Source of the DNA: Candidatus Falkowbacteria bacterium | GTDB lineage: Bacteria > Patescibacteriota > Patescibacteriia > Patescibacteriales > GWE2-39-37 | Direction: 5' to 3' | Length of the DNA: 64,000 bases | Assembly: GCA_013336275.1 (NCBI GenBank) | Contig: JAAXUA010000001.1 | Span: 14,167 to 78,166 of the forward strand | Shown here: in pieces, positions 1 through 64,000 of the stretch | Layout: every line of letters begins with the position of its first letter | How positions within the stretch are numbered: the first letter of the stretch is position 1 | The notes under the pieces: model-generated | Database searches by the model: none | What the model was told of the DNA's origin: nothing | What the model saw: the letters and a program-made list of their open reading frames with translations, nothing else | Made by a program: the position numbers and the translations under genes

Positions 1-2
1 CG

Positions 3-635
<633 letters not shown>

Positions 636-654
636 CGCTAGTCCAGGCAATCGA

Positions 655-728
655 AGCCCGCATTCGTCATCGTTTTTCCTGCTTAGACGAGTACGTATGC
701 GCGATAAAAACGATGACGAATGCGGGCT
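655..728. repeat. Long hairpin element, copy 1: 23-bp perfect stem around a conserved core shared with 57469-57540
   Basis: Arms 655-677 and 706-728 are exact reverse complements. Core 674-710 (TTTTCCTGCTTAGACGAGTACGTATGCGCGATAAAAA) matches 57487-57523 at 36 of 37 positions. The outer stem sequences differ completely between copies. Confidence 0.6.
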
Positions 729-759
729 CAACCAATTTCAATTTTTAATGAATGTGCGT

Positions 760-1743
760 ATGAAAAAAGTCGGATTATTCTTCGGCGGCCTAGGCAATGA
801 AGCCGAGGTTTCGGTAGTTTCCGCCAAGAACGTCTTCGCCAATATCGACCAAGAGAAGTATGAGACGGTCTTGGTCTATTGGCACACGGATGGCGCTTTT
901 TATCGGGTCAGCGACTTCAATGAGATCGTCAGCCCGACCGAGCGCATCCGTGAGCAGGAGTTCAAGAATATCTTCGATGTCGCCTTGCCCATGACGCACG
1001 GGCGCTTCGGCGAGGATGGCGTCCTGCAAGCTTTGTTTGAGCGGCTCGGCGTACCTTATGCCGGCTGCCGCGTGCTGTCTTCAGCGCTATGCATGGACAA
1101 GGCCGTGTGCAAGACTTTTTTGTCGGGCCAGCGGATACCGCAGACCCGATTCAAGGTGATCGACTTCAGCCTGCTGACGCCCTCTGAGCTCGAGTCCAAG
1201 TTCGAGGAGGTGAAGAACAGCTTTTTTACCCCGGTGTTCGTCAAGCCGGCCAATTCCGGTTCGTCGGTCGGCATTTCCAAAGTGGATGACATGAGCGATT
1301 TGGCGCGAGCCATCGCTGAGGCGCGAAAGCACGACACCAAGATCGTGATCGAAGAGGGCTTGGTCGGCTTGAGGGAAGTCGAGGTCGGCATCCTGGGCAA
1401 TGGCCATCTGATCACTTCCTGGCCAGGCGAGCTGATCCTGCCCAAGGAATTTTATGATTACGACGAGAAGTACAAGAATAATCGTACCGAGGTCAGGATA
1501 CCGGCGCGGTTATCGATTGAGTTGGAACAGGAAATCATGGCGCTAGCGCAGATGGTTTATCGCTTGTGCGATTGCCGCGGGTTCGCCCGTATCGATTTTT
1601 TCGTCGCCAACAACAAGGTTTATCTGAACGAAATCAATACCTTGCCCGGCTTCACCCAGTTTTCCATGTACCCACTGCTTTTGATGAAGATGGGCCTCTC
1701 CTACGGGGAACTGGTCAGCCGCATCATCGACTTAGCCTACTAA
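760..1743 (+). CDS. ddl: D-alanine--D-alanine ligase (ATP-grasp)
   Basis: MKKVGLFFGGLGNEAEVS N-terminus, ATP-grasp body and C-terminal NEINTLPGFT motif. The ORF-track start at 697 lies inside the hairpin, so the start was moved to ATG 760. Confidence 0.9.
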   Translation: MKKVGLFFGGLGNEAEVSVVSAKNVFANIDQEKYETVLVYWHTDGAFYRVSDFNEIVSPTERIREQEFKNIFDVALPMTHGRFGEDGVLQALFERLGVPYAGCRVLSSALCMDKAVCKTFLSGQRIPQTRFKVIDFSLLTPSELESKFEEVKNSFFTPVFVKPANSGSSVGISKVDDMSDLARAIAEARKHDTKIVIEEGLVGLREVEVGILGNGHLITSWPGELILPKEFYDYDEKYKNNRTEVRIPARLSIELEQEIMALAQMVYRLCDCRGFARIDFFVANNKVYLNEINTLPGFTQFSMYPLLLMKMGLSYGELVSRIIDLAY

Positions 1744-1753
1744 AAAACACTTC

Positions 1754-1782
1754 AAAAAGAGCGTCTTGGGCGCTCTTTTTTT
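1754..1782 (+). terminator. Intrinsic terminator after ddl
   Basis: Stem GAGCG/CGCTC (extended by A/T pairs), 7-nt loop, then a T7 run. Confidence 0.75.
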
Positions 1783-1799
1783 GTTTTCGATAAAACCTC

Positions 1800-1828
1800 T
1801 TGACACCTCATGATTCGGGGTGTATATT
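1800..1828 (+). promoter_or_regulatory. Sigma-70-type promoter of nrtR
   Basis: TTGACA (1800-1805), 17-nt spacer, TATATT (1823-1828). It lies ~30 nt upstream of ATG 1857. Confidence 0.6.
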
Positions 1829-1847
1829 AGTGTTATATAAACACTAA
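1827..1847. promoter_or_regulatory. Candidate NrtR operator 1 (21-bp palindrome)
   Basis: TTAGTGTTATATAAACACTAA has a GT-N7-AC core with inverted TTAGTGT/ACACTAA arms. It overlaps or abuts the -10 of the nrtR promoter. Confidence 0.55.
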
Positions 1848-1856
1848 GTCAAACAA

Positions 1857-2531
1857 ATGGCCAAGCCAGCTAAATTATACCAGTTCGCCGTTATCGCCAC
1901 CGATATCACGATCTTTACCGTCGAGGACGGCGCCTTGAAGGTCCTGCTGATCAAGATGAACAAGTCTCCTTTTGAGGATTGCTGGGCCGCTCCGGGCGGC
2001 TTGATCCAGATCGACGAGTCGGTCGACCAGGCAGCCAAGCGCATCCTGGCCGAGAAGACCGGCTTGAAACAGGTCTATCTCGAACAGCTTTATACTTTCG
2101 GCGAGGTCAAACGCGATCCGTTCGGCCGCGTCGTTTCAGTGGCCTATTTCGCCTTGATTTCAAGTGACGGTCTCAAATTGGCAACTTCCGACGAGCATCG
2201 GGAGATCAGCTGGTTCAGCGTCAATGAGCTGCCCAAGCTGGCCTATGACCATAAGGCGATGATCAGGTCGGCCATCGAGCGCTTGAGAGGGAAGTTGGAA
2301 TACACCAACATCGTCTACAGCCTGCTGCCCGACGCCTTTACCTTGAGCGAGCTGCAGAGCGCCTATGAGACGATCCTCGGCCGTACGCTGGACAAGCGCA
2401 ATTTCCGCAAGAAGGTCCTTTCGTTGGGCATGATCAGGAAAACGGGCAAGCTGGATCTGGGCAAGAAGAATCGCCCGGCCGAGCTCTATTCTTTCATCGA
2501 GAAGAAGTTGAAGAATATCGAGATATTGTAG
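1857..2531 (+). CDS. nrtR: Nudix-related transcriptional regulator of NAD metabolism (Nudix fold plus C-terminal winged HTH)
   Basis: N-terminal Nudix-like domain (GGLIQIDESVDQAAKRILAEKTGL) and C-terminal wHTH region (FTLSELQSAYETILGRTLDKRNFRKKV). It heads an NAD gene cluster. Confidence 0.85.
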   Translation: MAKPAKLYQFAVIATDITIFTVEDGALKVLLIKMNKSPFEDCWAAPGGLIQIDESVDQAAKRILAEKTGLKQVYLEQLYTFGEVKRDPFGRVVSVAYFALISSDGLKLATSDEHREISWFSVNELPKLAYDHKAMIRSAIERLRGKLEYTNIVYSLLPDAFTLSELQSAYETILGRTLDKRNFRKKVLSLGMIRKTGKLDLGKKNRPAELYSFIEKKLKNIEIL

Positions 2532-2576
2532 CAGGGGAGAGATAGGGAAGCTTAAGGATATATTTTTTAAGGTGAG

Positions 2577-2597
2577 TTAGTGTAGTATTTACAATAA
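2577..2597. promoter_or_regulatory. Candidate NrtR operator 2
   Basis: TTAGTGTAGTATTTACAATAA has the same TTAGTGT-N7-ACAnTAA pattern as 1827-1847. It overlaps a possible TACAAT -10 (2590-2595) upstream of nadM. Confidence 0.5.
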
Positions 2598-2806
2598 ATC
2601 AGGGAAACAAGGCCAGTAATAGAACAAGTCATTTTTTCAAATATTAGCAAATAAGTGGTTGTAAAACAGTGGCATCCAGTAATTGACAAAAATGGTTGAA
2701 AATGCTATGGTTTGTAATCTTTTTGCATAAAAAGGGCGCTCTTTTCATCGTGAATAATTCGATTAAAAAATATCTAACTTTGGCCAAAATTTTGAAGGAG
2801 GTCGAC

Positions 2807-3898
2807 ATGTCGAAACTGATGAGGCAGAAAATCTTGGAAACGATACTTTTCATTGGCAGGTTCAGCCCGCCCCACAAAGGGCACATCAAGGCGATTCTGG
2901 GGCTCCTAGCAATGTATGACCGGGTGGTCATCGTGCTCGGGAGCTGCTACGAAGTCGGTACGCCAAGGCATCCTTTGCTCGCGATTTATCGGGAAAAGAT
3001 GCTGCTTTACAGCCTGAAGCAGGCCGGAGTGGATATGCGGCGCATCAAGATCGTCCATCTGGAGGACTTCAACAACTGGGAAGCCTGGTGGAAGAAGATC
3101 ATGACGATCTGCAAGCGTTACAGCGCCAAGCAGGTCAGTACTGGCAATGTCGAAGACATCATCGGTCCGTTGACCGAGAAAGGCTTGCTGCCGGATTGGC
3201 TCAAGCTGGTCAACTGCGAAGCTGAACTGCCGGAGCAGTACCGCTACAACTACCGCGCGACCGATTTGCGCAATGCCGTGCTCAGGGGAGATTACCGGAT
3301 GTTTCTGGAAATCGCCGCACCGGGCACGGTCGCGCTGATGGGTAACGTCGGCGGATTCGTCGGCATCAGGCAAGCGCTCGCCAACCAAGGCAAGCGGTTC
3401 GTGCCTGGCCGTCAAGCCGTCGATGCGATTATCGTCACCGAGCATCGCGGCAAGACCTGGATCATGTGCGGCTACCGCAGTCCGGAGAAGCGCAACTTCC
3501 CCGGGTGCCTGGCCATACCGGGTGGCGGTGTCTGGCAGTTCGAAAGTCCGATCGACACGACGTTGAGAGAGGTCAAGCAAGAGACCGGTTTCGAGTTCGT
3601 CATCCTTGATCGTTGCTTGGAACCGGCGCATGTCATGCTCAAAGGCATCGACGTCTTGTGCGAAATGAAGTCGCTCGGCATCTTCTCGACGCCGGACAAG
3701 GGCAAGGCGGGAGACCAAGGCGGCTCATCGCAGCCGTTCCTCTTCCGCCTGGATGTCCATCCGCGCGAGCTCCGTCCGCTGATCAAGGAATCAAGCGAGC
3801 TGTTGCAGGTCGATTTCTACCCCGAAGACTACGTCAAAAAGCAAGGCTTGGCATTCCAGCAGCTCGAAATGGTACAGAAAGCAGGTTATTGCCTGTAA
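2807..3898 (+). CDS. nadM: Bifunctional NMN adenylyltransferase (NadM type) / Nudix ADP-ribose pyrophosphatase
   Basis: GRFSPPHKGH (HxGH nucleotidyltransferase motif) and a RATDLR second motif. C-terminal Nudix box GGGVWQFESPIDTTLREVKQETGF. GGAGG lies 6 nt before ATG 2807. Confidence 0.85.
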   Translation: MSKLMRQKILETILFIGRFSPPHKGHIKAILGLLAMYDRVVIVLGSCYEVGTPRHPLLAIYREKMLLYSLKQAGVDMRRIKIVHLEDFNNWEAWWKKIMTICKRYSAKQVSTGNVEDIIGPLTEKGLLPDWLKLVNCEAELPEQYRYNYRATDLRNAVLRGDYRMFLEIAAPGTVALMGNVGGFVGIRQALANQGKRFVPGRQAVDAIIVTEHRGKTWIMCGYRSPEKRNFPGCLAIPGGGVWQFESPIDTTLREVKQETGFEFVILDRCLEPAHVMLKGIDVLCEMKSLGIFSTPDKGKAGDQGGSSQPFLFRLDVHPRELRPLIKESSELLQVDFYPEDYVKKQGLAFQQLEMVQKAGYCL

Positions 3899-3921
3899 AA
3901 CATCCGACGAGGAGGGAAAAG

Positions 3922-4647
3922 ATGAAGAAGATTTCGATTGGAAATGAAGATGCGCTTCTGGCCATCGACGTGCAGCCCACGTTCATGTCCTGCGGCGAAC
4001 TGGCAGTAAGAGACGGGCACCTGATCGTGCCGGTCATCAGACGTCTCATGGATGTCTTCGACAAAAAGAGAAGATACGCCAGCAAGGACTGGCACCCCAA
4101 GGGGCATGTCTCCTTCGCCAGTTCCTACGTCTTTACGGACACCCCGGTCATCGCAGTAGCTGACGTCAGACAATGGATCGAAACGAACGCCGCTTACCTG
4201 AGCTGCAACGCCCGGTTCAACGTCTTTGAACTGCTGCAATATCTTGCGGTCGTCGGCGAACAGCGGCTCTGGCCCGAACATGGCGTCGCTGACACACCTA
4301 CCGCCAGGTTGCATCCAGCCTTCAAAGAATCTGAGTTCAAGGCGATCATCAACAAGGGAGCCAGTCCGCTTGCCGACAGCTATAGTGCGTTCCGCGACAA
4401 TGGCGGTGAAGCAACCAAGCTTGCTGCCCTCCTCCATGCCGACGACATCAAACGCTGTTTCTTTGTCGGCCTGGCAGAGGATTTCTGCGTCGGCTGGAGC
4501 GCCCTCGACGCTGTGAAAATGGGGTTCATGGCCTACGTGATCGAGGACGCCACCCGTCCGGTTGACTGGAACGGCAGCCAAGCTGCCATCAGAAAGTCGT
4601 TCGCTGAACGCGGCGTCAAAGTCATCCAGTCGACAGATATCCTGTAA
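3922..4647 (+). CDS. pncA: Nicotinamidase (isochorismatase family)
   Basis: LLAIDVQPTF, DWHP and GLAEDFCV (catalytic Cys context). SD GAGGAGGG upstream of ATG 3922. The track start at 3613 is an upstream extension overlapping nadM. Confidence 0.85.
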   Translation: MKKISIGNEDALLAIDVQPTFMSCGELAVRDGHLIVPVIRRLMDVFDKKRRYASKDWHPKGHVSFASSYVFTDTPVIAVADVRQWIETNAAYLSCNARFNVFELLQYLAVVGEQRLWPEHGVADTPTARLHPAFKESEFKAIINKGASPLADSYSAFRDNGGEATKLAALLHADDIKRCFFVGLAEDFCVGWSALDAVKMGFMAYVIEDATRPVDWNGSQAAIRKSFAERGVKVIQSTDIL

Positions 4648-4662
4648 TCGAATTGTCGCATC

Positions 4663-4693
4663 GGCGGACGCTTGCACTAAGCAAGCGTCCGCC
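4663..4693 (+). other. Intercistronic GC hairpin
   Basis: 13-bp perfect stem GGCGGACGCTTGC/GCAAGCGTCCGCC with a 5-nt loop. No adjacent U-tract. Confidence 0.5.
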
Positions 4694-4740
4694 ACCCCAA
4701 TTTTAGAAAATTGCGATTGGAAGAATCGGTCGCAGCTTTC

Positions 4741-4765
4741 TTGCCTCGACATCGTGTCGAGGCAA
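4741..4765 (+). other. Intercistronic hairpin
   Basis: 11-bp perfect stem TTGCCTCGACA/TGTCGAGGCAA with a 3-nt loop. Confidence 0.5.
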
Positions 4766-4812
4766 AAGATCTTTACATCAACATATTTCAACAGAGAAAG
4801 GGAGGATGACCA

Positions 4813-5877
4813 ATGGGGAAACATGAATTGAGAGACAGGGTGATAGGGATGTTCCTAGGAATCGCCATCGGCGATGCGCTCGGAATGCCGTTCGAGAAGG
4901 TTTTTACCCCGGCTGAGCTATTGGCGATGCCGGACGAAGTCTTCGCTGACTATCAGGATCCGCCGCCAGGACACAAGTTCCACGACGGTAAGCTCAAGGC
5001 CGGCGAGACGACCGATGATACGCAATTGTCGCTGGTCGTAGCCGAATCCTTGATCGCCTGCGGAAGGATCGACATGGATGACATGGCACGACGTCATGTC
5101 GAGGCCATGGATGATCGGGTTTCTGGCTGGGGCAAAGGCACGTTGACGGCAGTAGAACGTCTCAAGTCAGGCGTGTCCTGGCGCGAGTCCGGTATGCCGA
5201 CTAGCGGCAATGGCGTGATGATGAAAATATCACCGTTGGCTGCGATGTTCATCTTGCAGAAACAGCCGTTCAAGAACGGTCTAGGCCCTAAGCCGCACGT
5301 CAAGGCCGCAGCCTTGGCCAGCCGGACCACTGATGGATTATTCGATTTGGCACAGATGACTCACAAGACAAGGTTGGGTGTCGAACAGGGAATAATGCAA
5401 TTCAGTCTCGCATCGCTCTGTTTCGACTGGAGGAATGGCAACGGCTTCATTACGGAGTTCTTCAAGCGCGCGATCATGCTGAGCCTGCAGGTCGAGGCCA
5501 GAAGGGAGCATTTCGATTTCGACATCGACGCCGAGCCTGATCTTTCGAGAAGGATCATCAACTTGATGTGCGAAAAGCATCACCTGAAAGACCTTGCGTT
5601 CTTGGCGGATTATTACGGCGACAAGCCATTCTACGTCTATAATTCGCTACCGCTAACTTACGCCTGCTTCCTCAAGGACCACGACAGCTTCCAGGCTGTC
5701 ATCAACGCGATCCGGGTCGGCGGCGACACCGACACCAATGCCTCAATCGTCGGGGCCTTGCTTGGAGCCAAGAACGGCACTGCGGTCTTCCCGCAAACGC
5801 TCGTCGATGGCCTCAAGGAAAAAGACAAGATTCTCGATGTTGCGGAGCGATTTTGCGACAAATTCCTGCCACTATAA
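4813..5877 (+). CDS. ADP-ribosylglycohydrolase family protein
   Basis: N-terminal GIAIGDALGMPFE and C-terminal GGDTDTNASIVGALLGA motifs of the ARH/DraG family. SD GGGAGG upstream. Confidence 0.85.
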   Translation: MGKHELRDRVIGMFLGIAIGDALGMPFEKVFTPAELLAMPDEVFADYQDPPPGHKFHDGKLKAGETTDDTQLSLVVAESLIACGRIDMDDMARRHVEAMDDRVSGWGKGTLTAVERLKSGVSWRESGMPTSGNGVMMKISPLAAMFILQKQPFKNGLGPKPHVKAAALASRTTDGLFDLAQMTHKTRLGVEQGIMQFSLASLCFDWRNGNGFITEFFKRAIMLSLQVEARREHFDFDIDAEPDLSRRIINLMCEKHHLKDLAFLADYYGDKPFYVYNSLPLTYACFLKDHDSFQAVINAIRVGGDTDTNASIVGALLGAKNGTAVFPQTLVDGLKEKDKILDVAERFCDKFLPL

Positions 5878-5898
5878 CACTGAAAAGGAGAACGAATA

Positions 5899-7455
5899 AT
5901 GTCACAGTTAAAGGCTTTGCTTACCGACCTGTATCAACTGACGATGCTTTACGGCTACTGGCTAGCCGGGCGGCACGAGGAAGAAGCGAGCTTCGACCTC
6001 TTTTTCCGCAAGCACCCCTTCGGCGGCGAGTTCACTATCTTTGCCGGCCTGGAAGATGTCATTACCTACCTCGAAGCATTCAAGTTCGACGATGATGACA
6101 TCGCCTATCTCAAGAGCGTGATGCCTCATTGGCGGCCGGAATTCTTCGACTGGCTCAAGAAGCTTGACTGCTCGAACCTCCGAGTCGACGCCATCGACGA
6201 AGGCAAGCTGGTTTTTCCCAGCGTACCCCTCCTTCGTGCCAGCGGCCACCTCGGCATCGCCCAGCTGGTCGAGACAGCATTCCTGTACATGGTCAATTTC
6301 CCGTCGCTCATCACGACTCAGGCAGCACGCCTGCGTTTGGCAGCCGGTTTCGACAAAGAATGCCTGGAATTCGGTATCCGCCGGGCTCAGGACGCGATGC
6401 GGGCCTCGAAGTATGCCTACATGGGCGGCTTCGATGGCACGAGCAACGTCCTGGCTGGCCAGCGGTACGGCATCAAGGTCAGGGGCACTCACGCCCACTC
6501 CTGGGTAATGAGCTTTACCAGCCTTGCCCAGCTGCCGAACCGTATGATGCCCGACGCGAAAGGCGAAATCCGCGATTTCGTCGAAAGCGTCGAATACTTC
6601 CGCGCCATTTATGCGGGCGAGGGACAGCAGACGAATAGCGGAGAATTAGCCGCTTTTACGCAGTATGCCATGGCTTATCCCGACACCTTTCTCGCCCTGG
6701 TTGACACATACGACACGCTGAAATCCGGCGCACCGAATTTTTCATTCGTTGCTAGGGCCTTGAACAGCTTCGGCTACAAGGCGCTTGGCGTCAGGTTGGA
6801 TTCGGGCGATTTGGCCTACCTCTCAACCAGGATCAGGGAAGTTTTCGACCAAGTGCCATGCTTGGCTGGCTGCAAGATCGTGGCCAGCAATGATCTGGAC
6901 GAAGGCAAGCTGCTGTCGTTCAAAACGCAAAAGCACGCCATCGACGCCTACGGCATCGGTACGGCCCTGGTCACTTGCGCCGACCAGCCGGCGCTCGGCG
7001 GAGTTTACAAGCTGAGCAAGATCAATGGCGACCCGCGGATGAAGTTTTCCCAAGTTCCGGAAAAGAACACTATACCCGGAGTCAAAATACCTTACCGGCT
7101 CTACGGACACGACGGCAAGCCGATCATCGACCTGATGACCGGCGAAGAAGAATCTTCGCCGCAAATCGGAGAAAAGACGCATTGCCGCCACCCGTTCAAC
7201 CCCTCCAAGCGCGCCATCGTGGTGCCTACCAGCGTTGAACCGTTGCATCGCTGCGCCTGGAATGGCTCCAGAATCCGCCCCTCGGCTTCTCTTGCTGACC
7301 GCCGGGAACTGGTTATCAGCCAGCTGCAAGGGATGCCCGAAGACATGTCGAGAACAGAAAACCCTCGGCCTTACAAAGTTGCGGTCAGCGAAAAACTCTA
7401 CCAGGAGATCCAAACGCTGCGCGATACCGAAGTACCTGTTGAAATATTGAGTTGA
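5899..7455 (+). CDS. pncB: Nicotinate phosphoribosyltransferase (long, eukaryote-like type)
   Basis: LTDLYQLTMLYGYW, FELFFR-type block and GTHAHSWVMSF. SD AAGGAG upstream. Confidence 0.9.
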   Translation: MSQLKALLTDLYQLTMLYGYWLAGRHEEEASFDLFFRKHPFGGEFTIFAGLEDVITYLEAFKFDDDDIAYLKSVMPHWRPEFFDWLKKLDCSNLRVDAIDEGKLVFPSVPLLRASGHLGIAQLVETAFLYMVNFPSLITTQAARLRLAAGFDKECLEFGIRRAQDAMRASKYAYMGGFDGTSNVLAGQRYGIKVRGTHAHSWVMSFTSLAQLPNRMMPDAKGEIRDFVESVEYFRAIYAGEGQQTNSGELAAFTQYAMAYPDTFLALVDTYDTLKSGAPNFSFVARALNSFGYKALGVRLDSGDLAYLSTRIREVFDQVPCLAGCKIVASNDLDEGKLLSFKTQKHAIDAYGIGTALVTCADQPALGGVYKLSKINGDPRMKFSQVPEKNTIPGVKIPYRLYGHDGKPIIDLMTGEEESSPQIGEKTHCRHPFNPSKRAIVVPTSVEPLHRCAWNGSRIRPSASLADRRELVISQLQGMPEDMSRTENPRPYKVAVSEKLYQEIQTLRDTEVPVEILS

Positions 7456-7475
7456 CGCCCAAGCGTCAGCATTTC

Positions 7476-7500
7476 GGCGGAGAGACCAGTTCTCTCCGCC
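7476..7500 (+). other. Intercistronic GC hairpin
   Basis: 10-bp perfect stem GGCGGAGAGA/TCTCTCCGCC with a 5-nt loop. No U-tract. Confidence 0.45.
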
Positions 7501-7589
7501 TCCTTACTGGAGCTGCCGATCGATTCGGCATTTGCAGCAAGGAGGACGACCTTTGAAATAAGAATATCGATTACAGAAAGGAGCGACCC

Positions 7590-8405
7590 ATGAAAACCAA
7601 AGGCAAGATTGTGTATTATCCTATTTTCCACGACCCCCAAAGGAACGGCTCGGAAAGGAGCGACAAAGTCAAGAAGTGGGTAGAGCAATTCCTGATCCCG
7701 GCCGGACTGGCCACGATGGACGAAAGCAAGGCTAATGCTTATCTGGTTGCGACCGGAGATGGCGGCCTCATGCGCATCGCCCACGAGAGGTATCAGCGCG
7801 GTAAGGCTATCGTCGGTATCAATTGCGGCCGCTTAGGCTTTCTCTTGAATCCGATCAGCGACATCACCGAGCTGCCGCAGTCATTCGAAGAGCTGACCCT
7901 CTTCAAGCTAAGGCTGTTCAACGTCACATTTGTTCACAGTGATTGGGGAAGGACGCACAGCGTCGTTTTCAACGATGTGGTTGTCGGACACGACGTCTCG
8001 GATTTCATCAGTTTCAAGATCAAGGGAGAGATGAGCCACTTTCCGGAGCGCAAAGTTTCCGGAACCGGGCTCGTCGTCGCCACGCCCCAAGGAACCACCG
8101 GCTACGCGCTAAAAGCGCGGGGAAGCATGGCAGTTCTGCCGCTCGAATCCAATAACTGGTTCATCGGCGGTATCGCCACCGGACCCTATCCCTGCGATGT
8201 GGTGACTCCGCAGACGATCACCATCGAGATGGAATCACGCGACCAGATCAACGGCTACGCAGACGGCAAGGGTTTCAAGGCGGAAAATATCCGTCAGCTC
8301 ATCATCGAACCATCGGAGCACTCGATAGCGCTCGGCTTTATGAGCGGTATCGACTTCCAGGCTAGACGCACCACCTTGGCCCAGCAAATCGAACGAGGCG
8401 AATGA
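7590..8405 (+). CDS. nadK: NAD kinase
   Basis: ATGDGGLMR (GGDG motif), NDVVV and TPQGTTGYALKARGS. SD AAGGAG upstream. Confidence 0.85.
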   Translation: MKTKGKIVYYPIFHDPQRNGSERSDKVKKWVEQFLIPAGLATMDESKANAYLVATGDGGLMRIAHERYQRGKAIVGINCGRLGFLLNPISDITELPQSFEELTLFKLRLFNVTFVHSDWGRTHSVVFNDVVVGHDVSDFISFKIKGEMSHFPERKVSGTGLVVATPQGTTGYALKARGSMAVLPLESNNWFIGGIATGPYPCDVVTPQTITIEMESRDQINGYADGKGFKAENIRQLIIEPSEHSIALGFMSGIDFQARRTTLAQQIERGE

Positions 8406-8427
8406 TCACCCCAAATCGGAGGAGACA

Positions 8428-9402
8428 ATGAAGAATCTGGAAAACGTAGTCATCTTTTCTACCAAGGCATCGCTGTATTTCGCTGAACTTATCGCCATGA
8501 GGCTCGGCCTCGAAGTCGGCAGCATCGAGCATAAGGATTTCGGCGGCGTTGAACAGTACTACCGCATCGGCATGGCCAACCGCGACGACCTCATCGGCAA
8601 GACCGCTATTTTCGTGGGCAGTACACATACGGATGACCAGGTCAACGAGCTTTATCGGGTCGGCAGCGCTCTCGCGGGTTATGGAACAGTCAGGCGGATC
8701 TTCGTCATCCCGTTTCTCGGCTATTCGACCATGGAACGGGCCAAATACCCGGGAGAGGTCGTGATGGCCAAGGTCATCGCACGCCAGCTCTCGAACATCC
8801 CGAATTCCGGGATGGGCAATGTTTTCCTGATGATGGATCTGCATGTCTCCGGCTTGGTACACTACTTCGAGGGAGATTGCCAGCGGTATGAGCTCTACGC
8901 CGAGAAACAGCTGACCATCGCGATGAGCGAGCTCAAGCTGGACAACTTCATGTTCGCTTCGGCGGATCTGGGGCGGCCGGCCTGGGTAGCGACTTTTGCC
9001 AAGCTCTTTCAGACCAGCTTCGCGCTGATAGACAAGGGCAGGGAATTCGATGAGACAGAAGTCCTGGCGGTGATCGGCGATGTCCGCGGCAAGAACGTCA
9101 TCATTTACGATGACATGACGCGGAGCGCCACCACCATCATCAATGCTGCCAATGCCTATATCGAGCATGGCGCTACCGGCGTCTATGCGGTCCTGAGCCA
9201 TTGCGCCTTGAACCACCCAAACATCATCGGCCATCTGATCAACTCACCCATCAAGAAGGTGATCACGACTAATACCCATCCAATATCCCAAGAAGTGGCC
9301 CACATCAGCAAGCTCCAGAGCCCACTCGCCGGCCGGTTCCAGGTCTGCGATGTCTCAGGCGAATTCGTCAGAACCATCCAGAAAGTCTTGAACAACAACT
9401 AG
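8428..9402 (+). CDS. Ribose-phosphate pyrophosphokinase homolog, divergent
   Basis: Prs-like over its full length (PFLGY, MDLH, DKGR, DD-loop). The canonical ARQDR is STMER here, and the DDxIDTGGT ribose-5-P loop is YDDMTRSATT. Confidence 0.75.
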   Translation: MKNLENVVIFSTKASLYFAELIAMRLGLEVGSIEHKDFGGVEQYYRIGMANRDDLIGKTAIFVGSTHTDDQVNELYRVGSALAGYGTVRRIFVIPFLGYSTMERAKYPGEVVMAKVIARQLSNIPNSGMGNVFLMMDLHVSGLVHYFEGDCQRYELYAEKQLTIAMSELKLDNFMFASADLGRPAWVATFAKLFQTSFALIDKGREFDETEVLAVIGDVRGKNVIIYDDMTRSATTIINAANAYIEHGATGVYAVLSHCALNHPNIIGHLINSPIKKVITTNTHPISQEVAHISKLQSPLAGRFQVCDVSGEFVRTIQKVLNNN

Positions 9403-9432
9403 CACGACAAAACTGTTTTGAAAGGAGAGCAT

Positions 9433-10344
9433 ATGGAAAGACGGATGTTTTTCGGCAGGAACGGCGGCAAGGTCACTGAGGTGACCAAGGAGAAAGCCGC
9501 GGAAATGAAACCGCAACTGGTCCTGGACACGGCCTCGATGCTTGAGGAAAGGACCCACCTTTGCCACCACGACTGCCAGAATGACGAGATTATTGAATTC
9601 GTCCAGACATCTTACGATGGCTGGGGAAAATTCGGCTCGGATGGCGATCTGATCGTCGTCTGCTTTTACCGGCTTAACGAGGGGGCTTGTGTCGCCCAGA
9701 TTGAGTTCATCGGACGGCTGCAGCGGTGCAAACCTTCTCTGGCAGCTGATATCATTCCGGTGATTACAGACAGCGAAGGCAACACTTTCTTCGTCCTGAT
9801 CCATCGGAAATACGACCCGGGCAAAGGCAAGATCGCCCTGATCGGTGGCAACGAGGAGGTGATCGGACCCTACTTCCAGACTCCGACTGCCACCCTGCAG
9901 ATGGAGGCAATGGAGGAAGTGAATCTGGTGCTCGTGCCCCAAGTTGGCGCCGAGCAGGATTTTTTCCACCGTCCGTTCATCCCGAGGGTGCCGGTGAAAG
10001 TCAAGCTCCGACAGCGCGAAGTCTCCGAGACCGACAGCGAATTGATTCTGCTCGGAACCTATGAGACTTCAGCAGAAGAGGAGAGGCCGCACCTGAAGGC
10101 CAAGCGCATCAACTGGACTACGGCCTACATCCTGCCGATCAGGGTAGATTTCCCGGTCGACAAGGAGATGCTGACCCGCTGGTTCCGTGCGGGCGATGAT
10201 GCCGAGAAGATGGCATTCGTCAATCTGGCGACCGACCCCTATCCGGAGTTCGGCATCGGCCATCACGGCACGATCTTCTCCGACGCCATGGAAGCGCTCC
10301 GCCGGGAATACCCGATGAAGGTCTGCACTGCGCTCCACGAATAG
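9433..10344 (+). CDS. Hypothetical protein with degenerate Nudix-like box
   Basis: IGGNEEVIGPYFQTPTATLQMEAMEEVNL resembles GX5EX7REUXEEXGU with R replaced by M and G by N. SD AAGGAGAG lies before ATG 9433. Confidence 0.45.
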   Translation: MERRMFFGRNGGKVTEVTKEKAAEMKPQLVLDTASMLEERTHLCHHDCQNDEIIEFVQTSYDGWGKFGSDGDLIVVCFYRLNEGACVAQIEFIGRLQRCKPSLAADIIPVITDSEGNTFFVLIHRKYDPGKGKIALIGGNEEVIGPYFQTPTATLQMEAMEEVNLVLVPQVGAEQDFFHRPFIPRVPVKVKLRQREVSETDSELILLGTYETSAEEERPHLKAKRINWTTAYILPIRVDFPVDKEMLTRWFRAGDDAEKMAFVNLATDPYPEFGIGHHGTIFSDAMEALRREYPMKVCTALHE

Positions 10345-10367
10345 TTATGTAATCGATATCCGAAACA

Positions 10368-10391
10368 CGGGCAGGAATCCGTTCCTGCCCG
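10368..10391 (+). other. Intercistronic GC hairpin
   Basis: 10-bp perfect stem CGGGCAGGAA/TTCCTGCCCG with a 4-nt loop. Confidence 0.45.
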
Positions 10392-10497
10392 CTTCACCCA
10401 AGCTTCCGAAGCCATTTCGGGGACTTAGGTGAAGCAGTTCATTACAACAATGAATATATCCGCAATCAAATCCAACCGAGAAAAAAGGAGGAGTACG

Positions 10498-12960
10498 ATG
10501 CCGAACAGCGAAAAGAAAGCCAAGGTCGCAATCTGCCAGATGCCCGTAACATTGGGGCGTCCCGATCTCAACACGGTCTACATGGAGGAGGAAATCAAGA
10601 AGGCGGCTGCGGACGGAGTCGAAATCATCATCTTTCCCGAGATGTGCGTCCCCGGTTATCTGATCGGTGATGCCTATGAAGATGAGTCCTTCGTCTTTGA
10701 CGTCCTTAATTGTAACGAGCGCCTGCGCTTGGCAACCAAGGACCTGGCCATTACGGCGATCTTCGGATCGATCAGCGCCCACGCGCAAGCCTGGGGCGAG
10801 GACGGACGGATGCTTAAAAGCAACGGCATCTTCGCCGCAGCGAACGGAGAATGGCTGTATCAGGGCGAAAAGTCTCTGCAACCGAACTACCGGATGTTCG
10901 ACGACGATCGCCATTTCTGCAGCAAGCGCAAACTGCGCGACCGGATCGAGGCCAGCGCCAATCGTGCAATGACTATCCAAAGCATGTTCGAGACGGTAGA
11001 AATCCCGTTGGCAACCGGCAGCATCATTGCCGGTATTATTGAATGCGAGGATATGTGGGACAAGGATTATCCTTTCAGCCCCACCAAGATCCTGGTCGAA
11101 ATGGGGGCCGAGCTGATCATTAATCTCTCGGCTTCGCCCTGGACCTGGCAGAAGAACCGCAAGCGCCACTCGGTAGTCAAGGAACTTCTGACCGAAAATC
11201 CGGTTCCTTTCGTCTACGTCAACAACACCGGAGTGCAGAATAACGGGAAAAACCTGGTCATTTTCGATGGCAGCTCGACAGTCTATAATCAGGCCGGAGA
11301 CATCGCCCTCGAAGTGCCGCCTTTCTTTGCCGGAACCGAAACCTTCGACCTGTCCTGGGAGATGCCGGCAATCGAACCGATCATCCTGGATGACACTACT
11401 CAGCTGTATCAGGCGCTCCGCCATGGGGTGAAGCAGTTTCTCTGGAACATGCCGCCAGAAAGGCGCAAGATGATCATCGGCTTGTCCGGCGGCATCGACT
11501 CAGCCTTGGCAGCTGCCTTCTACGTCGACATCCTCGGCCCGAGAAACGTCTATCTCTACAACCTGCCGACCGATTTCAATAGCGACGAGACCAAATCAAT
11601 TGCGGCGGAAATTGCGCGCAACCTGGGAACGCACTACGAAGTCGTACCTATCCAAGGCGTGGTCGACGCCATCGCCAAAGCCACCGGGTGCGATCCGGAA
11701 AAGGACGAGCTGACCTACGAGAATATCCAGGCGCGTGTGCGCATGGAGATCTTGGCAGCCGAGGCACAGAAGCTCGGCGGCCTGTTCAGCTGCAACAGCA
11801 ACAAAGTGGAAGTCGCTTTCGGCTACGGCACAATGTACGGAGACATCGCCGGCTATCTGGCCGCCTTCGGTGACCTAGTCAAGCGGGAAGTCTACCAGTT
11901 GGCAGACTACTTCAACCGCGTCGTTTTCGAAAGGGAAATCATACCGCAGTCGTGCTTCAAAATAAAGCCCAAGGCCGAATTGAAGCGGGACCAGAAAGAC
12001 CCGTTCGACTACGGCAACCTCGAAGTCCGCGGCTACCACGACGAGATGGTCCGCGCCATGACTGAATTCCGCTGGAATCCGGAGAAATTCGTAGAGAAGT
12101 ATGTTGCCGGCAAGCTCGAAAAGGAGCTTAAGCTCGAACCGGGAACGCTCAAGCGGCTGTTTCCCAACGTGCGGGACTTCCTCTCCGATCTTGAAAAATC
12201 GTGGCGGTTGTTCTTTGACGCCTACCGCAAGCGGGTACAGGCACCACCCATCCCGATCGTAACCAAGCGAGCCTTCGGTTTCGACCTTCGCGAGGCGCTG
12301 ATGAGCGCCCATTTTACAGCCCGCTACCACACTCTGCGGGACCTGGCGTTGAAAGTCTTTCCGGCGCCTCTGGAAATAGCCGTCTTCGGGGGAAGTTTTA
12401 ATCCCCCGGGAAGGCATCACCAGGAAATCGCCGGAATGCTGACCATGTTCGACAAGATCGTTATCGTCCCTTGCGGAGCAAGGGCAGATAAGCCGTCGGC
12501 CAACATCGTGCCGATAGAACACCGCCGCGTTATGGCACTGCTCGCATTCCCCGAAAGCGAACGGATAAAGTTGGATTTGCATGATTTTGAAACCGGCGAA
12601 TATACGCCTACCTATCTTTTGGATCGGCGCTACAAAGAGCTTTATCCGGGGTCGGAAATCTGGCATGTCATCGGTGAAGATATTATCGCCGGCGGTAGCA
12701 AGGGCGAATCAGAAATCCAGCGCACTTGGAATCGCGGACCCCAGATCTGGGAAACGCTGAATTGGGCGGTCTTGACTCGCAAGGGCTATGGAGCCGATAA
12801 GGCTGATCTGCCGCCGCACCACATGCTGATCGAGGTCGAAGGCGTCTTCGGGTCCGGGACACTCATCCGGGATCGTCTCAAGGACGGCTTTGCGATAAAC
12901 GACCTGGTTTCCCCCCAAGTTGCGGATTATATTTATGAACACGACCTCTACCTCGAGTAG
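10498..12960 (+). CDS. nadE: Triple-domain fusion: CN-hydrolase (glutaminase) + NAD synthetase + NaMN adenylyltransferase-like domain
   Basis: N-terminal nitrilase-type domain (VAICQMPV.., FPEMCVPGY, CEDMW). Central PP-loop GLSGGIDSALAA. C-terminal VFGGSFNPPGRHH plus SGTLIRDRL, which is NadD-like. SD AAGGAGGAG upstream. Confidence 0.85.
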   Translation: MPNSEKKAKVAICQMPVTLGRPDLNTVYMEEEIKKAAADGVEIIIFPEMCVPGYLIGDAYEDESFVFDVLNCNERLRLATKDLAITAIFGSISAHAQAWGEDGRMLKSNGIFAAANGEWLYQGEKSLQPNYRMFDDDRHFCSKRKLRDRIEASANRAMTIQSMFETVEIPLATGSIIAGIIECEDMWDKDYPFSPTKILVEMGAELIINLSASPWTWQKNRKRHSVVKELLTENPVPFVYVNNTGVQNNGKNLVIFDGSSTVYNQAGDIALEVPPFFAGTETFDLSWEMPAIEPIILDDTTQLYQALRHGVKQFLWNMPPERRKMIIGLSGGIDSALAAAFYVDILGPRNVYLYNLPTDFNSDETKSIAAEIARNLGTHYEVVPIQGVVDAIAKATGCDPEKDELTYENIQARVRMEILAAEAQKLGGLFSCNSNKVEVAFGYGTMYGDIAGYLAAFGDLVKREVYQLADYFNRVVFEREIIPQSCFKIKPKAELKRDQKDPFDYGNLEVRGYHDEMVRAMTEFRWNPEKFVEKYVAGKLEKELKLEPGTLKRLFPNVRDFLSDLEKSWRLFFDAYRKRVQAPPIPIVTKRAFGFDLREALMSAHFTARYHTLRDLALKVFPAPLEIAVFGGSFNPPGRHHQEIAGMLTMFDKIVIVPCGARADKPSANIVPIEHRRVMALLAFPESERIKLDLHDFETGEYTPTYLLDRRYKELYPGSEIWHVIGEDIIAGGSKGESEIQRTWNRGPQIWETLNWAVLTRKGYGADKADLPPHHMLIEVEGVFGSGTLIRDRLKDGFAINDLVSPQVADYIYEHDLYLE

Positions 12961-12970
12961 GGTCGCAATC

Positions 12971-13007
12971 GGTGCGCGGGGCAAGGCCACAAGCCTGCCC
13001 CCGCACC
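12971..13007 (+). other. Intercistronic GC hairpin
   Basis: 15 bp with two single-nt bulges (GGTGCGcGGGGCAaGGC / GCCTGCCCCCGCACC) and a 5-nt loop. Confidence 0.45.
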
Positions 13008-13109
13008 ATCATTTCATCCATTCTGTCCGGATGCCAAGGCATGCGGCCAGATAAATAAAATGATAAAACGCTCGTTGAAAACAAAATAAATCACAGAAAG
13101 GAAAACGAC

Positions 13110-13736
13110 ATGAAAGAATGGTACGCACAGGAAGTCTACGAAGCCGCGAGAATGATCGCATCAACCGTCCTAGGCAAGCAGCTGCCGCTCGTAGTCTGCA
13201 TAACCGGACCGACTTGTTCCGGCAAAAGCACGCTGGCGGAGGCGCTGGCCAAGGATCCGTTCATGAAGAGCTACCACATCGAGACCATCAGGTATGACGA
13301 TTATATGCGTAATGCCGATGATCCGATGATGCCTAGGCTTGACGGAAAGATCATCTATGATCATCCGCAAGCCTATCATGGCAGCGAGTTCACGTCCCAC
13401 GTCAGAAGCCTGATGCTTGGCCGAAACGCCGAGTCGCCGGTTTATGACACGGTGACAAACCGCCGTACAGCGGCGAAAAGGCCGCTAAAACCTCCGAAAA
13501 TCCTGATTGCCGAAGGCCTGTTCGTCTTCGAGATGGTCAAACATCTTGATGCGCGCAAACTCTTCGTCTATCTCGATGTCTCTTTGGAGGTTTGTCTCAG
13601 CCGGCGCATCGACCGCGACACCAGGCTTTATGCAGTAACCGATGAACAGGTAAAAACAGTTTTCGGTACGCGTGTTTGGCCGATCTGGCAACCGTATGGC
13701 AAAAAACAGAAGGAGATGGCGGAAATTATCCTGTAA
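13110..13736 (+). CDS. P-loop nucleoside kinase of the uridine kinase/phosphoribulokinase family (possible nicotinamide riboside kinase)
   Basis: Walker A ITGPTCSGKSTLAEAL, DHPQAY, LIAEGLF and RRIDRD blocks typical of the Udk family. The NRK role is inferred from context only. Confidence 0.7.
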   Translation: MKEWYAQEVYEAARMIASTVLGKQLPLVVCITGPTCSGKSTLAEALAKDPFMKSYHIETIRYDDYMRNADDPMMPRLDGKIIYDHPQAYHGSEFTSHVRSLMLGRNAESPVYDTVTNRRTAAKRPLKPPKILIAEGLFVFEMVKHLDARKLFVYLDVSLEVCLSRRIDRDTRLYAVTDEQVKTVFGTRVWPIWQPYGKKQKEMAEIIL

Positions 13737-13760
13737 ACCGTAAAAGGGGGAGGTGAAAGT

Positions 13761-14726
13761 ATGACAGCTAATGAAGAGTTGGACGGAGCAGTCAAGCAGA
13801 TCCGCGAATTGTGCGCCCAGTCGCCGTATGCCCAAGGCAAGAATTTTTTCGACCAGTCCTTGAGCAAGCGTCAAGGCGGGCAAGTCGGCGATCGTCATTT
13901 CGAGACGCTGCGCCGCGCCTATCAGGTCGTGTGCCGGGTGGCTGAGGGAGACTATTCCCAGCTGTTCGGCGCCTACATGGCCGACGAGGCCGGCGAAGAA
14001 GAACGGGTGGTGATCAAGATCGTGGACGATCCGGCAGATAACGATCTCCTGCAGAACGAATTGCGGGTGCTCGAGTATCTCCAGGTCCATCCCGGCAGCC
14101 AGCAGAAACATCTGCCCGTTTTGGTCGACCGTTTCGTAACGGGCGGCCAAGGAGGCGAGGATGAATGCCACGGTTCGGTGCTCAAGTATTTTGACGGATT
14201 AGACATCCTGGAAGTCAGGAATCGTCCGAAATTCGCCAAGGGCATGGACCCGTACCACGTCGGCTGGGTCCTCCAGCGGACGTTGAGCGCAGCCGGCTTC
14301 GCGCATTCGTGCGGAGTCGTCCACTGCAACATCGAGCCGGCACACATCATGATACGCCCAAGGAACCATGGCCTTTGCCTGGTCGATTGGAGCTACGCGG
14401 CCATCAACCCGCTGCAGACCGGCGACCGTTACCGGGTGTTCAACGAGATCGGCTATAGCGCTCCCGAAATACGGGACGGCGCCAAGCCTCATCCGTCCGC
14501 TGACCTGTATTCCATCGGCAAGAGCATGGTCGCCCTGTTAGGCGGCAACATCGCAACCGGTGAGATGCCGGGCGCAGTCGACGAGAGGTTCCAGAAACTG
14601 ATCAAGCTGATGATCCTGGAAGACCCGCTAGCTCGGGCGCAAGACGCCTGGGTGATGCACCAGCTATTGAAACCGCTCCGCCAGGAAATCTGGGGCGAGC
14701 ATGAATTCACGCCGCTCGAAGTCTGA
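13761..14726 (+). CDS. Protein-kinase-like protein with HCN in place of the HRD catalytic motif
   Basis: VVIKIV (VAIK Lys), NELRVLEYL (alpha-C Glu), VVHCNIEPAHIMI (codons 14322-14330 = His-Cys-Asn), DWS (DFG-like), YSAPE, DLYSIG. Confidence 0.7.
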   Translation: MTANEELDGAVKQIRELCAQSPYAQGKNFFDQSLSKRQGGQVGDRHFETLRRAYQVVCRVAEGDYSQLFGAYMADEAGEEERVVIKIVDDPADNDLLQNELRVLEYLQVHPGSQQKHLPVLVDRFVTGGQGGEDECHGSVLKYFDGLDILEVRNRPKFAKGMDPYHVGWVLQRTLSAAGFAHSCGVVHCNIEPAHIMIRPRNHGLCLVDWSYAAINPLQTGDRYRVFNEIGYSAPEIRDGAKPHPSADLYSIGKSMVALLGGNIATGEMPGAVDERFQKLIKLMILEDPLARAQDAWVMHQLLKPLRQEIWGEHEFTPLEV

Positions 14727-14750
14727 GCTTAACCGACATGGAGGTGTCAC

Positions 14751-16232
14751 GTGGGAGACGACTTTTACGACGACGATGTTGCTTCAAGGACCCGTTCGAC
14801 CAGAACCGAAGCGTTCCAGCGCAGTACTGGAACCGGCAACCAGCGCACGACGCGCACGACCATCAGCCCGATACTGAACCCTCATGGGGTCAAGAAACGC
14901 GAAGCCCGCGATTCGGCTGATCACCCCAACACCACGCCGATCGTGGTCATCCAGGACGGCACGCTGTCCCGGGGGGAGGATTTCCTCTTCTTGTGGCAGA
15001 AGCTGCCGATGTTCATCGGCCAGATGTATCTCCAGAATTACGTGCCTCATCCGGTGCTGAGCCTGGCCGTTGTCGGCGATATGACCGACAAGGACCGGTT
15101 TCCGCTCCAGGTCTCGCAGTTCGAAGCTGACAACCGTCTCGACGTCGCCATGGAAGAATTCATCATTGAGAAAGGCGGCGGCGGCTCCGGTCAGGAATCT
15201 TACGAGCTGGCGGCATACTTCTACGCCACCAGGTCGGAACTCGACGCTAACAAGCGTGGCGAGAAAGGCTTCTGTTTCATCTTCGGCGACGAGCGCTTTT
15301 ACGAGCATCTCGACCCCAAGCAGCTGAAGGAGCTGTTTGGCGACGACATCGACTACATCATGGATTCGAAGATGGTCTTCGACGCCCTGCAGGAGAAGTA
15401 CCACGTGTTCTTCATCTACACCCGCAAGGCCTGGGCCGAGCGCAAAGCCGGCATCGACGAGGAAATCGCCAAACGTGTCCGCCAGTTCGGTGGCCGCGTC
15501 GACGATGTCGAGATGGGATTTTCGCTTATTTGGCCAACCCAGGACGACCTTGATCTGCGCGTTACCCCGCCGAGCGGCGAGGAGATATACTACGGTCACA
15601 AACGGTCGCGCTGCGGAGGTGAACTGGATGTCGATAAGAATGCCAACCCACCCTATACGACCAAGCCGGTAGAAAACACTGTCTGGGTCAGGGGTACAGC
15701 TCCGGCCGGACGCTACCGCGTTGTCGTACAGAACTACGCCTATCACAGCGGTAATTACAACGCAGTACCGTTCAAGGTGCAGAAGGTAGTTAACGGCGAC
15801 GTCGAATTTTTCGAAGGCAAGACCAAAGCTGGTTCAACCGGCCCTGAAAGCAACGTCCTGTGCTTCGACTTCGACTACGATCCGAGGCAGCGACCGGTAG
15901 ATGATACCGTTTATGCCGCCTACGATGACCAGGCGATTATCGCCCAATGGGCATCGGTTCTGCCGCACGAGCATGTCATGATCATTGATGACCCTCGTGC
16001 CGGTGTCGACCTGATGCTCGGCGCCATGGCCCTGAAATCCGGCTCAGCCGATCTGCGCAAGTATATGGCTGATATGGAGGCCCGAGGACAGGATGAAGAG
16101 CGCATCACCGTAGTTTCAACTGCCTTGAGCAAGCTAGCCAGCGCATCGGCCCCGGTCGCCAAGATCGACGCTTCGGCACTGCCTGACCGCAGCGGTCCGG
16201 CAAACCGCCGGAACCGCACCACCAGGATTTAA
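14751..16232 (+). CDS. vWA-like domain protein with C-terminal YfaP/DUF2135-like beta-sandwich
   Basis: GTG start after GGAGGTG. MIDAS-like DGTLS, GGGGSGQESYELA and FIFGDE. C-terminal IWPTQDDLDLRVTPPSGEEIYYGH..GGELDVDKN..GRYRVVVQNY. Confidence 0.6.
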   Translation: MGDDFYDDDVASRTRSTRTEAFQRSTGTGNQRTTRTTISPILNPHGVKKREARDSADHPNTTPIVVIQDGTLSRGEDFLFLWQKLPMFIGQMYLQNYVPHPVLSLAVVGDMTDKDRFPLQVSQFEADNRLDVAMEEFIIEKGGGGSGQESYELAAYFYATRSELDANKRGEKGFCFIFGDERFYEHLDPKQLKELFGDDIDYIMDSKMVFDALQEKYHVFFIYTRKAWAERKAGIDEEIAKRVRQFGGRVDDVEMGFSLIWPTQDDLDLRVTPPSGEEIYYGHKRSRCGGELDVDKNANPPYTTKPVENTVWVRGTAPAGRYRVVVQNYAYHSGNYNAVPFKVQKVVNGDVEFFEGKTKAGSTGPESNVLCFDFDYDPRQRPVDDTVYAAYDDQAIIAQWASVLPHEHVMIIDDPRAGVDLMLGAMALKSGSADLRKYMADMEARGQDEERITVVSTALSKLASASAPVAKIDASALPDRSGPANRRNRTTRI

Positions 16233-16241
16233 CCGTCCAAA

Positions 16242-16270
16242 CGGACGGGCACGGAATCCGTGCCCGTCCG
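16242..16270 (+). other. Intercistronic GC hairpin
   Basis: 13-bp perfect stem CGGACGGGCACGG/CCGTGCCCGTCCG with a 3-nt loop. No U-tract. Confidence 0.5.
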
Positions 16271-16295
16271 CCAACTTTTCCATCGAGGAGGCTAC

Positions 16296-17240
16296 ATGAA
16301 AATAATCGCCACCCTGCCGCCGCCCCATCAAGCCGACAGGCTCAAAGCGGTGGCCGAACATCCGTTGGTCGAGGAAGCTCGATTCAACGTTGGCATGCGC
16401 ACGCCGTATGGCCCGAAAGAGACATTGGAGCGCCTGCTTGCTGCCATGGGCGGCAAGCCGCTCTGGATCGATCTCAAGGGCCGCCAGCTGCGCATCATGC
16501 AGTGGGCCGTGCCCACCTACGGAGATATCATCCTGAGCCACAAGGTCAAAGTCGACCTGCCCGCCAGGATCGAGTTCCGCGGCGGGCAATATTCAGACAT
16601 CGTCGAAGTTCGGGGCAACCGTATCTTCGTCGAACCGGACCCGCCCAGCGCCCTCGGTCGCGGCCAGTCCGTCAATATCCATGGTGAAAACCTGGAAATC
16701 GACGGCTATCTGACCCGTGAAGACAAAGCCTACATCAAGGCAGCCAAAGAACTTGGCATCCACCGCTACATGCTGTCCTTCGTCGAAGGCAGTCAGGATA
16801 TCGAGGATGTGTTTGCTCTCGACTCCAAGGCTGAGATGATTGCCAAGATCGAATCCTTGAAAGGTCTCGCCTACATCGGAACCCTGGAGTTCAACGAGTA
16901 TGTCGCTCTAAACATCGTACGTCCGATGGCGGCCAGGGATGACCTGTACGCCAATATCGGACAGGATAAATTCCGTATTTTCTCCGCTCTGCAATCTATC
17001 ATCAATTCCACGTCGGAGGCCATCGTCGCTTCGCGTCTCTGCGAGTCGCTCCGAAAGAGTACTGAGCCGAGCCTGAGCGATCTGGCTGACCTGATGCTTC
17101 TGCGTCAGATCGGCTACCGTGAATTCATGCTCTCTGACGAACTTTGCAAGGATACTGACGCTTTCTTACGCGCCATGGAAACCTTGGCAGTACTTGGAGA
17201 ACGGACGCGAGACACGGTCAGTCGGATTACGCTCGACTGA
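16296..17240 (+). CDS. Pyruvate-kinase-like TIM-barrel protein lacking the PK C-terminal domain
   Basis: Collinear with the PK A/B domains: KIIATLPP, ARFNVGMR, IDLKGRQLRI, LTREDKAYI..LSFV, IAKIES, AARDDLYANIG, ASRLCESL..PSLSDLADL. SD GAGGAGG lies before ATG 16296. Confidence 0.7.
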   Translation: MKIIATLPPPHQADRLKAVAEHPLVEEARFNVGMRTPYGPKETLERLLAAMGGKPLWIDLKGRQLRIMQWAVPTYGDIILSHKVKVDLPARIEFRGGQYSDIVEVRGNRIFVEPDPPSALGRGQSVNIHGENLEIDGYLTREDKAYIKAAKELGIHRYMLSFVEGSQDIEDVFALDSKAEMIAKIESLKGLAYIGTLEFNEYVALNIVRPMAARDDLYANIGQDKFRIFSALQSIINSTSEAIVASRLCESLRKSTEPSLSDLADLMLLRQIGYREFMLSDELCKDTDAFLRAMETLAVLGERTRDTVSRITLD

Positions 17241-17271
17241 ACAACAACCAACAAAGAATGGAGGTGGCGAT

Positions 17272-18636
17272 ATGGCTGATAAGATCATCGTCGTCACCGG
17301 CCTAAGTTTCGGTGACGAAGGCAAGGGAACGATAACGGAGTACATGGCACAGCGTCATTCAGCCGGATGCGTCGTTCGCTATAACGGCGGACCGCAGGCG
17401 GCCCACAACGTCGTGCTCCAGAACCAGCTGCACCATTGCTTCGCGCAATTCGGTTCAGCGACTTTCCAACATGGCGTCAAAACCTTTCTGTCAGAACAGA
17501 CAGTAGTGAACCCCATTTCCTTATTATCTGAAGCAGACACGCTTTCAGAGCAGGGGGTCACAGACGCGCTGGAACGGCTGATTGCCAGTCCCTCGTGCCT
17601 GGTAGCGACCCCGTTCCACAAACACCATAACCGCATGCTGGAATTGGCGCGCGGCAACGCCCGCCACGGCAGCTGCGGCATGGGAGTCGGACAGACCATA
17701 AGCGATGCCCGCTACTTGGGCAACATGGCCTTACGTCTCGGCGATCTCAACGACAGCGAAAAAGCGAGGCACAAGCTCGATTTCCTCTGGCGCCTGAAGA
17801 TCGACCAAGCAGAGCAGCTGCTCGCCAAACATACCGGCAATCAAGCATTGCGCCAGGAGTTTGACTTGCTAGCCGCTCCTGGCTATGTCGAAGACGTGTT
17901 TGAGGCTTACGCTTCAATCGCGTCCCGGCTCAATATCAGCGATCAGCCGCCTACAAGCGGCACACTGGTATTCGAAGGAGCGCAAGGCATGCTTCTTGAT
18001 AACACCTACGGTTTTCATCCGCACGTCGCAAAATCTGACGTCAGCCCCAGGGCAGCCGTCCGTTTGGCAACCAAGCATTGGCCAGGCCATGAGATCATCA
18101 GAGTCGGCGTGCTCCGCGCTTATGCTACCCGCCACGGCGCCGGACCATTCGTGACAGAGGATATCATTCTTGCTGAAGCGATTCCGGACAGGCACAACAG
18201 CTTCGGTGATTGGCAAGGACGCTTCCGCGTCGGCTGGTTCGATCTCGTAGCTGCAAGCTACGCTATCGAAGCCTCGGGCGGAATCGATTGCCTAGCCCTG
18301 ACCAACCTGGATCGCATCAGCGATTTCGGGGTAGTCAAGCTTTGCATCGGTTATGAGTATTCCGGCGACCAGCCGCTCGATGAAGATTTCGAGTGGCGTC
18401 AATTCGGCGGGCGAAAAGTGATAGAAAGGATTAAGGCAGACGCTAATCCTAGCACGGAGAAGCAGGCGGCATTGTCCGGCATCCTCTATGATTGCCGTCC
18501 CATATACCGCACCTTGTCCATCAGGGACCCAAAAGCCTACGTCCAGCGCTTGGAAACAGCGCTCGGCGTTCCTGTCGCTATCGTCTCATCCGGACCGACA
18601 CTTCAAGATAAGGAGGAAATTTATAGCTTATTTTAG
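17272..18636 (+). CDS. Adenylosuccinate synthetase-like protein, divergent
   Basis: GLSFGDEGKGTITEYM (P-loop GDEGKG), RYNGGPQAAHNVV, GSCGMGVGQTISDA, EGAQGMLLDNTYGFHPHV, YATRHGAGPFVTE. Several substrate-contact motifs differ from canonical PurA. Confidence 0.8.
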   Translation: MADKIIVVTGLSFGDEGKGTITEYMAQRHSAGCVVRYNGGPQAAHNVVLQNQLHHCFAQFGSATFQHGVKTFLSEQTVVNPISLLSEADTLSEQGVTDALERLIASPSCLVATPFHKHHNRMLELARGNARHGSCGMGVGQTISDARYLGNMALRLGDLNDSEKARHKLDFLWRLKIDQAEQLLAKHTGNQALRQEFDLLAAPGYVEDVFEAYASIASRLNISDQPPTSGTLVFEGAQGMLLDNTYGFHPHVAKSDVSPRAAVRLATKHWPGHEIIRVGVLRAYATRHGAGPFVTEDIILAEAIPDRHNSFGDWQGRFRVGWFDLVAASYAIEASGGIDCLALTNLDRISDFGVVKLCIGYEYSGDQPLDEDFEWRQFGGRKVIERIKADANPSTEKQAALSGILYDCRPIYRTLSIRDPKAYVQRLETALGVPVAIVSSGPTLQDKEEIYSLF

Positions 18637-18682
18637 CAATTTTTTGAGTAAAAAGTTGGTATTCCGAGAAGGTTTGCGAAAG

Positions 18683-18711
18683 TTGACAAATTACCGTAAA
18701 TAGGTTAAAGT
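18683..18711 (+). promoter_or_regulatory. Sigma-70-type promoter inside the island
   Basis: TTGACA (18683-18688), 17-nt spacer, TAAAGT (18706-18711). This predicts a ~130-nt leader before ATG 18848. Confidence 0.55.
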
Positions 18712-18847
18712 CAAAAATCGCTGTCCTTTGAAAAAATATCCAATCTAAGCTCAAAAAAAGAAATCAGCACCCCGCAGTGATAGTTTTGTAGTTCGGCCCT
18801 GAAGCGTAAGTCAACGTCAACCATCAACAGCCCAAAGGAGAACAGAC

Positions 18848-20035
18848 ATGGAACAGCTCTTGGCAAGAATCGCAGCATTCGCAGCAGCAGTCAGTAAGAC
18901 GGTCGAAGAAGTGACCGAGGCTCTCAAGCAGTACCTCGGCGAGTTCAACGACAGTACCGCTGAAATCCTGGCAGATGAGGCTTCCACCCCGATCGAAGAC
19001 CTGAAGCCTGTCCTGACCGACGACGGTCCCAAGATCCCGCTGCCCGTCCTGAAGTTCAACCTCTACCTGCTGCGCGGCAAAGAGAAAGTGGCCGAACAAC
19101 CGGCTGCCGCTCCCGTACCCGCCGCAGCACCCGCTGCCTCCGGCTTCGCCACCGACGTCCTGCCGGCCGTTCCCGACGATGACAGCTTCCTTGAAGCGCT
19201 CAAAGTCGGCGGCGTCCTGCGCGTCGGTACCACCGAAGTCATCTGCGCCATCCGCTCGGCCCTCGCCAACCGGGTCGGTCTCTATGACCTGCCCAAAGTC
19301 CTGCTCAAGCTGATCGAAGAAAAGGCGATAAAGTCCCGCAAGCCCAGCGGCCCCGAGTACTACGAGCTCCAGAAGCTCGTGACCCAGCGTTCCTACGCCG
19401 AGATTTTCCGCGCCCTCGAAGTTCCGGGCGAATTCGCCACCGAAGGCCGCAAAAACCAGCTGCTCGACCGCATCGATCCGACTCTCTGGGACGCCCTTTT
19501 CAGCTTCCAGAACCAGCTGATCGGCTGGCGCGACTCCTGGTCCGCCGGCATGGCCAATCCGATGATGATGTTCAGTGTCATGGCCATGGGTTCCGCCGGT
19601 CAGCCTTTGCCCCCCGGCATGATGACCCCGCCCGACACCGCTCCGCTCCGCGATGCGGCCGAGAGCGTGATCGAAACGATCAACGCCGTCTTCGCCGGTC
19701 CGAGCATCCCGATCGTCCGCGCCTTGGCCTGGGACGCCCAGCGCGTCAAGAAGCTCTTGACCGATGAGCGCCTTCCGGCCGCCTGCGGTGCCGTCGACGC
19801 GGAGCAGATGCTCCTCGACCTCGACGTGGCCGTCACCTCCGATTACATCCGCCTGGAACGCTCGATTGTCCGCTACGCCCTCGGCATCATGGAGTACCCG
19901 AAAGTCACTCCGGGCAACGAGGAGTATAATTACGTCGGCGCCCTCTTGCAGCTCGGCCTGAGCATCCCCTGGGACAAGCTCCCGGAACGCTCCGACAAGA
20001 ACGGCAAGAAGAAAGCGGGATTCGAGAAATTCTAG
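18848..20035 (+). CDS. Hypothetical protein (no recognisable domain; Pro/Ala-rich linker)
   Basis: 395-codon ORF preceded by SD AAAGGAGAA. It has its own promoter and terminator. I recognise no motif in it. Confidence 0.7.
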   Translation: MEQLLARIAAFAAAVSKTVEEVTEALKQYLGEFNDSTAEILADEASTPIEDLKPVLTDDGPKIPLPVLKFNLYLLRGKEKVAEQPAAAPVPAAAPAASGFATDVLPAVPDDDSFLEALKVGGVLRVGTTEVICAIRSALANRVGLYDLPKVLLKLIEEKAIKSRKPSGPEYYELQKLVTQRSYAEIFRALEVPGEFATEGRKNQLLDRIDPTLWDALFSFQNQLIGWRDSWSAGMANPMMMFSVMAMGSAGQPLPPGMMTPPDTAPLRDAAESVIETINAVFAGPSIPIVRALAWDAQRVKKLLTDERLPAACGAVDAEQMLLDLDVAVTSDYIRLERSIVRYALGIMEYPKVTPGNEEYNYVGALLQLGLSIPWDKLPERSDKNGKKKAGFEKF

Positions 20036-20060
20036 AACAGTAACGCACCTTTGAAACCAA

Positions 20061-20101
20061 GGGTGGTGAGCTTAAGCAATACAGCTCATCACCCTTTTTT
20101 C
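20061..20101 (+). terminator. Intrinsic terminator after the hypothetical gene
   Basis: 11-bp stem GGGTGGTGAGC/GCTCATCACCC (one G-U pair), 12-nt loop, then a T6 run. Confidence 0.7.
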
Positions 20102-20128
20102 GTTTCAAAAATTCCGAATGAAAGGAGA

Positions 20129-21151
20129 ATGCCCATGGGAAGCGGATGTTCACGAGACTCATATGAAGAAAGCTTTTCGCGCACCAAGAAGGCCTTTACC
20201 GGCGATGCTGGTACTCGAGCCAAAGAAAGTGAAGCCCGCGGAGAGCGGATACACCGTGCCAAGGAGACCGTAACCGAAGAGAAGCACGAGGAAACGAGAG
20301 AAGAGAAGGTCGACCCCAGCAAGATCAGGCTCGGCATCACCAAGCCAAGCACGACCGCCAAGAGGGTCCATATCTTCCTGGTCGACAACTCCGGCTCCAA
20401 CCGGGCGATCGCTGAAGGGCTGCGCAAGTCATCGGGTTATCTTTCCGCCGTTCACGGCGTAATCGACCCCGAATCAGACTTTGCCAATATCTTTTTCAGC
20501 GACCACTGCGACGGTTCGCGCATCATGCAGGAAGTGGATTACGTGCCGCCGACACCCGAAGGCGACCTGATCCTGCTCTCGACCATTTCCCGGATCTATC
20601 CCGCCGGTGGCGGCGATGCTCCGGAAGCGATCGAGTGCGCCATGAAGCGCGCTTGCGAGCTCGACTTCGGCGGCGCCCTGTACAAGCACCTTTATCTCGT
20701 CAGTGACGAAGTGGCGCATGGCATGGGCAGATCAGGAGACGACGGCTGTCCGCTCCAGGTCAACTGGCGCGACGAGCTCGAGCGAGTCCACGAGACTTAT
20801 GACACCTTTGAGGTGATCGGCTGCGGCAATGAAGCCAAAGTAGCTGAGCTGCAGAAAAAATTCCTGAGTCCCGAACGCCTGGCCTACGATTTTATCGACC
20901 TTTCAGCCATCAAGGAACACGAGCACCGGCTCGGCATCACTGCCAACGCCATCCTGTTCCTGGTAGCGCGCAAGCAGGGAATCCAGATGGTCGAGGTCTT
21001 CCTGGCCGGCCTGTATGAGAAATGGCTGGCCAGTCCAGTCTTCGGAGCAAACACCGAAATGAAAGCCAAGGAAGCCATCCGGCGTTTCGGCAAATACCTC
21101 GAAGCGCCTGAAAGCGAGATCGAGGCGATGATGCAACGCGTGCTGGTGTAA
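20129..21151 (+). CDS. vWA domain protein (paralog of the N-terminal part of 14751-16232)
   Basis: MIDAS DNSGS, AGGGDAPEAIECA, YLVSDEVAHG. SD AAAGGAG upstream. The start is either ATG 20129 or ATG 20135. The track start at 20051 lies in the terminator. Confidence 0.65.
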   Translation: MPMGSGCSRDSYEESFSRTKKAFTGDAGTRAKESEARGERIHRAKETVTEEKHEETREEKVDPSKIRLGITKPSTTAKRVHIFLVDNSGSNRAIAEGLRKSSGYLSAVHGVIDPESDFANIFFSDHCDGSRIMQEVDYVPPTPEGDLILLSTISRIYPAGGGDAPEAIECAMKRACELDFGGALYKHLYLVSDEVAHGMGRSGDDGCPLQVNWRDELERVHETYDTFEVIGCGNEAKVAELQKKFLSPERLAYDFIDLSAIKEHEHRLGITANAILFLVARKQGIQMVEVFLAGLYEKWLASPVFGANTEMKAKEAIRRFGKYLEAPESEIEAMMQRVLV

Positions 21152-21164
21152 ACCGGCCAAACCC

Positions 21165-21190
21165 CGGGCCAGGAGGAGACTCCTGGCTCG
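21165..21190 (+). other. Intercistronic GC hairpin
   Basis: Stem CGGGCCAGGAG/CTCCTGGCTCG (one G-U pair) with a 4-nt loop. Confidence 0.4.
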
Positions 21191-21216
21191 TTTCACTCCA
21201 AAGGAGGTGATAGCTC

Positions 21217-23511
21217 GTGAGCAGACAGTATAAAAGAAGACGGATGCTAGCAACGCTTACGCGTTATTACTTAGCGCCGGGCTTGCAGTCGATCGATCAG
21301 CAATTCGTTGAGAAATTCAAGGATAATCCGAAACGACAGTCAAACGAAGCTAGCGAACTCGCCGGCCTAGCTTACCTGGCGTTCGTCGACCTTGACCCCA
21401 GAGCTGCCGAAGGCGCTATCGAACACTTCGTACGCTCAGGTAGGGCAGACTTTTTGGCCGAGCTTTATCGCTTAGCCAAGCTGCGCCGCCATTTCCGCTT
21501 GGTCTGGTTCGCCGGACAAGCGCTCGGTTTGGCTGACTGGCAGAGCGAGTTTACGGAATGGTTCAAGGATGAAGGCCTCTGGTGGTTCGATCTCTTCGAA
21601 GACCGCGGTACAGGTCATGGCTACATTCATCCGGACGACACCGCCCTTATCGGTCTGATTGTCCAGAAACTGGGACTTGGCGATTCTTTCTGGCAAGAAG
21701 TCAGGCGTCAAGCCGAGTCGCGCCAGGAAATACCGCTGTTGCGCCGCCGCCTGGTCAGCCTATTGGCTGGACGGGAGGAGCCGGCAATCCAGGAAGTCGG
21801 ACAGAAAGATGATCAAACAGACCGAACGTTCAGGCAGTTCTGCTCGGAACAAGGCATTCGCATCCTGCGTTGCCTGCAAACCGGCAGACGCGGCCTCAGC
21901 GCATGCAGCTGGGTCTATCAGGCGCTCGACAACGATGGCGTCATCAAGATTTTCAAGGAGGTGATCGAACCCGAAGGAAGGATGCCGCATTCCGAAAGCG
22001 AGGAAGCCGTTTACAGCAATCTGGGTGAGTGTGATTTCTTGCCCGAGCCGTATGAGACCGAAACAGTCAGCCAGAACTGCAATTTTTTGCGCCAGCCCTT
22101 CATCTATGGGCAGTCTCTTGCGCCCTTTGTTGCAGCCAAGCGCAAAATGAGTCTAGAACAGGCAAAAAAAATAATCAGTTCGGCCGCAGAGAAACTGGCT
22201 CAGCTCCACCGTTCAGGCGTTGCCCATCTGGATTTGCGCCCGGAACATATCATCGTTGCACCTGAAGGTCTGGCCATCCTCGATCTGGGCTTGTCACGCC
22301 TCGTGCCTGACCGATCAGCCATGGTCGATGTCGTCTTGCGTTCGCCGCGCTATGCCGCTCCAGAGATGGGGCTTCATGGGCAAGGTGGCTGCGCCACAGA
22401 CATCTTTCAGCTCGGCCTGGTCTTTTATGAGCTTCTCACCGGTCGCCACCCCTTCTGCCTTCATCGGAATCTTCCGGAAGGCGACGAGGATAAAGCTGGT
22501 GAAATCATCAAGTATTTGGTGCCAGCCATGGCGCTTGATTTCAAAGATGATTTAGCAAGGGTGTTTGATGATCCGCAACTGGATATCCTTCGGCAGATGT
22601 TAGACAAAGAACCCGGGAGACGTCCGACAGCAGAAGAAGTGGCTGAGGCTTTGCGAAGCAGTGAGGCCGTTGAATACGCGCCGATGCCGTTGGTTGAAGC
22701 CAGAGGCAATACGAAAGAGGCTAACACGGTCTTGTTTCCGGCGCGCATGTCCATTCCGCATCACGGCCACATCGAATATATCGCCCGCCTGGTGGAGCTC
22801 GGCTATTACGTCAAGATTTCGCTGCAGTGCAGCTATATCCTGACCGAGCACGACCCGGTTCCCAAATGGCTGACCATGAAGATGGTGGCTCAATCGCTCT
22901 TTGATCGGGGTATCAGTCGGGAAAATTTCGAGTTCGTTTTTACGCCGCTCTACGCGACGAGGCACGAATTAGACATACACTTCCGTATGATGCCCGGATG
23001 GGAAAACGTAATCGCAGTCGCCTCCGGCAATCCGGAGGTCCATGTCCTGTTTCCTGGCAAGCTGATTTTGGACCAGAAGTCCGTCTTCGGCCGAGAACAG
23101 GTACAGTATGAGAACCGCTCTTGGGGCGAGTCATTGCGCCAGAGCATCAGGGAGGGGGATCAAGCTGCCTTCAAGGAGCTTGCAGGCAGCGGCGTTGAAC
23201 GCATACTCAGTTTCAATGAGTTGCAACAATTCCTTAAGGTCAAACAGCCGATTCCTTTCGTCAGCAGCCGTGTCAGCGTCCATCTGGTGAATTCCAAAAG
23301 GGAAGCATTGGCCGCCACCCGATCATTCCGTTACCTTTCCCCGGAAGAAAGCCTGTGCCGCTGGTTTCATGGCATCGGCATTAAGGCGTCTGTCTTGGAC
23401 CCATATGCCAAGGAGACGACCCTGCTCATTAAAGGCAAGCTGATGCGCCTCAAGTATCGGCAAATAGAATTCGAGCACGGCAACGAAATTATCGTGTTCG
23501 AAAGCGCCTAA
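21217..23511 (+). CDS. Three-part protein: helical N-terminal region + Ser/Thr-kinase-like domain + C-terminal NadM-like nucleotidyltransferase
   Basis: GTG start after AAGGAGGTGA. Kinase: VIKIFKE, VAHLDLRPEHIIV, ILDLGLSR, PRYAAPE. C-terminus: ARMSIPHHGHIEYIARL and ESLRQSIREGD, alignable with GRFSPPHKGHIKAILGL and TDLRNAVLRGD of the nadM product. Confidence 0.75.
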   Translation: MSRQYKRRRMLATLTRYYLAPGLQSIDQQFVEKFKDNPKRQSNEASELAGLAYLAFVDLDPRAAEGAIEHFVRSGRADFLAELYRLAKLRRHFRLVWFAGQALGLADWQSEFTEWFKDEGLWWFDLFEDRGTGHGYIHPDDTALIGLIVQKLGLGDSFWQEVRRQAESRQEIPLLRRRLVSLLAGREEPAIQEVGQKDDQTDRTFRQFCSEQGIRILRCLQTGRRGLSACSWVYQALDNDGVIKIFKEVIEPEGRMPHSESEEAVYSNLGECDFLPEPYETETVSQNCNFLRQPFIYGQSLAPFVAAKRKMSLEQAKKIISSAAEKLAQLHRSGVAHLDLRPEHIIVAPEGLAILDLGLSRLVPDRSAMVDVVLRSPRYAAPEMGLHGQGGCATDIFQLGLVFYELLTGRHPFCLHRNLPEGDEDKAGEIIKYLVPAMALDFKDDLARVFDDPQLDILRQMLDKEPGRRPTAEEVAEALRSSEAVEYAPMPLVEARGNTKEANTVLFPARMSIPHHGHIEYIARLVELGYYVKISLQCSYILTEHDPVPKWLTMKMVAQSLFDRGISRENFEFVFTPLYATRHELDIHFRMMPGWENVIAVASGNPEVHVLFPGKLILDQKSVFGREQVQYENRSWGESLRQSIREGDQAAFKELAGSGVERILSFNELQQFLKVKQPIPFVSSRVSVHLVNSKREALAATRSFRYLSPEESLCRWFHGIGIKASVLDPYAKETTLLIKGKLMRLKYRQIEFEHGNEIIVFESA

Positions 23512-23533
23512 CCCTGGTTAGGCGCTTTTTTTT
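23503..23533 (+). terminator. Strong intrinsic terminator closing the long + strand block
   Basis: Stem AGCGCCTAA/TTAGGCGCT, loop CCCTGG, then a T8 run. It overlaps the stop codon. Confidence 0.85.
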
Positions 23534-23540
23534 GGCTAAG

Positions 23541-23568
23541 TGTAACAAAATGGCCGTTTTTACGTATT
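23541..23568 (+). promoter_or_regulatory. ECF-type promoter TGTAAC-N16-CGTATT
   Basis: It has the same architecture as the promoter in front of the ECF sigma gene (25943-25970). It resembles the SigW-class consensus TGAAAC-N16-CGTA. Confidence 0.5.
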
Positions 23569-23573
23569 ATTAT

Positions 23574-23702
23574 ATGAAACCTAAACATATGTATTGTTAC
23601 AAGCACACAATTTCATTCGCCCAGAACGGCGTCTCCCCAGTCGCCAACCGCCCCCTTGAATCGGAGAGCGAGTGTCTTATTGTGCTTAGATTGAATATTT
23701 GA
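23574..23702 (+). CDS. Possible leaderless small ORF (42 codons)
   Basis: ATG starts 5 nt after the CGTATT hexamer, the same geometry as the sigma gene. Product MKPKHMYCYKHTISFAQNGVSPVANRPLESESECLIVLRLNI. There is no homology support. Confidence 0.25.
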   Translation: MKPKHMYCYKHTISFAQNGVSPVANRPLESESECLIVLRLNI

Positions 23703-23727
23703 ACAACGTCAATATAGGTACAAAACG

Positions 23728-23762
23728 AAGGCTCGGTCCCATTCGGGGGCCGAGCCTTTTTC
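23728..23762 (+). terminator. Leader terminator/attenuator upstream of the MFS gene
   Basis: 13-bp stem AAGGCTCGGTCCC/GGGGCCGAGCCTT (one G-U pair), 5-nt loop, T5 run. It lies 34 nt before the MFS start. Confidence 0.7.
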
Positions 23763-23795
23763 GTACCTTAAAACCCCCAAAAAAGGAGAAAAGAC

Positions 23796-25010
23796 ATGAA
23801 AACCAAGAACATCGACCGCAGCTACCTGACAGTGAATTTCCTCATGGAATTGGCCCCGGCATTCTTTTACGCCACCTACCAGCTATTCCTCCTGTCCAAG
23901 GGTCTGGATTATCTCCAGATCAACTTGATCAACGCCTGCTTCATGGCTTCGCGTTTTGCGATGGAGATTCCGACCGGGGTCTTTGCGGACCTACTCGGAC
24001 GCAAACGATCGGTCCAGCTCGGACTGGCGGCGCTCAGTCTCTCGTTTTTCGCTTATTACCTGGCCGAGACTTTCTGGTATTTCATCTTAGCCGAAGTCAT
24101 CGGCGCTTTCGGCGGCACCTGCGTCTCCGGCGCCTTCAAGGCTTGGTTCGTAGATGAGCGCAAACTGGCAGGCGGAAACGGGGATAATGTCAAAGTCTTT
24201 GCCGTCGGCGGACAGTTCAAATACCTGGCCATGATTTTCGGCAGCGGAGTCGGCGCGCAGTTCGGCGCCAGAAACCTGGCATATCCCTGGCTGTTAAGTG
24301 CTGGTTTCATGGCGCTGGCCCTGGCAGTAGCAACAGTGCTGATGAAAGAGCGGCGCGAGCTGCAAAAGACGGGTAAGGCCATTTCCTTCAAGCCGATCGC
24401 CAAGATCGCCCGCGACAGCGTCGATTATGGGCTTAGGCACCGCGGCGTGATGCAGCTCGTCTACCTCAGCGCCATCATGGCTTTCGTAGCCATGCCCTTC
24501 AACATGATGTGGCCGGTTACCTTCAAAGGCTTCGGGATGTCGGTCAATCAGCTCGGCTTGGCTATGGCCGCTATCAGTGGCTGCCTATGGTTCGGAGCTT
24601 GGCTCGCACCGCACTTCAACCGCTCAATCAGGCAGGAGTTCCATGCCTTGGTTTTCTCGCAGATCTTGACGGCCTGCTCGATGCTGATTGCTTCGCTGAT
24701 GCTCGGCGGGCTGACAACCTTCATTTTTTTCCTAGCACACGAAGTCGGACGGGGCATGTTCGAGCCCTTGAATGACGCTCTGCTCAATCAGCAGATAGAG
24801 AATGACAGCTGTCGGGCAACGATTCTTTCCTTCGAATCAATGCTTGCGAACAGCGGAGCCGTTCTAGGATTGATCTGTTCCGGTTACGTAGCGAAATATC
24901 TGGGAATCGGTTCGGCCTGGCTTATGGCCGCCGTAGTGCTTGCAGCCGGGTTCACCCTAGTCTTTTCTCGCCGTAACGGCAGCTTCAGGGAGGGCAGACA
25001 ACCGACTTGA
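23796..25010 (+). CDS. MFS transporter
   Basis: Multi-TM protein with MFS motif A (GVFADLLGRKRS). SD AAAGGAGAA upstream. Confidence 0.85.
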   Translation: MKTKNIDRSYLTVNFLMELAPAFFYATYQLFLLSKGLDYLQINLINACFMASRFAMEIPTGVFADLLGRKRSVQLGLAALSLSFFAYYLAETFWYFILAEVIGAFGGTCVSGAFKAWFVDERKLAGGNGDNVKVFAVGGQFKYLAMIFGSGVGAQFGARNLAYPWLLSAGFMALALAVATVLMKERRELQKTGKAISFKPIAKIARDSVDYGLRHRGVMQLVYLSAIMAFVAMPFNMMWPVTFKGFGMSVNQLGLAMAAISGCLWFGAWLAPHFNRSIRQEFHALVFSQILTACSMLIASLMLGGLTTFIFFLAHEVGRGMFEPLNDALLNQQIENDSCRATILSFESMLANSGAVLGLICSGYVAKYLGIGSAWLMAAVVLAAGFTLVFSRRNGSFREGRQPT

Positions 25011-25030
25011 AGCATCTCTTTCTAGCCAAC

Positions 25031-25053
25031 AAAAAAACACGCTTCACAGCGTG
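25031..25053 (-). terminator. Terminator-like hairpin for the minus-strand HTH gene
   Basis: On the minus strand: CACGCT-GTGA-AGCGTG followed by T7. Confidence 0.5.
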
Positions 25054-25063
25054 CAGTCTCGCG

Positions 25064-25092
25064 GGGCCTTAGTAAAATGAGGCCCTTTTTTT
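25064..25092 (+). terminator. Intrinsic terminator after the MFS gene
   Basis: Stem GGGCCT/AGGCCC, 10-nt loop, then T7. Confidence 0.65.
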
Positions 25093-25348
25093 ATTCCACC
25101 CACTCTTTGACATATTGAGCGACGCCGTTCTGTCTGAATTTGTGGCGCAGCTTGATTGCCGAGTTTAAATATTCGATCAATGAACCGGCCTCGATCTGGT
25201 AGCGGTTCTTGATTACGCGAAAGCGGAAGGCTTTGGCCTGGATGGCGCGGCGTATGGTTTTGCCGGTTACACCGCCGAATTTGGCGGCTTCGGAAACCGA
25301 TAACCAGAGCAGTGCAGGTTCGGGAGTTTTTTCTTTATTCTGGCTCAT
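25091..25348 (-). CDS. Small helix-turn-helix DNA-binding protein (excisionase/MerR-like HTH_17 type)
   Basis: LSVSEAAKFGGVTGKTIRRAIQAKAF HTH segment. The start was set at the internal MSQNKEK (25348). Confidence 0.7.
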   Translation of the reverse strand: MSQNKEKTPEPALLWLSVSEAAKFGGVTGKTIRRAIQAKAFRFRVIKNRYQIEAGSLIEYLNSAIKLRHKFRQNGVAQYVKEWVE

Positions 25349-25942
25349 GACTCGTAGATAAGTCCACAAATATGTAGACTTAAGTATGAATAATTTAAGC
25401 TATTTTCTGATTTTTTCGAATCAATCTCCCTCCTTTTTGAGTCAAAGTCCATGATATTATGGACATAAGTACCCCCATCTTGACACAACCATGCTAATAA
25501 ATCAATGGCAGGTGATGTTTAAGTCAGAAGCCCATTTGCGAGCAGGGTATGGCTAAAGGCTGGAACAAGTCTGTGTCACTCCTCCTACCCGCCGGCCGGC
25601 AGGCTTAGTCGCTGGATCAAGCGGGCTGTGTTAAATAGTTTCTCGCCTGCGAGGGCATAGCAGAAACGGCGGCTTTCCGGTCTCTGGACCTTGGGCATCA
25701 GGCTTGTGTTTGTTTGCCATTTGCCAGTAAACATGTTAATCTATTAACTATAATTGACGGCCAGAAACCAAGATGGCCGCTAATGACTCTTGCTGAACAG
25801 GAATCCCGCAAGAATAATTAGAAAAATTGGTCAGTAAGCTGAGACATTTGGCTCATTTTTTGTGTTCCGCGCAAAACAGGACAAATTTTATTGGCTAATT
25901 TTAGTTAAAAATAAATAAATAAAGTACTGTAACGAGAAGTAC

Positions 25943-25970
25943 TGTAACAAGGGTCCTGATATCACGTATA
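25943..25970 (+). promoter_or_regulatory. ECF-type autoregulatory promoter TGTAAC-N16-CGTATA
   Basis: The -35-like AAGTACTGTAAC is duplicated (25922-25933 and 25937-25948). CGTATA sits at 25965-25970, and ATG 25976 follows after 5 nt with no SD. Confidence 0.6.
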
Positions 25971-25975
25971 TTTAC

Positions 25976-26545
25976 ATGAAAGGTTTTTTTACAGAAAAAA
26001 TACTCTTTGCGAAACTTAAGAGTCAAGACCAGGAAGCGTTTCTCGAAGTCTATGACCGCTATGTGGACAAGGTTTACCGTTTCATCTATTTCAAGGTCAG
26101 TGACGCGGCCGAGGCCGAGGACCTAACCGCCGCGACCTTCTTAAAGACTTGGCAGCACATCCAGCAGAACAGCGTCACTGACGTCAAGACGCTGCCGGCC
26201 TTGGTCTACCGCATCGCCCGCAACGTCATCATTGATCACTACCGCCAGAATAATAAGTGCGACATCGTCTCGATTGAGACGCCGGAAGGCCAGTCGATAG
26301 TCGACGAGAAGCAGAACGTTTCCAAACAGGCTGAAATCTCTTCCGACCTCGAATTGATGAAGCAGACGATGGAACAGCTCAAGGATGAGTATCGCGAGAT
26401 CCTGGTCCTGCGCTACGTCAACGATCTGTCGATCGACGAGATCGCGGAAATCATCGGCAAGAGCAAAGGCAATGTCAGAGTCCTCATATATAGAGCGACC
26501 GCCGCCTTGAAAGAGCTGATGGGTGATAGCGTAGAACCGCGTTGA
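25976..26545 (+). CDS. ECF (group 4) sigma-70 family RNA polymerase sigma factor
   Basis: Region 2 (FLEVYDRYVDKVYRFIYFKV..AEDLTAATFLKTW) and region 4 (LSIDEIAEIIGKSKGNVRVLIYRATAALKE). Confidence 0.9.
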   Translation: MKGFFTEKILFAKLKSQDQEAFLEVYDRYVDKVYRFIYFKVSDAAEAEDLTAATFLKTWQHIQQNSVTDVKTLPALVYRIARNVIIDHYRQNNKCDIVSIETPEGQSIVDEKQNVSKQAEISSDLELMKQTMEQLKDEYREILVLRYVNDLSIDEIAEIIGKSKGNVRVLIYRATAALKELMGDSVEPR

Positions 26546-26577
26546 CATTAAATGGCAGTATTGAAAAAATTTCCATA

Positions 26578-27366
26578 ATGAAAACCATCGAGTCACAATT
26601 GAATAACCTCTCGAGCATCATCCCCTCGGCCGAATGGAAGGCCAGGACTCGTGATGTGCTTCAGAGCCAGATCTGCGCCGGCGCCCAAGAGGAGCGTGCC
26701 GGATTTTTTGCTGTCCTCGACAACCTGATGCCGGCCTGGGTTTCTGGCGTTGCCTCAAGACCGGTCGCCGTTTTTGCCATGATCGTTTTGGCCGTAGTGA
26801 CTGGATCATACGCTTCGGTCCGCGCCGCGCGCGAGACCACGCCGGGTGATTCGCTCTATATCGCTAAGATCATCAATGAGAAGACCCAGCTGGCGTTGAC
26901 CTTCGACGAGACCGACAAGACCAAGCTGAATCTGGAGTTCGCTACCAACCGCGCCGAGGAGCTGGTCAAGATGATGGAAGCGCCGACGCCGCAGCAGGAA
27001 AAGACGATCGCTGACTTAAAGACCAGCTTTTCCAGCGAATTGACCGCTGCCAAAAGCCGTTTGACCAAAATCAAGCAGAGCCAGCCAGTGGCAGTCGCAC
27101 CCAAGACCGACGCCGCTCCTAGCGATATCAAGCAGTCCGTACCAAATGATGAGAAGGTCCAAGTCTTCGGAGCTAATCTGGGCAAGGACAATGTCAGCAT
27201 GCAGATAATCGAAGCTGAGCAGCTGTTCGCTAATAAGGATATTTCCGGCACCATCGAGAAGATCGATCAGGCCGCCAAATCCTTGGACGCTAAGCCGGCC
27301 GAAACCAAAGCCACGACTACGCCTAAGGAAGAAAAGGAAACAGAGAAGGCAACGTCGACAAAATAG
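26578..27366 (+). CDS. Single-pass membrane protein following the sigma gene (putative anti-sigma/partner)
   Basis: One TM segment (RPVAVFAMIVLAVVTGSYASV) and a helical extracytoplasmic part. It is adjacent to the sigma gene. The function is inferred from position only. Confidence 0.55.
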   Translation: MKTIESQLNNLSSIIPSAEWKARTRDVLQSQICAGAQEERAGFFAVLDNLMPAWVSGVASRPVAVFAMIVLAVVTGSYASVRAARETTPGDSLYIAKIINEKTQLALTFDETDKTKLNLEFATNRAEELVKMMEAPTPQQEKTIADLKTSFSSELTAAKSRLTKIKQSQPVAVAPKTDAAPSDIKQSVPNDEKVQVFGANLGKDNVSMQIIEAEQLFANKDISGTIEKIDQAAKSLDAKPAETKATTTPKEEKETEKATSTK

Positions 27367-27509
27367 CCAACAATATTGGACTGCGTTCCAGCCCGAACGG
27401 CTGGAGCATAGCTCAATGCTTTTACGCTTAACACGCGTGAAGGCAGGACCCGGGCAAGCGTCTTGTCAGATGCGAGCTCAGGGCAGATGGGATCAGCAAG
27501 GTCGATCCG

Positions 27510-27537
27510 TTGAACGCGGAGGTCTTATCTCTATAAT
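27510..27537 (+). promoter_or_regulatory. Sigma-70-type promoter for the S-layer-like gene
   Basis: TTGAAC (27510-27515), 16-nt spacer, TATAAT (27532-27537). This implies a ~300-nt leader. Confidence 0.55.
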
Positions 27538-27846
27538 TAAAAGTCGGTTCTTAGAGCAATGTTTGCCCGCGTAGGGCAAATCAACAAGCTAATTCGGTAA
27601 GATAGCTTAAAGCCCCTGCAGCCTCTACAACTGCATGGGATCGAGCCGAATAACCCCCACACTTGTGTCCATAACGGATGAACCTGTGGGAATGGTGAAT
27701 TACCCCATGCAATTTGCCTCCGACACTTGTGAACGCAAGTGTGGGGGAGCGGGATTCCGGTTGATTTGTCCGAACTAACGCGCCGCAAGCGCAATAAGAA
27801 CTCAAACTTCGTCCCCCTTAACTCGGGACGACACACTAAGAATTCT

Positions 27847-30800
27847 ATGCAAACCTTACGAAAAGTTATCGCTCTCAGCGTGATCTTCGTAACCGTGCTC
27901 TCATTGAGCGTCGTTGTAGCCCCACAGGCTTCAGCTGCCGCTTCAGCCGGTGACTTGATCAAGATGGACGGTCTTTCTTCCGTCTATTACCTGGGTGGCG
28001 ATGGCAAACGCTACGTTTTCCCTAATGAGCAGACATATTTCTCATGGTATAGCGATTTCTCTTCAGTCATGACTATTCCTCAGGCTGAATTGGAGTCATA
28101 TCCATTGGGCGCCAACGTCACTATCCGACCTGGCACCAAATTAGTTAAGATCACTACTAATCCGAAGGTTTACGCAGTGACTCCTGGCGGCAACTTGGTT
28201 GCTGTTCCAGATGAGGCTACTGCCAAGGCCCTCTATGGTGATAACTGGGCAAAGCGCATCGTCGATGTTCCAGATGCTTTCTTTACTAACTATAAAGTTT
28301 CCGCATCTTCATTGACCGCTACCGCTTATCCAGAAGGCAGCTTGATCAAGACTGCTGCTTCACCTGACATTTACTATATCACTGCAACTGGCGCTGCCAG
28401 CAAGGTCGCTAGCGAATCCGCTTTCACCGGCAACCGCTTCAAGTTCAGTGACGTTATCACCACCGCTTTGGCTATCCCAACCATGGGTGCTGAAATCTCC
28501 GGTGTTGACACCAAGATTGCTGACACCTCTTCTGGTGCTGGCGGAACTGTCTACACTGGCGGTTCTGGCGTGACTGTCGCTTTGAGCGGCATGACCCCAG
28601 CTTCAGCTTCTGTGCCAAAGAATGGCGCTCGCGTTCCGATGGCCAAGGTTAACTTGACCGCCGCTAACGACGGTGCTGTTACTGTCAGCTCCCTCAACTT
28701 GAAGAGGATCGGTCTTTCTTCTTACAACCAGATCGACAAGGTCTGGGCAGAAAAGGACGGCGTTATCGTCGCTTCTAAGAAGACCATCAACTCCAATGAC
28801 GAGGCTAGCTTGACCTTCTCTCCAGCTTTGGTCATCAGCGCTGGTCAGACCGTTACCATCGAATTGTTGGCTTCATTGGTCAACGCTTCCGGTAACATCG
28901 GCTTGAGTGTTGTCAGCGCAACCGCTGGCGGCGCTAACATTGCTGGCTTGCCAGTCAATGGCAACCTGATGGCTCCGATCGATTACACTGTTACCAACTT
29001 GGCTATCACCAATCCAAGCACCGCCACTTCAACCGTTAAGGTTGGTGACGAGAAGGTTGAATTGGGCAAGTTCACCGTTGAATTCAACGGCACTGCCAAG
29101 GATGTGACTTTGAAGTCCGTCATGCTGAAGAACAACGGCATCGAAGACCTGGCTAAGACTTCCATGAACCTGTACTTGGAATACAACGGTACTAAGGTTT
29201 CTGAGAGCGCCAAGGTTGACGGCCGCTTCGTCACCTTCTTCTTCCCAGCCACCGGCTTGGACCTGTTGAAGGATGACACTTCCAAGATCCTCTTGGTCAA
29301 AGGCGATATCATCGCTAAAGAGAATACCGCTATCAACAGCTATGCTTTCGTTATCAACAAGAGCACTGACGTTGTAGCTTACGAAAAGTCCACCGGTTTC
29401 GGCGTTAACGTTTACAACGCTTCTACCGGTTCCACTGTTGCTGATAACCGCTTCATCTCTGATGTCACCATCACCTCCGGTGTTGTTTCCATCTCGAAGA
29501 AGTCTACTTCACCAGCAGATACCACTATCATCAAGGGTTCTGATAACACCATTCTGTTGGCCAACATCCGCGCCGACGAAGCTATCAGCGCTGATGGTTT
29601 GAACTTGGTTTATGGTTCTTCTGCTTCTGCAGCCGCTACCGTTGACCAGTTCGAGAACGTCCGCGTTTACTTGAATGGTACTTTGCTTGATTCTTTCGAC
29701 ATCACTGCTACTAGCGGTTCGATGATCAGCAAGAATCTTTCCAGCTCATTGACCCTGAACAAGGGCGACAATGAGGTTAAGGTCATGGTCAAGGCCAAGA
29801 CCACTGCCACCGCCGGCGCTGCCTTCTTGGCAAAGGTCGACGGCACTGCTTTCACCAGCCAGAACCCACAGTACGTGTCTTCTGGTAATGCTGTCAGCAC
29901 TGGCGACATCTCTGGTACTGCTACCGGCGCTGTCTTCACCGTCCAGGGCGCTGCCTTGGCCACTGTGAGGAACGACGGCTACTCTGCCAACAAGGTTGTC
30001 GTCAAGGGCGCTACCGATGTTTCTCTGGGCAAATTCGCCTTGAAGGCTACCAATGACGAGATCAAGGTCACTTCGATCTCCTTGGGCGCTAACGCATCCA
30101 GCACCCTGGCATCTTCCATCTATGATGCGAAGCTCTTCGTCGGCGGCGTCCAGGTCGGCAACACTGTCGATTTCGGCACCTCAGGCGCTACCTTCTCTTC
30201 ATTGAACTTCGTGATCGCTAAGGACACCACCAAGGCTGTTGAAATCAAGGCTTCCTTCGATTCTTCGGCTACCGGCGGCTTCCAGACCACGATGACTGTC
30301 AATGGACAGGATTCACGCGGCACTGCCATCACCGGCGGCGCTGGCATCACCCAGGCCACTTCCCAGATCTTCTCGATCCAGGACGCTGGTACTTTGAAGG
30401 TTGAGTTGGGCGGCAACGCTCCTCAGGCTGCCATCTTGGCTGCCAAGGGTGCTGAGCAGTCGGTTGCTGAGTACAAGTTCACCGCTATCAATGATAGCGC
30501 TAGCTTGACTGAGATCAACTTCGTCAACACCTCATCTTCAACCGCTATCGCTACATCTTCTGCTGTCGACTCTTCTGTCGCTGCAATCGCTCTGTATGAT
30601 GGCGCTACCTTGCTCGATTCTACCGTTTTGGTTAGCGGTATCGGCAGGTTCCTGATCGACGGCAAGGCCCTTGTTCCAGCTAATGGTTCAAAGACTTTGA
30701 CCATCAAGGTTTCCTTGAACTCGATCTCTAATGACGCTACTGCAACCGACAAGGATCTGCAGATCGTCTTGACCGATGTCAAGTTCAAGTCTTCGGCTGG

Positions 30801-31365
30801 TACTTTGACTGGTCCTCAGTTCGAAGGTGATATCGCTAACGGCTTCCGTATCAGGAAGACTGTTCCGACCGTCGCTTTGCAGGCTTTGCCTGAGACACTG
30901 TTGACCGCTGGTGACAAGGTTGTGTCCAAGTTCACCGTCACGGCTGATGCCAATGGCGATGTTACCCTGGGCAAGGTTGTATTGACCTACGCTACCACCA
31001 CCAATTCGTCTGTTGCCACCATCGCTAACAATGCAGTCAAAGTCAATGGTTCTACCAAGGACTTCGCTGCTACCGTCAGCTTGGCCAACAAGACCATCAC
31101 CGTTGACTTCGGTGCTACCCCAGAAGTTATCTCTGCCGGTTCTTCCAAGACTTTCGAGATCTTGTCGACCGTCAGCGTTTCTGGCAACGGTTCCGAATCA
31201 GTCACCACCAAGATCGTCGAGGATGCTACCTATGCTACCGGTGCTACCACCGCTGTGGCTGGCAGCTTCATCTGGTCTGATGGCGCTGATATCTCTGCCT
31301 TCACTTACTCCAATGGCAAGAGGGTTCCTGGTCTAACCACCCCGACCCAGACTTTGTCTAAGTAA
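27847..31365 (+). CDS. S-layer-like / major cell-surface protein with repeated beta-rich (Ig-like) segments
   Basis: Signal peptide MQTLRKVIALSVIFVTVLSLSVVVAPQASAAASA. Cys-free and rich in Thr/Ser/Ala/Val/Gly. Codon choice differs visibly from neighbours (GCT, GGT, ACC/ACT, TTG). A very strong terminator follows. Confidence 0.85.
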   Translation: MQTLRKVIALSVIFVTVLSLSVVVAPQASAAASAGDLIKMDGLSSVYYLGGDGKRYVFPNEQTYFSWYSDFSSVMTIPQAELESYPLGANVTIRPGTKLVKITTNPKVYAVTPGGNLVAVPDEATAKALYGDNWAKRIVDVPDAFFTNYKVSASSLTATAYPEGSLIKTAASPDIYYITATGAASKVASESAFTGNRFKFSDVITTALAIPTMGAEISGVDTKIADTSSGAGGTVYTGGSGVTVALSGMTPASASVPKNGARVPMAKVNLTAANDGAVTVSSLNLKRIGLSSYNQIDKVWAEKDGVIVASKKTINSNDEASLTFSPALVISAGQTVTIELLASLVNASGNIGLSVVSATAGGANIAGLPVNGNLMAPIDYTVTNLAITNPSTATSTVKVGDEKVELGKFTVEFNGTAKDVTLKSVMLKNNGIEDLAKTSMNLYLEYNGTKVSESAKVDGRFVTFFFPATGLDLLKDDTSKILLVKGDIIAKENTAINSYAFVINKSTDVVAYEKSTGFGVNVYNASTGSTVADNRFISDVTITSGVVSISKKSTSPADTTIIKGSDNTILLANIRADEAISADGLNLVYGSSASAAATVDQFENVRVYLNGTLLDSFDITATSGSMISKNLSSSLTLNKGDNEVKVMVKAKTTATAGAAFLAKVDGTAFTSQNPQYVSSGNAVSTGDISGTATGAVFTVQGAALATVRNDGYSANKVVVKGATDVSLGKFALKATNDEIKVTSISLGANASSTLASSIYDAKLFVGGVQVGNTVDFGTSGATFSSLNFVIAKDTTKAVEIKASFDSSATGGFQTTMTVNGQDSRGTAITGGAGITQATSQIFSIQDAGTLKVELGGNAPQAAILAAKGAEQSVAEYKFTAINDSASLTEINFVNTSSSTAIATSSAVDSSVAAIALYDGATLLDSTVLVSGIGRFLIDGKALVPANGSKTLTIKVSLNSISNDATATDKDLQIVLTDVKFKSSAGTLTGPQFEGDIANGFRIRKTVPTVALQALPETLLTAGDKVVSKFTVTADANGDVTLGKVVLTYATTTNSSVATIANNAVKVNGSTKDFAATVSLANKTITVDFGATPEVISAGSSKTFEILSTVSVSGNGSESVTTKIVEDATYATGATTAVAGSFIWSDGADISAFTYSNGKRVPGLTTPTQTLSK

Positions 31366-31422
31366 GTCCTGGCTCTAGTTTCTCGATATCTAAAATCGAT
31401 ATACTGTCCGCAAGGGCAGAGC

Positions 31423-31456
31423 AAACCCCTCCCCGGTTTTCCGGGGAGGGGTTTTG
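31423..31456 (+). terminator. Strong intrinsic terminator after the S-layer-like gene
   Basis: 13-bp perfect stem AACCCCTCCCCGG/CCGGGGAGGGGTT, TTTT loop, then TTTTG. Confidence 0.85.
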
Positions 31457-31592
31457 CGTTATGCACAGCCCTTTCGGTGTTTACGTTGCAGTGATTACGA
31501 ATTCAGGCTGTTTGGCGCTAAGGTTCGTCCAGTTGACCCTCGTCGCTCGAGAGTGATAAAATTGTGTGGCGTTAAAAAATATAAAAATCGAT

Positions 31593-31811
31593 ATGCTGAC
31601 CACCAACTTTTGCGACAAGTGCGGAAAAAACTTGAGCGCCTATGAAGAACGGTTGTTTTCGATTTTTTTAGCGGACCACGAGGAATACGGCATCGGCTCG
31701 CCACGCACCAAGCTGTGCTACGAATGCCAGGAGCCGGTCTTAGTCTTCTTGCGGGGCTATCTGAAGCGCAAATACGTTACCGAGCCGGTTGTCCACCAAA
31801 AAACAGCGTAA
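31593..31811 (+). CDS. Small zinc-ribbon-like protein (CxxC...CxxC)
   Basis: MLTTNFCDKCGKN...KLCYECQEP. The start is uncertain (31566 or 31593). There is no homology support. Confidence 0.4.
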   Translation: MLTTNFCDKCGKNLSAYEERLFSIFLADHEEYGIGSPRTKLCYECQEPVLVFLRGYLKRKYVTEPVVHQKTA

Positions 31812-31945
31812 TATACAAGATCATAATAGCTCGAGGGGAGTTGCCCCTCGGCAAATCAAACAGCCCACCTTAAGAGGGTTGTTTTTGTTTGAAATCAGAA
31901 GCATTTGAATCACTGGATTTATGTTAGCTAGGTTTGCATATTTTG

Positions 31946-31954
31946 TGGTATAAT
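31946..31954 (+). promoter_or_regulatory. Extended -10 promoter element TGGTATAAT
   Basis: A TGnTATAAT match located 27 nt upstream of ATG 31981. Confidence 0.45.
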
Positions 31955-31980
31955 AAATTTAATATGTTAATAATCCATTG

Positions 31981-34900
31981 ATGGCATTTTCGCGATTAAA
32001 AACCGAGTATCTGCTTACCCCGGCAATCTTGTTATCACTCTGCATCGGCTGGGCGATTGCGGCACCCTCGCCTGACGCTATTGGCGTCCGCGTCGCCCCT
32101 AACCCGAAGCACTACTCGGCCCTGCGCTGGTATCAGGAGCAAGGCTTCAAGGGCTCGCCCCAGTCGCTTATTATCGATGGTTACGAAGCTATTCGGGACG
32201 GCCGTACTGTTTATATCGACGCCTCGAACATCGTTGAAGGCGCCCCAGCCAACAGCCAGCTGACCATCGGTGACCAGCTTTACACCAACATCTTCATCAT
32301 TTCCTATAACCAGGACGCGGAAAAATCGACCGAGGACATCTTCGGCCAGATTTTGTCCAATTGGAAATTCAACAATAACATCAATTCGGTCGGCATCTGC
32401 AAAGGTGACGCCAGCATCACTAGCGGTTGCGGCGATGCTGTCGGTTGCTGGCCGTTGAGCAATGATTATAATGACGCCAGAAAGAACGGCCTGGATGGTG
32501 CTGGCAGTAATGTCACCATCTCCAATGGCAGCACCAAATTCAATGGCGTGAATTCGCAGATCAATATGGGAGATCGCCCGGAATTCAAGGTGGCTGACAA
32601 GTTTTCAATCGTGGCTAATATTTTTCCTACTGGTCCGGGATCAAGCGGTGGAATTATCGTCAATAAAGAAGGCGAATATGAGGTTGCCAGATATGCTGAC
32701 GGCACGATCCGTTGGGCGATTGCCGCGCCCGGGGTTAATGGCGGTTCGACCACGACTTGGGCATGGCGCAACACGGGGTTTGTTGCTCCGCTTAACCAAT
32801 GGACCAGTATCGTTCTGACTTTGAGCGGCAATTCGGTCATTACTTATGCTAATGGCGAGGAGGTGCACAGGTTTGACTTCACAGGCAGCAGTGTCGTCGG
32901 TGACGTGCACACTAACTGGAACGAGTTGAGAATCGGCGCGCGCGACCCGAGTATGGGGCAGTATTTCGATGGCATTATCGGCGGCGTCAGGCTTTATAAG
33001 CGCACCTTGGAGCACCAGGAAATCACTTTGACTTTTTCCAATTCCTGCTCAGTCGACCCTGATTGCCCAAGCGCTTATTATTGCAGTGCCGCCAAGGGCG
33101 TGCTGGGCCGCGACACTAAGCGCTTGGCCGACCTGAACGACCTGAACGACCTTCTAGCTGCTTACAAGACCAAGAACGGAGGACTTTGTCCAAAACTGGA
33201 ATCAGGCTCTTATCTGCCCAACAAATCGATTTCGACTTGGCCGTCTTGGCAGGAGACTTTGGGCAAGACCTTGGGAGCTAATCTGCCGTTTGATCCTATC
33301 AACAAGATGGGAGATTGCGCCGGCTTTAATGTTCAGACTTGCTGGAATGAAACCACACGGTCATTTGCCGACCCGACACCGGCTGATACCAATTTCGATC
33401 TCCCAGACGGCAGCCGGGCTTATATCTATTTATCGAGTCCGAATGGGCAGCAGTGCTCGTTCTATGTCAATACCGAATCCGGACTTAACTGCAACGGCTC
33501 CGGCCAATGCACCGTGGGAGTCAATCTGGGATCGCCGGCTCCGTTCGGAACCCCAAGCAACCCGGGTTCAGCGACCAATACGCCTCCAAAAATCCTGACT
33601 ATCAATATGCCGACCGGCATTCGCTATGCTCCGTATCAAGGCTTCATCCAGGCGGAGGACGCGGATAACGATAACCTAAACTGGACGCTGACTACTACGG
33701 GCGACTGGTCGACTTGGGTGGCACCGACTTTGCAGACATCGCCAGCCAACAAGTACCAACGCCGCTTGGTCAGTTCCAAGTCAGGTGATTTAGGCAACTA
33801 TACCTTCGATGTCTCGGTCAACGATGGCCGCGGCGGAATCGCCACCTCTTCGGGGGTGATCCGGGTAGGGAATTATTGCGATGACAAGGATGCCGATGGT
33901 TTCGGCGTCTGCCCGAACTGCGGCAAGACAAGAGGATGTATCAATGACGGCAATGACTGCGATGACACGATCGGACTGCATATGGTAACCGGACTGTATG
34001 GGCCATTCAACATAAATGGCAATCAGATCAATCCGGGCCAGCCGGATGATTGCACTCAGTATGACGGACTGGACAACGATTGCGATAATCGTGTCGATGG
34101 CCATGCTACGACCTCTATCGTCATCGGATCAACCATCCAGGATATGGAAAATATCAGTTTGGCTGCCAAGCCTTTCGGCATGTTCCATTTCGAAGGCAAC
34201 TTGGCTAACTCGGGCAGCCAAGCCATGGCACCGACCGGCAATGGCACCTACAGCTTCACGACGGGCCACGACGGCCAAGGCTTGCACTTCACCGGTACTG
34301 ACCAATATATCGACCTAGGAAATCATGGGCCGAACTGGCCCGTCAGCACGATCATGGCTTGGGTCAGGCCTGATTCCTATCAGCATAACGCACAGCCCTA
34401 CGCGGCAGTGGTGCAGATCAACAATAATTATCTCGCTGCCTGGGACGACTCCGCTTATTACCTTTATGACGGTTATCCTTTGGCCTACCACGCAGCCAAT
34501 CACGCTAATACGCAACTGCCTTTGAATACCTGGTCGCATATAGCCATGACCAATGACGGCGTCAACATCCGCTACTATCTGAACGGGCAATTCGACGGCA
34601 TCACTCCGACTCCGCCGCAATGGAATAACGGCTGGGAAAACATCAGGATCGGCGGCGGTTATGTCGGCGATTTAGAAACCTTTTCCGGTGATATTGACGA
34701 AGTGCAGATTCACAAAGAGGCTCTGGTCGAAGCGAAAATCCAGGTTGCCTATCAGGACAATACGGTCACCTCGGCTTTTCCTTCGGGCTGGAGCGGTGGT
34801 GGTCAGGTTAGCTCTTTCGTGGGCATTTCTGGCAAAGAAAATCACTCATCCTCAGGCACGAATAGCATGCTGCTCCATCAAGATGCTAATCGCCTTTATG

Positions 34901-35664
34901 GCGGCACATGCACGCAGGCAATCTGTACCGATCCTAATTTTGCAGCCAATCGTGGTTGCATGTGGGACCCGGCAGGTGGCGGCCATTGCTATTTCCCGGC
35001 AGCTGATGGAGCTCATGACTCAACGATCAAGGGAAATTATTTAGGAGTCGATTATCTGGCCGATTATAACAACGGGGAAGCCATCGCCTGGGGCAACACC
35101 AATACCGTGATGTGGGGCTATATGGCCTACGATCTCTCGACTTTTCCATTCAATGTCGGCGATACCTACATCCTGAATTATTATTACAAGGGCGTCTCAC
35201 GATTGCAGAACTCCACCTGGTATTCCTTGAGTTTCAGCCCGGGCTGGCAAAGTTATTGTTACAATCAGGGTAGTATCATCAATTGGGCATGCAATGGCGC
35301 TAACGGGGCATTCAGCGGCTATCGGACGCTGCCTGGCGATCCGCCCAATTGTTCCGACTATAATCTATTCGGCATAAATTGGCCGTTAGCCAATAGCTGT
35401 ACCTGTCTCATGCTTAAGAATTCACTAGCCAATCAGACTGACTGCTATCCCAGTATCGGCGGACCGGGCGTTCCGGATAATACCTACACCGATTGGACCT
35501 ATTATGCGCGCTCGTTTTTCTTTAGTAATGATTTGAATAACGTCAAGAACGCTGCGGGCAACCGGCAGCTGATTTTCGGCATGTCTTTCGGATATAACGA
35601 CACCACCGCAGGTACGGACATCTATGTCGATGATCTCAGTCTATTGAAGTGCAATAATAATTAA
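31981..35664 (+). CDS. Giant secreted protein: conserved N-terminal module, two LamG/ConA-like lectin domains, Ig/cadherin-like domain, Cys/Asp-rich metal-binding-type repeats
   Basis: Signal peptide. LamG-like blocks (..NELRIGARD..YFDGIIGGVRLYKRTL and ..IRIGGGYVGDLETFSGDIDEVQIHKEAL). DCDD..DGLDNDCDNRVDG repeat. The N-terminus is paralogous to 36199-40431. Confidence 0.85.
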   Translation: MAFSRLKTEYLLTPAILLSLCIGWAIAAPSPDAIGVRVAPNPKHYSALRWYQEQGFKGSPQSLIIDGYEAIRDGRTVYIDASNIVEGAPANSQLTIGDQLYTNIFIISYNQDAEKSTEDIFGQILSNWKFNNNINSVGICKGDASITSGCGDAVGCWPLSNDYNDARKNGLDGAGSNVTISNGSTKFNGVNSQINMGDRPEFKVADKFSIVANIFPTGPGSSGGIIVNKEGEYEVARYADGTIRWAIAAPGVNGGSTTTWAWRNTGFVAPLNQWTSIVLTLSGNSVITYANGEEVHRFDFTGSSVVGDVHTNWNELRIGARDPSMGQYFDGIIGGVRLYKRTLEHQEITLTFSNSCSVDPDCPSAYYCSAAKGVLGRDTKRLADLNDLNDLLAAYKTKNGGLCPKLESGSYLPNKSISTWPSWQETLGKTLGANLPFDPINKMGDCAGFNVQTCWNETTRSFADPTPADTNFDLPDGSRAYIYLSSPNGQQCSFYVNTESGLNCNGSGQCTVGVNLGSPAPFGTPSNPGSATNTPPKILTINMPTGIRYAPYQGFIQAEDADNDNLNWTLTTTGDWSTWVAPTLQTSPANKYQRRLVSSKSGDLGNYTFDVSVNDGRGGIATSSGVIRVGNYCDDKDADGFGVCPNCGKTRGCINDGNDCDDTIGLHMVTGLYGPFNINGNQINPGQPDDCTQYDGLDNDCDNRVDGHATTSIVIGSTIQDMENISLAAKPFGMFHFEGNLANSGSQAMAPTGNGTYSFTTGHDGQGLHFTGTDQYIDLGNHGPNWPVSTIMAWVRPDSYQHNAQPYAAVVQINNNYLAAWDDSAYYLYDGYPLAYHAANHANTQLPLNTWSHIAMTNDGVNIRYYLNGQFDGITPTPPQWNNGWENIRIGGGYVGDLETFSGDIDEVQIHKEALVEAKIQVAYQDNTVTSAFPSGWSGGGQVSSFVGISGKENHSSSGTNSMLLHQDANRLYGGTCTQAICTDPNFAANRGCMWDPAGGGHCYFPAADGAHDSTIKGNYLGVDYLADYNNGEAIAWGNTNTVMWGYMAYDLSTFPFNVGDTYILNYYYKGVSRLQNSTWYSLSFSPGWQSYCYNQGSIINWACNGANGAFSGYRTLPGDPPNCSDYNLFGINWPLANSCTCLMLKNSLANQTDCYPSIGGPGVPDNTYTDWTYYARSFFFSNDLNNVKNAAGNRQLIFGMSFGYNDTTAGTDIYVDDLSLLKCNNN

Positions 35665-36186
35665 ATGCAGCCATCAAAAAAAGCCATTATCATCTCGTTG
35701 ACACTGCTAGCCACAGCCGCTATAGTGGGTGGATTTTGGTATTATTCAAGCCGTCTTAAGCCTGCGCCGCAGTCAGTCGAGCCAAAATCTGATCCATTCA
35801 AGGAGCAATATCGTCCGACACCCTCAGGTAAGACAGTCAACCCAGCGACAATCGTTTCTTCAACCACCTCCGTATCAGAACGTGGAGTCAAAAAAAATCC
35901 AGCCAAAGATGACGTTCAAAAGAATCCGCAGCTGTATGTCGACATTATGGCCGATGACGACAAAGACGGGTTGACCAACCCTTGGGAAGCTCGCTACGAA
36001 ACTGACCCTAAAAAAACGGATACCGATAATGACGGCTTGTCTGACTATGAAGAAGCGATGATATATTTTTCCAACCCCAAAGTCGCGGATACCGATAAAG
36101 ACGGCAACAGTGACGGTGACGAGGTCAAGAAGGGCTTCAGTCCGATCGACGATGGAAAATTGAAAAATCCGCCTATCAAAAAATAG
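35665..36186 (+). CDS. TM-anchored protein with thrombospondin type-3-like Ca-binding repeats
   Basis: ATG abuts the upstream stop. TM segment AIIISLTLLATAAIVGGFWYY. DDDKDGLTN, DTDNDGLSDYEE and DTDKDGNSDGDE repeats. Confidence 0.75.
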   Translation: MQPSKKAIIISLTLLATAAIVGGFWYYSSRLKPAPQSVEPKSDPFKEQYRPTPSGKTVNPATIVSSTTSVSERGVKKNPAKDDVQKNPQLYVDIMADDDKDGLTNPWEARYETDPKKTDTDNDGLSDYEEAMIYFSNPKVADTDKDGNSDGDEVKKGFSPIDDGKLKNPPIKK

Positions 36187-36198
36187 TTGAAAATATCT

Positions 36199-39100
36199 AT
36201 GAAAATGATCAAGCTGTCAATCGTTCCGGTAATCGCCCTGGCGCTCTGCATCGGCTGGGCTATCGCCGCCCCTTCACCCGACGCTATCGGCGTCCGCGTG
36301 GCGCCCAACCCGAAGCATTATTCGGCCTTGCGCTGGTATGAATCGCAGGGCTTCAAGGGCTCGCCTCAGTCACTCCTGGTTGATGGCTATGAGGCTATCC
36401 GTGACGGGCGCACCGTCTATATCGACGTGGCAAACGTGGTCGAAACAGCTCCGGCCAACAATATCTTCACCGCCGGTGATCAGCTTTACACCAACATCTT
36501 CATCATTTCCTATAATCAGGATGCCGAGAAAGCGACCGAGGATATCTTCGGCCAGATTCTCGCTAACTGGAAATTCAATAACAACATTCTGACTGCCGGC
36601 ACCTGCAGCGAGACGACAGCGCAGTCCTGCGTCTATAGTTCGAGCTGCGCCTCGCCTCAGCCTTGTACTAACTGCCGCAAAGACGAATATTGCGATAGCT
36701 CGCATGATGTCGCCGTGCGTGACACCAGGAGGTTGTCCGATCTGGTCGATATGAATATTTACCTCGAGCGATACCGCAATAGCCACGGCGGCCTGTGCCC
36801 GAAGCTTGAGTCTGGTAGCTATATGCCCAATAGGACGATTTCGACTTGGCCGTCTTGGCAAGAGGAGTTGGGCAGCGCCCTGGGCGTCAGTTTGCCGTTC
36901 GATCCGGTCAACAAGCTCGGCCTTTGCGATGGCACAACCAAGACAGGTAACCAATATTCGAACCTAGGTGCTACCTTCTGTCCGAACAATGGCCCGACCT
37001 ACACTGGTTCGTGCGTTGCCAACACTTGGCAATATGTTTTTAACGCATCGAATCCAGGCGATTATACCTTGACAGTCGAGACCACCAACGCCAACTCCAG
37101 CGCTTTTGGCGACCTCGATCAGCTTATTGCACCGCCTGCACCTAATCCGACAACTATTTATCACGACATGACCATATCTGTTGATGGTACGGCCATCGGC
37201 GTTATCAAAAATAAAGCCGTAGGGCCTGCCAAGACGCCACAAGTGGCTACCATCGTCCTGCCCGGTTTGGCTGCCGGCAATCGCACCATCAGCATTAATT
37301 GGACTAATGATTCCAATATTGGCGGTGTAGATTCTAATCTCCGTATACACAAAGTCTCTTTCGGTAAGCCATATAACTCTACGACTTGTTGGGATGAAAA
37401 GACTAGGGTATTCGCTGACCCGACACCTGACAACGTCTTTGATCTGCCGATCGGCAGCCATGCATATATCTACCAAAGCAGCCGTGATGGCAAGAGCTGC
37501 GGCTTTTCGGCAGCGACCGAGAGCGGTTTGAGCTGTGTCGGATCTGCCTGTACGGCCGGAGTTTCGGTCCCGGTAACCCTGGAGTTTTCAACACCCTCCG
37601 GCAATACCGCGCCGGTCGTGATGTGCGGCGGCATGGTCAGTTTTCCGCATCAGGAGTTCACTAAATACGTCAATGCCGCTGACTCCGATCCCGGAGACAA
37701 CGCTACCTTGACCTGGGGAATCGATACCTCGATTACGGCCGCTTGGCCGGGCTGGGTCGGTGGTCCGGTCCTGCAGTCGGCCGGTGTCAACACCCAGAAA
37801 AAGATTTATGCCACCCAGGCTGGTGATAAGGGAACTTATCAATTCCGCGTGACAGTCACCGACTCCACTGGCTCCTCAACCAGTAAAATTTGCAATATCG
37901 GCATCGGCGCCACTTTGCCGACCATCGAGCCGATAGCCGACCAATCAGTTTATTCCGGCGAGGAAGTCAGGGCTCTGACCGTCTACGCCTCAGAACCATC
38001 GAAGGAATACCCGATGAATTTCGTTTTCGATGCCATAGATTTAGGGACGATGGCTGCGATACCGAATTTCATGTCTTGCAGCGCCACCAGCTCTCCTTTC
38101 GGCGAATTGACCGGCCGTTATAACTGCTATGTCGACAAGGAGGCTATCGACCGGCCAGCGGGCATCTATCAAGTGACAGTGACCGTAACGGACAAAGAAG
38201 GTGATAGTGCGTCGGAGACTTTCAATATAACCATCAAGAACGACCCACCGATTATCACGCCAAATGTGGCAAATTGGGTAGCCAGTACGACCGTGCCAAT
38301 AAGCGAGGTGATGTGGGAAGCGATGGATCTGCTTTCTAATTTTCCGCTGACTTACTCGATAACGGCTGGAGTTTTGCCGACCGGAATTACCGGTGCCACT
38401 ACGACTGTCCTGCATCCTGGCCTGGCGACTACCTATACTTATGGCACCACCACGGTCGTGTCGACGGTCAACGGCAGCCTTTTGCGCTATACCGTGAGTG
38501 GGAACCTGTCTAACGCCAATGTCTTTGCCAATCCGGTCACGGTCTTGAACTATTCGATGACGTCAGCTGATAAATACGCCCTAGGCGCTGGTGCCAACTA
38601 CACGATTCGCATCTCTAATTCAGGACCGGAAATAGCGCCTCCTACTTGTAGCACGGTCATGCGCCACTCCTTGCCTTTTAACTGCGTTTTACCTGTCTCT
38701 GACGCCCAGGGCAACATGATAAACAACCACACGGTAGCCAATCTCCCAGGAAGCGGCAACTTGACCTCATCCTTGGCGGCTAATGCCATCACGATCAGCG
38801 GTAACGTGACCATTGGCGACGTCGGAAGTTACCCGATTCAGCTTAATGCGACTGATGAATTCAGCTACACCGGTCCTAATGTCGGTTTCAATCTGAGAAT
38901 CAACAACTACTGCGGAGACGGAGTAGTCCAAACCCCTAACACCGAAGGCGCAAACGGACCGGCCAATAACGGCGTCGAGGATTGCGATGACGCCAATGCC
39001 GTAAATAATGATGCTTGCGATAACAACTGCGCTTGGACGGTCAAGACCGAACCCTATAGCCTGCTTAATAGCAAGGGCGATGCCGTTGTTTATGATAATA

Positions 39101-40431
39101 ATAATAATACTAATTCAGCCGCTGCAGTCGCTGGCGGAACTTTCATCAAGATCCAGGGCATTATGCCGACGCCTTATATCTGGGTAGCCCAGTCTACAGC
39201 CAACCTGGTCAATAAGATTCGGGCTTTTACAGGGTACAAGCGGGTTTGCACCCGTGATGGCGCCGGTAATGTGACCTGCCTATATGATACTACGGTTACC
39301 GAGACAAGGGGCCAGCTTTTGGGAAGCTTTGCGACGGGCGCTGATCCTTCTCGAACGGCGGTCAACGCCGAAACTGGAGATGTCTGGGTCGGTGCCAGAG
39401 CGGGCAGTGTTGTCACTAAATTCGATAACCAGGGAGTTACGCTTAAGAACTGTCCAGCACCGGCCGGAACCCGCGGCGTAGCTATCGCTCAGAACGGTGA
39501 TGCTTGGGTGGCTGGGACAGGCAGTGACCAGGCCTGGCGTTTGCCGGCTGATGACACGACTTGTGCCGCGTCAGCCGTTATTTCCGGTTTCGGCTCAGTT
39601 TACGGTCTCGCTATAGATAGTGATGACAATTTGTGGGCGGCCAACGGAGCCCATACCGCCATGTTCAAGGCGGATACCGTTTCGAATGTTGTTGCTTCAA
39701 TACACGCCGCCCCTTGGGTCTATGGAATTACAGTGGACCCGTTCGGCAATGCTTGGGGAGGCGGCTATCAGAGCGGCGGATTTTTCAAAGTCGACAAAGG
39801 CGCCGCCGTCAACTCGAATGCTGTGCATCACCCGAATGCTTATCAGATATTGGGCTTGAGCACGGACATCTATGGCAATATCTGGGGCGGCGGCTATACC
39901 GGCAATGTCGCAGTCAAGGCGACGAACGCAGGAACCACAGTGTTCACGGGAAGCGCAGGGTGGGGCGATAACCACGGCATGTGCGGTGATTCTGAAGGCC
40001 AGGTTTGGGCCGTGTATTACGAGGGTCACGCCAAGGTCTATGACGGGGCGACTAACGCTGAATTGGAGGCTGACGTCAACGTCGGCGCTCCGAATGGCAC
40101 CTATACTTATAGCGACATGACGGGGTTGAACCGGGCCATGGCTTTGCGTTCCGCCACATGGTTCAAGTCGATTGATGGCGTCTACCAGAACCAGCATTGG
40201 GGCTTGTTGCAGTATGATCTGATAGTGCCGTCAGCCAATCAGACAGCAGATATTTTCATCCGAGCGAACAACGCGCAGGCGGCATTGCCTGGAACGCCCT
40301 GGAACACGGCCGCCGCCTGGAACGCCTTGCCTTTGACCGCCCGAGTCGGCCAGTTCGTGGAAATCAAGGTCTTAATGCGCAGCAAACAGCCAGGCGTCAC
40401 CCCGGTTATTACCAACTTAAGGATCGAATAA
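36199..40431 (+). CDS. Giant secreted protein: same N-terminal module, inserted beta-sandwich, Ig/cadherin-like repeats, Cys-rich repeat, C-terminal beta-propeller-like repeats
   Basis: N-terminus LCIGWAIAAPSPDAIGVRVAPNPKHYSALRWY is shared with 31981-35664. CGDGVVQ..EDCDD..DACDNNCAW. Recurring GD[VA]WV[GA]/DNLWAA/GN[AI]WGG/GQVWAV blades. Confidence 0.85.
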   Translation: MKMIKLSIVPVIALALCIGWAIAAPSPDAIGVRVAPNPKHYSALRWYESQGFKGSPQSLLVDGYEAIRDGRTVYIDVANVVETAPANNIFTAGDQLYTNIFIISYNQDAEKATEDIFGQILANWKFNNNILTAGTCSETTAQSCVYSSSCASPQPCTNCRKDEYCDSSHDVAVRDTRRLSDLVDMNIYLERYRNSHGGLCPKLESGSYMPNRTISTWPSWQEELGSALGVSLPFDPVNKLGLCDGTTKTGNQYSNLGATFCPNNGPTYTGSCVANTWQYVFNASNPGDYTLTVETTNANSSAFGDLDQLIAPPAPNPTTIYHDMTISVDGTAIGVIKNKAVGPAKTPQVATIVLPGLAAGNRTISINWTNDSNIGGVDSNLRIHKVSFGKPYNSTTCWDEKTRVFADPTPDNVFDLPIGSHAYIYQSSRDGKSCGFSAATESGLSCVGSACTAGVSVPVTLEFSTPSGNTAPVVMCGGMVSFPHQEFTKYVNAADSDPGDNATLTWGIDTSITAAWPGWVGGPVLQSAGVNTQKKIYATQAGDKGTYQFRVTVTDSTGSSTSKICNIGIGATLPTIEPIADQSVYSGEEVRALTVYASEPSKEYPMNFVFDAIDLGTMAAIPNFMSCSATSSPFGELTGRYNCYVDKEAIDRPAGIYQVTVTVTDKEGDSASETFNITIKNDPPIITPNVANWVASTTVPISEVMWEAMDLLSNFPLTYSITAGVLPTGITGATTTVLHPGLATTYTYGTTTVVSTVNGSLLRYTVSGNLSNANVFANPVTVLNYSMTSADKYALGAGANYTIRISNSGPEIAPPTCSTVMRHSLPFNCVLPVSDAQGNMINNHTVANLPGSGNLTSSLAANAITISGNVTIGDVGSYPIQLNATDEFSYTGPNVGFNLRINNYCGDGVVQTPNTEGANGPANNGVEDCDDANAVNNDACDNNCAWTVKTEPYSLLNSKGDAVVYDNNNNTNSAAAVAGGTFIKIQGIMPTPYIWVAQSTANLVNKIRAFTGYKRVCTRDGAGNVTCLYDTTVTETRGQLLGSFATGADPSRTAVNAETGDVWVGARAGSVVTKFDNQGVTLKNCPAPAGTRGVAIAQNGDAWVAGTGSDQAWRLPADDTTCAASAVISGFGSVYGLAIDSDDNLWAANGAHTAMFKADTVSNVVASIHAAPWVYGITVDPFGNAWGGGYQSGGFFKVDKGAAVNSNAVHHPNAYQILGLSTDIYGNIWGGGYTGNVAVKATNAGTTVFTGSAGWGDNHGMCGDSEGQVWAVYYEGHAKVYDGATNAELEADVNVGAPNGTYTYSDMTGLNRAMALRSATWFKSIDGVYQNQHWGLLQYDLIVPSANQTADIFIRANNAQAALPGTPWNTAAAWNALPLTARVGQFVEIKVLMRSKQPGVTPVITNLRIE

Positions 40432-40432
40432 T

Positions 40433-41287
40433 ATGGAAACAATACCAACTTCAAGGAAGAAAGCATTAGTAATCGGCTTAGCTGCGCTCTTGATAGCTGG
40501 CACGGCGTTCGGCTATTGGCGGTATCGCCAAGTACAAGAGGATAGAAGTCAAGTAGCTGCAGCAGAAGAAGCGGCTCGCCTTGCGAAGAAGCAGGCCGAG
40601 GAAAAGATTCAAAAAGAAGTCTCGGTCGGTTATGCCATCATCTCCCAGGCAGTCAAATCGAAGAGTCCGGACGATTGCCTCCAGCTTGAAAAATCGGTTT
40701 TGGACAGCTGTTTGTATTCCGTCGCTCAGGTGACTTCAGATAAGAAAATATGTGAACGGATCCTTGATTTCAACAAACGGACAGTTTGCCAAGAATTCCT
40801 AGTTTTTCGCGAAGGAACAAAGAAAATTTCCAATGAATTCTGCGCCGCCTTCAAATCAAGCGAAGTGGCCGAGAGCTGTTTCAGTCAGATATTTTCCGGA
40901 TTGAGCGATATCAAGTCATGTGAGCCTTTCGCTGAGCCGAACAAGCAGCGATGTCTGGATCTGGTCAACTCGAAGCTGGCCATAACGGGCGACGGCACGG
41001 GTTGCGATTCGGTGAAGGATAAGGATATCAAGAGCAGCTGCCGTATGGCCTCAGCCAGCGCTCCCAAGGATTCCGACAAAGACGGCATTTCCGACACGAC
41101 TGAAATCGGCTATGGTACAAATCCTTTCAAGGCCGATACGGATGGTGATGGGCTCAAGGACGGGGAGGAGATGGAAAAATATCTGACAAGCCCGGTCAAG
41201 GCGGATACTGACGGCGACAAGCATTCTGACGGTGAAGAAGTCGGTGGCGGTTTCAATCCTTTGGGTGAGGGTAAACTTAAGAAATAA
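40433..41287 (+). CDS. TM-anchored protein with Cys-rich region and thrombospondin type-3-like Ca-binding repeats
   Basis: ATG lies 1 nt after the upstream stop. TM segment ALVIGLAALLIAGTAFGYW. DSDKDGISD, DTDGDGLKDGEE and DTDGDKHSDGEE. The C-terminal GFNPLGEGKLKK resembles GFSPIDDGKLKN of 35665-36186. Confidence 0.75.
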   Translation: METIPTSRKKALVIGLAALLIAGTAFGYWRYRQVQEDRSQVAAAEEAARLAKKQAEEKIQKEVSVGYAIISQAVKSKSPDDCLQLEKSVLDSCLYSVAQVTSDKKICERILDFNKRTVCQEFLVFREGTKKISNEFCAAFKSSEVAESCFSQIFSGLSDIKSCEPFAEPNKQRCLDLVNSKLAITGDGTGCDSVKDKDIKSSCRMASASAPKDSDKDGISDTTEIGYGTNPFKADTDGDGLKDGEEMEKYLTSPVKADTDGDKHSDGEEVGGGFNPLGEGKLKK

Positions 41288-41302
41288 CCTGTTCAGGTAA
41301 AT

Positions 41303-41334
41303 AAAAAAACAGGGCCGAGTCGGTCCTGTTTTTA
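41303..41334. terminator. Bidirectional terminator between convergent genes
   Basis: A7, then stem ACAGGGCCG/CGGTCCTGT (one G-U pair), then T5. Confidence 0.7.
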
Positions 41335-41338
41335 TATC

Positions 41339-42538
41339 TTAGCCTTCGTATATTTTCTTGGTCTGTTCGAGCATCTTGTTGAACTTGAACAGGTGGTTGG
41401 CATCGTGTTGGGCTTGGGTCGCCAGGCGTTGCTTCTTGCTTGGATCGTTTATGAGTTCAGCGACTTTGGATGCTAGGGTTCTTGAATTTTGCGGATCAAT
41501 CAAGAGTCCATTAACCTGATCCGTAATCATATCCGGGATGCCGCCGACGCGAGTGGCGATGACCGGCAAACCGGCGCCCATCGCCTCGAGTATGGTGTAA
41601 GGAAAGCCTTCCTTTAGGGAGGTTGAGACGTAAAAATCGAAAGCCGGGAGAATTTCGGCGGCGTTAGCGATGCGACCGGCCAAGATGATTTTTTGGCTGA
41701 CATTGCCATCCATGGCGTTGTAATCCATCGGGTGGAATTTTATGATGCGGGCTTCCAAATCACCTCGCTCAGGACCTTCGCCGATCAGGATGGCCGTAAT
41801 CGGGAAGCCGTAATCGATGATGAGGTAATGCATCGCCTTGATGAGGTAATAGTAGCCCTTGGAAGGGTAGAGATTGCCGATGCTGCCGACAAGGATGGTC
41901 TTCTCGTCCGGCATCTGGGCATTCTCGATCAGACTGAAGAGCCTCTTTTTGGCGTCTTCTTTGGCGTAGTATTGATATTGCTTGATGTCGATCCCGTGAT
42001 AGATCAGGGAGAGTTTGCGCGGGTCGATATGGAGCAGTTTTTCCGCCTGCTCAATGTATGATTTGTTGATACAGATAATCTTGTCTTTGTATTTCTGGGT
42101 GTAGCGCTCCAGTCTTAGGAATATTTTTTGGGACAGCGAGCTGTCTGGCTCGTTAAAGGCCCAGCCGTGCGGCGAGTAGACGACCAGCGGCTTGGCTGAT
42201 CCTGATTTTTGGCAATGCACCGCGAACGAGCCGATGGTTGAAGCCTTGCGGCTGCTCAGATGCACGATGTTCGGCCGGATATCCCGTATCAGCTTTTTGA
42301 TGGCGCGGTAAGCCAAAAAATCGTGAAGAGGGGACATGCGGCGGACCAGGTGCGGCAAGACGAAATAGTTGATGCCAGCCTTTTCCAATAGGCTGCCGAA
42401 TTCGCCATCGCCGTTCTGACTGCCGAATACTACGACGATGTCGTACTCATTTTTCAGGTTTCTGGCCAGGTCCAGGATATAACGCTGTGACCCGCCTAAT
42501 TCTGATTCAGTGGTAATGTAAAGTATCTTCTTTTTCAT
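41339..42538 (-). CDS. Glycosyltransferase family 4
   Basis: EGFPYTILEAMGAGLPVIATRVGGIPDMI (E-x7-E region) and a GT-B layout. Confidence 0.9.
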   Translation of the reverse strand: MKKKILYITTESELGGSQRYILDLARNLKNEYDIVVVFGSQNGDGEFGSLLEKAGINYFVLPHLVRRMSPLHDFLAYRAIKKLIRDIRPNIVHLSSRKASTIGSFAVHCQKSGSAKPLVVYSPHGWAFNEPDSSLSQKIFLRLERYTQKYKDKIICINKSYIEQAEKLLHIDPRKLSLIYHGIDIKQYQYYAKEDAKKRLFSLIENAQMPDEKTILVGSIGNLYPSKGYYYLIKAMHYLIIDYGFPITAILIGEGPERGDLEARIIKFHPMDYNAMDGNVSQKIILAGRIANAAEILPAFDFYVSTSLKEGFPYTILEAMGAGLPVIATRVGGIPDMITDQVNGLLIDPQNSRTLASKVAELINDPSKKQRLATQAQHDANHLFKFNKMLEQTKKIYEG

Positions 42539-42690
42539 TTTTATTGACTTAACCTCCCTTTTTGGCGATAATTAGTGTAAGAAACCGATCGCGGTTTTCT
42601 TTATTTACGGCCAAGGAACATGAATTCCCGGCCGCACAAAAAGCTCTTAGCCCTTTTATCTTAGCATTTTTATTCTAATTTTTCAAAAAT

Positions 42691-43593
42691 ATGAGCAAAT
42701 GTTTAGTTACCGGCGGCGCCGGTTTTATCGGCTCCAATCTGGTCGACCAGCTGGTCAAGCTCGGCCATGAGGTCGTGATAATCGACGACTTGAAAGCAGG
42801 TAAACGGGAATATATCAACCCGGCAGCCGCCTTTCATCAGCTTGACATCCGCGACCTTGAAGCCATCAAGCCGGTTTTTGCCGGTATCGATTACGTCTTT
42901 CACTTGGCGGCTTGGCCAAGGGTCCAGCCTTCGATCCAGGATCCGGTGACCACCCATGAGGTCAATCTGACCGGCACCCTCAATGTTTTGGTGGCCGCCC
43001 GCGATGCGCAAGTCAAGAAGGTGGTCTATAGCTCTTCATCTTCCGTTTACGGCAACCAGGAGCAGATGCCTTTGACCGAAAGTATGCCGACCAACCCATT
43101 GTCTCCCTATGCTTTGCAGAAGCTTTGCGGGGAATTCTATTGCCGCCTGTTCAGCGAAGTCTATGGTTTGCCTACCGTTTGCTTGCGCTATTTCAATGTT
43201 TACGGCTATCGCCAGCCGCTGGAGGGTGCCTACACACTGGTCATTGGCATCTTCATCCGCCAGAAGCTGGCCGGCGAACCCTTGACCATAGTCGGTAATG
43301 GCGAACAGAAGCGCGATTACACTTCAGTCATCGATATTGTCCGCGCTAATATCATGGCCGCCGAGAGCGGCGTTAGCAAGGGCGAGTCCATCAACATCGG
43401 CCGCGGCCGTAATTTCAGTGTCAATGAGGTTGCGGCTATAATCGGCGGCCCGACCGCACCATTGCCAGAGCGGCTGGAGCCCAAGGTCACGTTGGCTGAT
43501 AATGGCCTGGCCAAAGAGCTTCTGGGCTGGGAGCCGACGGTCAATCTGCCGGAATGGCTGGAGGAGCACAAGAAGGAAATCGGCCTGGCATAA
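42691..43593 (+). CDS. NAD-dependent nucleotide-sugar epimerase/dehydratase (SDR)
   Basis: VTGGAGFIGSNLV, SSSSSVYG and YALQKLCGE (YxxxK). Confidence 0.9.
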   Translation: MSKCLVTGGAGFIGSNLVDQLVKLGHEVVIIDDLKAGKREYINPAAAFHQLDIRDLEAIKPVFAGIDYVFHLAAWPRVQPSIQDPVTTHEVNLTGTLNVLVAARDAQVKKVVYSSSSSVYGNQEQMPLTESMPTNPLSPYALQKLCGEFYCRLFSEVYGLPTVCLRYFNVYGYRQPLEGAYTLVIGIFIRQKLAGEPLTIVGNGEQKRDYTSVIDIVRANIMAAESGVSKGESINIGRGRNFSVNEVAAIIGGPTAPLPERLEPKVTLADNGLAKELLGWEPTVNLPEWLEEHKKEIGLA

Positions 43594-43656
43594 GATGCGA
43601 ATTAAATCATTCTCATAAAAACCTGATCAGAAATAGGAGGTTTTTTTATTTGCCAT

Positions 43657-44514
43657 ATGGGGAAAACAAGTATCGGATTCATCGGCCAAGGCTGGATCGG
43701 CCGCAATTATGCCAATGACTTTGAAAAAAGGGGGTATGACGTCGTCCGCTATTCATTAGAGCAGGAATTTTCGGGCAACGGAGAAAAAATCGCCGCTTGC
43801 GACATTGTTTTCATTGCCGTGCCGACCCCGACTACGCCCGACGGATTCGATGACAGTTATGTCAGCGATGCGCTGAAGAATGTCGGTGCCGGCAGCACGG
43901 CTGTCATCAAATCGACAATCTTACCCGGAACGACCGAGGCGTTGCAACAGCGTTATCCAAACGTATTCGTTATGCATTCGCCGGAGTTCTTGGTTGAAAA
44001 GACTGCCGCCTATGACGCGGCCAATCCGACCAGAAACATTATCGGCATACCGATTGAAAATCAGGAATATCGGACACGGGCCGAAAGAGTGCTTAGCGTC
44101 TTGCCGAAAGCGCCTTTCGAACTGATTTGTTCATCCAAGGAGGCTGAACTGATAAAGTATGGCGCTAATGTATTTTTGTATATCAAGGTCATATATGCGA
44201 ATTTGCTTTATGATCTGGCCGATAAGTCTGGCTGCGACTGGGAAAAGGTTAGGGACATGGTCTCGGCTGATCCGAGAATCGGCAAGAGCCACATGAACCC
44301 TGTTGACGACAGCGGCCGCGGTGCCGGCGGGCATTGCTTCATCAAGGATTTCGAGGCCTTCGCACGATTATATCAATCAGTTGTCGGTGATGTGCCGGGA
44401 ATGGAGGTCCTAGGGAGCATTAGGGATAAGAATATTGACTTATTGCTGAAAAGCCAGAAAAACTTGGAGTTGTTGAAGGAGGTGTATGGTGAGAAAATAA
44501 GAGAAAGTTATTAA
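43657..44514 (+). CDS. Nucleotide-sugar dehydrogenase-like protein (UDP-glucose/GDP-mannose dehydrogenase family), short form
   Basis: IGFIGQGWIG, IAVPTP, IKSTILPGT, SPEFLVEKTAAYD and GGHCFIKD (catalytic Cys context). It ends before the usual C-terminal UDP-binding domain. Confidence 0.7.
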   Translation: MGKTSIGFIGQGWIGRNYANDFEKRGYDVVRYSLEQEFSGNGEKIAACDIVFIAVPTPTTPDGFDDSYVSDALKNVGAGSTAVIKSTILPGTTEALQQRYPNVFVMHSPEFLVEKTAAYDAANPTRNIIGIPIENQEYRTRAERVLSVLPKAPFELICSSKEAELIKYGANVFLYIKVIYANLLYDLADKSGCDWEKVRDMVSADPRIGKSHMNPVDDSGRGAGGHCFIKDFEAFARLYQSVVGDVPGMEVLGSIRDKNIDLLLKSQKNLELLKEVYGEKIRESY

Positions 44515-44582
44515 TAATTTTTTTACCTAACATTAAATAAATTTGTGTTAATTTTCAAAGCCGGCAAGACGGCCAGTTCTTA

Positions 44583-44611
44583 TTGACACCCAGTGACACC
44601 TAAAATATAAT
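44583..44611 (+). promoter_or_regulatory. Consensus sigma-70 promoter giving a leaderless transcript
   Basis: TTGACA (44583-44588), 17-nt spacer, TATAAT (44606-44611). ATG 44618 follows after 6 nt with no SD. Confidence 0.6.
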
Positions 44612-44617
44612 ATAAGA

Positions 44618-44866
44618 ATGACTCAAGAAATCTTGCCAAACGCCGTATATACTACTGAGGAAGCAGAAAAATTGCTTAAGATCAGTAATAGCACCATGAA
44701 ACGGATGCTGAAAAACGGGCTAATCAAGGCCAATAAGGTCGGCAAACAATACCGTATCTTGGGGCTGGAGCTCTTGCGATTAGTGTCTCCCAAAGTTGAG
44801 AAGAAAGCTATTGAAAAATATTTGAATCTGAAGAAGAAAGTCATCGAAAAGACCAGCAGCTGGTAA
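44618..44866 (+). CDS. Small helix-turn-helix DNA-binding protein (HTH_17/excisionase-like)
   Basis: YTTEEAEKLLKISNSTMKRMLKNGLIKANKVGKQYRI. Confidence 0.7.
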   Translation: MTQEILPNAVYTTEEAEKLLKISNSTMKRMLKNGLIKANKVGKQYRILGLELLRLVSPKVEKKAIEKYLNLKKKVIEKTSSW

Positions 44867-44927
44867 GTATTCGGCGGCTTTTTTATTTTGATAGCAGGGA
44901 TTTTAAAATTAATATTCACAACAAAAA

Positions 44928-45329
44928 ATGGAACGCATCTTGAACTTCGTAAAGACGAATTACCGGCAGTTCGGCAAGTATTTCATTGTCGGCTCTTCGG
45001 GGCTGGTCATTGACATGAGCACGTTGATCTATCTCAAGGAGATTTGGGGCTTTGAACCTCTGACTGCAGTCGTCGTCAATCAGATTTTTTTGCTGATCTA
45101 TATCTTTACCCTGAATAAGTATTGGTCGTTCAAGGAGAAATCCCTGCCGCATAAGCAGATTGTCAGGTTCGCAATCTTGGCCGGATTCAACTACACCTTC
45201 GCTGTCGCTTCCATGTATCTCTTCAACCACAAGCTGGGGTTCGACTACCGTCTAGTCCGCATGGGCAGCATCGCCATGATGGTGACGTGGAACTTTTTCC
45301 TTTATAAACACTGGGTCTACAAAGAATAA
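44928..45329 (+). CDS. GtrA-family membrane protein
   Basis: 133-aa, four-TM protein with a GtrA-like N-terminus (FGKYFIVGSSGLVIDM) and W..KHWVY end. It sits in a glycan cluster. Confidence 0.75.
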   Translation: MERILNFVKTNYRQFGKYFIVGSSGLVIDMSTLIYLKEIWGFEPLTAVVVNQIFLLIYIFTLNKYWSFKEKSLPHKQIVRFAILAGFNYTFAVASMYLFNHKLGFDYRLVRMGSIAMMVTWNFFLYKHWVYKE

Positions 45330-45330
45330 T

Positions 45331-46746
45331 ATGCCTAAAAAAGACGTAAAAGAGTATTTCGACAAAATCGCGGATAAGCGCGACAAGTGGCGGGCCAGAA
45401 GCAGCTATTATCATGACGACATCAAATCATTGATGCGTTTCATTGTGCCGGCAGAGGCTTCGGTCTTGGAAATCGGCACGGCGACCGGCGACGTTTTAGC
45501 GCACCTCAAGCCCACCAGGGGGCTGGGAGTCGATATCAGCGAGGGCATGATCGGTATCGCACGCAAGAAATATCCGGATTTGCGCTTCGAGGTCGCCGAC
45601 GCGGAAAATATTAAAATAGATGAGAAATTTGATTATATCCTGCTGTCCGACATGATCAGCTTTTTTGATGACATCCAGGGTGTTTTTAAGGAACTTCACA
45701 AAGTATCTGATCATGGGTCGAGAATCGTGATTACCTATTACAATTATCTTTGGGAGCCGGTCATGGCCTTGGCCGAGAAGATTGGCCTCAAGATGCCTCA
45801 GCCGGTGCAGAATTGGATCACCAAGCACGACGTGGAAAATTTGCTGTACCTCTCCGGTTTCGAAATCGTTAAGACCGGCCAGCGCCTGCTGATTCCTAAA
45901 TATATACCAGTGCTGTCGTGGCTGTTCAACAAGTATCTGGCCAAGATGCCGCTAATCAAGCGTCTGTGCTTGGTCAATTATTGCGTCGCCCGCCAGCGGG
46001 CGGAAAAATACAGTTCCACGATCGCGCCCGAATCGGTTTCGGTTGTCATACCAGCACGCAATGAGAAGGGAAATATCGAGGATGCGGTCAAGCGTGTGCC
46101 TAATATGGGTTCACACACTGAGATTATCTTCGTCGAGGGCAACTCGACAGATGATACGCTGGAAGAGATGAAGCGGGTCCAGGCGGCTTACCCGGATAAA
46201 GACATCAAAGTCTTCGTCCAAGAAGGCAAGGGCAAGGGTGATGCCGTGCGTAAGGGTTTTAAGAACGCGACTGGCGACATCTTGATGATCCTCGACGCCG
46301 ACCTGACCGTGCGTCCGGAGGAACTGCCTAAGTTCTATGAAGCGCTCAATCAGTCGGCCGGAGAATTTATCAACGGCTCGCGCCTGGTCTACCAGCTTGA
46401 GGATGACTCGATGCGCTTCCTGAACATCTTGGGCAACAAGTTCTTCAGCTCGATGTTCAGCTGGCTATTGGATCAGGAGATCAAGGACACCCTCTGCGGC
46501 ACCAAGGTCCTGCGCCGGACAGAGTACGAGAAGATCATCAAGGGCCGGAGCTTCTTCGGCGACTTCGATCCTTTCGGCGACTTCGACCTGCTTTTCGGCG
46601 CCGCCAAGCTCAATCTCAAGATCGTCGATTTGCCTATCAGATATCAGGCCCGCGTCTACGGCGAGACCAACATCTCGCGCTTCCGCCACGGCTGGATCCT
46701 TTTGAAGATGTGTTTCTTTGCCATGAAAAAGATTAAATTCATCTGA
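45331..46746 (+). CDS. Fusion: class I SAM methyltransferase + GT2 glycosyltransferase
   Basis: N-terminus VLEIGTATGD...DYILLSD. C-terminus VSVVIPARNEKGNI, VEGNSTDDT, ILDADLT. Confidence 0.85.
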   Translation: MPKKDVKEYFDKIADKRDKWRARSSYYHDDIKSLMRFIVPAEASVLEIGTATGDVLAHLKPTRGLGVDISEGMIGIARKKYPDLRFEVADAENIKIDEKFDYILLSDMISFFDDIQGVFKELHKVSDHGSRIVITYYNYLWEPVMALAEKIGLKMPQPVQNWITKHDVENLLYLSGFEIVKTGQRLLIPKYIPVLSWLFNKYLAKMPLIKRLCLVNYCVARQRAEKYSSTIAPESVSVVIPARNEKGNIEDAVKRVPNMGSHTEIIFVEGNSTDDTLEEMKRVQAAYPDKDIKVFVQEGKGKGDAVRKGFKNATGDILMILDADLTVRPEELPKFYEALNQSAGEFINGSRLVYQLEDDSMRFLNILGNKFFSSMFSWLLDQEIKDTLCGTKVLRRTEYEKIIKGRSFFGDFDPFGDFDLLFGAAKLNLKIVDLPIRYQARVYGETNISRFRHGWILLKMCFFAMKKIKFI

Positions 46747-48587
46747 TGCTCAAGGATTTCCTGGACAAAAGGATTAGGCGCAAGACCAATTCAGGCTTCT
46801 TCATGCCGGAAATCGACGGCTTGAGATTCCTAGCGATCCTGATGGTCGTCTGCATCCACGTCTACGGCTTCGTCCTGGTCAAATATCCATATCCGGGCGA
46901 GCTCGGTTATCCGATTTTCAGAGGATTCTTTGAAAACGGCTTCAAAGGGGTGGAATTATTCTTCGTAATCAGCGGCTTCATCCTGGCTCTGCCGTTCGCC
47001 AAGCACCTGCTCAAGGGCGGCGCCAAGGTCGATATCAGAAAGTTCTATCTGCGGCGGCTGACCAGGCTCGAGCCGCCTTACATGATCGCGCTGTTCGCGA
47101 CCTTCTTCCTGCTGATTATCAAGCATAAGTACGATTTCGCCGGGCTGTTTCCCGGATTGCTCGCCTCGGTCTTTTATCTGCATAATTTCTTTGATACCTT
47201 GCCTTGGGTCAACGGGGTGACCTGGTCGCTGGAGATAGAGATGCAATTCTATCTCTTGGCCCCTTTTATCGCAGCAGTCTTCGGCTTATCGCCCAAAAGG
47301 AGAAGGGCGCTGCTAGCCGGCCTGATTTTCTTATTGCCGGCAATCCAGGCCTTTTTCCCGACCGACCACCGCTCGTTATATAATTTTCTGCAATATTTCC
47401 TGGTCGGCTATCTTTTGGTCGATTTTTATCTGAGCGGGCTAACCAAGACTTGGTCCAAGAGCTTGAACGGTCTCGCCGGCGTTTGCTTACTGATTTTGAT
47501 AATCTATCTACCGATTTCGGATAAGTTCATCGGGGTTAGGGCTGGGGAGCCGCTGTACTATCAGTTCATTTATTTGGCCGCGATTTTCCTGTTTTATCTC
47601 CTGGTTTTGTCCGAAGGGCTTTGGAAAAAGATATTCAGCAACAGCCTCGTGGCCGCGATAGGCGGCATGTGCTACACCATATATCTGTGGCACGAGTTGG
47701 TGATTTCGGCAGTCGGCAATAAGAGCATCCATATTTTCACCGGAGGGGGGGGCGCTTTGCCGGTGGTGGTCATGGTTCAGCTTTTAATCATCCTGCCGGC
47801 AACGGTGTTAGTGAGTTTATTTTTCTATGTTACAATAGAAAGACCCTGCATGGATCAGATGTGGGTTAAGAATTTGATTATGTTTTTATTCAAACTAGCC
47901 AATCGGCTCTTCAGTATCCAGTGGCTCTACAAGCCGCTTTATTTCATGTACAAGCGTTTTTCCGACCGTGACAAGATCGCTTTTCTGCGCGACAAGATCA
48001 ATCCAGGCATGACCGTCGTGGACATTGGAGCCAACATCGGCTTTTACACCATTCTGCTTTCGAAGCTGGTCGGCAAGACCGGAAAGGTCTACGCTTTCGA
48101 GCCGGAAAAAAGGAATTTCGACCTGCTCAAGAAATACGCCGCCGGATTAGATAATGTCGTACTGATCGACAAGGCTGTTGGCGAGAAGACCGGCAAGATT
48201 AAGCTGTACAAATCGAAGGATCTGAATGTCGATCATCAGACATATGATATCGGAGAGGGAAGGACTATCGAAGAGATCGATTGCGTCGCCATCGATGATT
48301 TCTTAGCCGATCAGCCGAAAGTCGATTTCATCAAGATCGATATCCAGGGCTATGACTTCTTCGCTATCAAGGGGATGGCCAAAATTTTGGCAGGAAACAG
48401 CCTGTCGATCATCGGCGAGTTCTGGCCTTATGGCCTAGAGAAGGCCGGTGTGGCCCCAGAGGAATATCTGGATTTCTTGAAGAGCCTCGGCTACAGGCTT
48501 ACGGAATTCGGCAGCGACAAGGATTTTACATATGAGATCAAGGGCGACCCCAAGCTTTATTATCTTGATTATCTGGCGATCAAATGA
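46746..48587 (+). CDS. Fusion: membrane acyltransferase-3 family O-acyltransferase + FkbM-type methyltransferase
   Basis: EIDGLRFLAILMVVCIHV and multiple TM segments. C-terminus VVDIGANIGFYT..VYAFEPEKRNF. ATGA overlap with the upstream gene. Confidence 0.85.
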   Translation: MLKDFLDKRIRRKTNSGFFMPEIDGLRFLAILMVVCIHVYGFVLVKYPYPGELGYPIFRGFFENGFKGVELFFVISGFILALPFAKHLLKGGAKVDIRKFYLRRLTRLEPPYMIALFATFFLLIIKHKYDFAGLFPGLLASVFYLHNFFDTLPWVNGVTWSLEIEMQFYLLAPFIAAVFGLSPKRRRALLAGLIFLLPAIQAFFPTDHRSLYNFLQYFLVGYLLVDFYLSGLTKTWSKSLNGLAGVCLLILIIYLPISDKFIGVRAGEPLYYQFIYLAAIFLFYLLVLSEGLWKKIFSNSLVAAIGGMCYTIYLWHELVISAVGNKSIHIFTGGGGALPVVVMVQLLIILPATVLVSLFFYVTIERPCMDQMWVKNLIMFLFKLANRLFSIQWLYKPLYFMYKRFSDRDKIAFLRDKINPGMTVVDIGANIGFYTILLSKLVGKTGKVYAFEPEKRNFDLLKKYAAGLDNVVLIDKAVGEKTGKIKLYKSKDLNVDHQTYDIGEGRTIEEIDCVAIDDFLADQPKVDFIKIDIQGYDFFAIKGMAKILAGNSLSIIGEFWPYGLEKAGVAPEEYLDFLKSLGYRLTEFGSDKDFTYEIKGDPKLYYLDYLAIK

Positions 48588-50188
48588 GTAAGCTGACCAG
48601 CCATCTTGAGGAGTGCTTCAAGGCAAACCGGCCGTTGGCCGGTTTGTTGGCGGTTTATTTTGCGGTCGCCGCCTATCATTTTTTCAGACAAGGGCTGGTC
48701 CATTTTGACGAGGCGCTTTTCGTCGTAGTCGTTAACACTTATTCCAGCATTATCCACGAAGCTCTGACCAATTGGCGCGGGCTGTTCGGCTCAGGCTTTC
48801 TGGGGCAGCTCATGGCCGACTACGGCAACATCTACACCTCGGCCAGGCCATCCTACATCTTGCCGGCCGTGCTGGCTGACGCGTTCGTCCCGGCACAATT
48901 CGTGACCAGGCTTTTGAATCTCCTAGCGGGTGCTGGCACGGTAATCTATTTCTATCGCATCCAGGATTTTTTCAGTATCGATAAGACCCTGAAGTTCTTT
49001 TCAACCCTGCTGTTGATTATTTCGCCTCTCTTCCTGATGTACGGCCGCATCGGGCTGTCGCAGTATTTATCAGCTTTCCTTTTACTGGCGACAGTCTTCC
49101 ATCTTCTGCGCTTCGTTGACAAAGGCGAGCGCCGGGAGTTGAAAATAGCATCGGTCTTCCTCTCACTCTTGCTCATGAGCCACTACAATATCCTACCCGT
49201 TGTTTTCCTTATCTGCGTGTTCGTCTTGTTTCATCTTTTTAAAACCAAAAAACCAGTCAGCGATTATCTGACTTTCGCCAGCAATTTCCTTTTTCTGCCC
49301 TTGGTCTGGGAGGCGATTACCCGATTGGGCGTATTCCTGGCTAGCTACAAGAATCTGGTCGCCCTGGGCGGCGATCAGCGCCTTTATTCGTATTTCCAGG
49401 AGGTGATCAATCAGCTTAGCGGCGTGAGCAGCACCAAGGGATTCGCCCTGGACCAGCCGCTGTACTATTTCAAACTATTGTTCCAGACCGAAGGTTTAGT
49501 TTTTTCTATCCTGCTCGCTGCCGCCCTGTTCTGGATACTCCTTAATATCAGAAAGATAAGATATGGCTACATCTTCGTTTTGGCCTATTTTTTCATTGTC
49601 TTCTTTTCCTTGTCATATCTTAAATTCCCTCGCAATTTCGTAACCATCCTGCCATTGGTTTATCTCTCCATCCCTGTAGCTTTGCAGCATTTCCTGACCA
49701 CTCGCCGTAACAGCGCAAAAAGAATCGCGCCAGCAATCCTGATTCTGGTCCTGGTTATCGGAGCAGGGATCAATTATCGCAACTATCGGGCGATATACGG
49801 ACTAAAGACGAATTTCCAGGAGATTGCCCGGTGGATCACGAAAAAATACGACAAGGATTCGACGCTGGTACTGACCTCGATTCCGCCGGTCTATCGCGTT
49901 TATCTGCCTGGTTATCGCGTAGAGGGCGTGTATGAGCCGTCATCTTGGCAGGAGCAGGCCAAAGGCAAAAAGAATATCATCTACGTCAGGGATTACACCA
50001 CAACCATGAACGCATATGATTTAGACGTGTCCGGATATCGTTTCAAAACCGTTCAAGAGTTTGAAGATAACGTGCACGACCTGCCGCCTTTGATCTTGGA
50101 ATATTATTACCGCAGCGCTGCTGACAGCCAGAAGATGATCGACGGCACGCGCGGCGGCCGCGACAAGATCATTGAGCTGTCACTTTAA
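48584..50188 (+). CDS. Polytopic membrane protein, probable GT-C fold glycosyltransferase
   Basis: Many TM segments, with an acidic VHFDEALF motif in the first loop and a soluble C-terminal domain. The assignment is by architecture. Confidence 0.6.
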   Translation: MSKLTSHLEECFKANRPLAGLLAVYFAVAAYHFFRQGLVHFDEALFVVVVNTYSSIIHEALTNWRGLFGSGFLGQLMADYGNIYTSARPSYILPAVLADAFVPAQFVTRLLNLLAGAGTVIYFYRIQDFFSIDKTLKFFSTLLLIISPLFLMYGRIGLSQYLSAFLLLATVFHLLRFVDKGERRELKIASVFLSLLLMSHYNILPVVFLICVFVLFHLFKTKKPVSDYLTFASNFLFLPLVWEAITRLGVFLASYKNLVALGGDQRLYSYFQEVINQLSGVSSTKGFALDQPLYYFKLLFQTEGLVFSILLAAALFWILLNIRKIRYGYIFVLAYFFIVFFSLSYLKFPRNFVTILPLVYLSIPVALQHFLTTRRNSAKRIAPAILILVLVIGAGINYRNYRAIYGLKTNFQEIARWITKKYDKDSTLVLTSIPPVYRVYLPGYRVEGVYEPSSWQEQAKGKKNIIYVRDYTTTMNAYDLDVSGYRFKTVQEFEDNVHDLPPLILEYYYRSAADSQKMIDGTRGGRDKIIELSL

Positions 50189-50214
50189 GAATCGAATTAA
50201 TAAGAATAAACAAT

Positions 50215-50841
50215 ATGGATTTGGAAAAAATCGTCCCCGAGTATCATTCGAATAACTTTCTCGTGACCTGGCTGTTCCACAAGCGCTTGGCGACTTCAAT
50301 CTCGTTGTCGGAGACGGTTTTAAAGATGGATGGCGCCAAGATTCTCGACGTCGGCTGCGGCGAAGGTTTGCTGATGAAGATGATTGAAGGGAAATATGCT
50401 GGCGTGCAAACCTTCGGCATGGATAACGACAAGGATGTGCTCGCTTTGAAAGGCAAGGTCAAAGGCGAGGTGTCAGTCGGTGACATCAACCGGCTTGAGT
50501 ACGCTGACAACACGTTCGATGCGGCTTATTGCCTCGATGTTCTGGAGCATATCGAAGACTTGTCCAAGCCAGGTTCGGAGTTGGCAAGAGTCCTGAAGCC
50601 CGGCGGCCTCTTGATTATCAGCGGTCCGACCGAGAGTCCGATCTACAAACTTCTCCGATGGGTTATCAAAGGTACCTTCTCCAGCATCGAGGGGCCAGCA
50701 GCCAGTCCGCACCTGCTGAATATCTATCAGATAGAGAAATTTTTCAAAGGCGCGAAGTTCGCGTTGGTATCTAAAAAAAGCCTTCCGCTTATTCGTCCGC
50801 TCAATCTGTTCAACTTATTAGCCTTCAAGAATGAAAAATAA
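50215..50841 (+). CDS. Class I SAM-dependent methyltransferase
   Basis: ILDVGCGEGLL, FDAAYCLDVLEHI, LKPGGLLIIS. Confidence 0.85.
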   Translation: MDLEKIVPEYHSNNFLVTWLFHKRLATSISLSETVLKMDGAKILDVGCGEGLLMKMIEGKYAGVQTFGMDNDKDVLALKGKVKGEVSVGDINRLEYADNTFDAAYCLDVLEHIEDLSKPGSELARVLKPGGLLIISGPTESPIYKLLRWVIKGTFSSIEGPAASPHLLNIYQIEKFFKGAKFALVSKKSLPLIRPLNLFNLLAFKNEK

Positions 50842-52090
50842 GCTTCTGCTAACGATTATTGCCTTGGCCTTCATCATCCGCTTGGTGCCGATGTTCTTTT
50901 TGAGCTATCCGGTGGAAAATGATGCACCGCAATACCGCGACCTCGGCATCAGTTTGGCCGAGCATCTGCAGTATTCCAGGGATGGCATCAACCCATCCAT
51001 CGAACGCCCACCGGGCTATCCGGTATTCCTGGCGGTCTTATATAAGTTTTTCGGACAAGGCAAACAGATGGTGATTTTTTTCCAGGTGCTCTTAAGCACG
51101 CTGACAGTGTGGCTGACTTTCTGGCTCTCACGCCTTTTGACCGGTAAAGACAAGACCGCTCTTTGGGCAGCTGCCCTCGTGGCCCTCTATCCGCTATTCA
51201 TCTATTATAATCTGTTTCTTTATTCGGAAACTTATGCCGTGGTCCTGTTTCTTTTGTCTCTGATATTCCTATTGAAAGGTGCCAAATCTAATGATCGTCG
51301 GATGTTCTTCTGGAGCGGCTTGGCTTTCGTATTTTTCTTTTTGACCAAACCGATTTTCGCGCCAGCTGGAGCATTATACGTTGCCTTCGTTTGGCTGGCG
51401 TTACCCAGAGGGGCGGCACTGAAGAGTTTGGCATTATTCATGCTGCCGATAGTTTTGGTTTGGGGGGCGTGGATCGGGCGCAACTACAAGGCCTTCGGCA
51501 CGCCGCTGCCTTTCGGCGTCGGACTCGGTCCGGTGCTGTTCGGCGGCAATTATCCCGAATTCAAAGCCGTCTGGCCGGGGTACGATGTCGTTACCAAGAT
51601 CGCTCCGCCTGGAAACATGAGCCAGATCGAGTATGACGCATATCTCAAAAGCCTGGCCTTCAAATCGATCAAGGAAAATCCCGGCACGACCGCCAAGCTG
51701 TTCGCGTATAAGGCAGGCAAATTCCTTTCCACTGTCAGAGACTTCAAGGAGATGGTGATGTTTCGCGGAGGCAGCAAGAATGCCTTTTTGCTCGATGTCG
51801 TTTTTCCGATATTATTCCAAGCGTATAAGTATAGCAAGATAATCCTGTCCCTCCTGTTCCTGGCCGGTTCCGCTCTGGTTTTGCGGCGCTTCAAGGACAA
51901 GGAAAGCCACCCGATGATTCTGGTGGCCACGGTTTCAGCTTTCAGCTTATTGGCCCATTCCATGCTTTATGTCGACGAGCGCTACCATTTGACAACCTTC
52001 CCATTACATGTGATTTTAGCTATATATGCCTTTGAATTAATCAGGAATAAATACAAGAATGAAACTATCAATACTGATCCCAGCGTTTAA
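50831..52090 (+). CDS. GT-C membrane glycosyltransferase (ArnT/PMT_2-like)
   Basis: YPVENDAPQYRDLG first-loop motif and more than 10 TM segments. Confidence 0.7.
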   Translation: MKNKLLLTIIALAFIIRLVPMFFLSYPVENDAPQYRDLGISLAEHLQYSRDGINPSIERPPGYPVFLAVLYKFFGQGKQMVIFFQVLLSTLTVWLTFWLSRLLTGKDKTALWAAALVALYPLFIYYNLFLYSETYAVVLFLLSLIFLLKGAKSNDRRMFFWSGLAFVFFFLTKPIFAPAGALYVAFVWLALPRGAALKSLALFMLPIVLVWGAWIGRNYKAFGTPLPFGVGLGPVLFGGNYPEFKAVWPGYDVVTKIAPPGNMSQIEYDAYLKSLAFKSIKENPGTTAKLFAYKAGKFLSTVRDFKEMVMFRGGSKNAFLLDVVFPILFQAYKYSKIILSLLFLAGSALVLRRFKDKESHPMILVATVSAFSLLAHSMLYVDERYHLTTFPLHVILAIYAFELIRNKYKNETINTDPSV

Positions 52091-52748
52091 CGAAAAAACG
52101 ACCATATTGGAGCTTTTGGCCAAGGTGGAAGCCGTTGACTTGTCATCGCTTGGCGTCGAGAAGGAAATCGTGATTATCGACGATTTTTCGACAGACGGTA
52201 CCAGGGAAATGATCAAGGACTACCCCGGCGAAGCGGTAAAGATATTCCATGACAAGAATTACGGCAAAGGCCATGCTATCAGGAGCGGCATCGCGCAGAT
52301 GACGGGCGACATCGCCATAATCCAGGATGCCGACCTGGAATACGACCCGAACGATTACTACAAGCTGGTCAAGCCGATAATAGATGGCGAAGCCGCCGTG
52401 GTCTATGGCTCAAGGTACCTGAACAAGAATCAGAAGGGCGGCGCTTTTTATTACTTCGGCGGCCGTATGCTGAGCGTGATGGCTAATCTCCTGTATGGAC
52501 TGAAAATTACGGACGAGCCGACGTGCTACAAAGTTTTCAAGGCCGACCTTTTGAAGAGTATTGATCTGAAGTGCGAGAAGTTCGAATTCTGCCCTGAGGT
52601 AACTGCCAAAGTCGCACGCCAGGGTCACAAGATACTTGAGGTGCCTATTAATTATTATCCCAGGTCCGTTGATGAAGGCAAGAAGATCAAGCTGCATGAC
52701 GGCCTTGAGGCGATCTGGGTCTTGATAAAATATCGATTCATTAAGTAG
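52059..52748 (+). CDS. GT2 polyprenol-phosphate glycosyltransferase-like enzyme
   Basis: LSILIPAFNE, IIDDFSTDGT, IQDADLEYDP. Paralog of 58376-59071. Confidence 0.85.
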   Translation: MKLSILIPAFNEKTTILELLAKVEAVDLSSLGVEKEIVIIDDFSTDGTREMIKDYPGEAVKIFHDKNYGKGHAIRSGIAQMTGDIAIIQDADLEYDPNDYYKLVKPIIDGEAAVVYGSRYLNKNQKGGAFYYFGGRMLSVMANLLYGLKITDEPTCYKVFKADLLKSIDLKCEKFEFCPEVTAKVARQGHKILEVPINYYPRSVDEGKKIKLHDGLEAIWVLIKYRFIK

Positions 52749-52762
52749 CGAACATCAATAAT

Positions 52763-53419
52763 ATGAAGCCGAGTGAAAGAGAAGACAATTTATATTCATC
52801 AGGTAAGACGACCCAGGTCGAGCGAGAGGAGCGGTTGATGCTGGATATGTTGGGCAAGGGCAATGGGCGGCTGCTCGACATCGGCTGCGGTGAAGGCAGC
52901 ATATCCATGAAGTTGAAAGAAATGGGATACGCGGTCGTCGGAATAGATTTTTCCCAGGTCGGTGTCGATTTGGCCAGGCAGAAGGGAATCGATGCCCGAC
53001 AGGTCGATGTCGATGGCGGATTGCCGTTCAGCGATGCCGAGTATGATGCAGTGTGGATGGGGGATATCCTGGAGCACGTTTTCGACCCGATCCAACTGCT
53101 GGCCGAATCCCGAAGGGTGATTAATGATGGCGGCAGCGTCTATCTGACCACGCCTAACGACATGTGGATTCTGACCAGGATCAAGGCGCTGTTCGGCTAC
53201 TCTCCGCAATCCAGTATTTATAGGGCCTGCAGGCAATGCAAGCATCACTCGGTGATGAGTTTGGAGCTGCTTGATTATTTCATCGCCGAGGCCGGACTGA
53301 AGCTCGGTGATTTCCATGCCGACTGCCAGATCCCGAAGACCGGCATCAGATTTTATACCAAAAGCAGATTCGTCGCCTCGCTATTCGGACGCGTTTTCGT
53401 AGTGAGGTTATCAAAATAA
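52763..53419 (+). CDS. Class I SAM-dependent methyltransferase
   Basis: LLDIGCGEGS, YDAVWMGDILEHV. Confidence 0.8.
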   Translation: MKPSEREDNLYSSGKTTQVEREERLMLDMLGKGNGRLLDIGCGEGSISMKLKEMGYAVVGIDFSQVGVDLARQKGIDARQVDVDGGLPFSDAEYDAVWMGDILEHVFDPIQLLAESRRVINDGGSVYLTTPNDMWILTRIKALFGYSPQSSIYRACRQCKHHSVMSLELLDYFIAEAGLKLGDFHADCQIPKTGIRFYTKSRFVASLFGRVFVVRLSK

Positions 53420-53423
53420 ACAA

Positions 53424-54938
53424 ATGGGCGTCGACAACCTGAAAAGCAAATTATTCCTCGGCTCAGCCTATCAGTACTCCGCAATAATTGTCGGTGCTTT
53501 TTTCGGCTTTTTAACAATAGCTTTGCTCGTCAGGAAGCTGTCTTTGGAAGATTTCGGTTTTTACAATTTCGTCGGCAGCTTCATCCTTTTTGTCGACATC
53601 GCCACCTCATTCGGCCTGGTTTCGGTCGTTCAGCGGTACTTGCCTGAATATCGTGCCAAAAAGGATGCCGGATTCCAGAAAAAGATCATCACTTCGGCCC
53701 TAGCCAGCCGTCTTGTCGCGATAATCGTTTTCGGTGCGGCATTTTTCTTCCTTAGAGATTATGTGATTGATTTTTTCAAGTTGCCGGAATACTTCAACGG
53801 CCTGCTGCCGCTGATACTTTTGCTGATTCTATTCAAGCTGCAATCGCAGATCGTGGGCGATGCGGCCTTGGTATCGATATTCGAGAATAAGTTTTTCGGC
53901 CTGGTCAAGAATTTTTATAACGTTTTCAAGTTCGCGCTTTTCTATCTGTCGTTGAGATCAGGTTACGGCATAACCGGAGTCCTGTATGTTTGGTGTTTCA
54001 TGGAGTTAGCCGCGCTGTTGCTCTACTCTTACAAGATTAGGACAAGCGTTTACTCTTTACCCGAGAATGGCAGCACCGAAGCCTTGCCGTATCGCCGGTT
54101 CTTCAATTTCGGCGTGCAGTTGTGGATCCATAATATCTTGTACCTCTTCCGCGACCGGGTTGCTGATGTCTTTATCATCTCATACTTCTGGGGACAGGCG
54201 GAGGTGGGGCTTTATTCTTTGGCCTTCGGAATTCCGCTGACTGTTTTCGCCTTTTCTCCTGGCAACGTGCTGCGTTCGATCTCTATCAGTTTCCTGACGC
54301 ACAAGTATTCCTTGGACCATGACAAGTCGACCGTAAATCATTTTTTCCAGATAATAAACAAGGTGACGTTCTTCACCATCTGGCCGGTTCTGGTAATCTT
54401 CGCAGTCTTGGCAGAGGAGATAATGACGATCGTTTTCAGATCGGGCCACCCCGGGATAGTCGGCTGGTTCGCGGTTTCCGCTGGCTTCGCTTTCATTGCC
54501 CAATTCTTGTCAGCCTTTTCAGTCGTGCTTTATACTATCGAGGAGTCGAAAATCGCTTTGCGGGCCTCGACCTTTTATCTTTATAACCTCCTGATGGACC
54601 TGCTGCTCGTGCCTCGCTTCGGTTATGGTGGCGCCATCTTGGCGACCGGGACTACCAGTATCCTGCTGATACCTTATTATCTCCTCACCTTCAAGCGCTT
54701 CGGTTTGGAGCTGCGCTATCCTTGGAAAGCATTTCTGGTCATGGTCCTGAACTCTGTGCCGATGATTCTCGTCTTGTACCTCGCCAGCAGCCATGTCAAA
54801 AGCATTGCGCAGTTAGGATTGATTTCACTCGTTTCATTTTCGGTCTATTTGTTCGCATCATATTGTAACAAAGCTTTTGATGAGAGCGATAGGAATTTTA
54901 TCAACGAGGCTATGGGCAGGAAAGTTTGGAATTTCTAA
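53424..54938 (+). CDS. Polysaccharide/oligosaccharide flippase (MOP/Wzx-like)
   Basis: A ~14-TM protein of typical Wzx size, located in a glycan cluster. Confidence 0.75.
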   Translation: MGVDNLKSKLFLGSAYQYSAIIVGAFFGFLTIALLVRKLSLEDFGFYNFVGSFILFVDIATSFGLVSVVQRYLPEYRAKKDAGFQKKIITSALASRLVAIIVFGAAFFFLRDYVIDFFKLPEYFNGLLPLILLLILFKLQSQIVGDAALVSIFENKFFGLVKNFYNVFKFALFYLSLRSGYGITGVLYVWCFMELAALLLYSYKIRTSVYSLPENGSTEALPYRRFFNFGVQLWIHNILYLFRDRVADVFIISYFWGQAEVGLYSLAFGIPLTVFAFSPGNVLRSISISFLTHKYSLDHDKSTVNHFFQIINKVTFFTIWPVLVIFAVLAEEIMTIVFRSGHPGIVGWFAVSAGFAFIAQFLSAFSVVLYTIEESKIALRASTFYLYNLLMDLLLVPRFGYGGAILATGTTSILLIPYYLLTFKRFGLELRYPWKAFLVMVLNSVPMILVLYLASSHVKSIAQLGLISLVSFSVYLFASYCNKAFDESDRNFINEAMGRKVWNF

Positions 54939-54947
54939 AATAACCAC

Positions 54948-55532
54948 ATGACAAGAAGCGAACTCAAAAAAGAAATCGAGGGCGACCTGTATCGCTATTA
55001 CGGCAAGACGGGCATGGCGGCTTTTTTCAAGGCCTATTTCGCTATTCCTGGTTTCAGGTTTTCTTATCGATTGCGGAAGTGCAGCTACTATTTCAAGAAC
55101 GGCAGCCTGTTGTCCAAACCGCTTTATGCCTGCAATTGGCTTAAGCTGCGCGGGCTTAAGTACAGGTTCGGCTTCGATATCTCCGAAAAGACTGAAATCG
55201 GCAAAGGCCTGTATTTGGGGCATTTCGGTGGGGTGGTTATAAATCCAAAAGCCGTAATCGGCAAGAATGTCAGCATCGGCCATGGCGTGACGCTAGGCAA
55301 GGTTCAGCGAGGCGCCAAAATCGGATATCCGACCATAGGCGATGGCGCTTGGATCGGGCCGAACGCTGTAATCGTCGGAGGTATAACGGTAGGACGGAAT
55401 ACTTTGATCGGGCCAGGGGCTTATGTCAATTTCGATGTCCCGGAAAACTCGGTCGTTATCGGCAACCCGGGTCAGATAGTCTCCGACAAAGGAGCTTATC
55501 CGGATTACGCCTCTAATCTCGTAACTGACTAA
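54948..55532 (+). CDS. Hexapeptide-repeat O-acetyltransferase (CysE/WcaB-like)
   Basis: Left-handed beta-helix repeats (IGKNVSIGHGVTLG..IGDGAWIGPNAVIVGGITVG). Confidence 0.8.
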   Translation: MTRSELKKEIEGDLYRYYGKTGMAAFFKAYFAIPGFRFSYRLRKCSYYFKNGSLLSKPLYACNWLKLRGLKYRFGFDISEKTEIGKGLYLGHFGGVVINPKAVIGKNVSIGHGVTLGKVQRGAKIGYPTIGDGAWIGPNAVIVGGITVGRNTLIGPGAYVNFDVPENSVVIGNPGQIVSDKGAYPDYASNLVTD

Positions 55533-55533
55533 T

Positions 55534-56637
55534 ATGAAACTGGCCTTATTTTTCACCAATGGCGTATCCTTGAAGACCTGGGAAAAGGTCGGGATGTTCG
55601 ATCGCGAGGTCAAGCCCTACAACCGCCTGGCCGAGAGCTTCGAAAAGATATATTTCGTGACCTATGGGCAAGAAGACGCGATGTATTCCGGCAAGTTCAA
55701 GAGCAATATCGTAATCCTGCCCAAGAAATTGAATATTCCTGATAAGATTTACAGCCTGGTTCTGCCTTGGGTCTACCGCAAGGAGCTTAAGGATGCTGAT
55801 ATCTACAAGACCAATCAGATGCAGGGGGCCTGGTCGGCCATCATCGCTCGCTATCTTTTCGGCAAGAAAGCGGTGGTGCGTTGCGGCTACCAGTGGTCGC
55901 AAGCCTCGATCGGTTGGAAAATAGGACCCATCAAAAAAGTCTTGATATATCTGCTAGAGCTCATAAGCTATCGATTGGCTGATAAGGTTTTTGTGACCAC
56001 TGGTTTAGCTCGGGATTACGCGGTTAAAAGATATAAGTTAAAAGAAGGGAAGATCAAGGTCGTGCCGAATTATATCGATGTCGACCTTTTCAAGCCGCTC
56101 GGCTTAGCCAAGCAGCCTCGCAGCATGATTTTTATCGGCCGGCTCGAGAAGGAGAAGAACCTGCTCAATCTTCTTGAGGCTCTGGAGGGGCTGGATGTGG
56201 AATTGGATATCTATGGCAAGGGTGTTCTAAGGGAGAAATTGGAGAGCGTGGCTAAGGAGAAGAATCTGCGAGTCAATCTCAAGGGCAACCTGGCCAATAA
56301 TCTGTTGCCCGAAGAAATCAATCGCCATGAGATATTCATATTGCCTTCATTATATGAAGGCAATCCCAAGGTTCTACTCGAGGCTATGGCTTGCGGTTCG
56401 GCGGTGATCGGCGCCAGGGTTCAGGGCATAGAGAACTTGATCGATCATGGACGGAACGGCCTGTTGTGCGAGACGGATTCCGCTTCAATCCGCCAGTCGG
56501 TTATCGAAATGCTTGGTGATGAGACGCGGCGACAGCAGATGGGTGCGGAAGCAGCCAAGTTCATTTCGGAAAACAACGCCCTTGATGTCATCCTGAAAAG
56601 CGAGCTGACAGAATATAATCTATTATTACAAAAATAA
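55534..56637 (+). CDS. Glycosyltransferase family 4
   Basis: EGNPKVLLEAMACGSAVIGARVQGIENLI. Confidence 0.85.
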   Translation: MKLALFFTNGVSLKTWEKVGMFDREVKPYNRLAESFEKIYFVTYGQEDAMYSGKFKSNIVILPKKLNIPDKIYSLVLPWVYRKELKDADIYKTNQMQGAWSAIIARYLFGKKAVVRCGYQWSQASIGWKIGPIKKVLIYLLELISYRLADKVFVTTGLARDYAVKRYKLKEGKIKVVPNYIDVDLFKPLGLAKQPRSMIFIGRLEKEKNLLNLLEALEGLDVELDIYGKGVLREKLESVAKEKNLRVNLKGNLANNLLPEEINRHEIFILPSLYEGNPKVLLEAMACGSAVIGARVQGIENLIDHGRNGLLCETDSASIRQSVIEMLGDETRRQQMGAEAAKFISENNALDVILKSELTEYNLLLQK

Positions 56638-57429
56638 ATGGTTTATTTCGACAAAAAAAATAACCGGCTGGTTATGGTCGAGAATCGCGCCGATTCCGAT
56701 TATTGGGACAGCCATTGGGAAACCAGTCAACTGGAGAATAAGATAAAAGAGGGTTTGAGGAACCGCATCGTCAAGAAAAACACCAAAAGATTCCTGCCGT
56801 CCGGCGGCCGCATCATCGAGGGCGGCTGCGGCATCGGCCAGCTGGTCTACGCGCTCGGAGAGTGGGGCTATGATGCTTACGGCGTCGATTATGCCGAAAA
56901 GACCATCAAGAAAACCAAGGAGCTGATGCCGGAATTGAAGATCGAAATCCAAGACGTCAAGAAGATGGGTTTTGCGGACAGTTTCTTTGACGGATATTGG
57001 TCACTCGGGGTGATCGAGCATTTTTATGACGGCTTCGATGATATAATTTCCGAGGCGGCCAGGGTGGTCAAGCCGGGTGGGTATCTTTTTCTGACTTTCC
57101 CGCACATGTCCTTGCTCAGGAAAATCAAGATCAAGTTCGGCGGCTACCGTGCACTGCCGGATATCTTTGAGAAAGAGAGTTTCTATCAGTTCATGCTGGA
57201 CGGGCGGTCGGTCCAGACCAAAGTCGAGAAACACGGCTTCGAGCTGGTGATGCGGCAGAATTACGGAGCGATCAAGGGCATCAAGGACGAAGTTCCGGCG
57301 CTCAAGGTCTTCTTGCAAAAAGTGCATGATGGCAACGATCTCGTCTCGAAAATAATCAGGCGGCTTATCGCCTTGCTGTTCGATCGTTCGGCCGGACACA
57401 TCACCCTTTTAGTTTTCAAAAGGAAATAA
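56638..57429 (+). CDS. Class I SAM-dependent methyltransferase
   Basis: IIEGGCGIGQL, FDGYWSLGVIEHF, VKPGGYLFLT. Confidence 0.8.
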   Translation: MVYFDKKNNRLVMVENRADSDYWDSHWETSQLENKIKEGLRNRIVKKNTKRFLPSGGRIIEGGCGIGQLVYALGEWGYDAYGVDYAEKTIKKTKELMPELKIEIQDVKKMGFADSFFDGYWSLGVIEHFYDGFDDIISEAARVVKPGGYLFLTFPHMSLLRKIKIKFGGYRALPDIFEKESFYQFMLDGRSVQTKVEKHGFELVMRQNYGAIKGIKDEVPALKVFLQKVHDGNDLVSKIIRRLIALLFDRSAGHITLLVFKRK

Positions 57430-57468
57430 GATTCTTGGAAAATTTTATTGGTAAGCAATCTTCGTTGG

Positions 57469-57540
57469 TCCGGCTTCCGGCATGGCTTTTCCTGCTTAGA
57501 CGAGTACGTATGCGCTATAAAAACCATGCCGGAAGCCGGA
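57469..57540. repeat. Long hairpin element, copy 2
   Basis: 17-bp perfect stem TCCGGCTTCCGGCATGG/CCATGCCGGAAGCCGGA plus T4/A4 (one bulged C), enclosing the same core as 674-710. Confidence 0.6.
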
Positions 57541-57576
57541 TTAGCTCAGGGGATTATTAAAATATTATAAAATAAT

Positions 57577-58371
57577 ATGCCCAAGGTAAGCGTCATCATG
57601 AGCGTCTATAACGAAAGCCGGCACCTGTCTCAGGCGATCGAGAGCATTTTGACGCAGGATTTCAGGGATTTTGAGTTTCTGATTTTCAATGACGGCTCGA
57701 CTGATGACTCGGGAAAGGTGATCAAGCAATACGCCGACAAAGATCAGCGCATAAGATATAGCGAACAGGGAAACATCGGCCTGACCAAGACCCTGAACCG
57801 GGCGTTGGCTCAAGCTGAAGGCGAATATATCGCCCGGATGGATGCCGATGACGTTTCGCTTCCTGGAAGGCTCTCCCGCGAGGTCGAATATCTGGACAAA
57901 CACCCCGAAACCGCCGTTGTTTCCGTCTTTGCCGACGTCATCGATGACCAAGGTGAAAGGATAGGCGAACATCGTCCAGGCCTTTCCGATAAGGAGGTCA
58001 GAAGCTTGATCTTGTTTTCCAACCAAATCAACCACCCAGCGGTCATGTTCCGCAAGAGCGTGGTTGGACAGGTGGGCGGCTATGACGAGCGATATACCTA
58101 TGCCCAAGATCTCGACTTGTGGCTTCGCGTCATGGAGAAGCACCAAGTCTGCAATTTGCCTGAGGTTTTGCTGCTTTGGCGCAAATCCGACAAGGCTCTA
58201 GGCGTCAAGCATTATGAAAGGCAGAAATATTTCGCCCGCAAGGCCCGCTTGGCCGCCATCAGGCGCGGGCAGTATCCGGCGTATATGGCCATTGCCGTCT
58301 ATTGGCTGGACTTGAGGCGATTCGTGCCGGAAGGCGTTAAGAATTTTTTTAAAAAAATAGTATCGAAGTAG
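57577..58371 (+). CDS. GT2 glycosyltransferase
   Basis: VSVIMSVYNE, IFNDGSTDDS, RMDADDVS. Confidence 0.9.
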   Translation: MPKVSVIMSVYNESRHLSQAIESILTQDFRDFEFLIFNDGSTDDSGKVIKQYADKDQRIRYSEQGNIGLTKTLNRALAQAEGEYIARMDADDVSLPGRLSREVEYLDKHPETAVVSVFADVIDDQGERIGEHRPGLSDKEVRSLILFSNQINHPAVMFRKSVVGQVGGYDERYTYAQDLDLWLRVMEKHQVCNLPEVLLLWRKSDKALGVKHYERQKYFARKARLAAIRRGQYPAYMAIAVYWLDLRRFVPEGVKNFFKKIVSK

Positions 58372-58375
58372 CTTT

Positions 58376-59071
58376 ATGAAACTATCAATCATCATCACCT
58401 GTTACAACGAAGCCCGGACGATCAGGGAAAATCTGAGCAAGGTTGAAGCCGCCAGCTTGCCCGAAGGCACGGAAAAGGAAATAATCATCGTCGACGATTG
58501 TTCGACTGATGGATCGAAGGACATGCTGAAGCCGATCGAGGAGCGCCATCGGGTCATCTATCATGAGAAGAATACCGGCAAGGGCGGAGCGATCCGTACC
58601 GGCTTGGCTGTCGCCAGCGGTGATTATATCGTCATCCAGGACGCCGACTTGGAACTCGACCCCAACGATCTCCAATCTTTGATGAAACCCCTCCTCGAAG
58701 GCAAGGCTGACCTGGTTTTGGGATCGAGATTTTTGGACCGGCCGATGAATTTTTATAACAAGAGTTATCTGAAGTATTTTTTGGCCAATCGCGGCATCAC
58801 TACGGCCTTTAATTTCCTATATTTTATCTGGTTGACTGACGTGAACTGCGGCTACAAGATGTTTATCTCTAAGATTGGCAAAAATTTGACATTCGAGGCC
58901 AATAGCTTCGATATCGAGGTGGAGATTCTTGCTAAAGTCATTAAAGGCGGTTATCATATTAAAGAGGTTCCGGTGTCTTATAATCCTAGGAATCTGGAAG
59001 AAGGCAAGAAAATCAGGCTCAAGCATGCCTTCATGATGCTGAGCCGGATGCTCAAATGCCGATTTAATTAA
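58376..59071 (+). CDS. GT2 polyprenol-phosphate glycosyltransferase-like enzyme
   Basis: LSIIITCYNE, IVDDCSTDGS, IQDADLELDP. Paralog of 52059-52748. Confidence 0.85.
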   Translation: MKLSIIITCYNEARTIRENLSKVEAASLPEGTEKEIIIVDDCSTDGSKDMLKPIEERHRVIYHEKNTGKGGAIRTGLAVASGDYIVIQDADLELDPNDLQSLMKPLLEGKADLVLGSRFLDRPMNFYNKSYLKYFLANRGITTAFNFLYFIWLTDVNCGYKMFISKIGKNLTFEANSFDIEVEILAKVIKGGYHIKEVPVSYNPRNLEEGKKIRLKHAFMMLSRMLKCRFN

Positions 59072-59091
59072 AACCAATTAGGCTACTATTT

Positions 59092-60021
59092 ATGAAGATT
59101 CTAATCACAGGAGGACTGGGTTTCCAGGGATCTCACCTGACCAAGCATTTCTTAGACAAAGGACATGATGTTACGGTCCTGAATACCTACAGCGAACATT
59201 CGGAAAACCACTTGGATGCTTTAGCGGCTAAGCCGCGCGTGGTTTGGGGTAGCGTGACGGATAAAGAACTGGTGCGCAAGACGGTTCGCGATCATGATGT
59301 TATCTTTCACTTGGCCGCCAATATCAATGTCGATGAATCGATCAAGTTGCCTTACTCCTTCGTGGATGTGAATGTCTACGGCACGATGAATGTGCTGGAG
59401 GCGGTCAGGGAATTCGGCGGGCGCTTGATTTACGCCAGCACCTGCGAGGTTTATGGCGTTAACCCGGGGATGGATCTTCTGAACGAGGACGCCCCATTGA
59501 AGCCGCACAGCCCATATGCCGCCACCAAGGCCGCCGCTGACCGCCTGTGCTACGCTTATTTCAAGACTTACAATCTGGACGTCGCCGTAGTACGTCCTTT
59601 CAATATTTTCGGTGAAGGGCAGAAGGATGGCCAATTCGGCGCCTTGATTCCGATCATGGTCAGGCGCGCTTTGCATGGAGAAAATCTCCAAGTCTTCGGC
59701 AGCGGCTCGCAGACCAGGGATTACATGTATATCCAGGATCTGATTTCGGCTTACGACATGGTGATGGAGACGCAGAACTCGGCCGGACAGGTCTACAACT
59801 TCGGCACCGGCGTCGAGACCTCGGTCCGCGACATCGCCGAGTATATCGCCAAGAAAATGGGTGTGACCGTCGAATACACCAACTCCCGCCCGGGCGAGGT
59901 TTCCCGTTTCTGTGCCGACCTCACCAAAGCCAAGGGCCTGGGATTCACCGCCAAGTTCACCATCTGGGAGGGTATTGATAATTATATCGCTTGGAAGAAA
60001 GTCCAGAAGAACAAGGCCTAA
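59092..60021 (+). CDS. NAD-dependent nucleotide-sugar epimerase/dehydratase (SDR)
   Basis: ITGGLGFQGSHL, STCEVYG and YAATKAAAD (YxxxK). Confidence 0.9.
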   Translation: MKILITGGLGFQGSHLTKHFLDKGHDVTVLNTYSEHSENHLDALAAKPRVVWGSVTDKELVRKTVRDHDVIFHLAANINVDESIKLPYSFVDVNVYGTMNVLEAVREFGGRLIYASTCEVYGVNPGMDLLNEDAPLKPHSPYAATKAAADRLCYAYFKTYNLDVAVVRPFNIFGEGQKDGQFGALIPIMVRRALHGENLQVFGSGSQTRDYMYIQDLISAYDMVMETQNSAGQVYNFGTGVETSVRDIAEYIAKKMGVTVEYTNSRPGEVSRFCADLTKAKGLGFTAKFTIWEGIDNYIAWKKVQKNKA

Positions 60022-60034
60022 CCGTTGTCGTCTT

Positions 60035-61297
60035 ATGAAAAAACGGTATCTATTTTCGCTTTTTTTTCTCGCTATAGTTTTCCAATTCTTTTATAGCCTT
60101 TATTATCCGGCCAACCAGCCGGATAATCCTTGCCAACTCGGTTCCGAGTATTTTTTGGTCAAGGATCTAGAAAAGATAAAGAACGAATATAATGCCAGCA
60201 GCGGCGATCTTTCAAAGACCGATAAATTCTTCAAGACATTCCCGGATTATCGAGTCATCTGCGATTCTATGTCCTACGTGCTCCAGTCAAGGAATTGGCC
60301 GGAGTCATACAAAGAGCGCAGCCTGTACGTCGATCACCCGCTTTATGACATTTTCGCCACGCTGATACTCTCTCCTTATCGTCTTTTCGTTGGCGTGCCG
60401 AGTTATGCCATCGTCTTCGGTTCGCTGATCGCTGCGAATCTTTTGATGCTTTTCGCGGCTGTGTGGTTTTTCTATGAACTGACGGCAAGATTTTTCAGCA
60501 ACAAGGTCGCGGCCACCAGTTCGCTGCTTCTGATTTTTTCCCCCTTTGTCCACACGATGGTTACCCAGCCGACCAGTTCGGGTATGATGGAAATTTTTGT
60601 CGTAGCCGCCAGCTTGTGGCTGTTTTTCGATTACGCGAAGAAACCGAGTTGGAGAAAGCTAGCGGTGAATTCATTGCTTTTCGGCAGCTTGATGCTCGGG
60701 AAGCAGATATTCGCCCTATCGCTATTCTTTATCATCATCGCCCTTAAGCACAAGAAGATTAAAGAAGCGGCAGCCTTCATGTTCCTGCAGTTGGTACCCA
60801 CTGCCTTGTGGGCCATTTATGTCAAACTCGTTCTCGGAGTAAGTTTTTATTCGGCCAACGTCACCGGTTATGAGCAGGGATCGTGGTTTCTTAAAGTGAA
60901 GTATTGGGAGCTTTATAAGATGTCGAATATCGTGCTGAGCGCATTGCCCAACTTTACTATCACGTTGCTGTTCGGTTTCTTGGTTGTTCCTGTGGTCCTC
61001 TCGGTTTATGGTGTCTATAAGATGGAAGACAAGAAAAAAGCATTTTATTATTGGACTTTCTTGCTGTCTTTCTTGGCCCTGTTTTTCGCCATGAAATATT
61101 ATCGCCCGTCGCTTTCTTTCCTGGTTTATCCGGCGATCTATCCGACCGCCGTCTTGGGACTTGCAGAAGTCCGACGCTTGGCAGCCAAGCGTAGCGAACT
61201 GGCGGGCAAGGTCATTTATTATGGCATCTTAATCGCATTGATCTTTTTTTCCAGCCTCAATGTCTACAAGCTGGGGGTCTGGGATCTGGTCTTGTAA
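60035..61297 (+). CDS. Polytopic membrane protein (possible GT-C glycosyltransferase or polymerase)
   Basis: MKKRYLFSLFFLAIVF start and more than 10 TM segments. The track start at 59912 overlaps the upstream gene in another frame. Confidence 0.6.
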   Translation: MKKRYLFSLFFLAIVFQFFYSLYYPANQPDNPCQLGSEYFLVKDLEKIKNEYNASSGDLSKTDKFFKTFPDYRVICDSMSYVLQSRNWPESYKERSLYVDHPLYDIFATLILSPYRLFVGVPSYAIVFGSLIAANLLMLFAAVWFFYELTARFFSNKVAATSSLLLIFSPFVHTMVTQPTSSGMMEIFVVAASLWLFFDYAKKPSWRKLAVNSLLFGSLMLGKQIFALSLFFIIIALKHKKIKEAAAFMFLQLVPTALWAIYVKLVLGVSFYSANVTGYEQGSWFLKVKYWELYKMSNIVLSALPNFTITLLFGFLVVPVVLSVYGVYKMEDKKKAFYYWTFLLSFLALFFAMKYYRPSLSFLVYPAIYPTAVLGLAEVRRLAAKRSELAGKVIYYGILIALIFFSSLNVYKLGVWDLVL

Positions 61298-61319
61298 TAT
61301 AATTAACTAGAATAAAATA

Positions 61320-61961
61320 ATGAGAAGAACATCCGCTAGACAGGTAATCGATTTCTTATCTTTCCCATTCAGGGCGCCGTTGCTCATCGAGGATGATTTT
61401 TGGTGCTTTTCCTCGATCATGACGGAGAGATATGATTACGTCGCCCGGGAGGTCAGGGGCAACTGTTTGGACGTCGGCTGCGGCAAGTTCAATAAATTCA
61501 TCGTGCAATTCCTGGACGGAAAGGGTGTCGGCATCGATGTCTTCAAATATGAAGGGTTGACCGACGAGAATGTCGTGGCCGACCTGACCAGTCTGCCATA
61601 TCCTGACGGCACCTTTGACAGCGTGACTTTCATCGCCAACATCAACCATGTCCCGCTGCGTGACCGTGACAAGGAGCTGTCAGAGGCTTACCGTTGTTTG
61701 GCGCCTGGCGGCAATATCATCATCACTATGGGCAACCCGTTGGCGGAAATTCTGGCGCACAAGGTCGTCCATCTGCGCGACAAGATATTCGGATCGACTT
61801 GCGATGTTGATTCGATCAGAGGTATGGATGAGGAAGAGGAATATTATCTTTTGGATAAGGAAATCATCGAAAGGATGGAGAAGGCGGGCTTTACCAAGAT
61901 CAAGAAAAAATATTTCTTGACCCAGTGGGGCTTAAATCACATGTTCATCGGCTGGAAGTGA
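61320..61961 (+). CDS. Class I SAM-dependent methyltransferase
   Basis: CLDVGCGKF, FDSVTFIANINHV, LAPGGNIIIT. Confidence 0.75.
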   Translation: MRRTSARQVIDFLSFPFRAPLLIEDDFWCFSSIMTERYDYVAREVRGNCLDVGCGKFNKFIVQFLDGKGVGIDVFKYEGLTDENVVADLTSLPYPDGTFDSVTFIANINHVPLRDRDKELSEAYRCLAPGGNIIITMGNPLAEILAHKVVHLRDKIFGSTCDVDSIRGMDEEEEYYLLDKEIIERMEKAGFTKIKKKYFLTQWGLNHMFIGWK

Positions 61962-63068
61962 TTAATCAGTAAAGAGGTTGGCGTATATGGCTGCCCATCG
62001 GCTGGCGCAGCTGACAATCGAATATTTTTGAGCGTCGATCCGCGTGGCTTCGCCATAAGTTTGGCGCAGCCTGGCGTTTCGGTAGAGTTCAGACATTGCA
62101 TCGGCGATGGCGGCTTCACTTTCGGGCGGGATCAGTATCCCGCTTTTTTGATTACTGATCAGTTCGGCGTTAGAAGGGATGTCAGAGGCGACTATTGGCA
62201 GACCGGCGGCCATGGCCTCGATCAGGGCCACTGACATGCCTTCGTAGAACGAGGGCGAAATGAAAACATCAAGAGAGGCGAGTAACATCGGAATATCGTT
62301 CCGTCTGCCCATGAACGCTATCTGATCAGTTATCCCAAGCTCCTCCGCTTGCAGTTTCAAATTGGCCATCTCTTCGCCGTCGCCGATCAGTAAGACCTTA
62401 AGACGGGGAATGCTGCCATTGAGTCTGGCCACCGCAGCCAACAGGGTTCTATGATTGCGTTCGGCCTTGAGCCGGCCGACGTAGCCGACAAGAAAATCAT
62501 CAGCCGCCAAACCGAGGGTCTGTCTCGCCTCCGGCTTGCCCGGCAAGCTGGTGAACTTTTCCAGATTTATGCCGTTGGGGATGACGGATATTTTTTCCGA
62601 TGCAATATCAGTCTTGGCCAGATATTTTTCCTTGACCGGAGTGGCGACCGCGACATAGTGGTCGACTAGCGAGCGGGTAATATTTTCGACAAAGAAGAAT
62701 TTATCATATTTCGGCTGGTCCAATACTGACTCGAGATGGCAGACTATTCTTTTTACTCCGAAAAGGCGGCCGAAAAGGCGGCCGAAAATGTCGGCATGGA
62801 TCAACCGGGTAGCGACCAGGTCCGGCTTTTCAGTTTTGACTATTCTGCGGAACTTTAAAATCGAGGCAGGGGAGAATTTTTTGCCGCCGCCAAGGCAATA
62901 GACCTTGAACCCGGCCGACTCCAGCTTGACGCCGAGCTGTCCCATGTCTGAAAGCGAGCAGACGGCATGATCGAAGCCAGGCAGCTTGGGCAAGGTCTCG
63001 GTAAGCATGACTTCCGCACCTCCGATATCGAGGCCGGTAATGAGATGGAGTATCTTAATTCTTGCCAT
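61962..63068 (-). CDS. Glycosyltransferase family 4
   Basis: MARIKILHLITGLDIGGAE N-terminus and EGMSVALIEAMAAGLPIVASDIPSNAELI. Confidence 0.85.
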   Translation of the reverse strand: MARIKILHLITGLDIGGAEVMLTETLPKLPGFDHAVCSLSDMGQLGVKLESAGFKVYCLGGGKKFSPASILKFRRIVKTEKPDLVATRLIHADIFGRLFGRLFGVKRIVCHLESVLDQPKYDKFFFVENITRSLVDHYVAVATPVKEKYLAKTDIASEKISVIPNGINLEKFTSLPGKPEARQTLGLAADDFLVGYVGRLKAERNHRTLLAAVARLNGSIPRLKVLLIGDGEEMANLKLQAEELGITDQIAFMGRRNDIPMLLASLDVFISPSFYEGMSVALIEAMAAGLPIVASDIPSNAELISNQKSGILIPPESEAAIADAMSELYRNARLRQTYGEATRIDAQKYSIVSCASRWAAIYANLFTD

Positions 63069-64000
63069 TTTGATAGTATTCTAAGTGCTTTGAACCCATG
63101 CGCTCAGCCGTGAAATCATCTTTAGCATAAGCTGCTGGTACCTGAGTTTCGAGCGCAGCGATTTTCTCAAGGAATTCAGCCGCGTTGCCGAGATCGTAAA
63201 GGTGGCTTGGACCGACAAGTTCTTCGTTGCCTCCGACCTTGCTGGCCAAGATGTTGACACCAGCGAACATGGCCTCCATCAAGCTTATGGACAGCCCTTC
63301 GTAGCGCGAGGGCAGGACGAATAAGTCGAAAGCTTTGACGTAGACACTGGCGTTATCGACTCCTTCGAGAATATGGATATGCTTGCTGAGGTTCAGACGA
63401 GTGACAAGTTCCGAATATTTTTCTTTTTCCGGACCAGAGCCGATGATGATGGCGGCTGCATCGGGCCGCATTTTCAGGACTTCTGGGAAAATATCGATGA
63501 GGAATTCGTAATTCTTCTGATAGGCCAACCTTCCGATCGAACCGATCAAGTATTTTTGGCCGATCTCCGGGAGGTCAAGCATCTGTGATAGGAGAGTTCT
63601 GGCTTCATTCCGTTCAAGGTAGGATAGCGTCTCTGCGGCCAGCCCGTTATGGATAATTTCACCGCCCTTGATGATCCGGTCAGCTGTCAGCTGGTCGCGG
63701 TCGGCGCGACAGATGACGATATCGCGATCAATGAATTTTAAGAAAAATTTGAAATACTGGGCGTAAAATGATTTTTTAAGTCGGCTGCCGTAATTTTTGT
63801 CCAGCACCGACAGGCCGTGGAAGGTGAAAGCGGTTACTGCTCGGTTGCGAGACAGCTTAGCGCCCATCCCGCCCGCCAGAGCATTGGAGCTGTGGAAGTG
63901 GATGACGTCGAAAGCAAATTTGTCCTGCAAGCGCTTGATTTCGTAAATGAATGAGATTATTTTCAGGGGGTTCGAGGTGCGTTCAAGCGACCCCAAGTCC
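63055..64000 (-). CDS. Glycosyltransferase family 4 (N-terminus beyond window end)
   Basis: EGLSISLMEAMFAGVNILASKVGGNEELV. The frame remains open to position 64000, and the usual ~60-aa N-terminal GT-B segment is missing. Confidence 0.85.
   Translation of the reverse strand, partial: DLGSLERTSNPLKIISFIYEIKRLQDKFAFDVIHFHSSNALAGGMGAKLSRNRAVTAFTFHGLSVLDKNYGSRLKKSFYAQYFKFFLKFIDRDIVICRADRDQLTADRIIKGGEIIHNGLAAETLSYLERNEARTLLSQMLDLPEIGQKYLIGSIGRLAYQKNYEFLIDIFPEVLKMRPDAAAIIIGSGPEKEKYSELVTRLNLSKHIHILEGVDNASVYVKAFDLFVLPSRYEGLSISLMEAMFAGVNILASKVGGNEELVGPSHLYDLGNAAEFLEKIAALETQVPAAYAKDDFTAERMGSKHLEYYQNGKN

Follow-up and report, generated by a model that had tools for sequence, protein, structure and literature searches.

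The window, as we call the whole 64-kb stretch of Falkowbacteria DNA analysed here, contains two copies of a long intergenic hairpin. Copy 1 lies between the genes for TrpRS and Ddl (trpS/ddl), and copy 2 between the genes for a methyltransferase and a GT2 glycosyltransferase (MTase/GT2) within a tightly packed glycosylation operon or cluster; in both cases the neighbouring genes are co-directional on the + strand, as a previous sequence-only reading of the stretch had described. The Ddl encoded beside copy 1 is identical to NTW21924.1 from Candidatus Falkowbacteria bacterium. Inverted-repeat detection confirmed the perfect 23-bp stem of copy 1 that the same reading had noted, with arms at 655-677 and 706-728 and 28 nt between them, and returned copy 2 as a 22-bp inverted repeat with arms at 57469-57490 and 57519-57540, one C.A mismatch and likewise 28 nt between the arms. 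The claim that each copy is self-complementary thus stands in full for copy 1, while copy 2 is paired save for this one mismatch, which arises from C57486 as C.A on the + strand and as G.U on the - strand. Also correct was the recurrence of positions 674-710 at 57487-57523 with a single substitution (G703 versus T57516), and the 25-mer core CCTGCTTAGACGAGTACGTATGCGC has two exact occurrences in the window versus 0.00 expected from 100 shuffles. The parts of both copies are as follows.

655-672, + strand: variable left arm of copy 1, AGCCCGCATTCGTCATCG, 18 nt, pairing perfectly with 711-728
673-677, + strand: T5 half of the conserved A.T clamp of copy 1, adjoining the apical domain (alignment columns 22-25)
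678-705, + strand: conserved 28-nt apical domain of copy 1, CCTGCTTAGACGAGTACGTATGCGCGAT, near-invariant across copies
687-689/694-696, + strand: inner mini-hairpin of copy 1, with the loop AGTA at 690-693
706-710, + strand: A5 half of the A.T clamp of copy 1, from inverted-repeat detection and column pairing
711-728, + strand: variable right arm of copy 1, the exact reverse complement of 655-672
729-759, + strand: AT-rich 3' flank of copy 1, possibly within the inserted unit, as the spacer here exceeds the empty one in contig L008 by about 113 nt
57469-57490, + strand: left arm and CTTTT clamp of copy 2, from the inverted repeat
57491-57518, + strand: apical domain of copy 2, equal to that of copy 1 save for G to T at 57516
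57519-57540, + strand: A5 clamp and right arm of copy 2, from the inverted repeat
57541-57576, + strand: AT-rich 3' flank of copy 2, GGGGATTATTAAAATATTATAAAATAAT, with a weak likeness to the tails after the copies in L001 and L003

The likeness of this last flank to the tails in L001 and L003 may simply reflect generic AT-rich sequence upstream of genes, and a search for a 3' tail conserved among the copies gave weak similarity only.

Both copies fold far more stably than shuffled sequences, with z scores of -6.6 to -8.8 as RNA on either strand and of -7.0 to -9.1 as DNA, the two DNA strands being equal in folding energy (-31.5 and -31.0 kcal/mol). The outer arms had been called unrelated and completely different between the two copies. 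This does not hold, since GCCCGCATTCGTCATCG of copy 1 and TCCGGCTTCCGGCATGG of copy 2 are identical in register at 11/17 positions, an agreement at about the 95-99th percentile of shuffled arms; on this sequence comparison the arms of copy 1 and copy 2 are diverged homologues and do not count as independent sequences.

No U-rich run of 6 nt or more follows the stem of either copy, and scans found neither a canonical terminator formed by the long hairpin nor a sigma-70 promoter inside copy 1 or copy 2, in line with the earlier view that a stem with no U-tract after it is not an ordinary terminator. The sole terminator call nearby, 57464-57481(+), is a 5-pair stem within the left arm of copy 2 with the tail CTTTT, and such calls are at chance level (2 found versus 0.7 expected). 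Other palindromes of the window (I6, I10, I11, I13 and I14) are ordinary terminator-like ones, with arms of 13-18 bp and loops of 1-5 nt. A scan of the window with Rfam 15 returned no family at gathering score and, at E<=10, just noise from generic miRNA hairpins, which scored no more than 23.6 bits where the family cut-offs are 84-100 bits, so that the core, as had been suspected, matches no described RNA family at gathering or permissive thresholds. Among the approximately 50 ORFs of the window, a Pfam scan revealed no transposase, integrase, HUH, RT, Cas or Nop-domain protein. Several simple identities were also rejected: no tRNA or tmRNA was found, a reading frame through the core is not the same between copies, the arms taken as guides or spacers have no further match in the window above chance, and no core 11-mer that would make the loop antisense to another locus occurs elsewhere in the window and the related loci (about 150 kb).

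Copies, alignment and covariation

The two hairpins of the window are members of a small family, not described before, of intergenic hairpin repeats of about 75 bases in Falkowbacteria, a lineage of the candidate phyla radiation (CPR); searches of the literature, both by sequence and by topic, gave no description of the element. Ten intact copies, spread over 7 unrelated loci, were found in at least 3 Falkowbacteria genomes; they come from the window genome, the MAG GCA_964443495.1, and ENA, JGI and Logan assemblies, and the whole analysis rests on these 7 loci. An exact 20-mer scan over one genome per GTDB species yielded four more copies, all of them on CAYUCS010000001.1; the MAG of this contig bears the label Gammaproteobacteria, but by Ddl, LepA and synteny it groups with Falkowbacteria. 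Two further copies, L005 and L006, came from a metagenome scan, while contigs reached via neighbouring proteins provided an orthologous copy, L007, and also L046. An independent assembly, L042, carries a copy identical to copy 2. Because the large scans of DNA collections relied on exact matches to the core, they would miss variants such as that of L007 elsewhere. Copy density amounts to two in the 64-kb window and five in a 772-kb contig.

A covariance model built from nine copies gave no copy in the window beyond the two already known. In L004 it uncovered a diverged copy at 117-195, which forms a tandem pair with the copy at 200-277, and it also detected a decayed relic at L009:4739-4808. 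At L008:3050-3160 lies a variant in which the two conserved halves, TTTTCCTGCTTAGACG and CGTATGCGCAATAAAAAC, are retained, a 62-nt hairpin takes the place of the AGTA tetraloop and the outer stem is weak. A loop-only profile gave no additional copy in about 300 kb of related DNA. No copy was found in phage and plasmid collections, and viral contigs held no exact core match; 28 gapped matches in the viral contigs are due to chance, and none of them matches the covariance model. The sequence-only reading had held that the element does not look like a simple dispersed repeat. Its occurrence at 7 unrelated loci, together with the tandem pair, the relic and the variant, establishes that it is dispersed, and both the sharing of arm subfamilies between loci and the differences in carriage between sister strains described below further contradict that denial.

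Alignment of the 10 copies defines a unit of about 74 nt, composed of a free-sequence arm of 17-19 bp, an A.T clamp of 4-6 bp and a conserved centre of 28 nt. The alignment was fitted to the covariance model, and an ungapped alignment gives the same picture. In it, 97.1% of cells pair and 20 of the 31 pairs have changed on both sides, and thus in a compensatory manner; none of 500 shuffles reached the observed pairing and covariation, and slid controls paired in 31-48%. RNAalifold independently predicted the same fold. These results strongly support the earlier suggestion of selection on a structure, and the compensatory stem changes expected from it are present in the additional copies as well. 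The outer arms differ by 35-60% between loci. In the clamp, columns 22-25 form U-A pairs with columns 55-58 in 9-10 of 10 copies. The predicted stems comprise 210 Watson-Crick versus 5 G.U pairs, with one G.U only inside the 23-bp core stem, and the four non-Watson-Crick cells split 2:2 between the strands. The stem keeps a length of 21-26 predicted pairs, or about two helical turns, and about three turns of the helix separate the T5 tract from the A5 tract.

Along 24 consecutive positions the centre shows no variation among the nine copies of the first alignment, and two variant copies added later differ at four and at one of these 24 positions. The centre is weakly self-complementary, and we describe the family as nested palindromes. 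The mini-hairpin of the centre consists of three base pairs (ACG-AGUA-CGU); eight copies close it with A-U, L007 with G.U and the diverged tandem copy, L004b, with G-C, and the L008 variant has lengthened this inner stem from ACG/CGU to ACGGAU/AUCCGU, that is from 3 to 6 bp. Two U.G pairs of the apical fold never vary, and both these and the single G.U intermediate are favourable on the + strand only. Since the isolated apical domain is no more stable than its shuffles, we conclude that the centre is conserved for its sequence and not for stability. The flanks of the 10 copies share neither a common tetranucleotide nor a conserved foot motif, and no shared promoter was detected upstream of the copies.

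Evolution of the arms and the centre in place, and presence between strains

Two pairs of orthologous copies allowed arms and centre to be compared at the same site. Between copy 1 and L007, the neighbouring trpS genes are 86.5% and the ddl genes 82.8% identical, with 37.5% of the third codon positions of ddl being different. Over the same interval, 7/36 arm positions differ, which amounts to three complete pair swaps and one change from G-C to G.T, while centre and clamp differ at only 1/38 positions. The second pair, L002 and L006, has flanking coding sequence that is 94% identical and intergenic DNA that has diverged by about 12-35%. Its arms differ at approximately 14/36 positions (about 7/18 per arm), and the substitutions are all transitions and all compensated; one compensated 1-bp indel, carried by L006, is among the arm differences. 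In the centre, 2/38 positions differ, corresponding to one substitution and one indel in an A-run. With both ortholog pairs pooled, the contrast between arms and centre is significant (Fisher p = 3e-5). Thus, purifying selection acts strongly on the centre in situ, and the arms drift at an approximately neutral rate while remaining paired. The centre is also unchanged across genomes with lepA about 85% identical, a value taken from the proxy strain L043, which has the same 97% LepA protein identity. Such selection in place is a misfit to a purely selfish repeat and fits a host function, at the level of either DNA or RNA.

Arm sequences fall into subfamilies, one comprising copy 1, L007 and copy 2 and the other L003, L005 and L004b, which cross loci and genomes. 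The aligned arm positions in common number 15 for L005 and L004b, 14 for L003 and L005, and 11-12 for copy 1 and copy 2. We therefore conclude that the copied unit is the whole hairpin and not the core alone.

The copies come and go between near-identical strains, and two sites, trpS/ddl and lepA/orf36, are empty in close relatives. The trpS/ddl spacer measures 124 nt in the window and is similar in L007, whereas in L008, with a Ddl 88% identical, it measures 11 nt and holds no element, and in L009, with a Ddl 87% identical, it carries a different palindromic element. At lepA/orf36, a segment of about 114 nt with the hairpin is present in L003 and L046 and absent from L043, L044, L045 and L047; the lepA gene of L047 is 98.95% identical to that of a filled strain, and the upstream DNA 99.9%. 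Neither empty site retains a bare palindrome, as L008 reads GCGAATCGCAT and in L047 lepA is joined directly to TATATATAAACTC. With respect to a target-site duplication, the similarity of upstream and downstream flanks is not above that of shuffles (p 0.09-0.8). At both filled-versus-empty sites the end of the insert resembles the end of the upstream gene, but the sequence there is of low complexity. As flanking direct repeats are not significant, both insertion and slippage-mediated deletion fit the data.

These empty sites also bear on the weakest of the explanations considered, namely that a mobile mini-element of 38 nt was repeatedly inserted into the tips of pre-existing terminator palindromes, so that the arms would be target DNA. 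The central position of the conserved part and the ordinary terminator-like palindromes of the window, with their 13-18 bp arms, speak for it, but we consider it very improbable, because the arms are homologous across loci and genomes, the inserted segment measures about 113 nt and not 38, and the empty sites of L008 and L047 are free of palindromes; insertion into pre-existing palindromes is thereby contradicted.

Comparison with known systems

By lifestyle, the REP/REPIN-RAYT system is the nearest kind; its repeats are mobilised by RAYTs, which are Y1 HUH transposases of the IS200/IS605 type. Like REPs and REPINs, the elements are short intergenic palindromes that lie mostly just after genes, in both orientations and with strain-variable content; they can form clusters and are non-autonomous, and REPs are likewise thought to act as folded single strands. 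REPs are built from stems of 5-13 bp, loops of 2-20 nt and an unpaired GTAG or CGTC foot tag, and the stem is conserved within a family (PMC3733652). In contrast, the element described here has a variable stem of 21-26 bp, a conserved loop of 28 nt and a low copy number, and no GTAG or CGTC foot tag occurs in the flanks of the 10 copies. No RAYT or Y1_Tnp gene was found in the 64-kb window, nor did tblastn give a match in the window or in L001-L009. A more distant relative, L040, does harbour a Y1_Tnp gene flanked by different palindromes, TTTGTCGAGGACGGTCCTCGACAAA, which resembles a REP-RAYT module; neither the window nor L001-L009 encodes a homologue of these Y1 transposases. The element also differs from MITEs in lacking conserved terminal inverted repeats, since it is the outer arms that differ by 35-60% between loci.

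To our knowledge, the sole well-known class in which an invariant loop sits on a stem that is free in sequence yet has to pair, and is read on single-stranded or extruded DNA, are the origins of rolling-circle and CRESS-DNA replicons, the nick sites of HUH proteins. The loops of such origins are about 9-12 nt long and lie beside the Rep gene on a small replicon. The 28-nt loop, the chromosomal location in multiple copies and the absence of a Rep or HUH gene nearby set the element apart, and the likeness would be one of working principle only. Integron attC sites are hairpin recombination sites defined by their structure, with a variable apex, a conserved R''/R' foot and an arrangement in cassette arrays beside intI. 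The element shares a variable apex with them, as the AGTA tetraloop is exchanged for a 62-nt hairpin in L008, but its foot varies, it is flanked by housekeeping genes and the window encodes no integrase.

TIGR-Tas arrays, which occur in CPR and other parasitic bacteria, also combine variable palindromic stems with conserved loop motifs; their loops hold two variable spacers of 8-12 nt between box C (CCA) and box D (UG), and the arrays are tandem and located next to a Tas gene with a Nop domain (PMC12045711). The loop of the element is instead invariant and has no CCA, the copies are solitary and 57 kb apart, and no Nop domain is encoded in the window. CRISPR, with repeats of 28-37 nt arrayed between unique spacers and accompanied by cas genes, can be distinguished by the same kind of comparison, as there are only two copies in 64 kb, the flanks are mutual reverse complements and cas domains are lacking. 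With intrinsic terminators and stabilisers of mRNA 3' ends, the element has in common the position after stop codons and a hairpin that is strong in either direction of transcription, whereas the missing U-tract, the 28-nt loop and the 23-bp stem are unlike intrinsic terminators, which have a GC-rich stem, a loop of 3-8 nt and a U-tract immediately behind the stem. A Xer/dif site is a 28-bp sequence of the form 11-6-11 with two related arms that is present once per chromosome. The 11-nt halves of the conserved centre agree by eye at only 5/11 positions, and there are several copies per genome.

DNA or RNA: candidate readings

Orientation and base pairing bear on the level at which the element acts. 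At four loci the copies are sense to the flanking genes (trpS/ddl, MTase/GT2, CYTH/dnaK and lepA/orf36), and at three they are antisense, namely upstream of alaS, after a DUF4012 gene and after tgt. The antisense copies (L002/L006, the two copies of L004, and L005) have an intact centre, and at L002/L006 both orthologs have kept the antisense element. In six of the seven cases a stop codon precedes the locus by 10-40 nt, and genomes as compact as these also tolerate insertions there. The direction of replication was inferred from gene orientation alone. Because orientation relative to genes is mixed and G.U pairs are nearly absent, we lean to DNA; a function as folded DNA fits occurrence in either orientation, Watson-Crick-only pairing and an indel compensated in both arms better than a function as RNA embedded in mRNA does.

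Our preferred reading, held tentatively and with less than even confidence, is that of a lineage-restricted, dispersed nested palindrome of Falkowbacteria-like Patescibacteria that would be read as folded DNA by a putative sequence-specific factor. The unit would act as a folded nucleic acid, most probably DNA, either as a hairpin on one or the other strand while this is single-stranded, or as a cruciform. A candidate trans-acting factor would read the conserved apical domain, and pairing would be the sole requirement on the long arm. The arms may be kept Watson-Crick by intrastrand template switching, that is correction of one arm by the other, by selection, or by both; arm-to-arm template switching is known from quasipalindrome mutagenesis and would explain the perfection of the arms. 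The unit probably spread by duplication to unrelated intergenic sites, and its gain and loss between strains would be ongoing. Neither a trans-acting gene for the element, among the approximately 50 ORFs of the window, nor, in gapped searches of viral contigs, an autonomous parent element was found.

The main rival, possible if rather unlikely, is that a structured RNA acts in cis within the 3' untranslated or intercistronic part of mRNAs. Its duplex might, with the same reservation, serve for protection of 3' ends, as an RNase III-type processing site or as a terminator that works without a U-tract, and its apical domain might, just as tentatively, be recognised by an RNA-binding protein or base-pair with a second RNA. 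The placement of six of the seven loci shortly after a stop codon is what such an element would lead one to expect, and the conserved stem length of 21-26 predicted pairs (about two helical turns) and the purifying selection on the centre in situ are equally compatible with it. Support also comes from the apical domain, where the U.G pairs are good on the + strand only, the inner pair passes from A-U through G.U to G-C, and the tetraloop could be replaced in L008 by a long hairpin on an extended inner stem. However, at 3/7 loci every neighbouring gene runs opposite to the element and the centre is still intact, the copies have no upstream promoter in common, and so low a share of G.U among about 200 stem pairs is unusual for selection at the RNA level. 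As copy 2 lies in a packed operon and the trpS/ddl spacer of L008 is only 11 nt long, the element is dispensable and a strong terminator unlikely.

A non-selfish reading, which we regard as doubtful, would see in the family a host-maintained structured nucleic-acid signal of a new class in CPR. The 28-nt domain would dock a putative dedicated factor, and the stem would be a sequence-free spacer of about two helical turns that is kept paired by arm-to-arm copying. If this were true, transcripts of copies in opposite orientation would carry exactly complementary 28-nt loops that could pair, and such loop-loop pairing could couple the fates of unrelated mRNAs.

An unlikely candidate, in our judgement, is a site in the host chromosome to which a sequence-specific protein would bind as double-stranded DNA or as a cruciform, such as a core-type recombinase site or a site for replication or nucleoid organisation. 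The palindromic arms would in that case serve extrusion or bending, with phased A-tracts flanking the 28-bp centre, and the site would not be self-mobile, its copies deriving from rare duplication and being lost by slippage across the hairpin. Orientation independence and Watson-Crick-only pairing agree with such a site, as do the low copy number (two in 64 kb, five in the 772-kb contig), the spacing of the T5 and A5 tracts by about three helical turns, and an asymmetric centre that is invariant over genomes with lepA about 85% identical by the L043 proxy. The centre also shows a partial 11-6-11 dyad symmetry, which is the same as its inner pairs. Against this, single sites are dispensable between strains that are 99% identical, a relic and a tandem pair exist, and the window lacks a recombinase gene. 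Only the stretch GCGCATA has what we take to be a resemblance to the XerC arm of E. coli dif, and the other arm has no match.

If the putative factor of our preferred reading is real, its identity would point to either a new route of DNA-hairpin mobility or a new cis-signal in organisms that are not yet open to genetic manipulation. The genomes of CPR bacteria (Patescibacteria) are small and poor in repeats, and non-coding elements are almost undocumented there. The family inverts the usual pattern of bacterial palindromic repeats in that conservation rests with the loop and the stem sequence is unconstrained, and it shows the rare combination of strong purifying selection on the centre in situ with strain-variable presence. 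The element thus offers a clean natural case of long perfect palindromes that stay perfect while their sequence drifts.

Gene content of the window

The 64-kb window contains no tRNA genes and no Rfam hits of any kind at the gathering score. Its cumulative GC skew is lowest near 38 kb, where the minimum is shallow and the genes do not switch strand. A complete NAD-salvage neighbourhood lies directly 3' of ddl, and this neighbourhood is syntenic in every relative retrieved.

Window features
1857-13000, NAD-salvage genes: NrtR regulator, ADP-ribosylglycohydrolase, NAPRTase, PRPP synthetase-like gene and fused CN-hydrolase/NAD synthase
27654-27747, imperfect inverted repeat with a 52-nt gap between two arms of 21 nt that are 86% complementary (CCCCCACACTTGTG... 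/ ...CAAGTGTGGGGG)

The inverted repeat precedes a set of three giant ORFs, which are 1208, 1228 and 1414 aa long; it is located just upstream of the first one and overlaps that ORF's first listed start (27739). No Pfam match was found for the first of these ORFs; the second matches Laminin_G_3, and the third gave weak matches to He_PIG and Y_Y_Y. Two smaller adjoining ORFs carry TSP3 repeats, and an ECF sigma factor and DUF5667 pair lies upstream of the trio.

Palindromic elements near ddl in relatives

Inspection of the trpS|ddl spacer of L009 (6160-6270), a relative with an 87% identical Ddl, revealed a palindromic element of about 105 nt that is distinct from the hairpin family and occupies the place where the window has copy 1. 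Its combination of terminal repeats and inner hairpin may resemble that of the Neisseria dRS3 repeat. Hairpin elements appear to settle preferentially in the trpS|ddl spacer, as in a hot spot.

A further arrangement was observed in L040 (9600-16230) and L041, DNA of a relative whose Ddl is 68% identical. The arrangement in this CPR genome is classical REP-RAYT-like: the perfect palindrome TTTGTCGAGGACGGTCCTCGACAAA is found on either side of a Y1_Tnp gene in L040, and at least three further copies occur close by, one of them within the gene. The same relative carries a second Y1_Tnp gene and a duplicated DUF6922-AbiEii module.

Elements and genes in these relatives
L009 element, terminal inverted repeats of 12 bp: CTGTCATTCCCG / CGGGAATGACAG
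L009 element, inner hairpin: ATTCCC-N8-GGGAAT
L040 11020-11658, Y1_Tnp gene immediately after ddl
L040/L041 relative 16935-17471, second Y1_Tnp gene

The lepA neighbourhood and the filled allele

Sequences L001-L004 and L038 belong to one assembly, GCA_964443495.1 (contigs CAYUCS010000001/2), a MAG titled 'uncultured Gammaproteobacteria'. It shares the NAD-salvage synteny with the Falkowbacteria window genome, to which its LepA is 97% and its Ddl 70% identical, and the taxonomic label looks wrong.

Comparison of two strains, L003 (reverse complement, ~5091-5260) and L043 (4358-4527), revealed 98.8% identity over a 170-nt stretch after lepA, which encodes a conserved hydrophobic peptide of 36 residues (MFDTKRSKRIRVAWAIVSLMVIFSMVIWSVGIAFMQ). 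The flanking lepA and recJ genes of the two strains share just 85% and 81% identity. The pattern suggests either that the stretch is a tract of recent recombination or that it is under unusually strong constraint.

Between L003, which carries the hairpin in the lepA|orf36 spacer, and L047, which lacks it, lepA as a whole is 98.95% identical, and its final 18 nt beside the inserted hairpin contain two differences (GATCTTAAAAAG to GATTTTGAAAAG). Identity between the two falls from 99.9% upstream to 96.3% downstream. The filled allele may have arrived by homologous recombination and not by transposition.

Follow-up and report, generated by a model that had tools for sequence, protein, structure and literature searches.

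We propose that PrsL, a 324-residue homolog of ribose-phosphate pyrophosphokinase (Prs) encoded at positions 8428-9402 on the forward strand, is probably a PRPP synthase that is free of allosteric regulation and dedicated to NAD salvage. Judged by its sequence, PrsL is a divergent member of a widespread, hitherto unnamed branch of the Prs family that is found within NAD-recycling gene clusters and that we refer to as the GYSTMER subfamily. The proposal builds on the observed family membership, the catalytic and ribose-5-phosphate (R5P)-contacting residues, the loss of allosteric residues, the gene linkage and the PRPP-type partner enzymes. On this basis, the product of PrsL is most likely still PRPP rather than the phage-type ADP-ribose pyrophosphate.

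PrsL and its neighbours in the window

The prsL open reading frame is preceded by a GGAGGAG Shine-Dalgarno sequence, and the encoded amino acid sequence is identical to an NCBI protein of Candidatus Falkowbacteria. PrsL belongs to the Prs family: it has both the N- and the C-terminal PRT-type domains (Pribosyltran_N, PF13793, 2e-14, 53.9 bits with a cut-off of 25; Pribosyl_synth, PF14572, 6e-12, 46.3 bits with a cut-off of 27) and scores 140.8 bits with the family model TIGR01251, above the curated cut-off of 113, while staying far under the cut-off of all species-level equivalog models. The alignment to human and E. coli PRPS runs from end to end (E = 7e-29 for E. coli Prs), in agreement with an earlier sequence-only reading that had described the protein as collinear with Prs. 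An AlphaFold2 model reached a pLDDT of 88.9. Compared with the structure of human PRPS1 that contains ATP and R5P, it has a TM score of 0.85, with 321 aligned columns, and it shows C-terminal helices at residues 286-295, 299-302 and 310-322. The best PDB matches were class I enzymes, archaeal class III structures scoring much lower (E 1e-11 to 1e-14).

The gene stands in an NAD salvage cluster within the window, by which we mean the whole 64-kb stretch analysed. Upstream of prsL and, like all genes described here, on the forward strand are those for NrtR, an ADP-ribose-responsive repressor (1857-2531; PF21906, 1.2e-25; NF050029, 2.5e-52), an NMN adenylyltransferase of the NadM type with a fused Nudix domain (2807-3898), the nicotinamidase PncA (3922-4647, from the gene call; NF008623, 4.7e-42), an ADP-ribosylglycohydrolase that would release ADP-ribose (4813-5877; Pfam PF03747, 2.4e-46), and a PRPP-consuming nicotinate phosphoribosyltransferase (NaPRT) of the TIGR01513 type (5899-7455; 511.7 bits, cut-off 297). 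A divergent NAD-kinase-like gene (7590-8405; 59 bits with the NCBIfam NAD kinase models, below cut-off) ends 22 nt upstream of prsL and apparently forms one transcription unit with it. Downstream, after 30 nt, lies the lineage-restricted Unk308 (9433-10344), followed by a glutamine-dependent NAD synthetase (NadE) fused to a NaMN adenylyltransferase (NadD; 10498-12960). Only 6 homologs of Unk308 were found; it has a sub-threshold NUDIX match (E 0.02-0.06) and an unusable AlphaFold2 model (pLDDT 46.8), and is possibly a degenerate Nudix fold. The neighbours named by the sequence-only reading were recovered, namely the ADP-ribosylglycohydrolase, the TIGR01513 NaPRT and the Nudix-containing NrtR and NadM, although one supposed Nudix ADPR hydrolase is in fact the regulator NrtR. 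The remaining window carries surface and glycosylation genes, with no further PRTase or prs there, and no second Prs-like locus was found in the 64 kb besides PrsL.

A candidate NrtR operator, the perfect 21-bp palindrome TTAGTGTTATATAAACACTAA (1827-1847), extends over the -10 box in the promoter of nrtR, and a second copy with one mismatch (2577-2597) precedes the promoter of nadM. The 64 kb contain no further match, and the palindrome search found no NrtR operator directly upstream of the unit formed by the NAD-kinase-like gene and prsL (position 7590). The latter observation speaks against the PRPP reading, as does the window's own Nudix box, in NadM, which is imperfect (REVKQE).

Active-site and allosteric residues of the GYSTMER subfamily

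The motif deviations of PrsL are not noise: across 120 homologs (50-85 % identity) and 60 relatives (34-41 % identity), GYSTMER and DDMxR vary little or not at all. SATT (3/120) and FGGVE (10/120) are local variants of a clade consensus that reads SGGT and FGDGE. The subfamily occurs in Patescibacteria and, at ~37 % identity, in bacteria with large genomes, among them Myxococcota and Chitinophaga. Since the signature of GYSTMER, DDMxR, a Y-x-R insert and His284 is common to genes of Chitinophaga, Kofleriaceae, Cytophagales and others at 34-41 % identity, we regard it as a family trait and not as CPR drift. In a neighbour-joining tree, the GYSTMER clade was monophyletic in 100/100 bootstraps and the canonical clade in 99/100; Kimura distances were undefined for the most divergent Adps pairs, and these two clades alone are trustworthy.

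The sequence-only reading had picked out three unusual motifs, all of which were read correctly: FGGVEQ (residues 38-43), STMER (100-104) and YDDMTRSATT (227-236). In the flag region (F38-G-G-V-E42-Q-Y44-Y-R46-I; 8539-8568, forward strand, as for the motifs below), PrsL has its F and E in common with the canonical FSDGE, and a 4-residue insert bears Tyr44 and Arg46, both invariant in the family. The counterpart of the canonical YARQDR, Y99-S-T101-M102-E-R104 with the loop AKYPGEV (8722-8760), lacks the adenine-stacking Arg96 as well as Gln97, replaced by T101 and M102 in every family member sampled. In canonical Prs, the adenine of ATP stacks between Phe35' and Arg96, and Gln97 binds the ribose (PMC6332680); PrsL keeps the Phe (F38) and has lost the other two residues.

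The 5-phosphate loop had been described as rewritten, a claim that our alignment to E. coli PRPS does not bear out. In that enzyme, the 5-phosphate is gripped by the hydroxyls of T225 and T228 and by the backbone amides of residues 224-226 (PMC9232217, PMC6332680), the contact of D224 being made via its backbone amide (PMC6332680). The PP / ribose-5-P loop of PrsL, Y227-D-D-M-T-R232-S233-A-T-T236 (9106-9135), reads R-S-A-T-T at these positions and keeps both hydroxyls in S233 and T236; the family pattern is R-[ST]-G-G-[ST], with R-T-G-G-S in the wider family. The R5P-contacting D170, D220, D221, T225 and T228 correspond to D180, D228, D229, S233 and T236, and the side chains that hold R5P in E. 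coli PRPS are all kept or conservatively replaced. Asp224, on the other hand, is Arg232 in every family member sampled.

The catalytic flexible-loop motif K203-G-R205 (9034-9042), whose Lys and Arg correspond to K194 and R196 of the E. coli enzyme, is conserved, and H131, R99, F35 and E39 (E. coli numbering) are also retained, at most positions in 90/90 family members; K203, R205, H139, D180, D228 and D229 are invariant (90/90).

Allosteric site 1 of class I Prs (R49, S81, R102, S103, R105, Q136, D144, S308, S310, F313) is conserved in PrsL at 0/10 positions, a different sequence takes the place of the Arg-rich regulatory flexible loop, and the protein has no C-terminal SxSxxF motif. The GYSTMER family has lost both sites at which class I Prs responds allosterically to ADP/Pi, and by these residues PrsL does not qualify as a class I, allosterically regulated Prs. 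Further changes with respect to class I are Gly173 to Arg, Gly137 to His and Ile275 to His.

The invariant changes in or near the active site (Arg96, Gln97, Asp224 to Arg by the 5-phosphate, Gly173 to Arg, and the Tyr/Arg insert) count against the PRPP reading. Changes of this kind often accompany an altered substrate or donor.

Gene linkage and a proposed route for NAD salvage

Linkage was assessed in 80 related loci, 23 from Patescibacteria and 57 distant. A TIGR01513 NaPRT accompanies the GYSTMER prs in 22/57 distant loci, in the window and in one Patescibacteria locus, a PncB/TIGR01514-type NaPRT in 14/23 Patescibacteria loci, and NadV/NAMPT in 5 loci. To our knowledge, PRPP is the only co-substrate common to these three enzymes. 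At the syntenic sister locus L006, where PrsL is 81 % identical, a different NaPRT type occupies the same slot, and a more canonical NAD kinase stands where the window has the NAD-kinase-like gene. The NAMPTs linked to PrsL relatives read G[SM]GG[GA]LLQKxxRD (5/5), as does human NAMPT, whereas phage Namats read GS[YF]TYQxxTRD (5/5), a type of motif that forms the ADPR-PP clamp of Namat (PMC12774641). By this motif, the NAMPT partners are of the PRPP type and not Namats.

Other neighbours would supply R5P (a NudF-like Nudix in 7/23 Patescibacteria loci and a PfkB kinase in 23/57 distant loci) or use NaMN (NadD, present in 11/23 Patescibacteria loci and as part of the fusion gene in the window, and NadE, at +1). 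NrtR is linked in 24/80 loci, and an NAD-kinase-like gene in 4/23 Patescibacteria loci at E<1e-8, or 11 by looser neighbour clustering. Linkage to NAD genes recurs across phyla. Against the PRPP reading, the Myxococcota operon with the order pncB-prsL-nadE-nrtR-pncA is missing nadD (1/57), exactly as a direct NaAD-forming route would predict.

From these data we infer a route with PRPP as the product, R5P derived from ADP-ribose as the feed of PrsL, and no feedback inhibition. NAD consumption would yield nicotinamide and ADP-ribose, the latter free or freed by the ADP-ribosylglycohydrolase, and a Nudix ADP-ribose diphosphatase would cleave ADP-ribose to AMP and R5P. PrsL would then produce PRPP by moving the beta,gamma-diphosphate from ATP onto C1 of R5P. 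In parallel, PncA would convert nicotinamide to nicotinate, from which NaPRT would form NaMN with PRPP; NadD and NadE would complete NAD, and the NAD-kinase-like protein may provide NADP. With both allosteric sites lost, the PRPP supply for NAD rebuilding would be independent of purine-nucleotide feedback. Taken together, the data suggest that the lineage feeds PRPP to NaPRT, PncB or NAMPT free of such control.

It is unlikely that PrsL is just an ordinary housekeeping enzyme, the only Prs that a reduced CPR genome has, placed by chance in an NAD cluster and divergent through the fast evolution of Patescibacteria. Such an enzyme would fit the single Prs-like locus of the window, the TIGR01251 score and the small size of CPR genomes, many of which are without de novo nucleotide synthesis (PMC9530719). 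However, Prs is wholly absent from some Patescibacteria (PMC9530719), the family is monophyletic and its linkage to NAD genes crosses phyla. Moreover, the signature is shared with large-genome bacteria, which presumably have a canonical Prs too and in which the GYSTMER gene appears to be a second Prs-like gene. PrsL does not look like an ordinary housekeeping-type Prs; it belongs to a separate subfamily that is linked to NAD clusters, has a remodelled ATP site and is devoid of allosteric sites. The sequence-only reading had wavered between an enzyme for ADP-ribose and a divergent ordinary Prs; its doubt about an ordinary Prs was justified, but the rewritten loop on which it based ADP-ribose was not.

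The second, NrtR-linked prs that some bacteria retain beside their NAD salvage genes has awaited an explanation since 2008, and since 2024 every gene of this kind might also encode an ADP-ribose pyrophosphokinase. The GYSTMER subfamily represents a third lineage, set apart from canonical Prs and Adps and recognizable by GYSTMER, DDMxR[ST], a Y-x-R insert after FxDGE and no C-terminal SxSxxF. This rule guards against the over-annotation of NAD-cluster Prs homologs as Adps. Cultured carriers (Chitinophaga, Haliangium and other Myxococcota) lend themselves to testing activity and regulation, and a natural feedback-insensitive PRPP synthase would be of interest for the engineered production of NMN, NAD and nucleotides.

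Comparison with Adps, PRPP synthases and NrtR-regulated prs genes

In the NARP1 systems of phages and bacteria, Adps acts as the pyrophosphokinase for ADP-ribose (Osterman et al. 2024 preprint; PMC13586617; PMC12774641). We consider it quite improbable that PrsL works in a comparable "deamido-NARP1", where it would pyrophosphorylate ADP-ribose or another 5-substituted ribose, the NaPRT homolog would combine the product with nicotinate to NaAD, and NadE would convert NaAD to NAD. The Adps/Namat precedent includes one validated bacterial pair (PMC12774641), and either the invariant Arg232 beside the 5-phosphate site or Arg183, which adds positive charge, could bind the extra phosphate of ADP-ribose. 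The apparent status of a second Prs-like gene in large-genome bacteria, the linkage to the ADPR sensor NrtR and the Myxococcota operon with pncA, pncB, prsL and nadE but no nadD point in the same direction.

By sequence membership, however, PrsL appears to lie outside the Adps clade. The comparison with phage Adps that the sequence-only reading had called for placed it far away, at 14-18 % identity to the 6 Adps compared; blastp against ICP1 Adps (reference sequence taken from the phage genome) gave E = 0.002 and 25.8 bits, and tblastn on phage returned 29 records for PrsL and 1474 for ICP1 Adps, none in common among the records listed. No Adps entry was found in the PDB sequence set or the Foldseek PDB library (to April 2026).

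Adps and PrsL share a Prs-derived fold with conserved catalytic Lys, His, Asp and DD, the loss of the canonical allosteric sites, an adjoining type II PRTase and, putatively for PrsL, a role in NAD rebuilding. Nevertheless, Adps has retained R96 and D224 in the form of its Arg87 and Asp216, both changed in PrsL (Arg87 to Thr), and whereas Arg87 and Phe18' stack on the adenine of ADP-ribose in Adps, PrsL keeps the Phe without the Arg. The PP loop of Adps, DDIC-D-G-[GA]-[AG]-[ST]-F, combines a Gly in place of T225 with Phe221, whereas PrsL reads DDMT-R-S-A-T-T-I and the GYSTMER family has L or I at the Phe221 position; with T225 changed but R96 and D224 kept, Adps shows the reverse of the pattern in PrsL. 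PrsL also lacks the AAS loop and the C-terminal truncation of Adps, which has ~280 aa and no C-terminal alpha11-alpha12 module. The partner of Adps is Namat, with the aromatic clamp GS[FY]x[FY]x[FY]xTRD, whereas the partners of PrsL are NaPRT or NAMPTs of the PRPP type, without this adenine clamp. In addition, the substrate switch would be needed in three unrelated PRTase types, the NaPRT partners pass ordinary equivalog cut-offs, the clusters also contain ADPR-diphosphatase-like Nudix genes, whose products would break down the supposed substrate, and NadD is encoded in the window and the 11 Patescibacteria loci mentioned above.

There is little chance that GYSTMER enzymes as a whole make no PRPP, or not only PRPP, by binding ADP-ribose in the R5P orientation with Arg232/Arg183 on the extra phosphate, NaPRT then yielding NaAD for amidation by NadE. 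If true, an NrtR-controlled chromosomal "deamidated NARP1" would rebuild NAD from the two NADase products in Patescibacteria, Myxococcota and Bacteroidota.

Very unlikely, in our view, is a PRPP synthase that resembles plant class II enzymes in taking its diphosphoryl group from a different donor, for example dATP, GTP or another nucleotide. It would explain the remodelled adenine/ribose site, with Arg96 to Thr, Gln97 to Met and the Tyr44/Arg46 insert on the flag region of the neighbouring subunit, and would fit a loss of allosteric sites like that in classes II and III, but the ATP-site Phe35, Glu39, Arg99 and His131 are kept. Class II (plant) and class III (archaeal) enzymes have no allosteric ADP inhibition, as the site loss suggests for PrsL, and yet its best PDB matches are class I instead. 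That PrsL is a catalytically inactive regulatory subunit, like the eukaryotic PRPS-associated proteins to which (PAP39/41) its C-terminal half is weakly similar, is hardly credible, given the invariant K203, R205, H139, D180, D228 and D229 and no partner Prs encoded nearby; a pseudogene was ruled out on the same invariant catalytic residues.

Considered as a PRPP synthase, PrsL resembles class I Prs (E. coli, B. subtilis, human PRPS1/2; EC 2.7.6.1) over the full length of the two-domain PRT-type fold, at 27-30 % identity. The two have in common the flexible-loop Lys/Arg, His131, the Mg-binding Asp170, the ribose-binding Asp220/Asp221, the 5-phosphate Thr/Ser hydroxyls, the flag-region Phe35 and Glu39, and Arg99. 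PrsL differs in the Thr/Met for Arg96/Gln97, the Arg for Asp224, the four inserted residues that follow FxDGE and include Tyr and Arg, and the location of its gene in an NAD salvage cluster.

NrtR-regulated second prs paralogs, together with the rationale that ADPR is converted to Rib-P and then to PRPP, were described by Rodionov 2008 (PMC2330246). In the prs-nadV operons of Shewanella, Acinetobacter and Cytophaga (PMC2330246), a Prs-like gene is likewise clustered with a pyridine phosphoribosyltransferase and NrtR, and the same logic was proposed, leading from ADPR over R5P and PRPP to the pyridine mononucleotide. Unlike these prs-nadV cases, the partner in the window and in Myxococcota is NaPRT (pncB).

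PrsL, its active site and the GYSTMER subfamily

PrsL, a ribose-phosphate pyrophosphokinase (Prs) homolog of 324 aa, is encoded by an intact ORF (8428-9402, + strand) preceded by a GGAGGAG ribosome-binding site, and it contains all three motif strings picked out by the sequence-only reading (FGGVEQ at residues 38-43, STMER at 100-104 and YDDMTRSATT at 227-236). Databases list an identical protein, encoded on a 338.5-kb contig from Candidatus Falkowbacteria (Patescibacteria/CPR). In profile searches, PrsL matched both Prs Pfam domains and scored 140.8 bits on TIGR01251, above the cut-off of 113 and far under all species-level equivalog models. Among solved structures, the best matches were human PRPS1/2 and E. 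coli Prs, which aligned over residues 5-297 with E values of 1e-24 to 1e-28. The AlphaFold modelling that had been suggested was informative at the level of the fold: the AF2 model (pLDDT 88.9) retains the C-terminal helices and matches human PRPS1 with ATP and ribose-5-P (R5P) at TM 0.85/0.90. We found no second Prs-like locus or further PRTase in the rest of the 64-kb window.

A database search returned 797 PrsL homologs, the best 120 of which share 50-85 % identity with it and, where the source is named, come nearly all from Patescibacteria. Aligned with E. coli Prs, B. subtilis Prs and the Adps of phage ICP1 (an ADP-ribose pyrophosphokinase of the NARP1 pathway), this clade shows G-Y-S-T-M-E-R in place of canonical G-Y-A-R-Q-D-R, D-D-M-x-R-[ST] in place of D-D-M-x-D-T, a four-residue insert past FxDGE with Tyr44 and Arg46, His145-Tyr146 for Gly-Phe, Arg183 for Gly173 and His284 for Ile275, all invariant or nearly so. 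The SATT and FGGVE of PrsL are minority variants (3/120 and 10/120, respectively) common to its closest relatives, the clade consensus being SGGT and FGDGE. Scanning GTDB species representatives for GYSTME yielded 211 relatives. Those outside Patescibacteria include 34-41 % identical genes on large contigs of Myxococcota (Kofleriaceae among them), cultured Chitinophaga, Cytophagales, Bdellovibrionales, Planctomycetaceae and Gemmatimonadota; these carry all signature residues, with a PP loop reading D-D-M-I-R-T-G-G-S. In the phylogenetic comparison proposed in the sequence-only reading, the combined family was monophyletic in 100/100 NJ bootstraps; it shares 27-30 % identity with canonical Prs and 14-20 % with Adps.

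We conclude that GYSTMER proteins form a Prs subfamily separate from both canonical Prs and Adps, which can be recognised across phyla and is linked to NAD salvage; its main value lies in an annotation rule and a tractable biochemical question. The alternative held in reserve by the earlier reading, a divergent Prs, was thus essentially right and is refined here. GYSTMER-type proteins 51-56 % identical to PrsL also occur in EukProt eukaryotic transcriptome assemblies (P0047, P0078, P0103, P0111), probably as reads from Patescibacteria symbionts or contaminants.

Published structures of E. coli PRPS (PMC9232217, PMC6332680) supplied the ligand contacts that we mapped onto PrsL and its family. 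The R5P contacts D170, D220, D221, T225 and T228 are kept in PrsL (D180, D228, D229, S233 and T236), as are, across the family, the residues serving catalysis and ATP phosphates (K194, R196, H131, R99) and the flag region (F35, E39). D224, replaced by R232, is described as contacting the 5-phosphate via its backbone amide (PMC6332680). Because the R5P contacts are kept, the 5-phosphate-gripping loop, previously read as rewritten, is functionally intact as judged from sequence. B. subtilis Prs presumably also has Ala at the G226 position. R96 (adenine stacking) and Q97 (ribose binding) are Thr and Met in PrsL and the family, none of ten allosteric site 1 residues is conserved, and the C-terminal SxSxxF motif is missing. 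The invariant changes near the nucleotide site and 5-phosphate could reflect charge relocation (R96 to T with D224 to R), an altered donor range or space for a bigger acceptor.

The NAD gene cluster and candidate NrtR operators

All genes from ~700 to 18,600 lie on the + strand, in the order Ddl, NrtR (1857-2531), a NadM-type NMNAT fused to a Nudix domain (2807-3898), PncA (3922-4647), ADP-ribosylglycohydrolase (4813-5877), a TIGR01513-type nicotinate phosphoribosyltransferase (NaPRT; 5899-7455; 512 bits, cut-off 297), a divergent NAD-kinase-like protein of 271 aa (7590-8405), PrsL, the lineage-restricted 303-aa protein Unk308 (9433-10344, 30 nt 3' of PrsL) and NadE(Gln)-NadD, a single ORF joining CN_hydrolase, NAD_synthase and NaMN adenylyltransferase (10498-12960). 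They are followed on the same strand by a PRK/uridine-kinase-like protein, kinases, a pyruvate-kinase-like protein and adenylosuccinate synthetase. The remaining window genes have surface and glycosylation functions. Just 3' of the NAD cluster are a pair of genes for eukaryote-type Ser/Thr protein kinases and several sizeable ORFs without a Pfam match (13761-14726, 21217-23511, 14751-16232 and 18848-21151), and a perfect 23-nt inverted repeat (655-677/706-728, 28-nt spacer) spans the ddl start.

A perfect 21-bp palindrome, TTAGTGTTATATAAACACTAA, overlaps the -10 box of the strong, near-consensus sigma-70-like nrtR promoter (TTGACA-17-TATATT) at 1827-1847, and a copy with one mismatch lies 5' of the nadM promoter at 2577-2597; the 64-kb window holds no further match. 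Both are likely candidate NrtR operators for this Patescibacteria lineage. No palindrome directly precedes the NADK-like-PrsL-Unk308 unit, which hairpins flank on either side.

Gene context across related loci and proposed role

We compared 80 loci, 23 from Patescibacteria and 57 distant. In these two sets, respectively, PncB/TIGR01514-type NaPRT was found in 14 and 0, TIGR01513-type NaPRT in 1 and 22 (directly upstream in the latter), NadV/NAMPT in 0 and 5 (a representative scoring 618 bits on NF006629), NadE in 12 (mostly the next downstream gene) and 19, NadD in 11 and 1, NrtR in 5 and 19, PncA in 3 and 10, and ADP-ribosylglycohydrolase in 3 and 2. NudF-like Nudix proteins under NCBIfam cut-offs (7/23) and NAD-kinase-like proteins (4/23) occurred in Patescibacteria and in none of the distant loci. 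An unassigned, divergently oriented PfkB-family sugar kinase was confined to the distant set (23/57), its best NCBIfam matches (fructokinase, ribose-1-phosphate kinase and ribokinase) all falling far under cut-off. In Myxococcota (L032-L080) its gene is on the strand opposite PrsL, ~50-1700 bp upstream, and is linked either to the pncB-prsL module or to prsL itself; in a further group of loci lacking a PRTase it directly adjoins PrsL. The Chitinophaga prsL stands alone; Chitinophaga and Kofleriaceae presumably have a canonical prs besides.

These neighbour counts indicate that three pyridine PRTase families partner with the GYSTMER family, and the only co-substrate known to be common to them is PRPP. 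The absence of the clamp of Namat, the transferase partner of Adps, points the same way: its published signature, GS[FY]x[FY]x[FY]xTRD (PMC12774641), is carried by 5/5 phage Namats and by 0/5 PrsL-linked NAMPTs. The latter all read G[SM]GG[GA]LLQKxxRD, a motif type that we take human NAMPT to share. A slot swap in the syntenic sister locus L006, which has the same order from ddl to adenylosuccinate synthetase and a PrsL 81 % identical to the window's, argues likewise for PRPP. There (L006:7674-9961, against window 5899-8405), a PncB/TIGR01514-type NaPRT replaces the TIGR01513-type and a more canonical 294-aa NAD kinase the divergent 271-aa protein, two adjacent non-orthologous displacements that leave PrsL and Unk308 unchanged. 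The NadE(Gln)-NadD fusion is also present in L006.

The most economical reading is that PrsL may act as an NAD-recycling PRPP synthase, following the recycling route put forward earlier for NrtR regulons (PMC2330246). A Nudix enzyme would split ADP-ribose, also the NrtR inducer, into AMP and ribose-5-P, which PrsL would convert to PRPP; PncA and NaPRT would then form NaMN, NadD and NadE NAD, and the kinase NADP. With the allosteric sites lost, this PRPP supply would escape ADP/GDP feedback, which, if true, would answer the question raised in 2008 of why a separate PRPP-forming enzyme serves salvage (PMC2330246).

That PrsL makes a product other than PRPP seems to us improbable, yet several points keep it in view. 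No nadD is present in the Myxococcota operon, pncB-prsL-nadE-nrtR-pncA by Pfam check, which is what one would expect if NaAD were formed directly, and the invariant changes near the nucleotide site and 5-phosphate include room for a larger acceptor among their explanations. Moreover, the Nudix box of the NadM fusion, GGGVWQFESPIDTTLREVKQETGF, is imperfect (REVKQE, the first Glu of REUxEE being Gln), so its ADP-ribose diphosphatase activity is uncertain. Unk308, with six homologs among 5.8 billion proteins, all in close relatives, gave a sub-threshold NUDIX match. Its conserved QMEAxEE motif has ME in place of RE, and its AF2 model was too poor for use.

Comparison with Adps

The headline inference of the sequence-only reading, a Prs accepting ADP-ribose, did not find support, and we rejected PrsL as an Adps on both similarity searches and residue pattern. 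By blastp, PrsL gave E = 0.002 against ICP1 Adps and 7e-29 against E. coli Prs; of 50,697 phage records it matched 29 and ICP1 Adps 1474, none being common to both among the matches listed. The determinants described for ICP1 Adps are a D-D-I-C-D-x-A-A-S PP loop followed by Phe221 and Phe223, an ADPR adenine surrounded by Arg87, Phe18' and Phe92, a catalytic Lys185 and the loss of alpha11-alpha12 (PMC13586617). In a set of six Adps (that of ICP1 and five others, each gene adjoining a Namat), the R96 equivalent is Arg in 6/6, whereas it is Thr in the GYSTMER family; the D224 equivalent is Asp in 5/6 but Arg in GYSTMER proteins, the T225 equivalent Gly in 5/6 as against Ser/Thr in 85/90, and the Phe221 position Phe in 6/6 as against Leu or Ile. 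PrsL therefore lies apart from Adps by residues as well as by similarity.

What the first reader, a model, noticed from the sequence alone, without database searches (positions are those of the whole stretch)
21217..23511. Ser/Thr-kinase-like domain fused to a paralog of the cluster's own NMN adenylyltransferase
Seen: the central domain has VIKIFKE, HLDLRPEH, DLG and YAAPE. The C-terminal ~260 aa carry ARMSIPHHGHIEYIARLVELGYYVKISLQ and SWGESLRQSIREGDQAAFKELAGSGV. These align directly with GRFSPPHKGHIKAILGLLAMYDRVVIVLG and RATDLRNAVLRGDYRMFLEIAAPGTV of the nadM product at 2807-3898. A ~225-aa helical N-terminal region precedes them. Inference: this fusion physically couples protein phosphorylation to synthesis, or sensing, of an adenylylated pyridine or other nucleotide. 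I am not aware of a described kinase-NMNAT fusion.
Basis: partly seen in the sequence, partly recalled or inferred. Interest (0 to 1): 0.65.

Follow-up and report, generated by a model that had tools for sequence, protein, structure and literature searches.

The report
Protein kinase fused to NadM-derived domain
This is a real, conserved gene of ultra-small (CPR/Patescibacteria) bacteria in which an intact Ser/Thr protein kinase is permanently joined to a diverged copy of the NAD-making enzyme NadM; it sits in a gene module predicted to be controlled by the NAD regulator NrtR, so it probably links NAD/nucleotide status to protein phosphorylation, but its chemistry is untested.

Summary
ORF 21217-23511 (+) encodes one 764-aa protein. 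It has a poorly conserved N-terminal region, a Hanks-type kinase (Pfam Pkinase, E 1e-25) and a 270-aa C-terminal module.

No Pfam or NCBIfam model recognises the C-terminal module. An AlphaFold model (pLDDT 94) matches NadM and archaeal NMNAT structures best. Profile-profile comparison with NadM gives E 1e-29, and that alignment runs on into the Nudix domain. The module is therefore a whole NadM: an NMNAT domain that keeps its ATP motifs, plus a shortened Nudix half that has lost its catalytic box.

The fusion is no artefact. About 110 protein clusters (50% identity) and 25 species-representative genomes, nearly all labelled or inferred Patescibacteria, carry it.

The fusion gene always follows a MIDAS-bearing vWA gene and usually a helical-protein gene. 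A pseudokinase, a second vWA-like gene, a PK-barrel-like gene and a PurA-like gene are often adjacent. Palindromes of the NrtR-operator type precede these genes in five genomes.

The mechanism is inferred only. The segment that aligns with the region I recall as the NMN pocket is not conserved, so a sensor or an altered-substrate adenylyltransferase is more likely than NAD synthesis. I found no published description. I rate it a new variant of known kinds.

The parts
21217..23511 (+). Whole fusion gene (764 aa): N-terminal region, Hanks-type kinase, NadM-derived module
   Evidence: ORF list. 100% identical to P0001, 'protein kinase [Ca. Falkowbacteria bacterium]'. Full-length homologues at 34-64% identity. 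About 110 clusters with the same architecture.
21217..21891 (+). N-terminal region (res 1-225), function unknown
   Evidence: No family hit. Few conserved positions among 49 full-length members. Appears absent in L031, where there is almost no room between the vWA-like and kinase matches, and about 100 aa in L030. Helicity not tested.
21946..22644 (+). Ser/Thr protein kinase domain (Pfam match res 244-476)
   Evidence: Pkinase E 1.1e-25. Among 49 full-length members: K247 in at least 90%, E262, D339, D356, P382-E383 and R469 in 49/49, Asn344 in 42/49 (His in the window's clade). The Gly-rich loop is degenerate.
22714..23256 (+). Archaeal/NadM-type NMNAT-like nucleotidyltransferase domain (res about 500-680)
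   Evidence: AF2 pLDDT 94. Foldseek best hits are NadM and archaeal NMNAT. PARMGIPHxGHI, ASxNP and SWGxxLR are conserved in 79 sequences. hhalign E 1.3e-29 against NadM.
23257..23508 (+). Vestigial Nudix domain (res about 681-764)
   Evidence: hhalign of the whole module runs to NadM residue 292, through the Nudix box. The tail alone against NadM 239-292 gives probability 88.8%, E 2.5e-6. The catalytic REx2EE and the Gly loop are absent. The model shows b-b-a-b-b-b-b.
23500..23529 (+). Terminator-like hairpin at the stop codon of the fusion gene
   Evidence: 13-bp stem (6 G-C pairs) followed by a T run. This is a consensus scan only; the total count in the region is not above shuffles.
20135..21151 (+). 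Constant upstream partner: vWA-domain protein with intact MIDAS motif (D84, S86, S88)
   Evidence: Directly upstream of the fusion gene in every locus with enough flank except L030, where two small ORFs intervene. AF2 pLDDT 92. Best Foldseek hits are vWA domains: SpaC, integrin beta chains, ANTXR2, vWF A3, plus TFIIH complex chains that I take to be the p44/Ssl1 vWA subunit. Invariant DNSGSN.
18848..20035 (+). Usual second partner: 395-aa protein of unknown fold
   Evidence: Found next to the vWA gene in 16 distinct loci, downstream of the fusion gene in L031, and upstream of the vWA gene with two ORFs between them in L030. No Pfam or PDB-sequence relative.
18683..18711 (+). Best sigma-70-like promoter match, upstream of the three-gene unit
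   Evidence: TTGACA-17-TAAAGT, 10 of 12. Consensus match only.
13761..14726 (+). Pseudokinase (Pk2), first gene of the frequently linked second half of the module
   Evidence: Pkinase E 2e-10. The catalytic-loop Asp is replaced by N, A or G in all 9 orthologues, and the DFG Asp is not conserved. Linked to the module in L001, L002, L005, L006, L009, L010, L014 and L021.
14751..16232 (+). Second vWA-like protein with an inserted domain
   Evidence: Alignment A7: the L002 orthologue has a canonical DVSGSMG motif; GGGG..ESY and GDE are conserved. Assigned from motifs only, no structure.
16260..17240 (+). Pyruvate-kinase-barrel-like protein
   Evidence: Pfam PK barrel E 2e-8. NCBIfam pyruvate kinase 47 bits against a cut-off of 432.
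17272..18636 (+). Divergent adenylosuccinate-synthetase-like ligase
   Evidence: Adenylsucc_synt E 9e-72, but 209 bits against the PurA cut-off of 402. The GDEGKG loop is kept. By my reading from memory of E. coli PurA, the Asp-loop motif GxTTGR corresponds to GDWQGR here. Linked to the module in 8 loci.
2807..3898 (+).
   Evidence: CTP_transf_like and NUDIX. NCBIfam NMNAT/ADPR pyrophosphatase families. It equals P0248, found by the C-terminal profile at E 6.9e-4.
1827..1847 (.). Candidate NrtR operator (perfect 21-bp palindrome TTAGTGT-N7-ACACTAA) upstream of nrtR (1857-2531)
   Evidence: It fits '21-bp palindrome, core GT-N7-AC' (PMC2330246).
2577..2597 (.). Second candidate NrtR operator, upstream of nadM
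   Evidence: One mismatch to the palindrome.

Best explanation
The gene encodes a three-part signalling protein specific to Patescibacteria (CPR). A catalytically competent Hanks-type Ser/Thr kinase carries, at its C-terminus, a domesticated copy of a whole NadM enzyme. In that copy the NMNAT half keeps the ATP-binding and catalytic motifs of HIGH-superfamily nucleotidyltransferases. The segment aligning with what I recall as the NMN pocket is changed, and the Nudix half has decayed to an 85-aa stub.

The protein works as the last gene of a conserved unit (helical protein, MIDAS-vWA protein, kinase-NadM-like protein). That unit is frequently joined to a pseudokinase, a second vWA-like protein, a PK-barrel-like protein and a PurA-like ligase. 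The whole set belongs to the predicted NrtR regulon, which responds to ADP-ribose.

Proposed mechanism:
- Inferred: when NAD is being broken down, ADP-ribose lifts NrtR repression and the module is made.
- Inferred: the NadM-derived module binds ATP and a phosphorylated nucleotide-like ligand other than NMN, and probably still transfers AMP to it.
- Inferred: occupancy or turnover at that site is coupled to the kinase, which phosphorylates module partners; the vWA proteins are the obvious candidates.

Shown here: the domain identities, motif conservation, the permanence of the fusion, gene linkage, and the position of the operators. Not shown: any activity, ligand or substrate.
For: One ORF with conserved architecture:
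- 5 near-full-length homologues at 34-65% identity.
- 17 more in which every sequence that extends upstream shows a kinase C-lobe.
- 124 clusters at 50% identity, most of the longer ones 550-790 aa with the domain at the C-terminus, the shorter ones apparently fragments from short contigs.
- 25 loci in species-representative genomes, with the kinase directly upstream in each locus that has upstream sequence.

Kinase catalytic residues are conserved in 49 of 49 or nearly so.

The C-terminus derives from NadM:
- Foldseek best hits are NadM and archaeal NMNAT.
- hhalign gives E 1.3e-29 over 251 columns, extending through the Nudix box.
- The best PDB-sequence hits of the profile are all archaeal NMNAT, though weak at E about 0.08.
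- The closest non-fused relatives are CPR NadM proteins.

Internal control: within one polypeptide the Nudix catalytic box is lost while PHxGH, R510 and SWGxxLR stay near-invariant in 79 sequences. This points to selection on nucleotide binding or transfer.

Partners:
- The vWA gene is always adjacent.
- The triad persists when its order is permuted (L031) and when the kinase and NMNAT-like parts are separate ORFs (L030).

Link to NAD:
- NrtR-type palindromes lie upstream of the triad in L005 and L006.
- They lie between nrtR and the head of the module in L009, L010 and L021.
- One lies before the ARH gene downstream of the fusion gene in L010.
- In total there are 10 sites against a mean of 2.15 in shuffles. 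The motif type is as in PMC2330246.
Against: - No activity, ligand or substrate is known.
- Pfam and NCBIfam nucleotidyltransferase models do not detect the C-terminal domain.
- In the window's own clade the Mg-binding Asn of the kinase is His (7 of 49 sequences), and the Gly-rich loop is degenerate.
- In this window no NrtR-type palindrome lies directly upstream of the triad.
- The operator shuffles preserved only mononucleotide composition, and the operator is a prediction.
- Conserved catalytic motifs argue against a purely passive sensor, so the sensor and enzyme readings cannot be separated.
- No phosphatase partner was identified. I looked only at genes 72-27366 of the window.
Confidence: 0.4

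Rival explanations
1. Two-step tandem enzyme. The kinase makes a phosphomonoester on a common substrate, and the NMNAT-like domain then transfers AMP onto that phosphate. This is the logic of NadR, RibF and HldE. The substrate could be a small molecule or, more radically, a phospho-Ser/Thr of a partner protein.
For: - HIGH-family enzymes of this branch use a phosphomonoester as nucleophile (established biochemistry, from my own knowledge).
- Both active sites are conserved.
- The fusion is obligate in nearly all members.
- The NMN-pocket-aligned segment is changed, which implies a different acceptor.
- An ARH-type hydrolase gene with its own NrtR-type site follows the fusion gene in L010, and a shorter ARH-like match follows it in L008.
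Against: - The kinase has the APE motif, the DxxxxG helix and the subdomain-XI Arg typical of protein kinases rather than small-molecule kinases.
- No precedent is known to me for adenylylation of a phosphoprotein by a HIGH-family enzyme.
- A linker of about 30 residues gives no evidence of channelling.
Confidence: 0.15
2. Genuine third NMN/NaMN adenylyltransferase whose NAD-synthesising activity is switched by the attached kinase through autophosphorylation.
For: - The fold and the ATP motifs are those of NMNAT.
- The gene lies at the end of a long NAD-salvage gene array in this window.
- NrtR-type regulation is seen in relatives.
Against: - The genome already encodes NadM and a NadD domain fused to NadE.
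- The segment that in NadM reads DF..W..WW is replaced by TP(L/F)..T....HF in the family. Its role in nicotinamide binding is from my memory of the NMNAT structures and was not verified.
- No NMNAT family model scores the domain.
Confidence: 0.15
3. The NadM-derived module is a catalytically silent scaffold, for dimerisation or partner docking. The protein is then simply a vWA-associated Ser/Thr kinase, like the TerY-type vWA-kinase-phosphatase triads.
For: - The Nudix half is clearly degenerate.
- Enzyme-derived domains are often reused as scaffolds.
- Linkage of a standalone vWA gene with a kinase and a PP2C phosphatase is a described theme (PMC7159879).
Against: - Near-invariance of R510, H515, G517, H518, S635-G637 and R641 over sequences as low as about 35% identical is hard to explain without nucleotide binding.
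- No PP2C gene was seen next to the triad.
Confidence: 0.15
4. Part of a conflict or defence system that reacts to NAD depletion, for example by phage-triggered NADases or toxins, rather than a housekeeping regulator.
For: - vWA domains, kinases and pseudokinases, and nucleotide-handling enzymes are typical parts of conflict systems (PMC7159879).
- Induction by ADP-ribose through NrtR would fit a response to NAD cleavage.
- One relative lies on a contig that IMG/VR lists as viral (L031).
Against: - PADLOC gives only generic kinase hits.
- There is no match in 50,697 phage genomes.
- The chromosomal context is stable and recurrently next to NAD genes across CPR lineages, with no obvious effector domain.
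- The L031 contig is 416 kb and carries the same triad, so it is probably cellular.
Confidence: 0.12
5. Artefact: two genes merged by a frameshift or misassembly.
For: One relative (L030) has the kinase and the NMNAT-like part as overlapping ORFs in different frames.
Against: There is a continuous ORF in the window and in dozens of independent assemblies from NCBI, JGI, ENA and Logan. The linker is alignable across homologues.
Confidence: 0.01

Closest known systems
[quoted passage not shown]
   Same: Same fold and same domain order (NMNAT, then Nudix). GRxxPxHxGH and SxxxxR motifs are present. It is the best structural and profile match.
   Different: Here the module is the C-terminal appendage of a protein kinase. 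The Nudix box and about half of the Nudix domain are lost. The NMN-pocket-aligned segment is replaced, and new invariant residues appear (DPxPKW, Q620, FG).
Archaeal NMNAT (M. thermautotrophicum 1EJ2/1M8x/4YP5-7, M. jannaschii 1F9A)
   Same: TM 0.77-0.84, rmsd 2.9-4.4 A over about 178 columns. RMxPxHxGH is almost identical.
   Different: The archaeal enzyme is a single-domain protein. Sequence similarity is marginal (E about 0.08 against PDB sequences).
NadR (HTH + NMNAT + ribosylnicotinamide kinase)
   Same: An NMNAT-family domain fused to a kinase in a protein that also has a regulatory role in NAD metabolism (PMC2330246 and PMC9503650).
   Different: The NadR kinase is a P-loop small-molecule kinase placed C-terminal to the NMNAT. 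Here the kinase is a Hanks-type protein kinase placed N-terminal to it. There is no HTH domain.
NrtR and the TRPM2 NUDT9H domain (Nudix domains turned into ADP-ribose sensors)
   Same: These are precedents for NAD-pathway enzyme domains that lost catalysis and became ligand-sensing modules of regulators (PMC2330246; PMC4974056, listed).
   Different: In those cases the Nudix domain is the sensor. Here the Nudix part is truncated, and the preserved part is the nucleotidyltransferase.
vWA + Ser/Thr kinase (+ PP2C) gene triads of actinobacteria and Ter-linked systems
   Same: A standalone MIDAS-vWA gene lies next to an active protein-kinase gene (PMC7159879).
   Different: No PP2C phosphatase was found. 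The kinase carries a NadM-derived domain. Further partners are a pseudokinase, a second vWA-like protein, a PurA-like ligase and a PK-barrel-like protein. The system is restricted to Patescibacteria.

Membership tests
Hanks-type (eukaryote-like) Ser/Thr protein kinase, Pfam PF00069 | Score above the Pfam gathering threshold | tested here: met
   90.9 bits against 31.7, E 1.1e-25, residues 244-476.
Hanks-type (eukaryote-like) Ser/Thr protein kinase, Pfam PF00069 | Catalytic residues: beta3 Lys, alphaC Glu, catalytic-loop Asp and Asn, DFG Asp, APE, subdomain-XI Arg | tested here: met
   K247 in at least 90%; E262, D339, D356, PE and R469 in 49 of 49; Asn344 in 42 of 49. The window's protein has His at that position (HLDLRPEH).
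Hanks-type (eukaryote-like) Ser/Thr protein kinase, Pfam PF00069 | Glycine-rich GxGxxG loop | tested here: not met
   The Pfam match starts at profile position 30. The loop region is not conserved and is partly deleted in P0005.
Hanks-type (eukaryote-like) Ser/Thr protein kinase, Pfam PF00069 | Phosphotransfer to protein Ser/Thr | not testable with these tools
   Needs an enzyme assay.
HIGH-superfamily nucleotidyltransferase / archaeal-type NMNAT | Detected by family models (Pfam CTP_transf_like PF01467; NCBIfam NMNAT models) | tested here: not met
   No hit at E <= 1 for residues 497-764. The same searches do detect the window's NadM.
HIGH-superfamily nucleotidyltransferase / archaeal-type NMNAT | Rossmann-like NMNAT fold | tested here: met
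   AF2 pLDDT 94. Foldseek against archaeal NMNAT gives TM 0.77-0.84 on target length, probability 1.00.
HIGH-superfamily nucleotidyltransferase / archaeal-type NMNAT | (H/T)xGH motif, the preceding Arg, and the C-terminal SxxxxR (ISSTxxR-type) motif | tested here: met
   PaRmGiPHxGHi and SWGxxLR are conserved at 90% or more in 79 sequences. They align with GRFSPPHKGH and ATDLR of NadM.
HIGH-superfamily nucleotidyltransferase / archaeal-type NMNAT | Residues of the nicotinamide/NMN pocket | tested here: not met
   The NadM segment hlpDF..d..WW aligns with TP(f)..T..e..mHF. That these NadM residues contact nicotinamide is from my memory of 1EJ2 and 2QJO; the structure paper was not available.
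HIGH-superfamily nucleotidyltransferase / archaeal-type NMNAT | NMN/NaMN + ATP -> NAD/NaAD activity | not testable with these tools
   Needs an enzyme assay.
NadM (NMNAT-Nudix bifunctional enzyme) | NMNAT domain followed by a Nudix domain in one chain | tested here: met
   hhalign aligns query 2-254 with NadM 6-292, across the domain boundary. The tail alone gives probability 88.8%.
NadM (NMNAT-Nudix bifunctional enzyme) | Intact Nudix box GX5EX7REUXEEXGU | tested here: not met
   The aligned segment reads RYxtPEesLxrxLxxxG. The Gly loop is deleted and there are no conserved catalytic Glu residues. It is therefore not a NadM in the functional sense.
vWA domain (the adjacent partner, 20135-21151) | vWA fold with a MIDAS DxSxS motif | tested here: met
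   The top 50 Foldseek hits are vWA-containing chains, the best with E 6e-5 to 1e-3 and TM on target up to 0.69. D84, S86 and S88 are invariant in 39 sequences. Pfam itself gives no hit for this protein.
NrtR regulon | 21-bp palindromic operator with a GT-N7-AC core upstream of the operon | tested here: inconclusive
   Present upstream of the module in L005, L006, L009, L010 and L021, and upstream of nrtR and nadM in the window. Not present directly upstream of the triad in the window. NrtR binding was not tested.

The most novel reading that the evidence does not exclude
The kinase and the NadM-derived adenylyltransferase act one after the other on a protein, most plausibly the adjacent vWA partner. 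Ser/Thr is first phosphorylated, and AMP is then transferred onto that phosphate. The product would be a protein-linked ADP (pyrophosphate-linked adenylylation), a post-translational modification not described so far. It could be reversed by the co-regulated ADP-ribosylglycohydrolase-like enzyme, and the whole cycle would be switched on through NrtR when ADP-ribose signals NAD breakdown.
Probability: 0.06. Interest if true: 0.95.

Novelty: new variant of a known kind. Interest (0 to 1): 0.62.

Why it matters
CPR/Patescibacteria have tiny genomes and depend on salvaged cofactors, yet they keep this seven-gene module across distant lineages and place it under the predicted NAD regulator. That argues for an important and so far unknown layer of NAD or adenine-nucleotide control.

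For enzymology, it offers a NadM-type nucleotidyltransferase with intact ATP chemistry but a rebuilt acceptor-side segment, hard-wired to a protein kinase. This is a direct lead either to a new nucleotide ligand or product, or to a nucleotide-gated bacterial kinase.

For annotation, about 110 protein clusters now labelled only 'protein kinase' or 'hypothetical' gain a domain assignment: NMNAT-like plus vestigial Nudix, with a MIDAS-vWA partner and a pseudokinase. Current Pfam and NCBIfam models miss these assignments.

Tried and rejected
- Family models. Pfam and NCBIfam scans of the C-terminal module gave nothing at E <= 1. phmmer of the single sequence against PDB sequences gave nothing; only the profile gave weak NMNAT hits.
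- Defence system. PADLOC returned only generic kinase-domain matches (PD-T4-6, mad6, MkoA). I do not take these as membership of any defence system.
- Phage origin. There was no tblastn match in 50,697 phage genomes. Of two IMG/VR loci, one is a 416-kb contig with the same triad, probably cellular. The other is an ordinary NadM-like gene next to an NAD kinase.
- Frameshift artefact. Rejected, see the rival explanations.
- Small-molecule kinase reading of the kinase domain. Judged unlikely because of the APE, DxxxxG and subdomain-XI features and a strong Pkinase score against weak APH and Kdo scores.
- Partner proteins. Profiles of unk395 and of the vWA partner against PDB sequences gave only chance-level hits. 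A Pfam scan of the 16 unk395 orthologues gave nothing consistent.
- Literature. Four full-text searches aimed at the fusion, and reading of two comparative-genomics papers, found no description of it. A search for 'ivWA' was uninformative. The NadM structure paper could not be retrieved.
The afdb50 fold library was unavailable.
- Window-specific NrtR site. A search for an NrtR-type palindrome directly upstream of the triad in this window found none.


Full report
**1. The observation**

ORF 21217..23511 (+) is an uninterrupted 764-aa frame. An AGGAGG sequence lies a few bases before its GTG start (sequence printed). The protein is identical to a database entry named only 'protein kinase [Candidatus Falkowbacteria bacterium]', from a 338-kb contig (P0001). 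That record starts nine codons later. Homologues P0002 and P0003 align from the longer start.

**2. Domain identities**

*Kinase.* Pfam Pkinase matches residues 244-476 at E 1.1e-25, 90.9 bits against a gathering score of 31.7. I aligned 49 full-length family members.
- Present in 49 of 49: the alphaC Glu (E262), the catalytic Asp (D339), the DFG Asp (D356), the PE of APE, and the subdomain-XI Arg (R469).
- The beta3 Lys (K247) is present in at least 90%.
- The catalytic-loop Asn is present in 42 of 49. It is His in the window's own clade (HLDLRPEH).
- The Gly-rich loop is degenerate, and the first 225 residues are poorly conserved.

*C-terminal module.* Residues 497-764 gave no Pfam or NCBIfam hit at E <= 1, and single-sequence phmmer found no PDB relative. 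Homology to NadM is nevertheless solid.
- BLASTP against the window's NadM: 25% identity over 201 columns, E 3e-8.
- A five-sequence profile had archaeal NMNATs as its six best PDB-sequence hits, at E about 0.08.
- An AlphaFold2 model from a 22-sequence alignment reached pLDDT 94 and pTM 0.92.
- Foldseek against the PDB put NadM (2QJO, 2R5W, 2QJT; E 3e-8) and archaeal NMNATs (TM 0.77-0.84 on target length, rmsd 2.9-4.4 A) on top. ATP sulfurylase and PPAT came far behind.
- A 79-sequence profile of the module against a 6-sequence NadM profile gave hhalign probability 99.8% and E 1.3e-29 over 251 columns.

That last alignment runs from the HxGH motif to NadM residue 292, which is through the Nudix box. 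The last 87 residues alone align with NadM 239-292 at probability 88.8%, E 2.5e-6.

The module is therefore a whole NadM, not just an NMNAT. About 180 residues are NMNAT-like. About 85 residues are a b-b-a-b-b-b-b stub in which the Gly loop is deleted. In that stub the Nudix box has become RYxtPEesLxrxLxxxG, with no conserved catalytic glutamates.

The NMNAT half, in contrast, keeps PaRmGiPHxGHi, ASxNP and SWGxxLR at 90% or more in 79 sequences. The NadM segment DF..d..WW aligns with TP(f)..T..e..mHF. From memory I take that NadM segment to line the nicotinamide pocket; I could not obtain the structure paper. New invariant residues also appear, such as DPxPKW.

My reading is that nucleotide (ATP) handling is under selection and that the second substrate is probably not NMN.

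**3. Not an artefact, and how widespread**

- Five proteins share the full architecture at 34-65% identity.
- A profile search with the module found 17 more. Every one that extends upstream shows a kinase C-lobe.
- An exhaustive HMMER search of 1.84 billion representatives found 124 clusters, 93 of them at E <= 1e-30. Most of the longer ones are 550-790 aa with the module at the C-terminus. The shorter ones appear to be fragments from short contigs.
- The weak end of that list consists of ordinary NadM proteins of 360-400 aa. It includes the window's own NadM (P0248, E 6.9e-4) and a closer one, P0230 (E 2.6e-15).
- P0230 is the NadM of an NAD operon (NadM, NAD kinase, NAPRTase) in a CPR MAG that also has the fusion.

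The fused module is therefore an old, diverged offshoot of CPR NadM, not a recent copy of the neighbouring gene.

In species-representative genomes, 25 loci carry it. They are labelled Falkowbacteria, Uhrbacteria, Shapirobacteria, Minisyncoccota, 'Saccharibacteria' or Patescibacteria. Some 'uncultured Gammaproteobacteria' labels on binchicken MAGs look like placeholders, which is my inference. One 33%-identity hit is labelled Bacteroidales.

One relative (L030) has the kinase and the NMNAT-like part as overlapping ORFs in different frames. This is either a natural split or an assembly error.

**4. Gene context**

I ran tblastn with the window's proteins against all loci.
- The kinase domain lies directly upstream of the module in each locus that has upstream sequence.
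- The 338-aa protein encoded at 20135-21151 lies directly upstream of the fusion gene wherever the flank exists.
- The 395-aa protein encoded at 18848-20035 is usually upstream of that.
- In L001, L005, L006, L009, L010, L021 and L023 (and, lacking the PK-barrel-like gene, in L002; partly in L014), a block of four further genes is adjacent: Pk2 (13761), unk493 (14751), a PK-barrel-like gene (16260) and a PurA-like gene (17272).
- The triad survives a change of gene order (L031) and survives the split version (L030).

*The constant partner.* It is a vWA protein. Its AF2 model has pLDDT 92. All of the top 50 Foldseek hits are vWA-containing chains. The MIDAS residues D84, S86 and S88 are invariant in 39 sequences. 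It has at least 125 database clusters, all unnamed.

*The other module genes.*
- Pk2 is a pseudokinase. Its catalytic-loop Asp is N, A or G in all nine orthologues.
- unk493 looks like a second vWA-like protein with an inserted domain (motifs only).
- The PurA-like protein scores half the PurA cut-off. Its Asp-binding loop appears altered, judged from my memory of the E. coli PurA motif.
- The PK-barrel-like protein is far below the pyruvate-kinase cut-offs.

*Transcription signals.* A 13-bp terminator-like hairpin with a T run sits on the stop codon of the fusion gene (23500-23529). The best promoter-like match of the region lies upstream of unk395 (18683-18711). The triad may therefore be its own transcription unit. 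These are consensus scans, and their total counts are not above shuffles.

**5. Link to NAD**

In the window the module follows a long co-directional NAD array. In order, the array is: NrtR, NadM, PncA, an ADP-ribosylglycohydrolase, PncB, an NAD-kinase-like gene, a PRPP-synthetase-like gene, a NadE-NadD fusion, and a uridine-kinase-like gene.

A perfect 21-bp palindrome, TTAGTGT-N7-ACACTAA, lies upstream of nrtR (1827-1847). A one-mismatch copy lies upstream of nadM (2577-2597). No other copy was found in the 64 kb. This is the form described for NrtR operators: a 21-bp palindrome with a GT-N7-AC core, with binding relieved by ADP-ribose (PMC2330246).

In the related loci the same palindrome (two mismatches or fewer) occurs in these places:
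- upstream of the unk395-vWA-fusion triad in L005 and L006;
- between nrtR and Pk2 in L009, L010 and L021;
- upstream of nrtR in L010 and L021;
- before the ARH gene that follows the fusion gene in L010.

This makes 10 sites against a mean of 2.15 (maximum 5) in mononucleotide shuffles. Most lie in intergenic positions. The module is thus a predicted member of the NrtR regulon in at least five genomes. In the window itself no site lies directly before the triad.

**6. How it most likely works**

Shown:
- an active-looking protein kinase is permanently fused to a NadM-derived module whose ATP motifs are kept and whose Nudix half has decayed;
- a MIDAS-vWA partner is always adjacent;
- the pseudokinase, vWA-like, PurA-like and PK-barrel-like genes are frequently linked;
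- NrtR-type operators precede the module in relatives.

Inferred: the module is expressed when ADP-ribose signals NAD breakdown. The NadM-derived part binds ATP and a non-NMN phospho-ligand, and probably still transfers AMP. This is coupled to phosphorylation of module partners.

I give this model 0.4. The rivals are:
- a two-step kinase-then-adenylyltransferase enzyme (0.15);
- a kinase-regulated true NMNAT (0.15);
- a silent scaffold on a vWA-associated kinase (0.15);
- a conflict system responding to NAD depletion (0.12);
- an artefact (0.01).

PADLOC gave only generic kinase hits. Phage genomes gave no match.

**7. Comparison with what is known**

The closest relatives and analogues are:
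- NadM itself (same fold and domain order, but here without a Nudix box and attached to a kinase);
- archaeal NMNAT;
- NadR (NMNAT plus a P-loop kinase plus HTH);
- NrtR and the TRPM2 NUDT9H domain, as examples of NAD-pathway domains turned into sensors;
- vWA-kinase-PP2C triads.

Targeted full-text searches and two comparative-genomics papers on vWA systems and NAD-ADPr systems do not mention a protein-kinase-NadM fusion. Absence from this library is not proof of absence elsewhere.

**8. Verdict**

I class the finding as a new variant of known kinds: a bacterial Hanks kinase with a new, enzyme-derived domain, set in a new vWA-kinase module tied to NAD regulation. Interest is 0.62. The domain and context findings are robust and surprising for specialists in NAD metabolism and CPR biology. 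The function remains to be shown.

Noticed in passing
window 13761-14726: Second protein-kinase-like gene (Pk2) is a predicted pseudokinase. The catalytic-loop Asp is N, A or G in all 9 orthologues, and the DFG Asp is not conserved.
   Followed up: partly
window 14751-16232: Protein without a Pfam hit that looks like a second vWA domain. The L002 orthologue has DVSGSMG, and GGGG..ESY and GDE are conserved. Long forms have an inserted domain of about 150 aa (DLDLHV...CGGELDVDxNA...), and short forms lack it.
   Followed up: partly
window 17272-18636 (ORF listed from 17119): Adenylosuccinate-synthetase-like gene scoring half the PurA cut-off. The Asp-binding loop GxTTGR appears to be replaced by GDWQGR, and TKLD by TNLD (motif identities from memory of E. 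coli PurA). It is tightly linked to Pk2 and the vWA-like gene in 8 loci, so it may not be a housekeeping PurA.
   Followed up: partly
window 16260-17240: 326-aa protein matching only the barrel domain of pyruvate kinase (47 bits against a cut-off of 432). It is part of the conserved module in 5 distinct loci.
   Followed up: no
window 10429-12960: Three-domain fusion: CN-hydrolase, NAD synthetase (NadE) and a NadD-type NaMN adenylyltransferase (residues 649-843). The window therefore holds three HIGH-family NMNAT-like domains in all.
   Followed up: no
window 1827-1847 and 2577-2597: Candidate NrtR operators (21-bp palindrome TTAGTGT-N7-ACACTAA) upstream of nrtR and nadM. The same motif is found upstream of the kinase module in L005, L006, L009, L010 and L021.
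   Followed up: yes
window 4648-4700, 7456-7510, 12961-13010: G+C-rich inverted repeats without T runs sit in the intergenic gaps after pncA, pncB and nadE-nadD. They could be attenuators or RNA-stability elements inside the long co-directional array.
   Followed up: no
window 20135-20170 and 14751-14790; alignments A5 and A7: Both vWA-type proteins of the module start with a conserved short motif (MSGxSYxxY / MGxxxY...) followed by a charged stretch. In the AF2 model of the first one, this region forms a helical hairpin (pLDDT about 90). I considered it as a possible kinase target but did not test this.
   Followed up: no
L030:5067-6714: In one distant relative the kinase (326 aa) and the NMNAT-like part (237 aa) are separate ORFs overlapping by 47 nt in different frames. 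A protein with Pfam ivWA domains lies between the unk395-like and vWA genes.
   Followed up: partly
L010:11102-12148 and L008:11231-11599: An ADP-ribosylglycohydrolase-like match lies directly downstream of the fusion gene (full length in L010, a short 123-aa match in L008). In L010 it is preceded by its own NrtR-type palindrome (L010:10939).
   Followed up: partly
window 13110-13736: Uridine-kinase/PRK-family protein below the udk cut-off (108 bits against 180), placed between the NAD genes and the module. It could be a nicotinamide-riboside kinase, which is speculation on my part.
   Followed up: no
L032:8001-8228 and 11229-11864: A 93-kb IMG/VR viral contig carries an ordinary NadM-like gene near an NAD-kinase-like gene. 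This is phage NAD salvage and is unrelated to the fusion.
   Followed up: no
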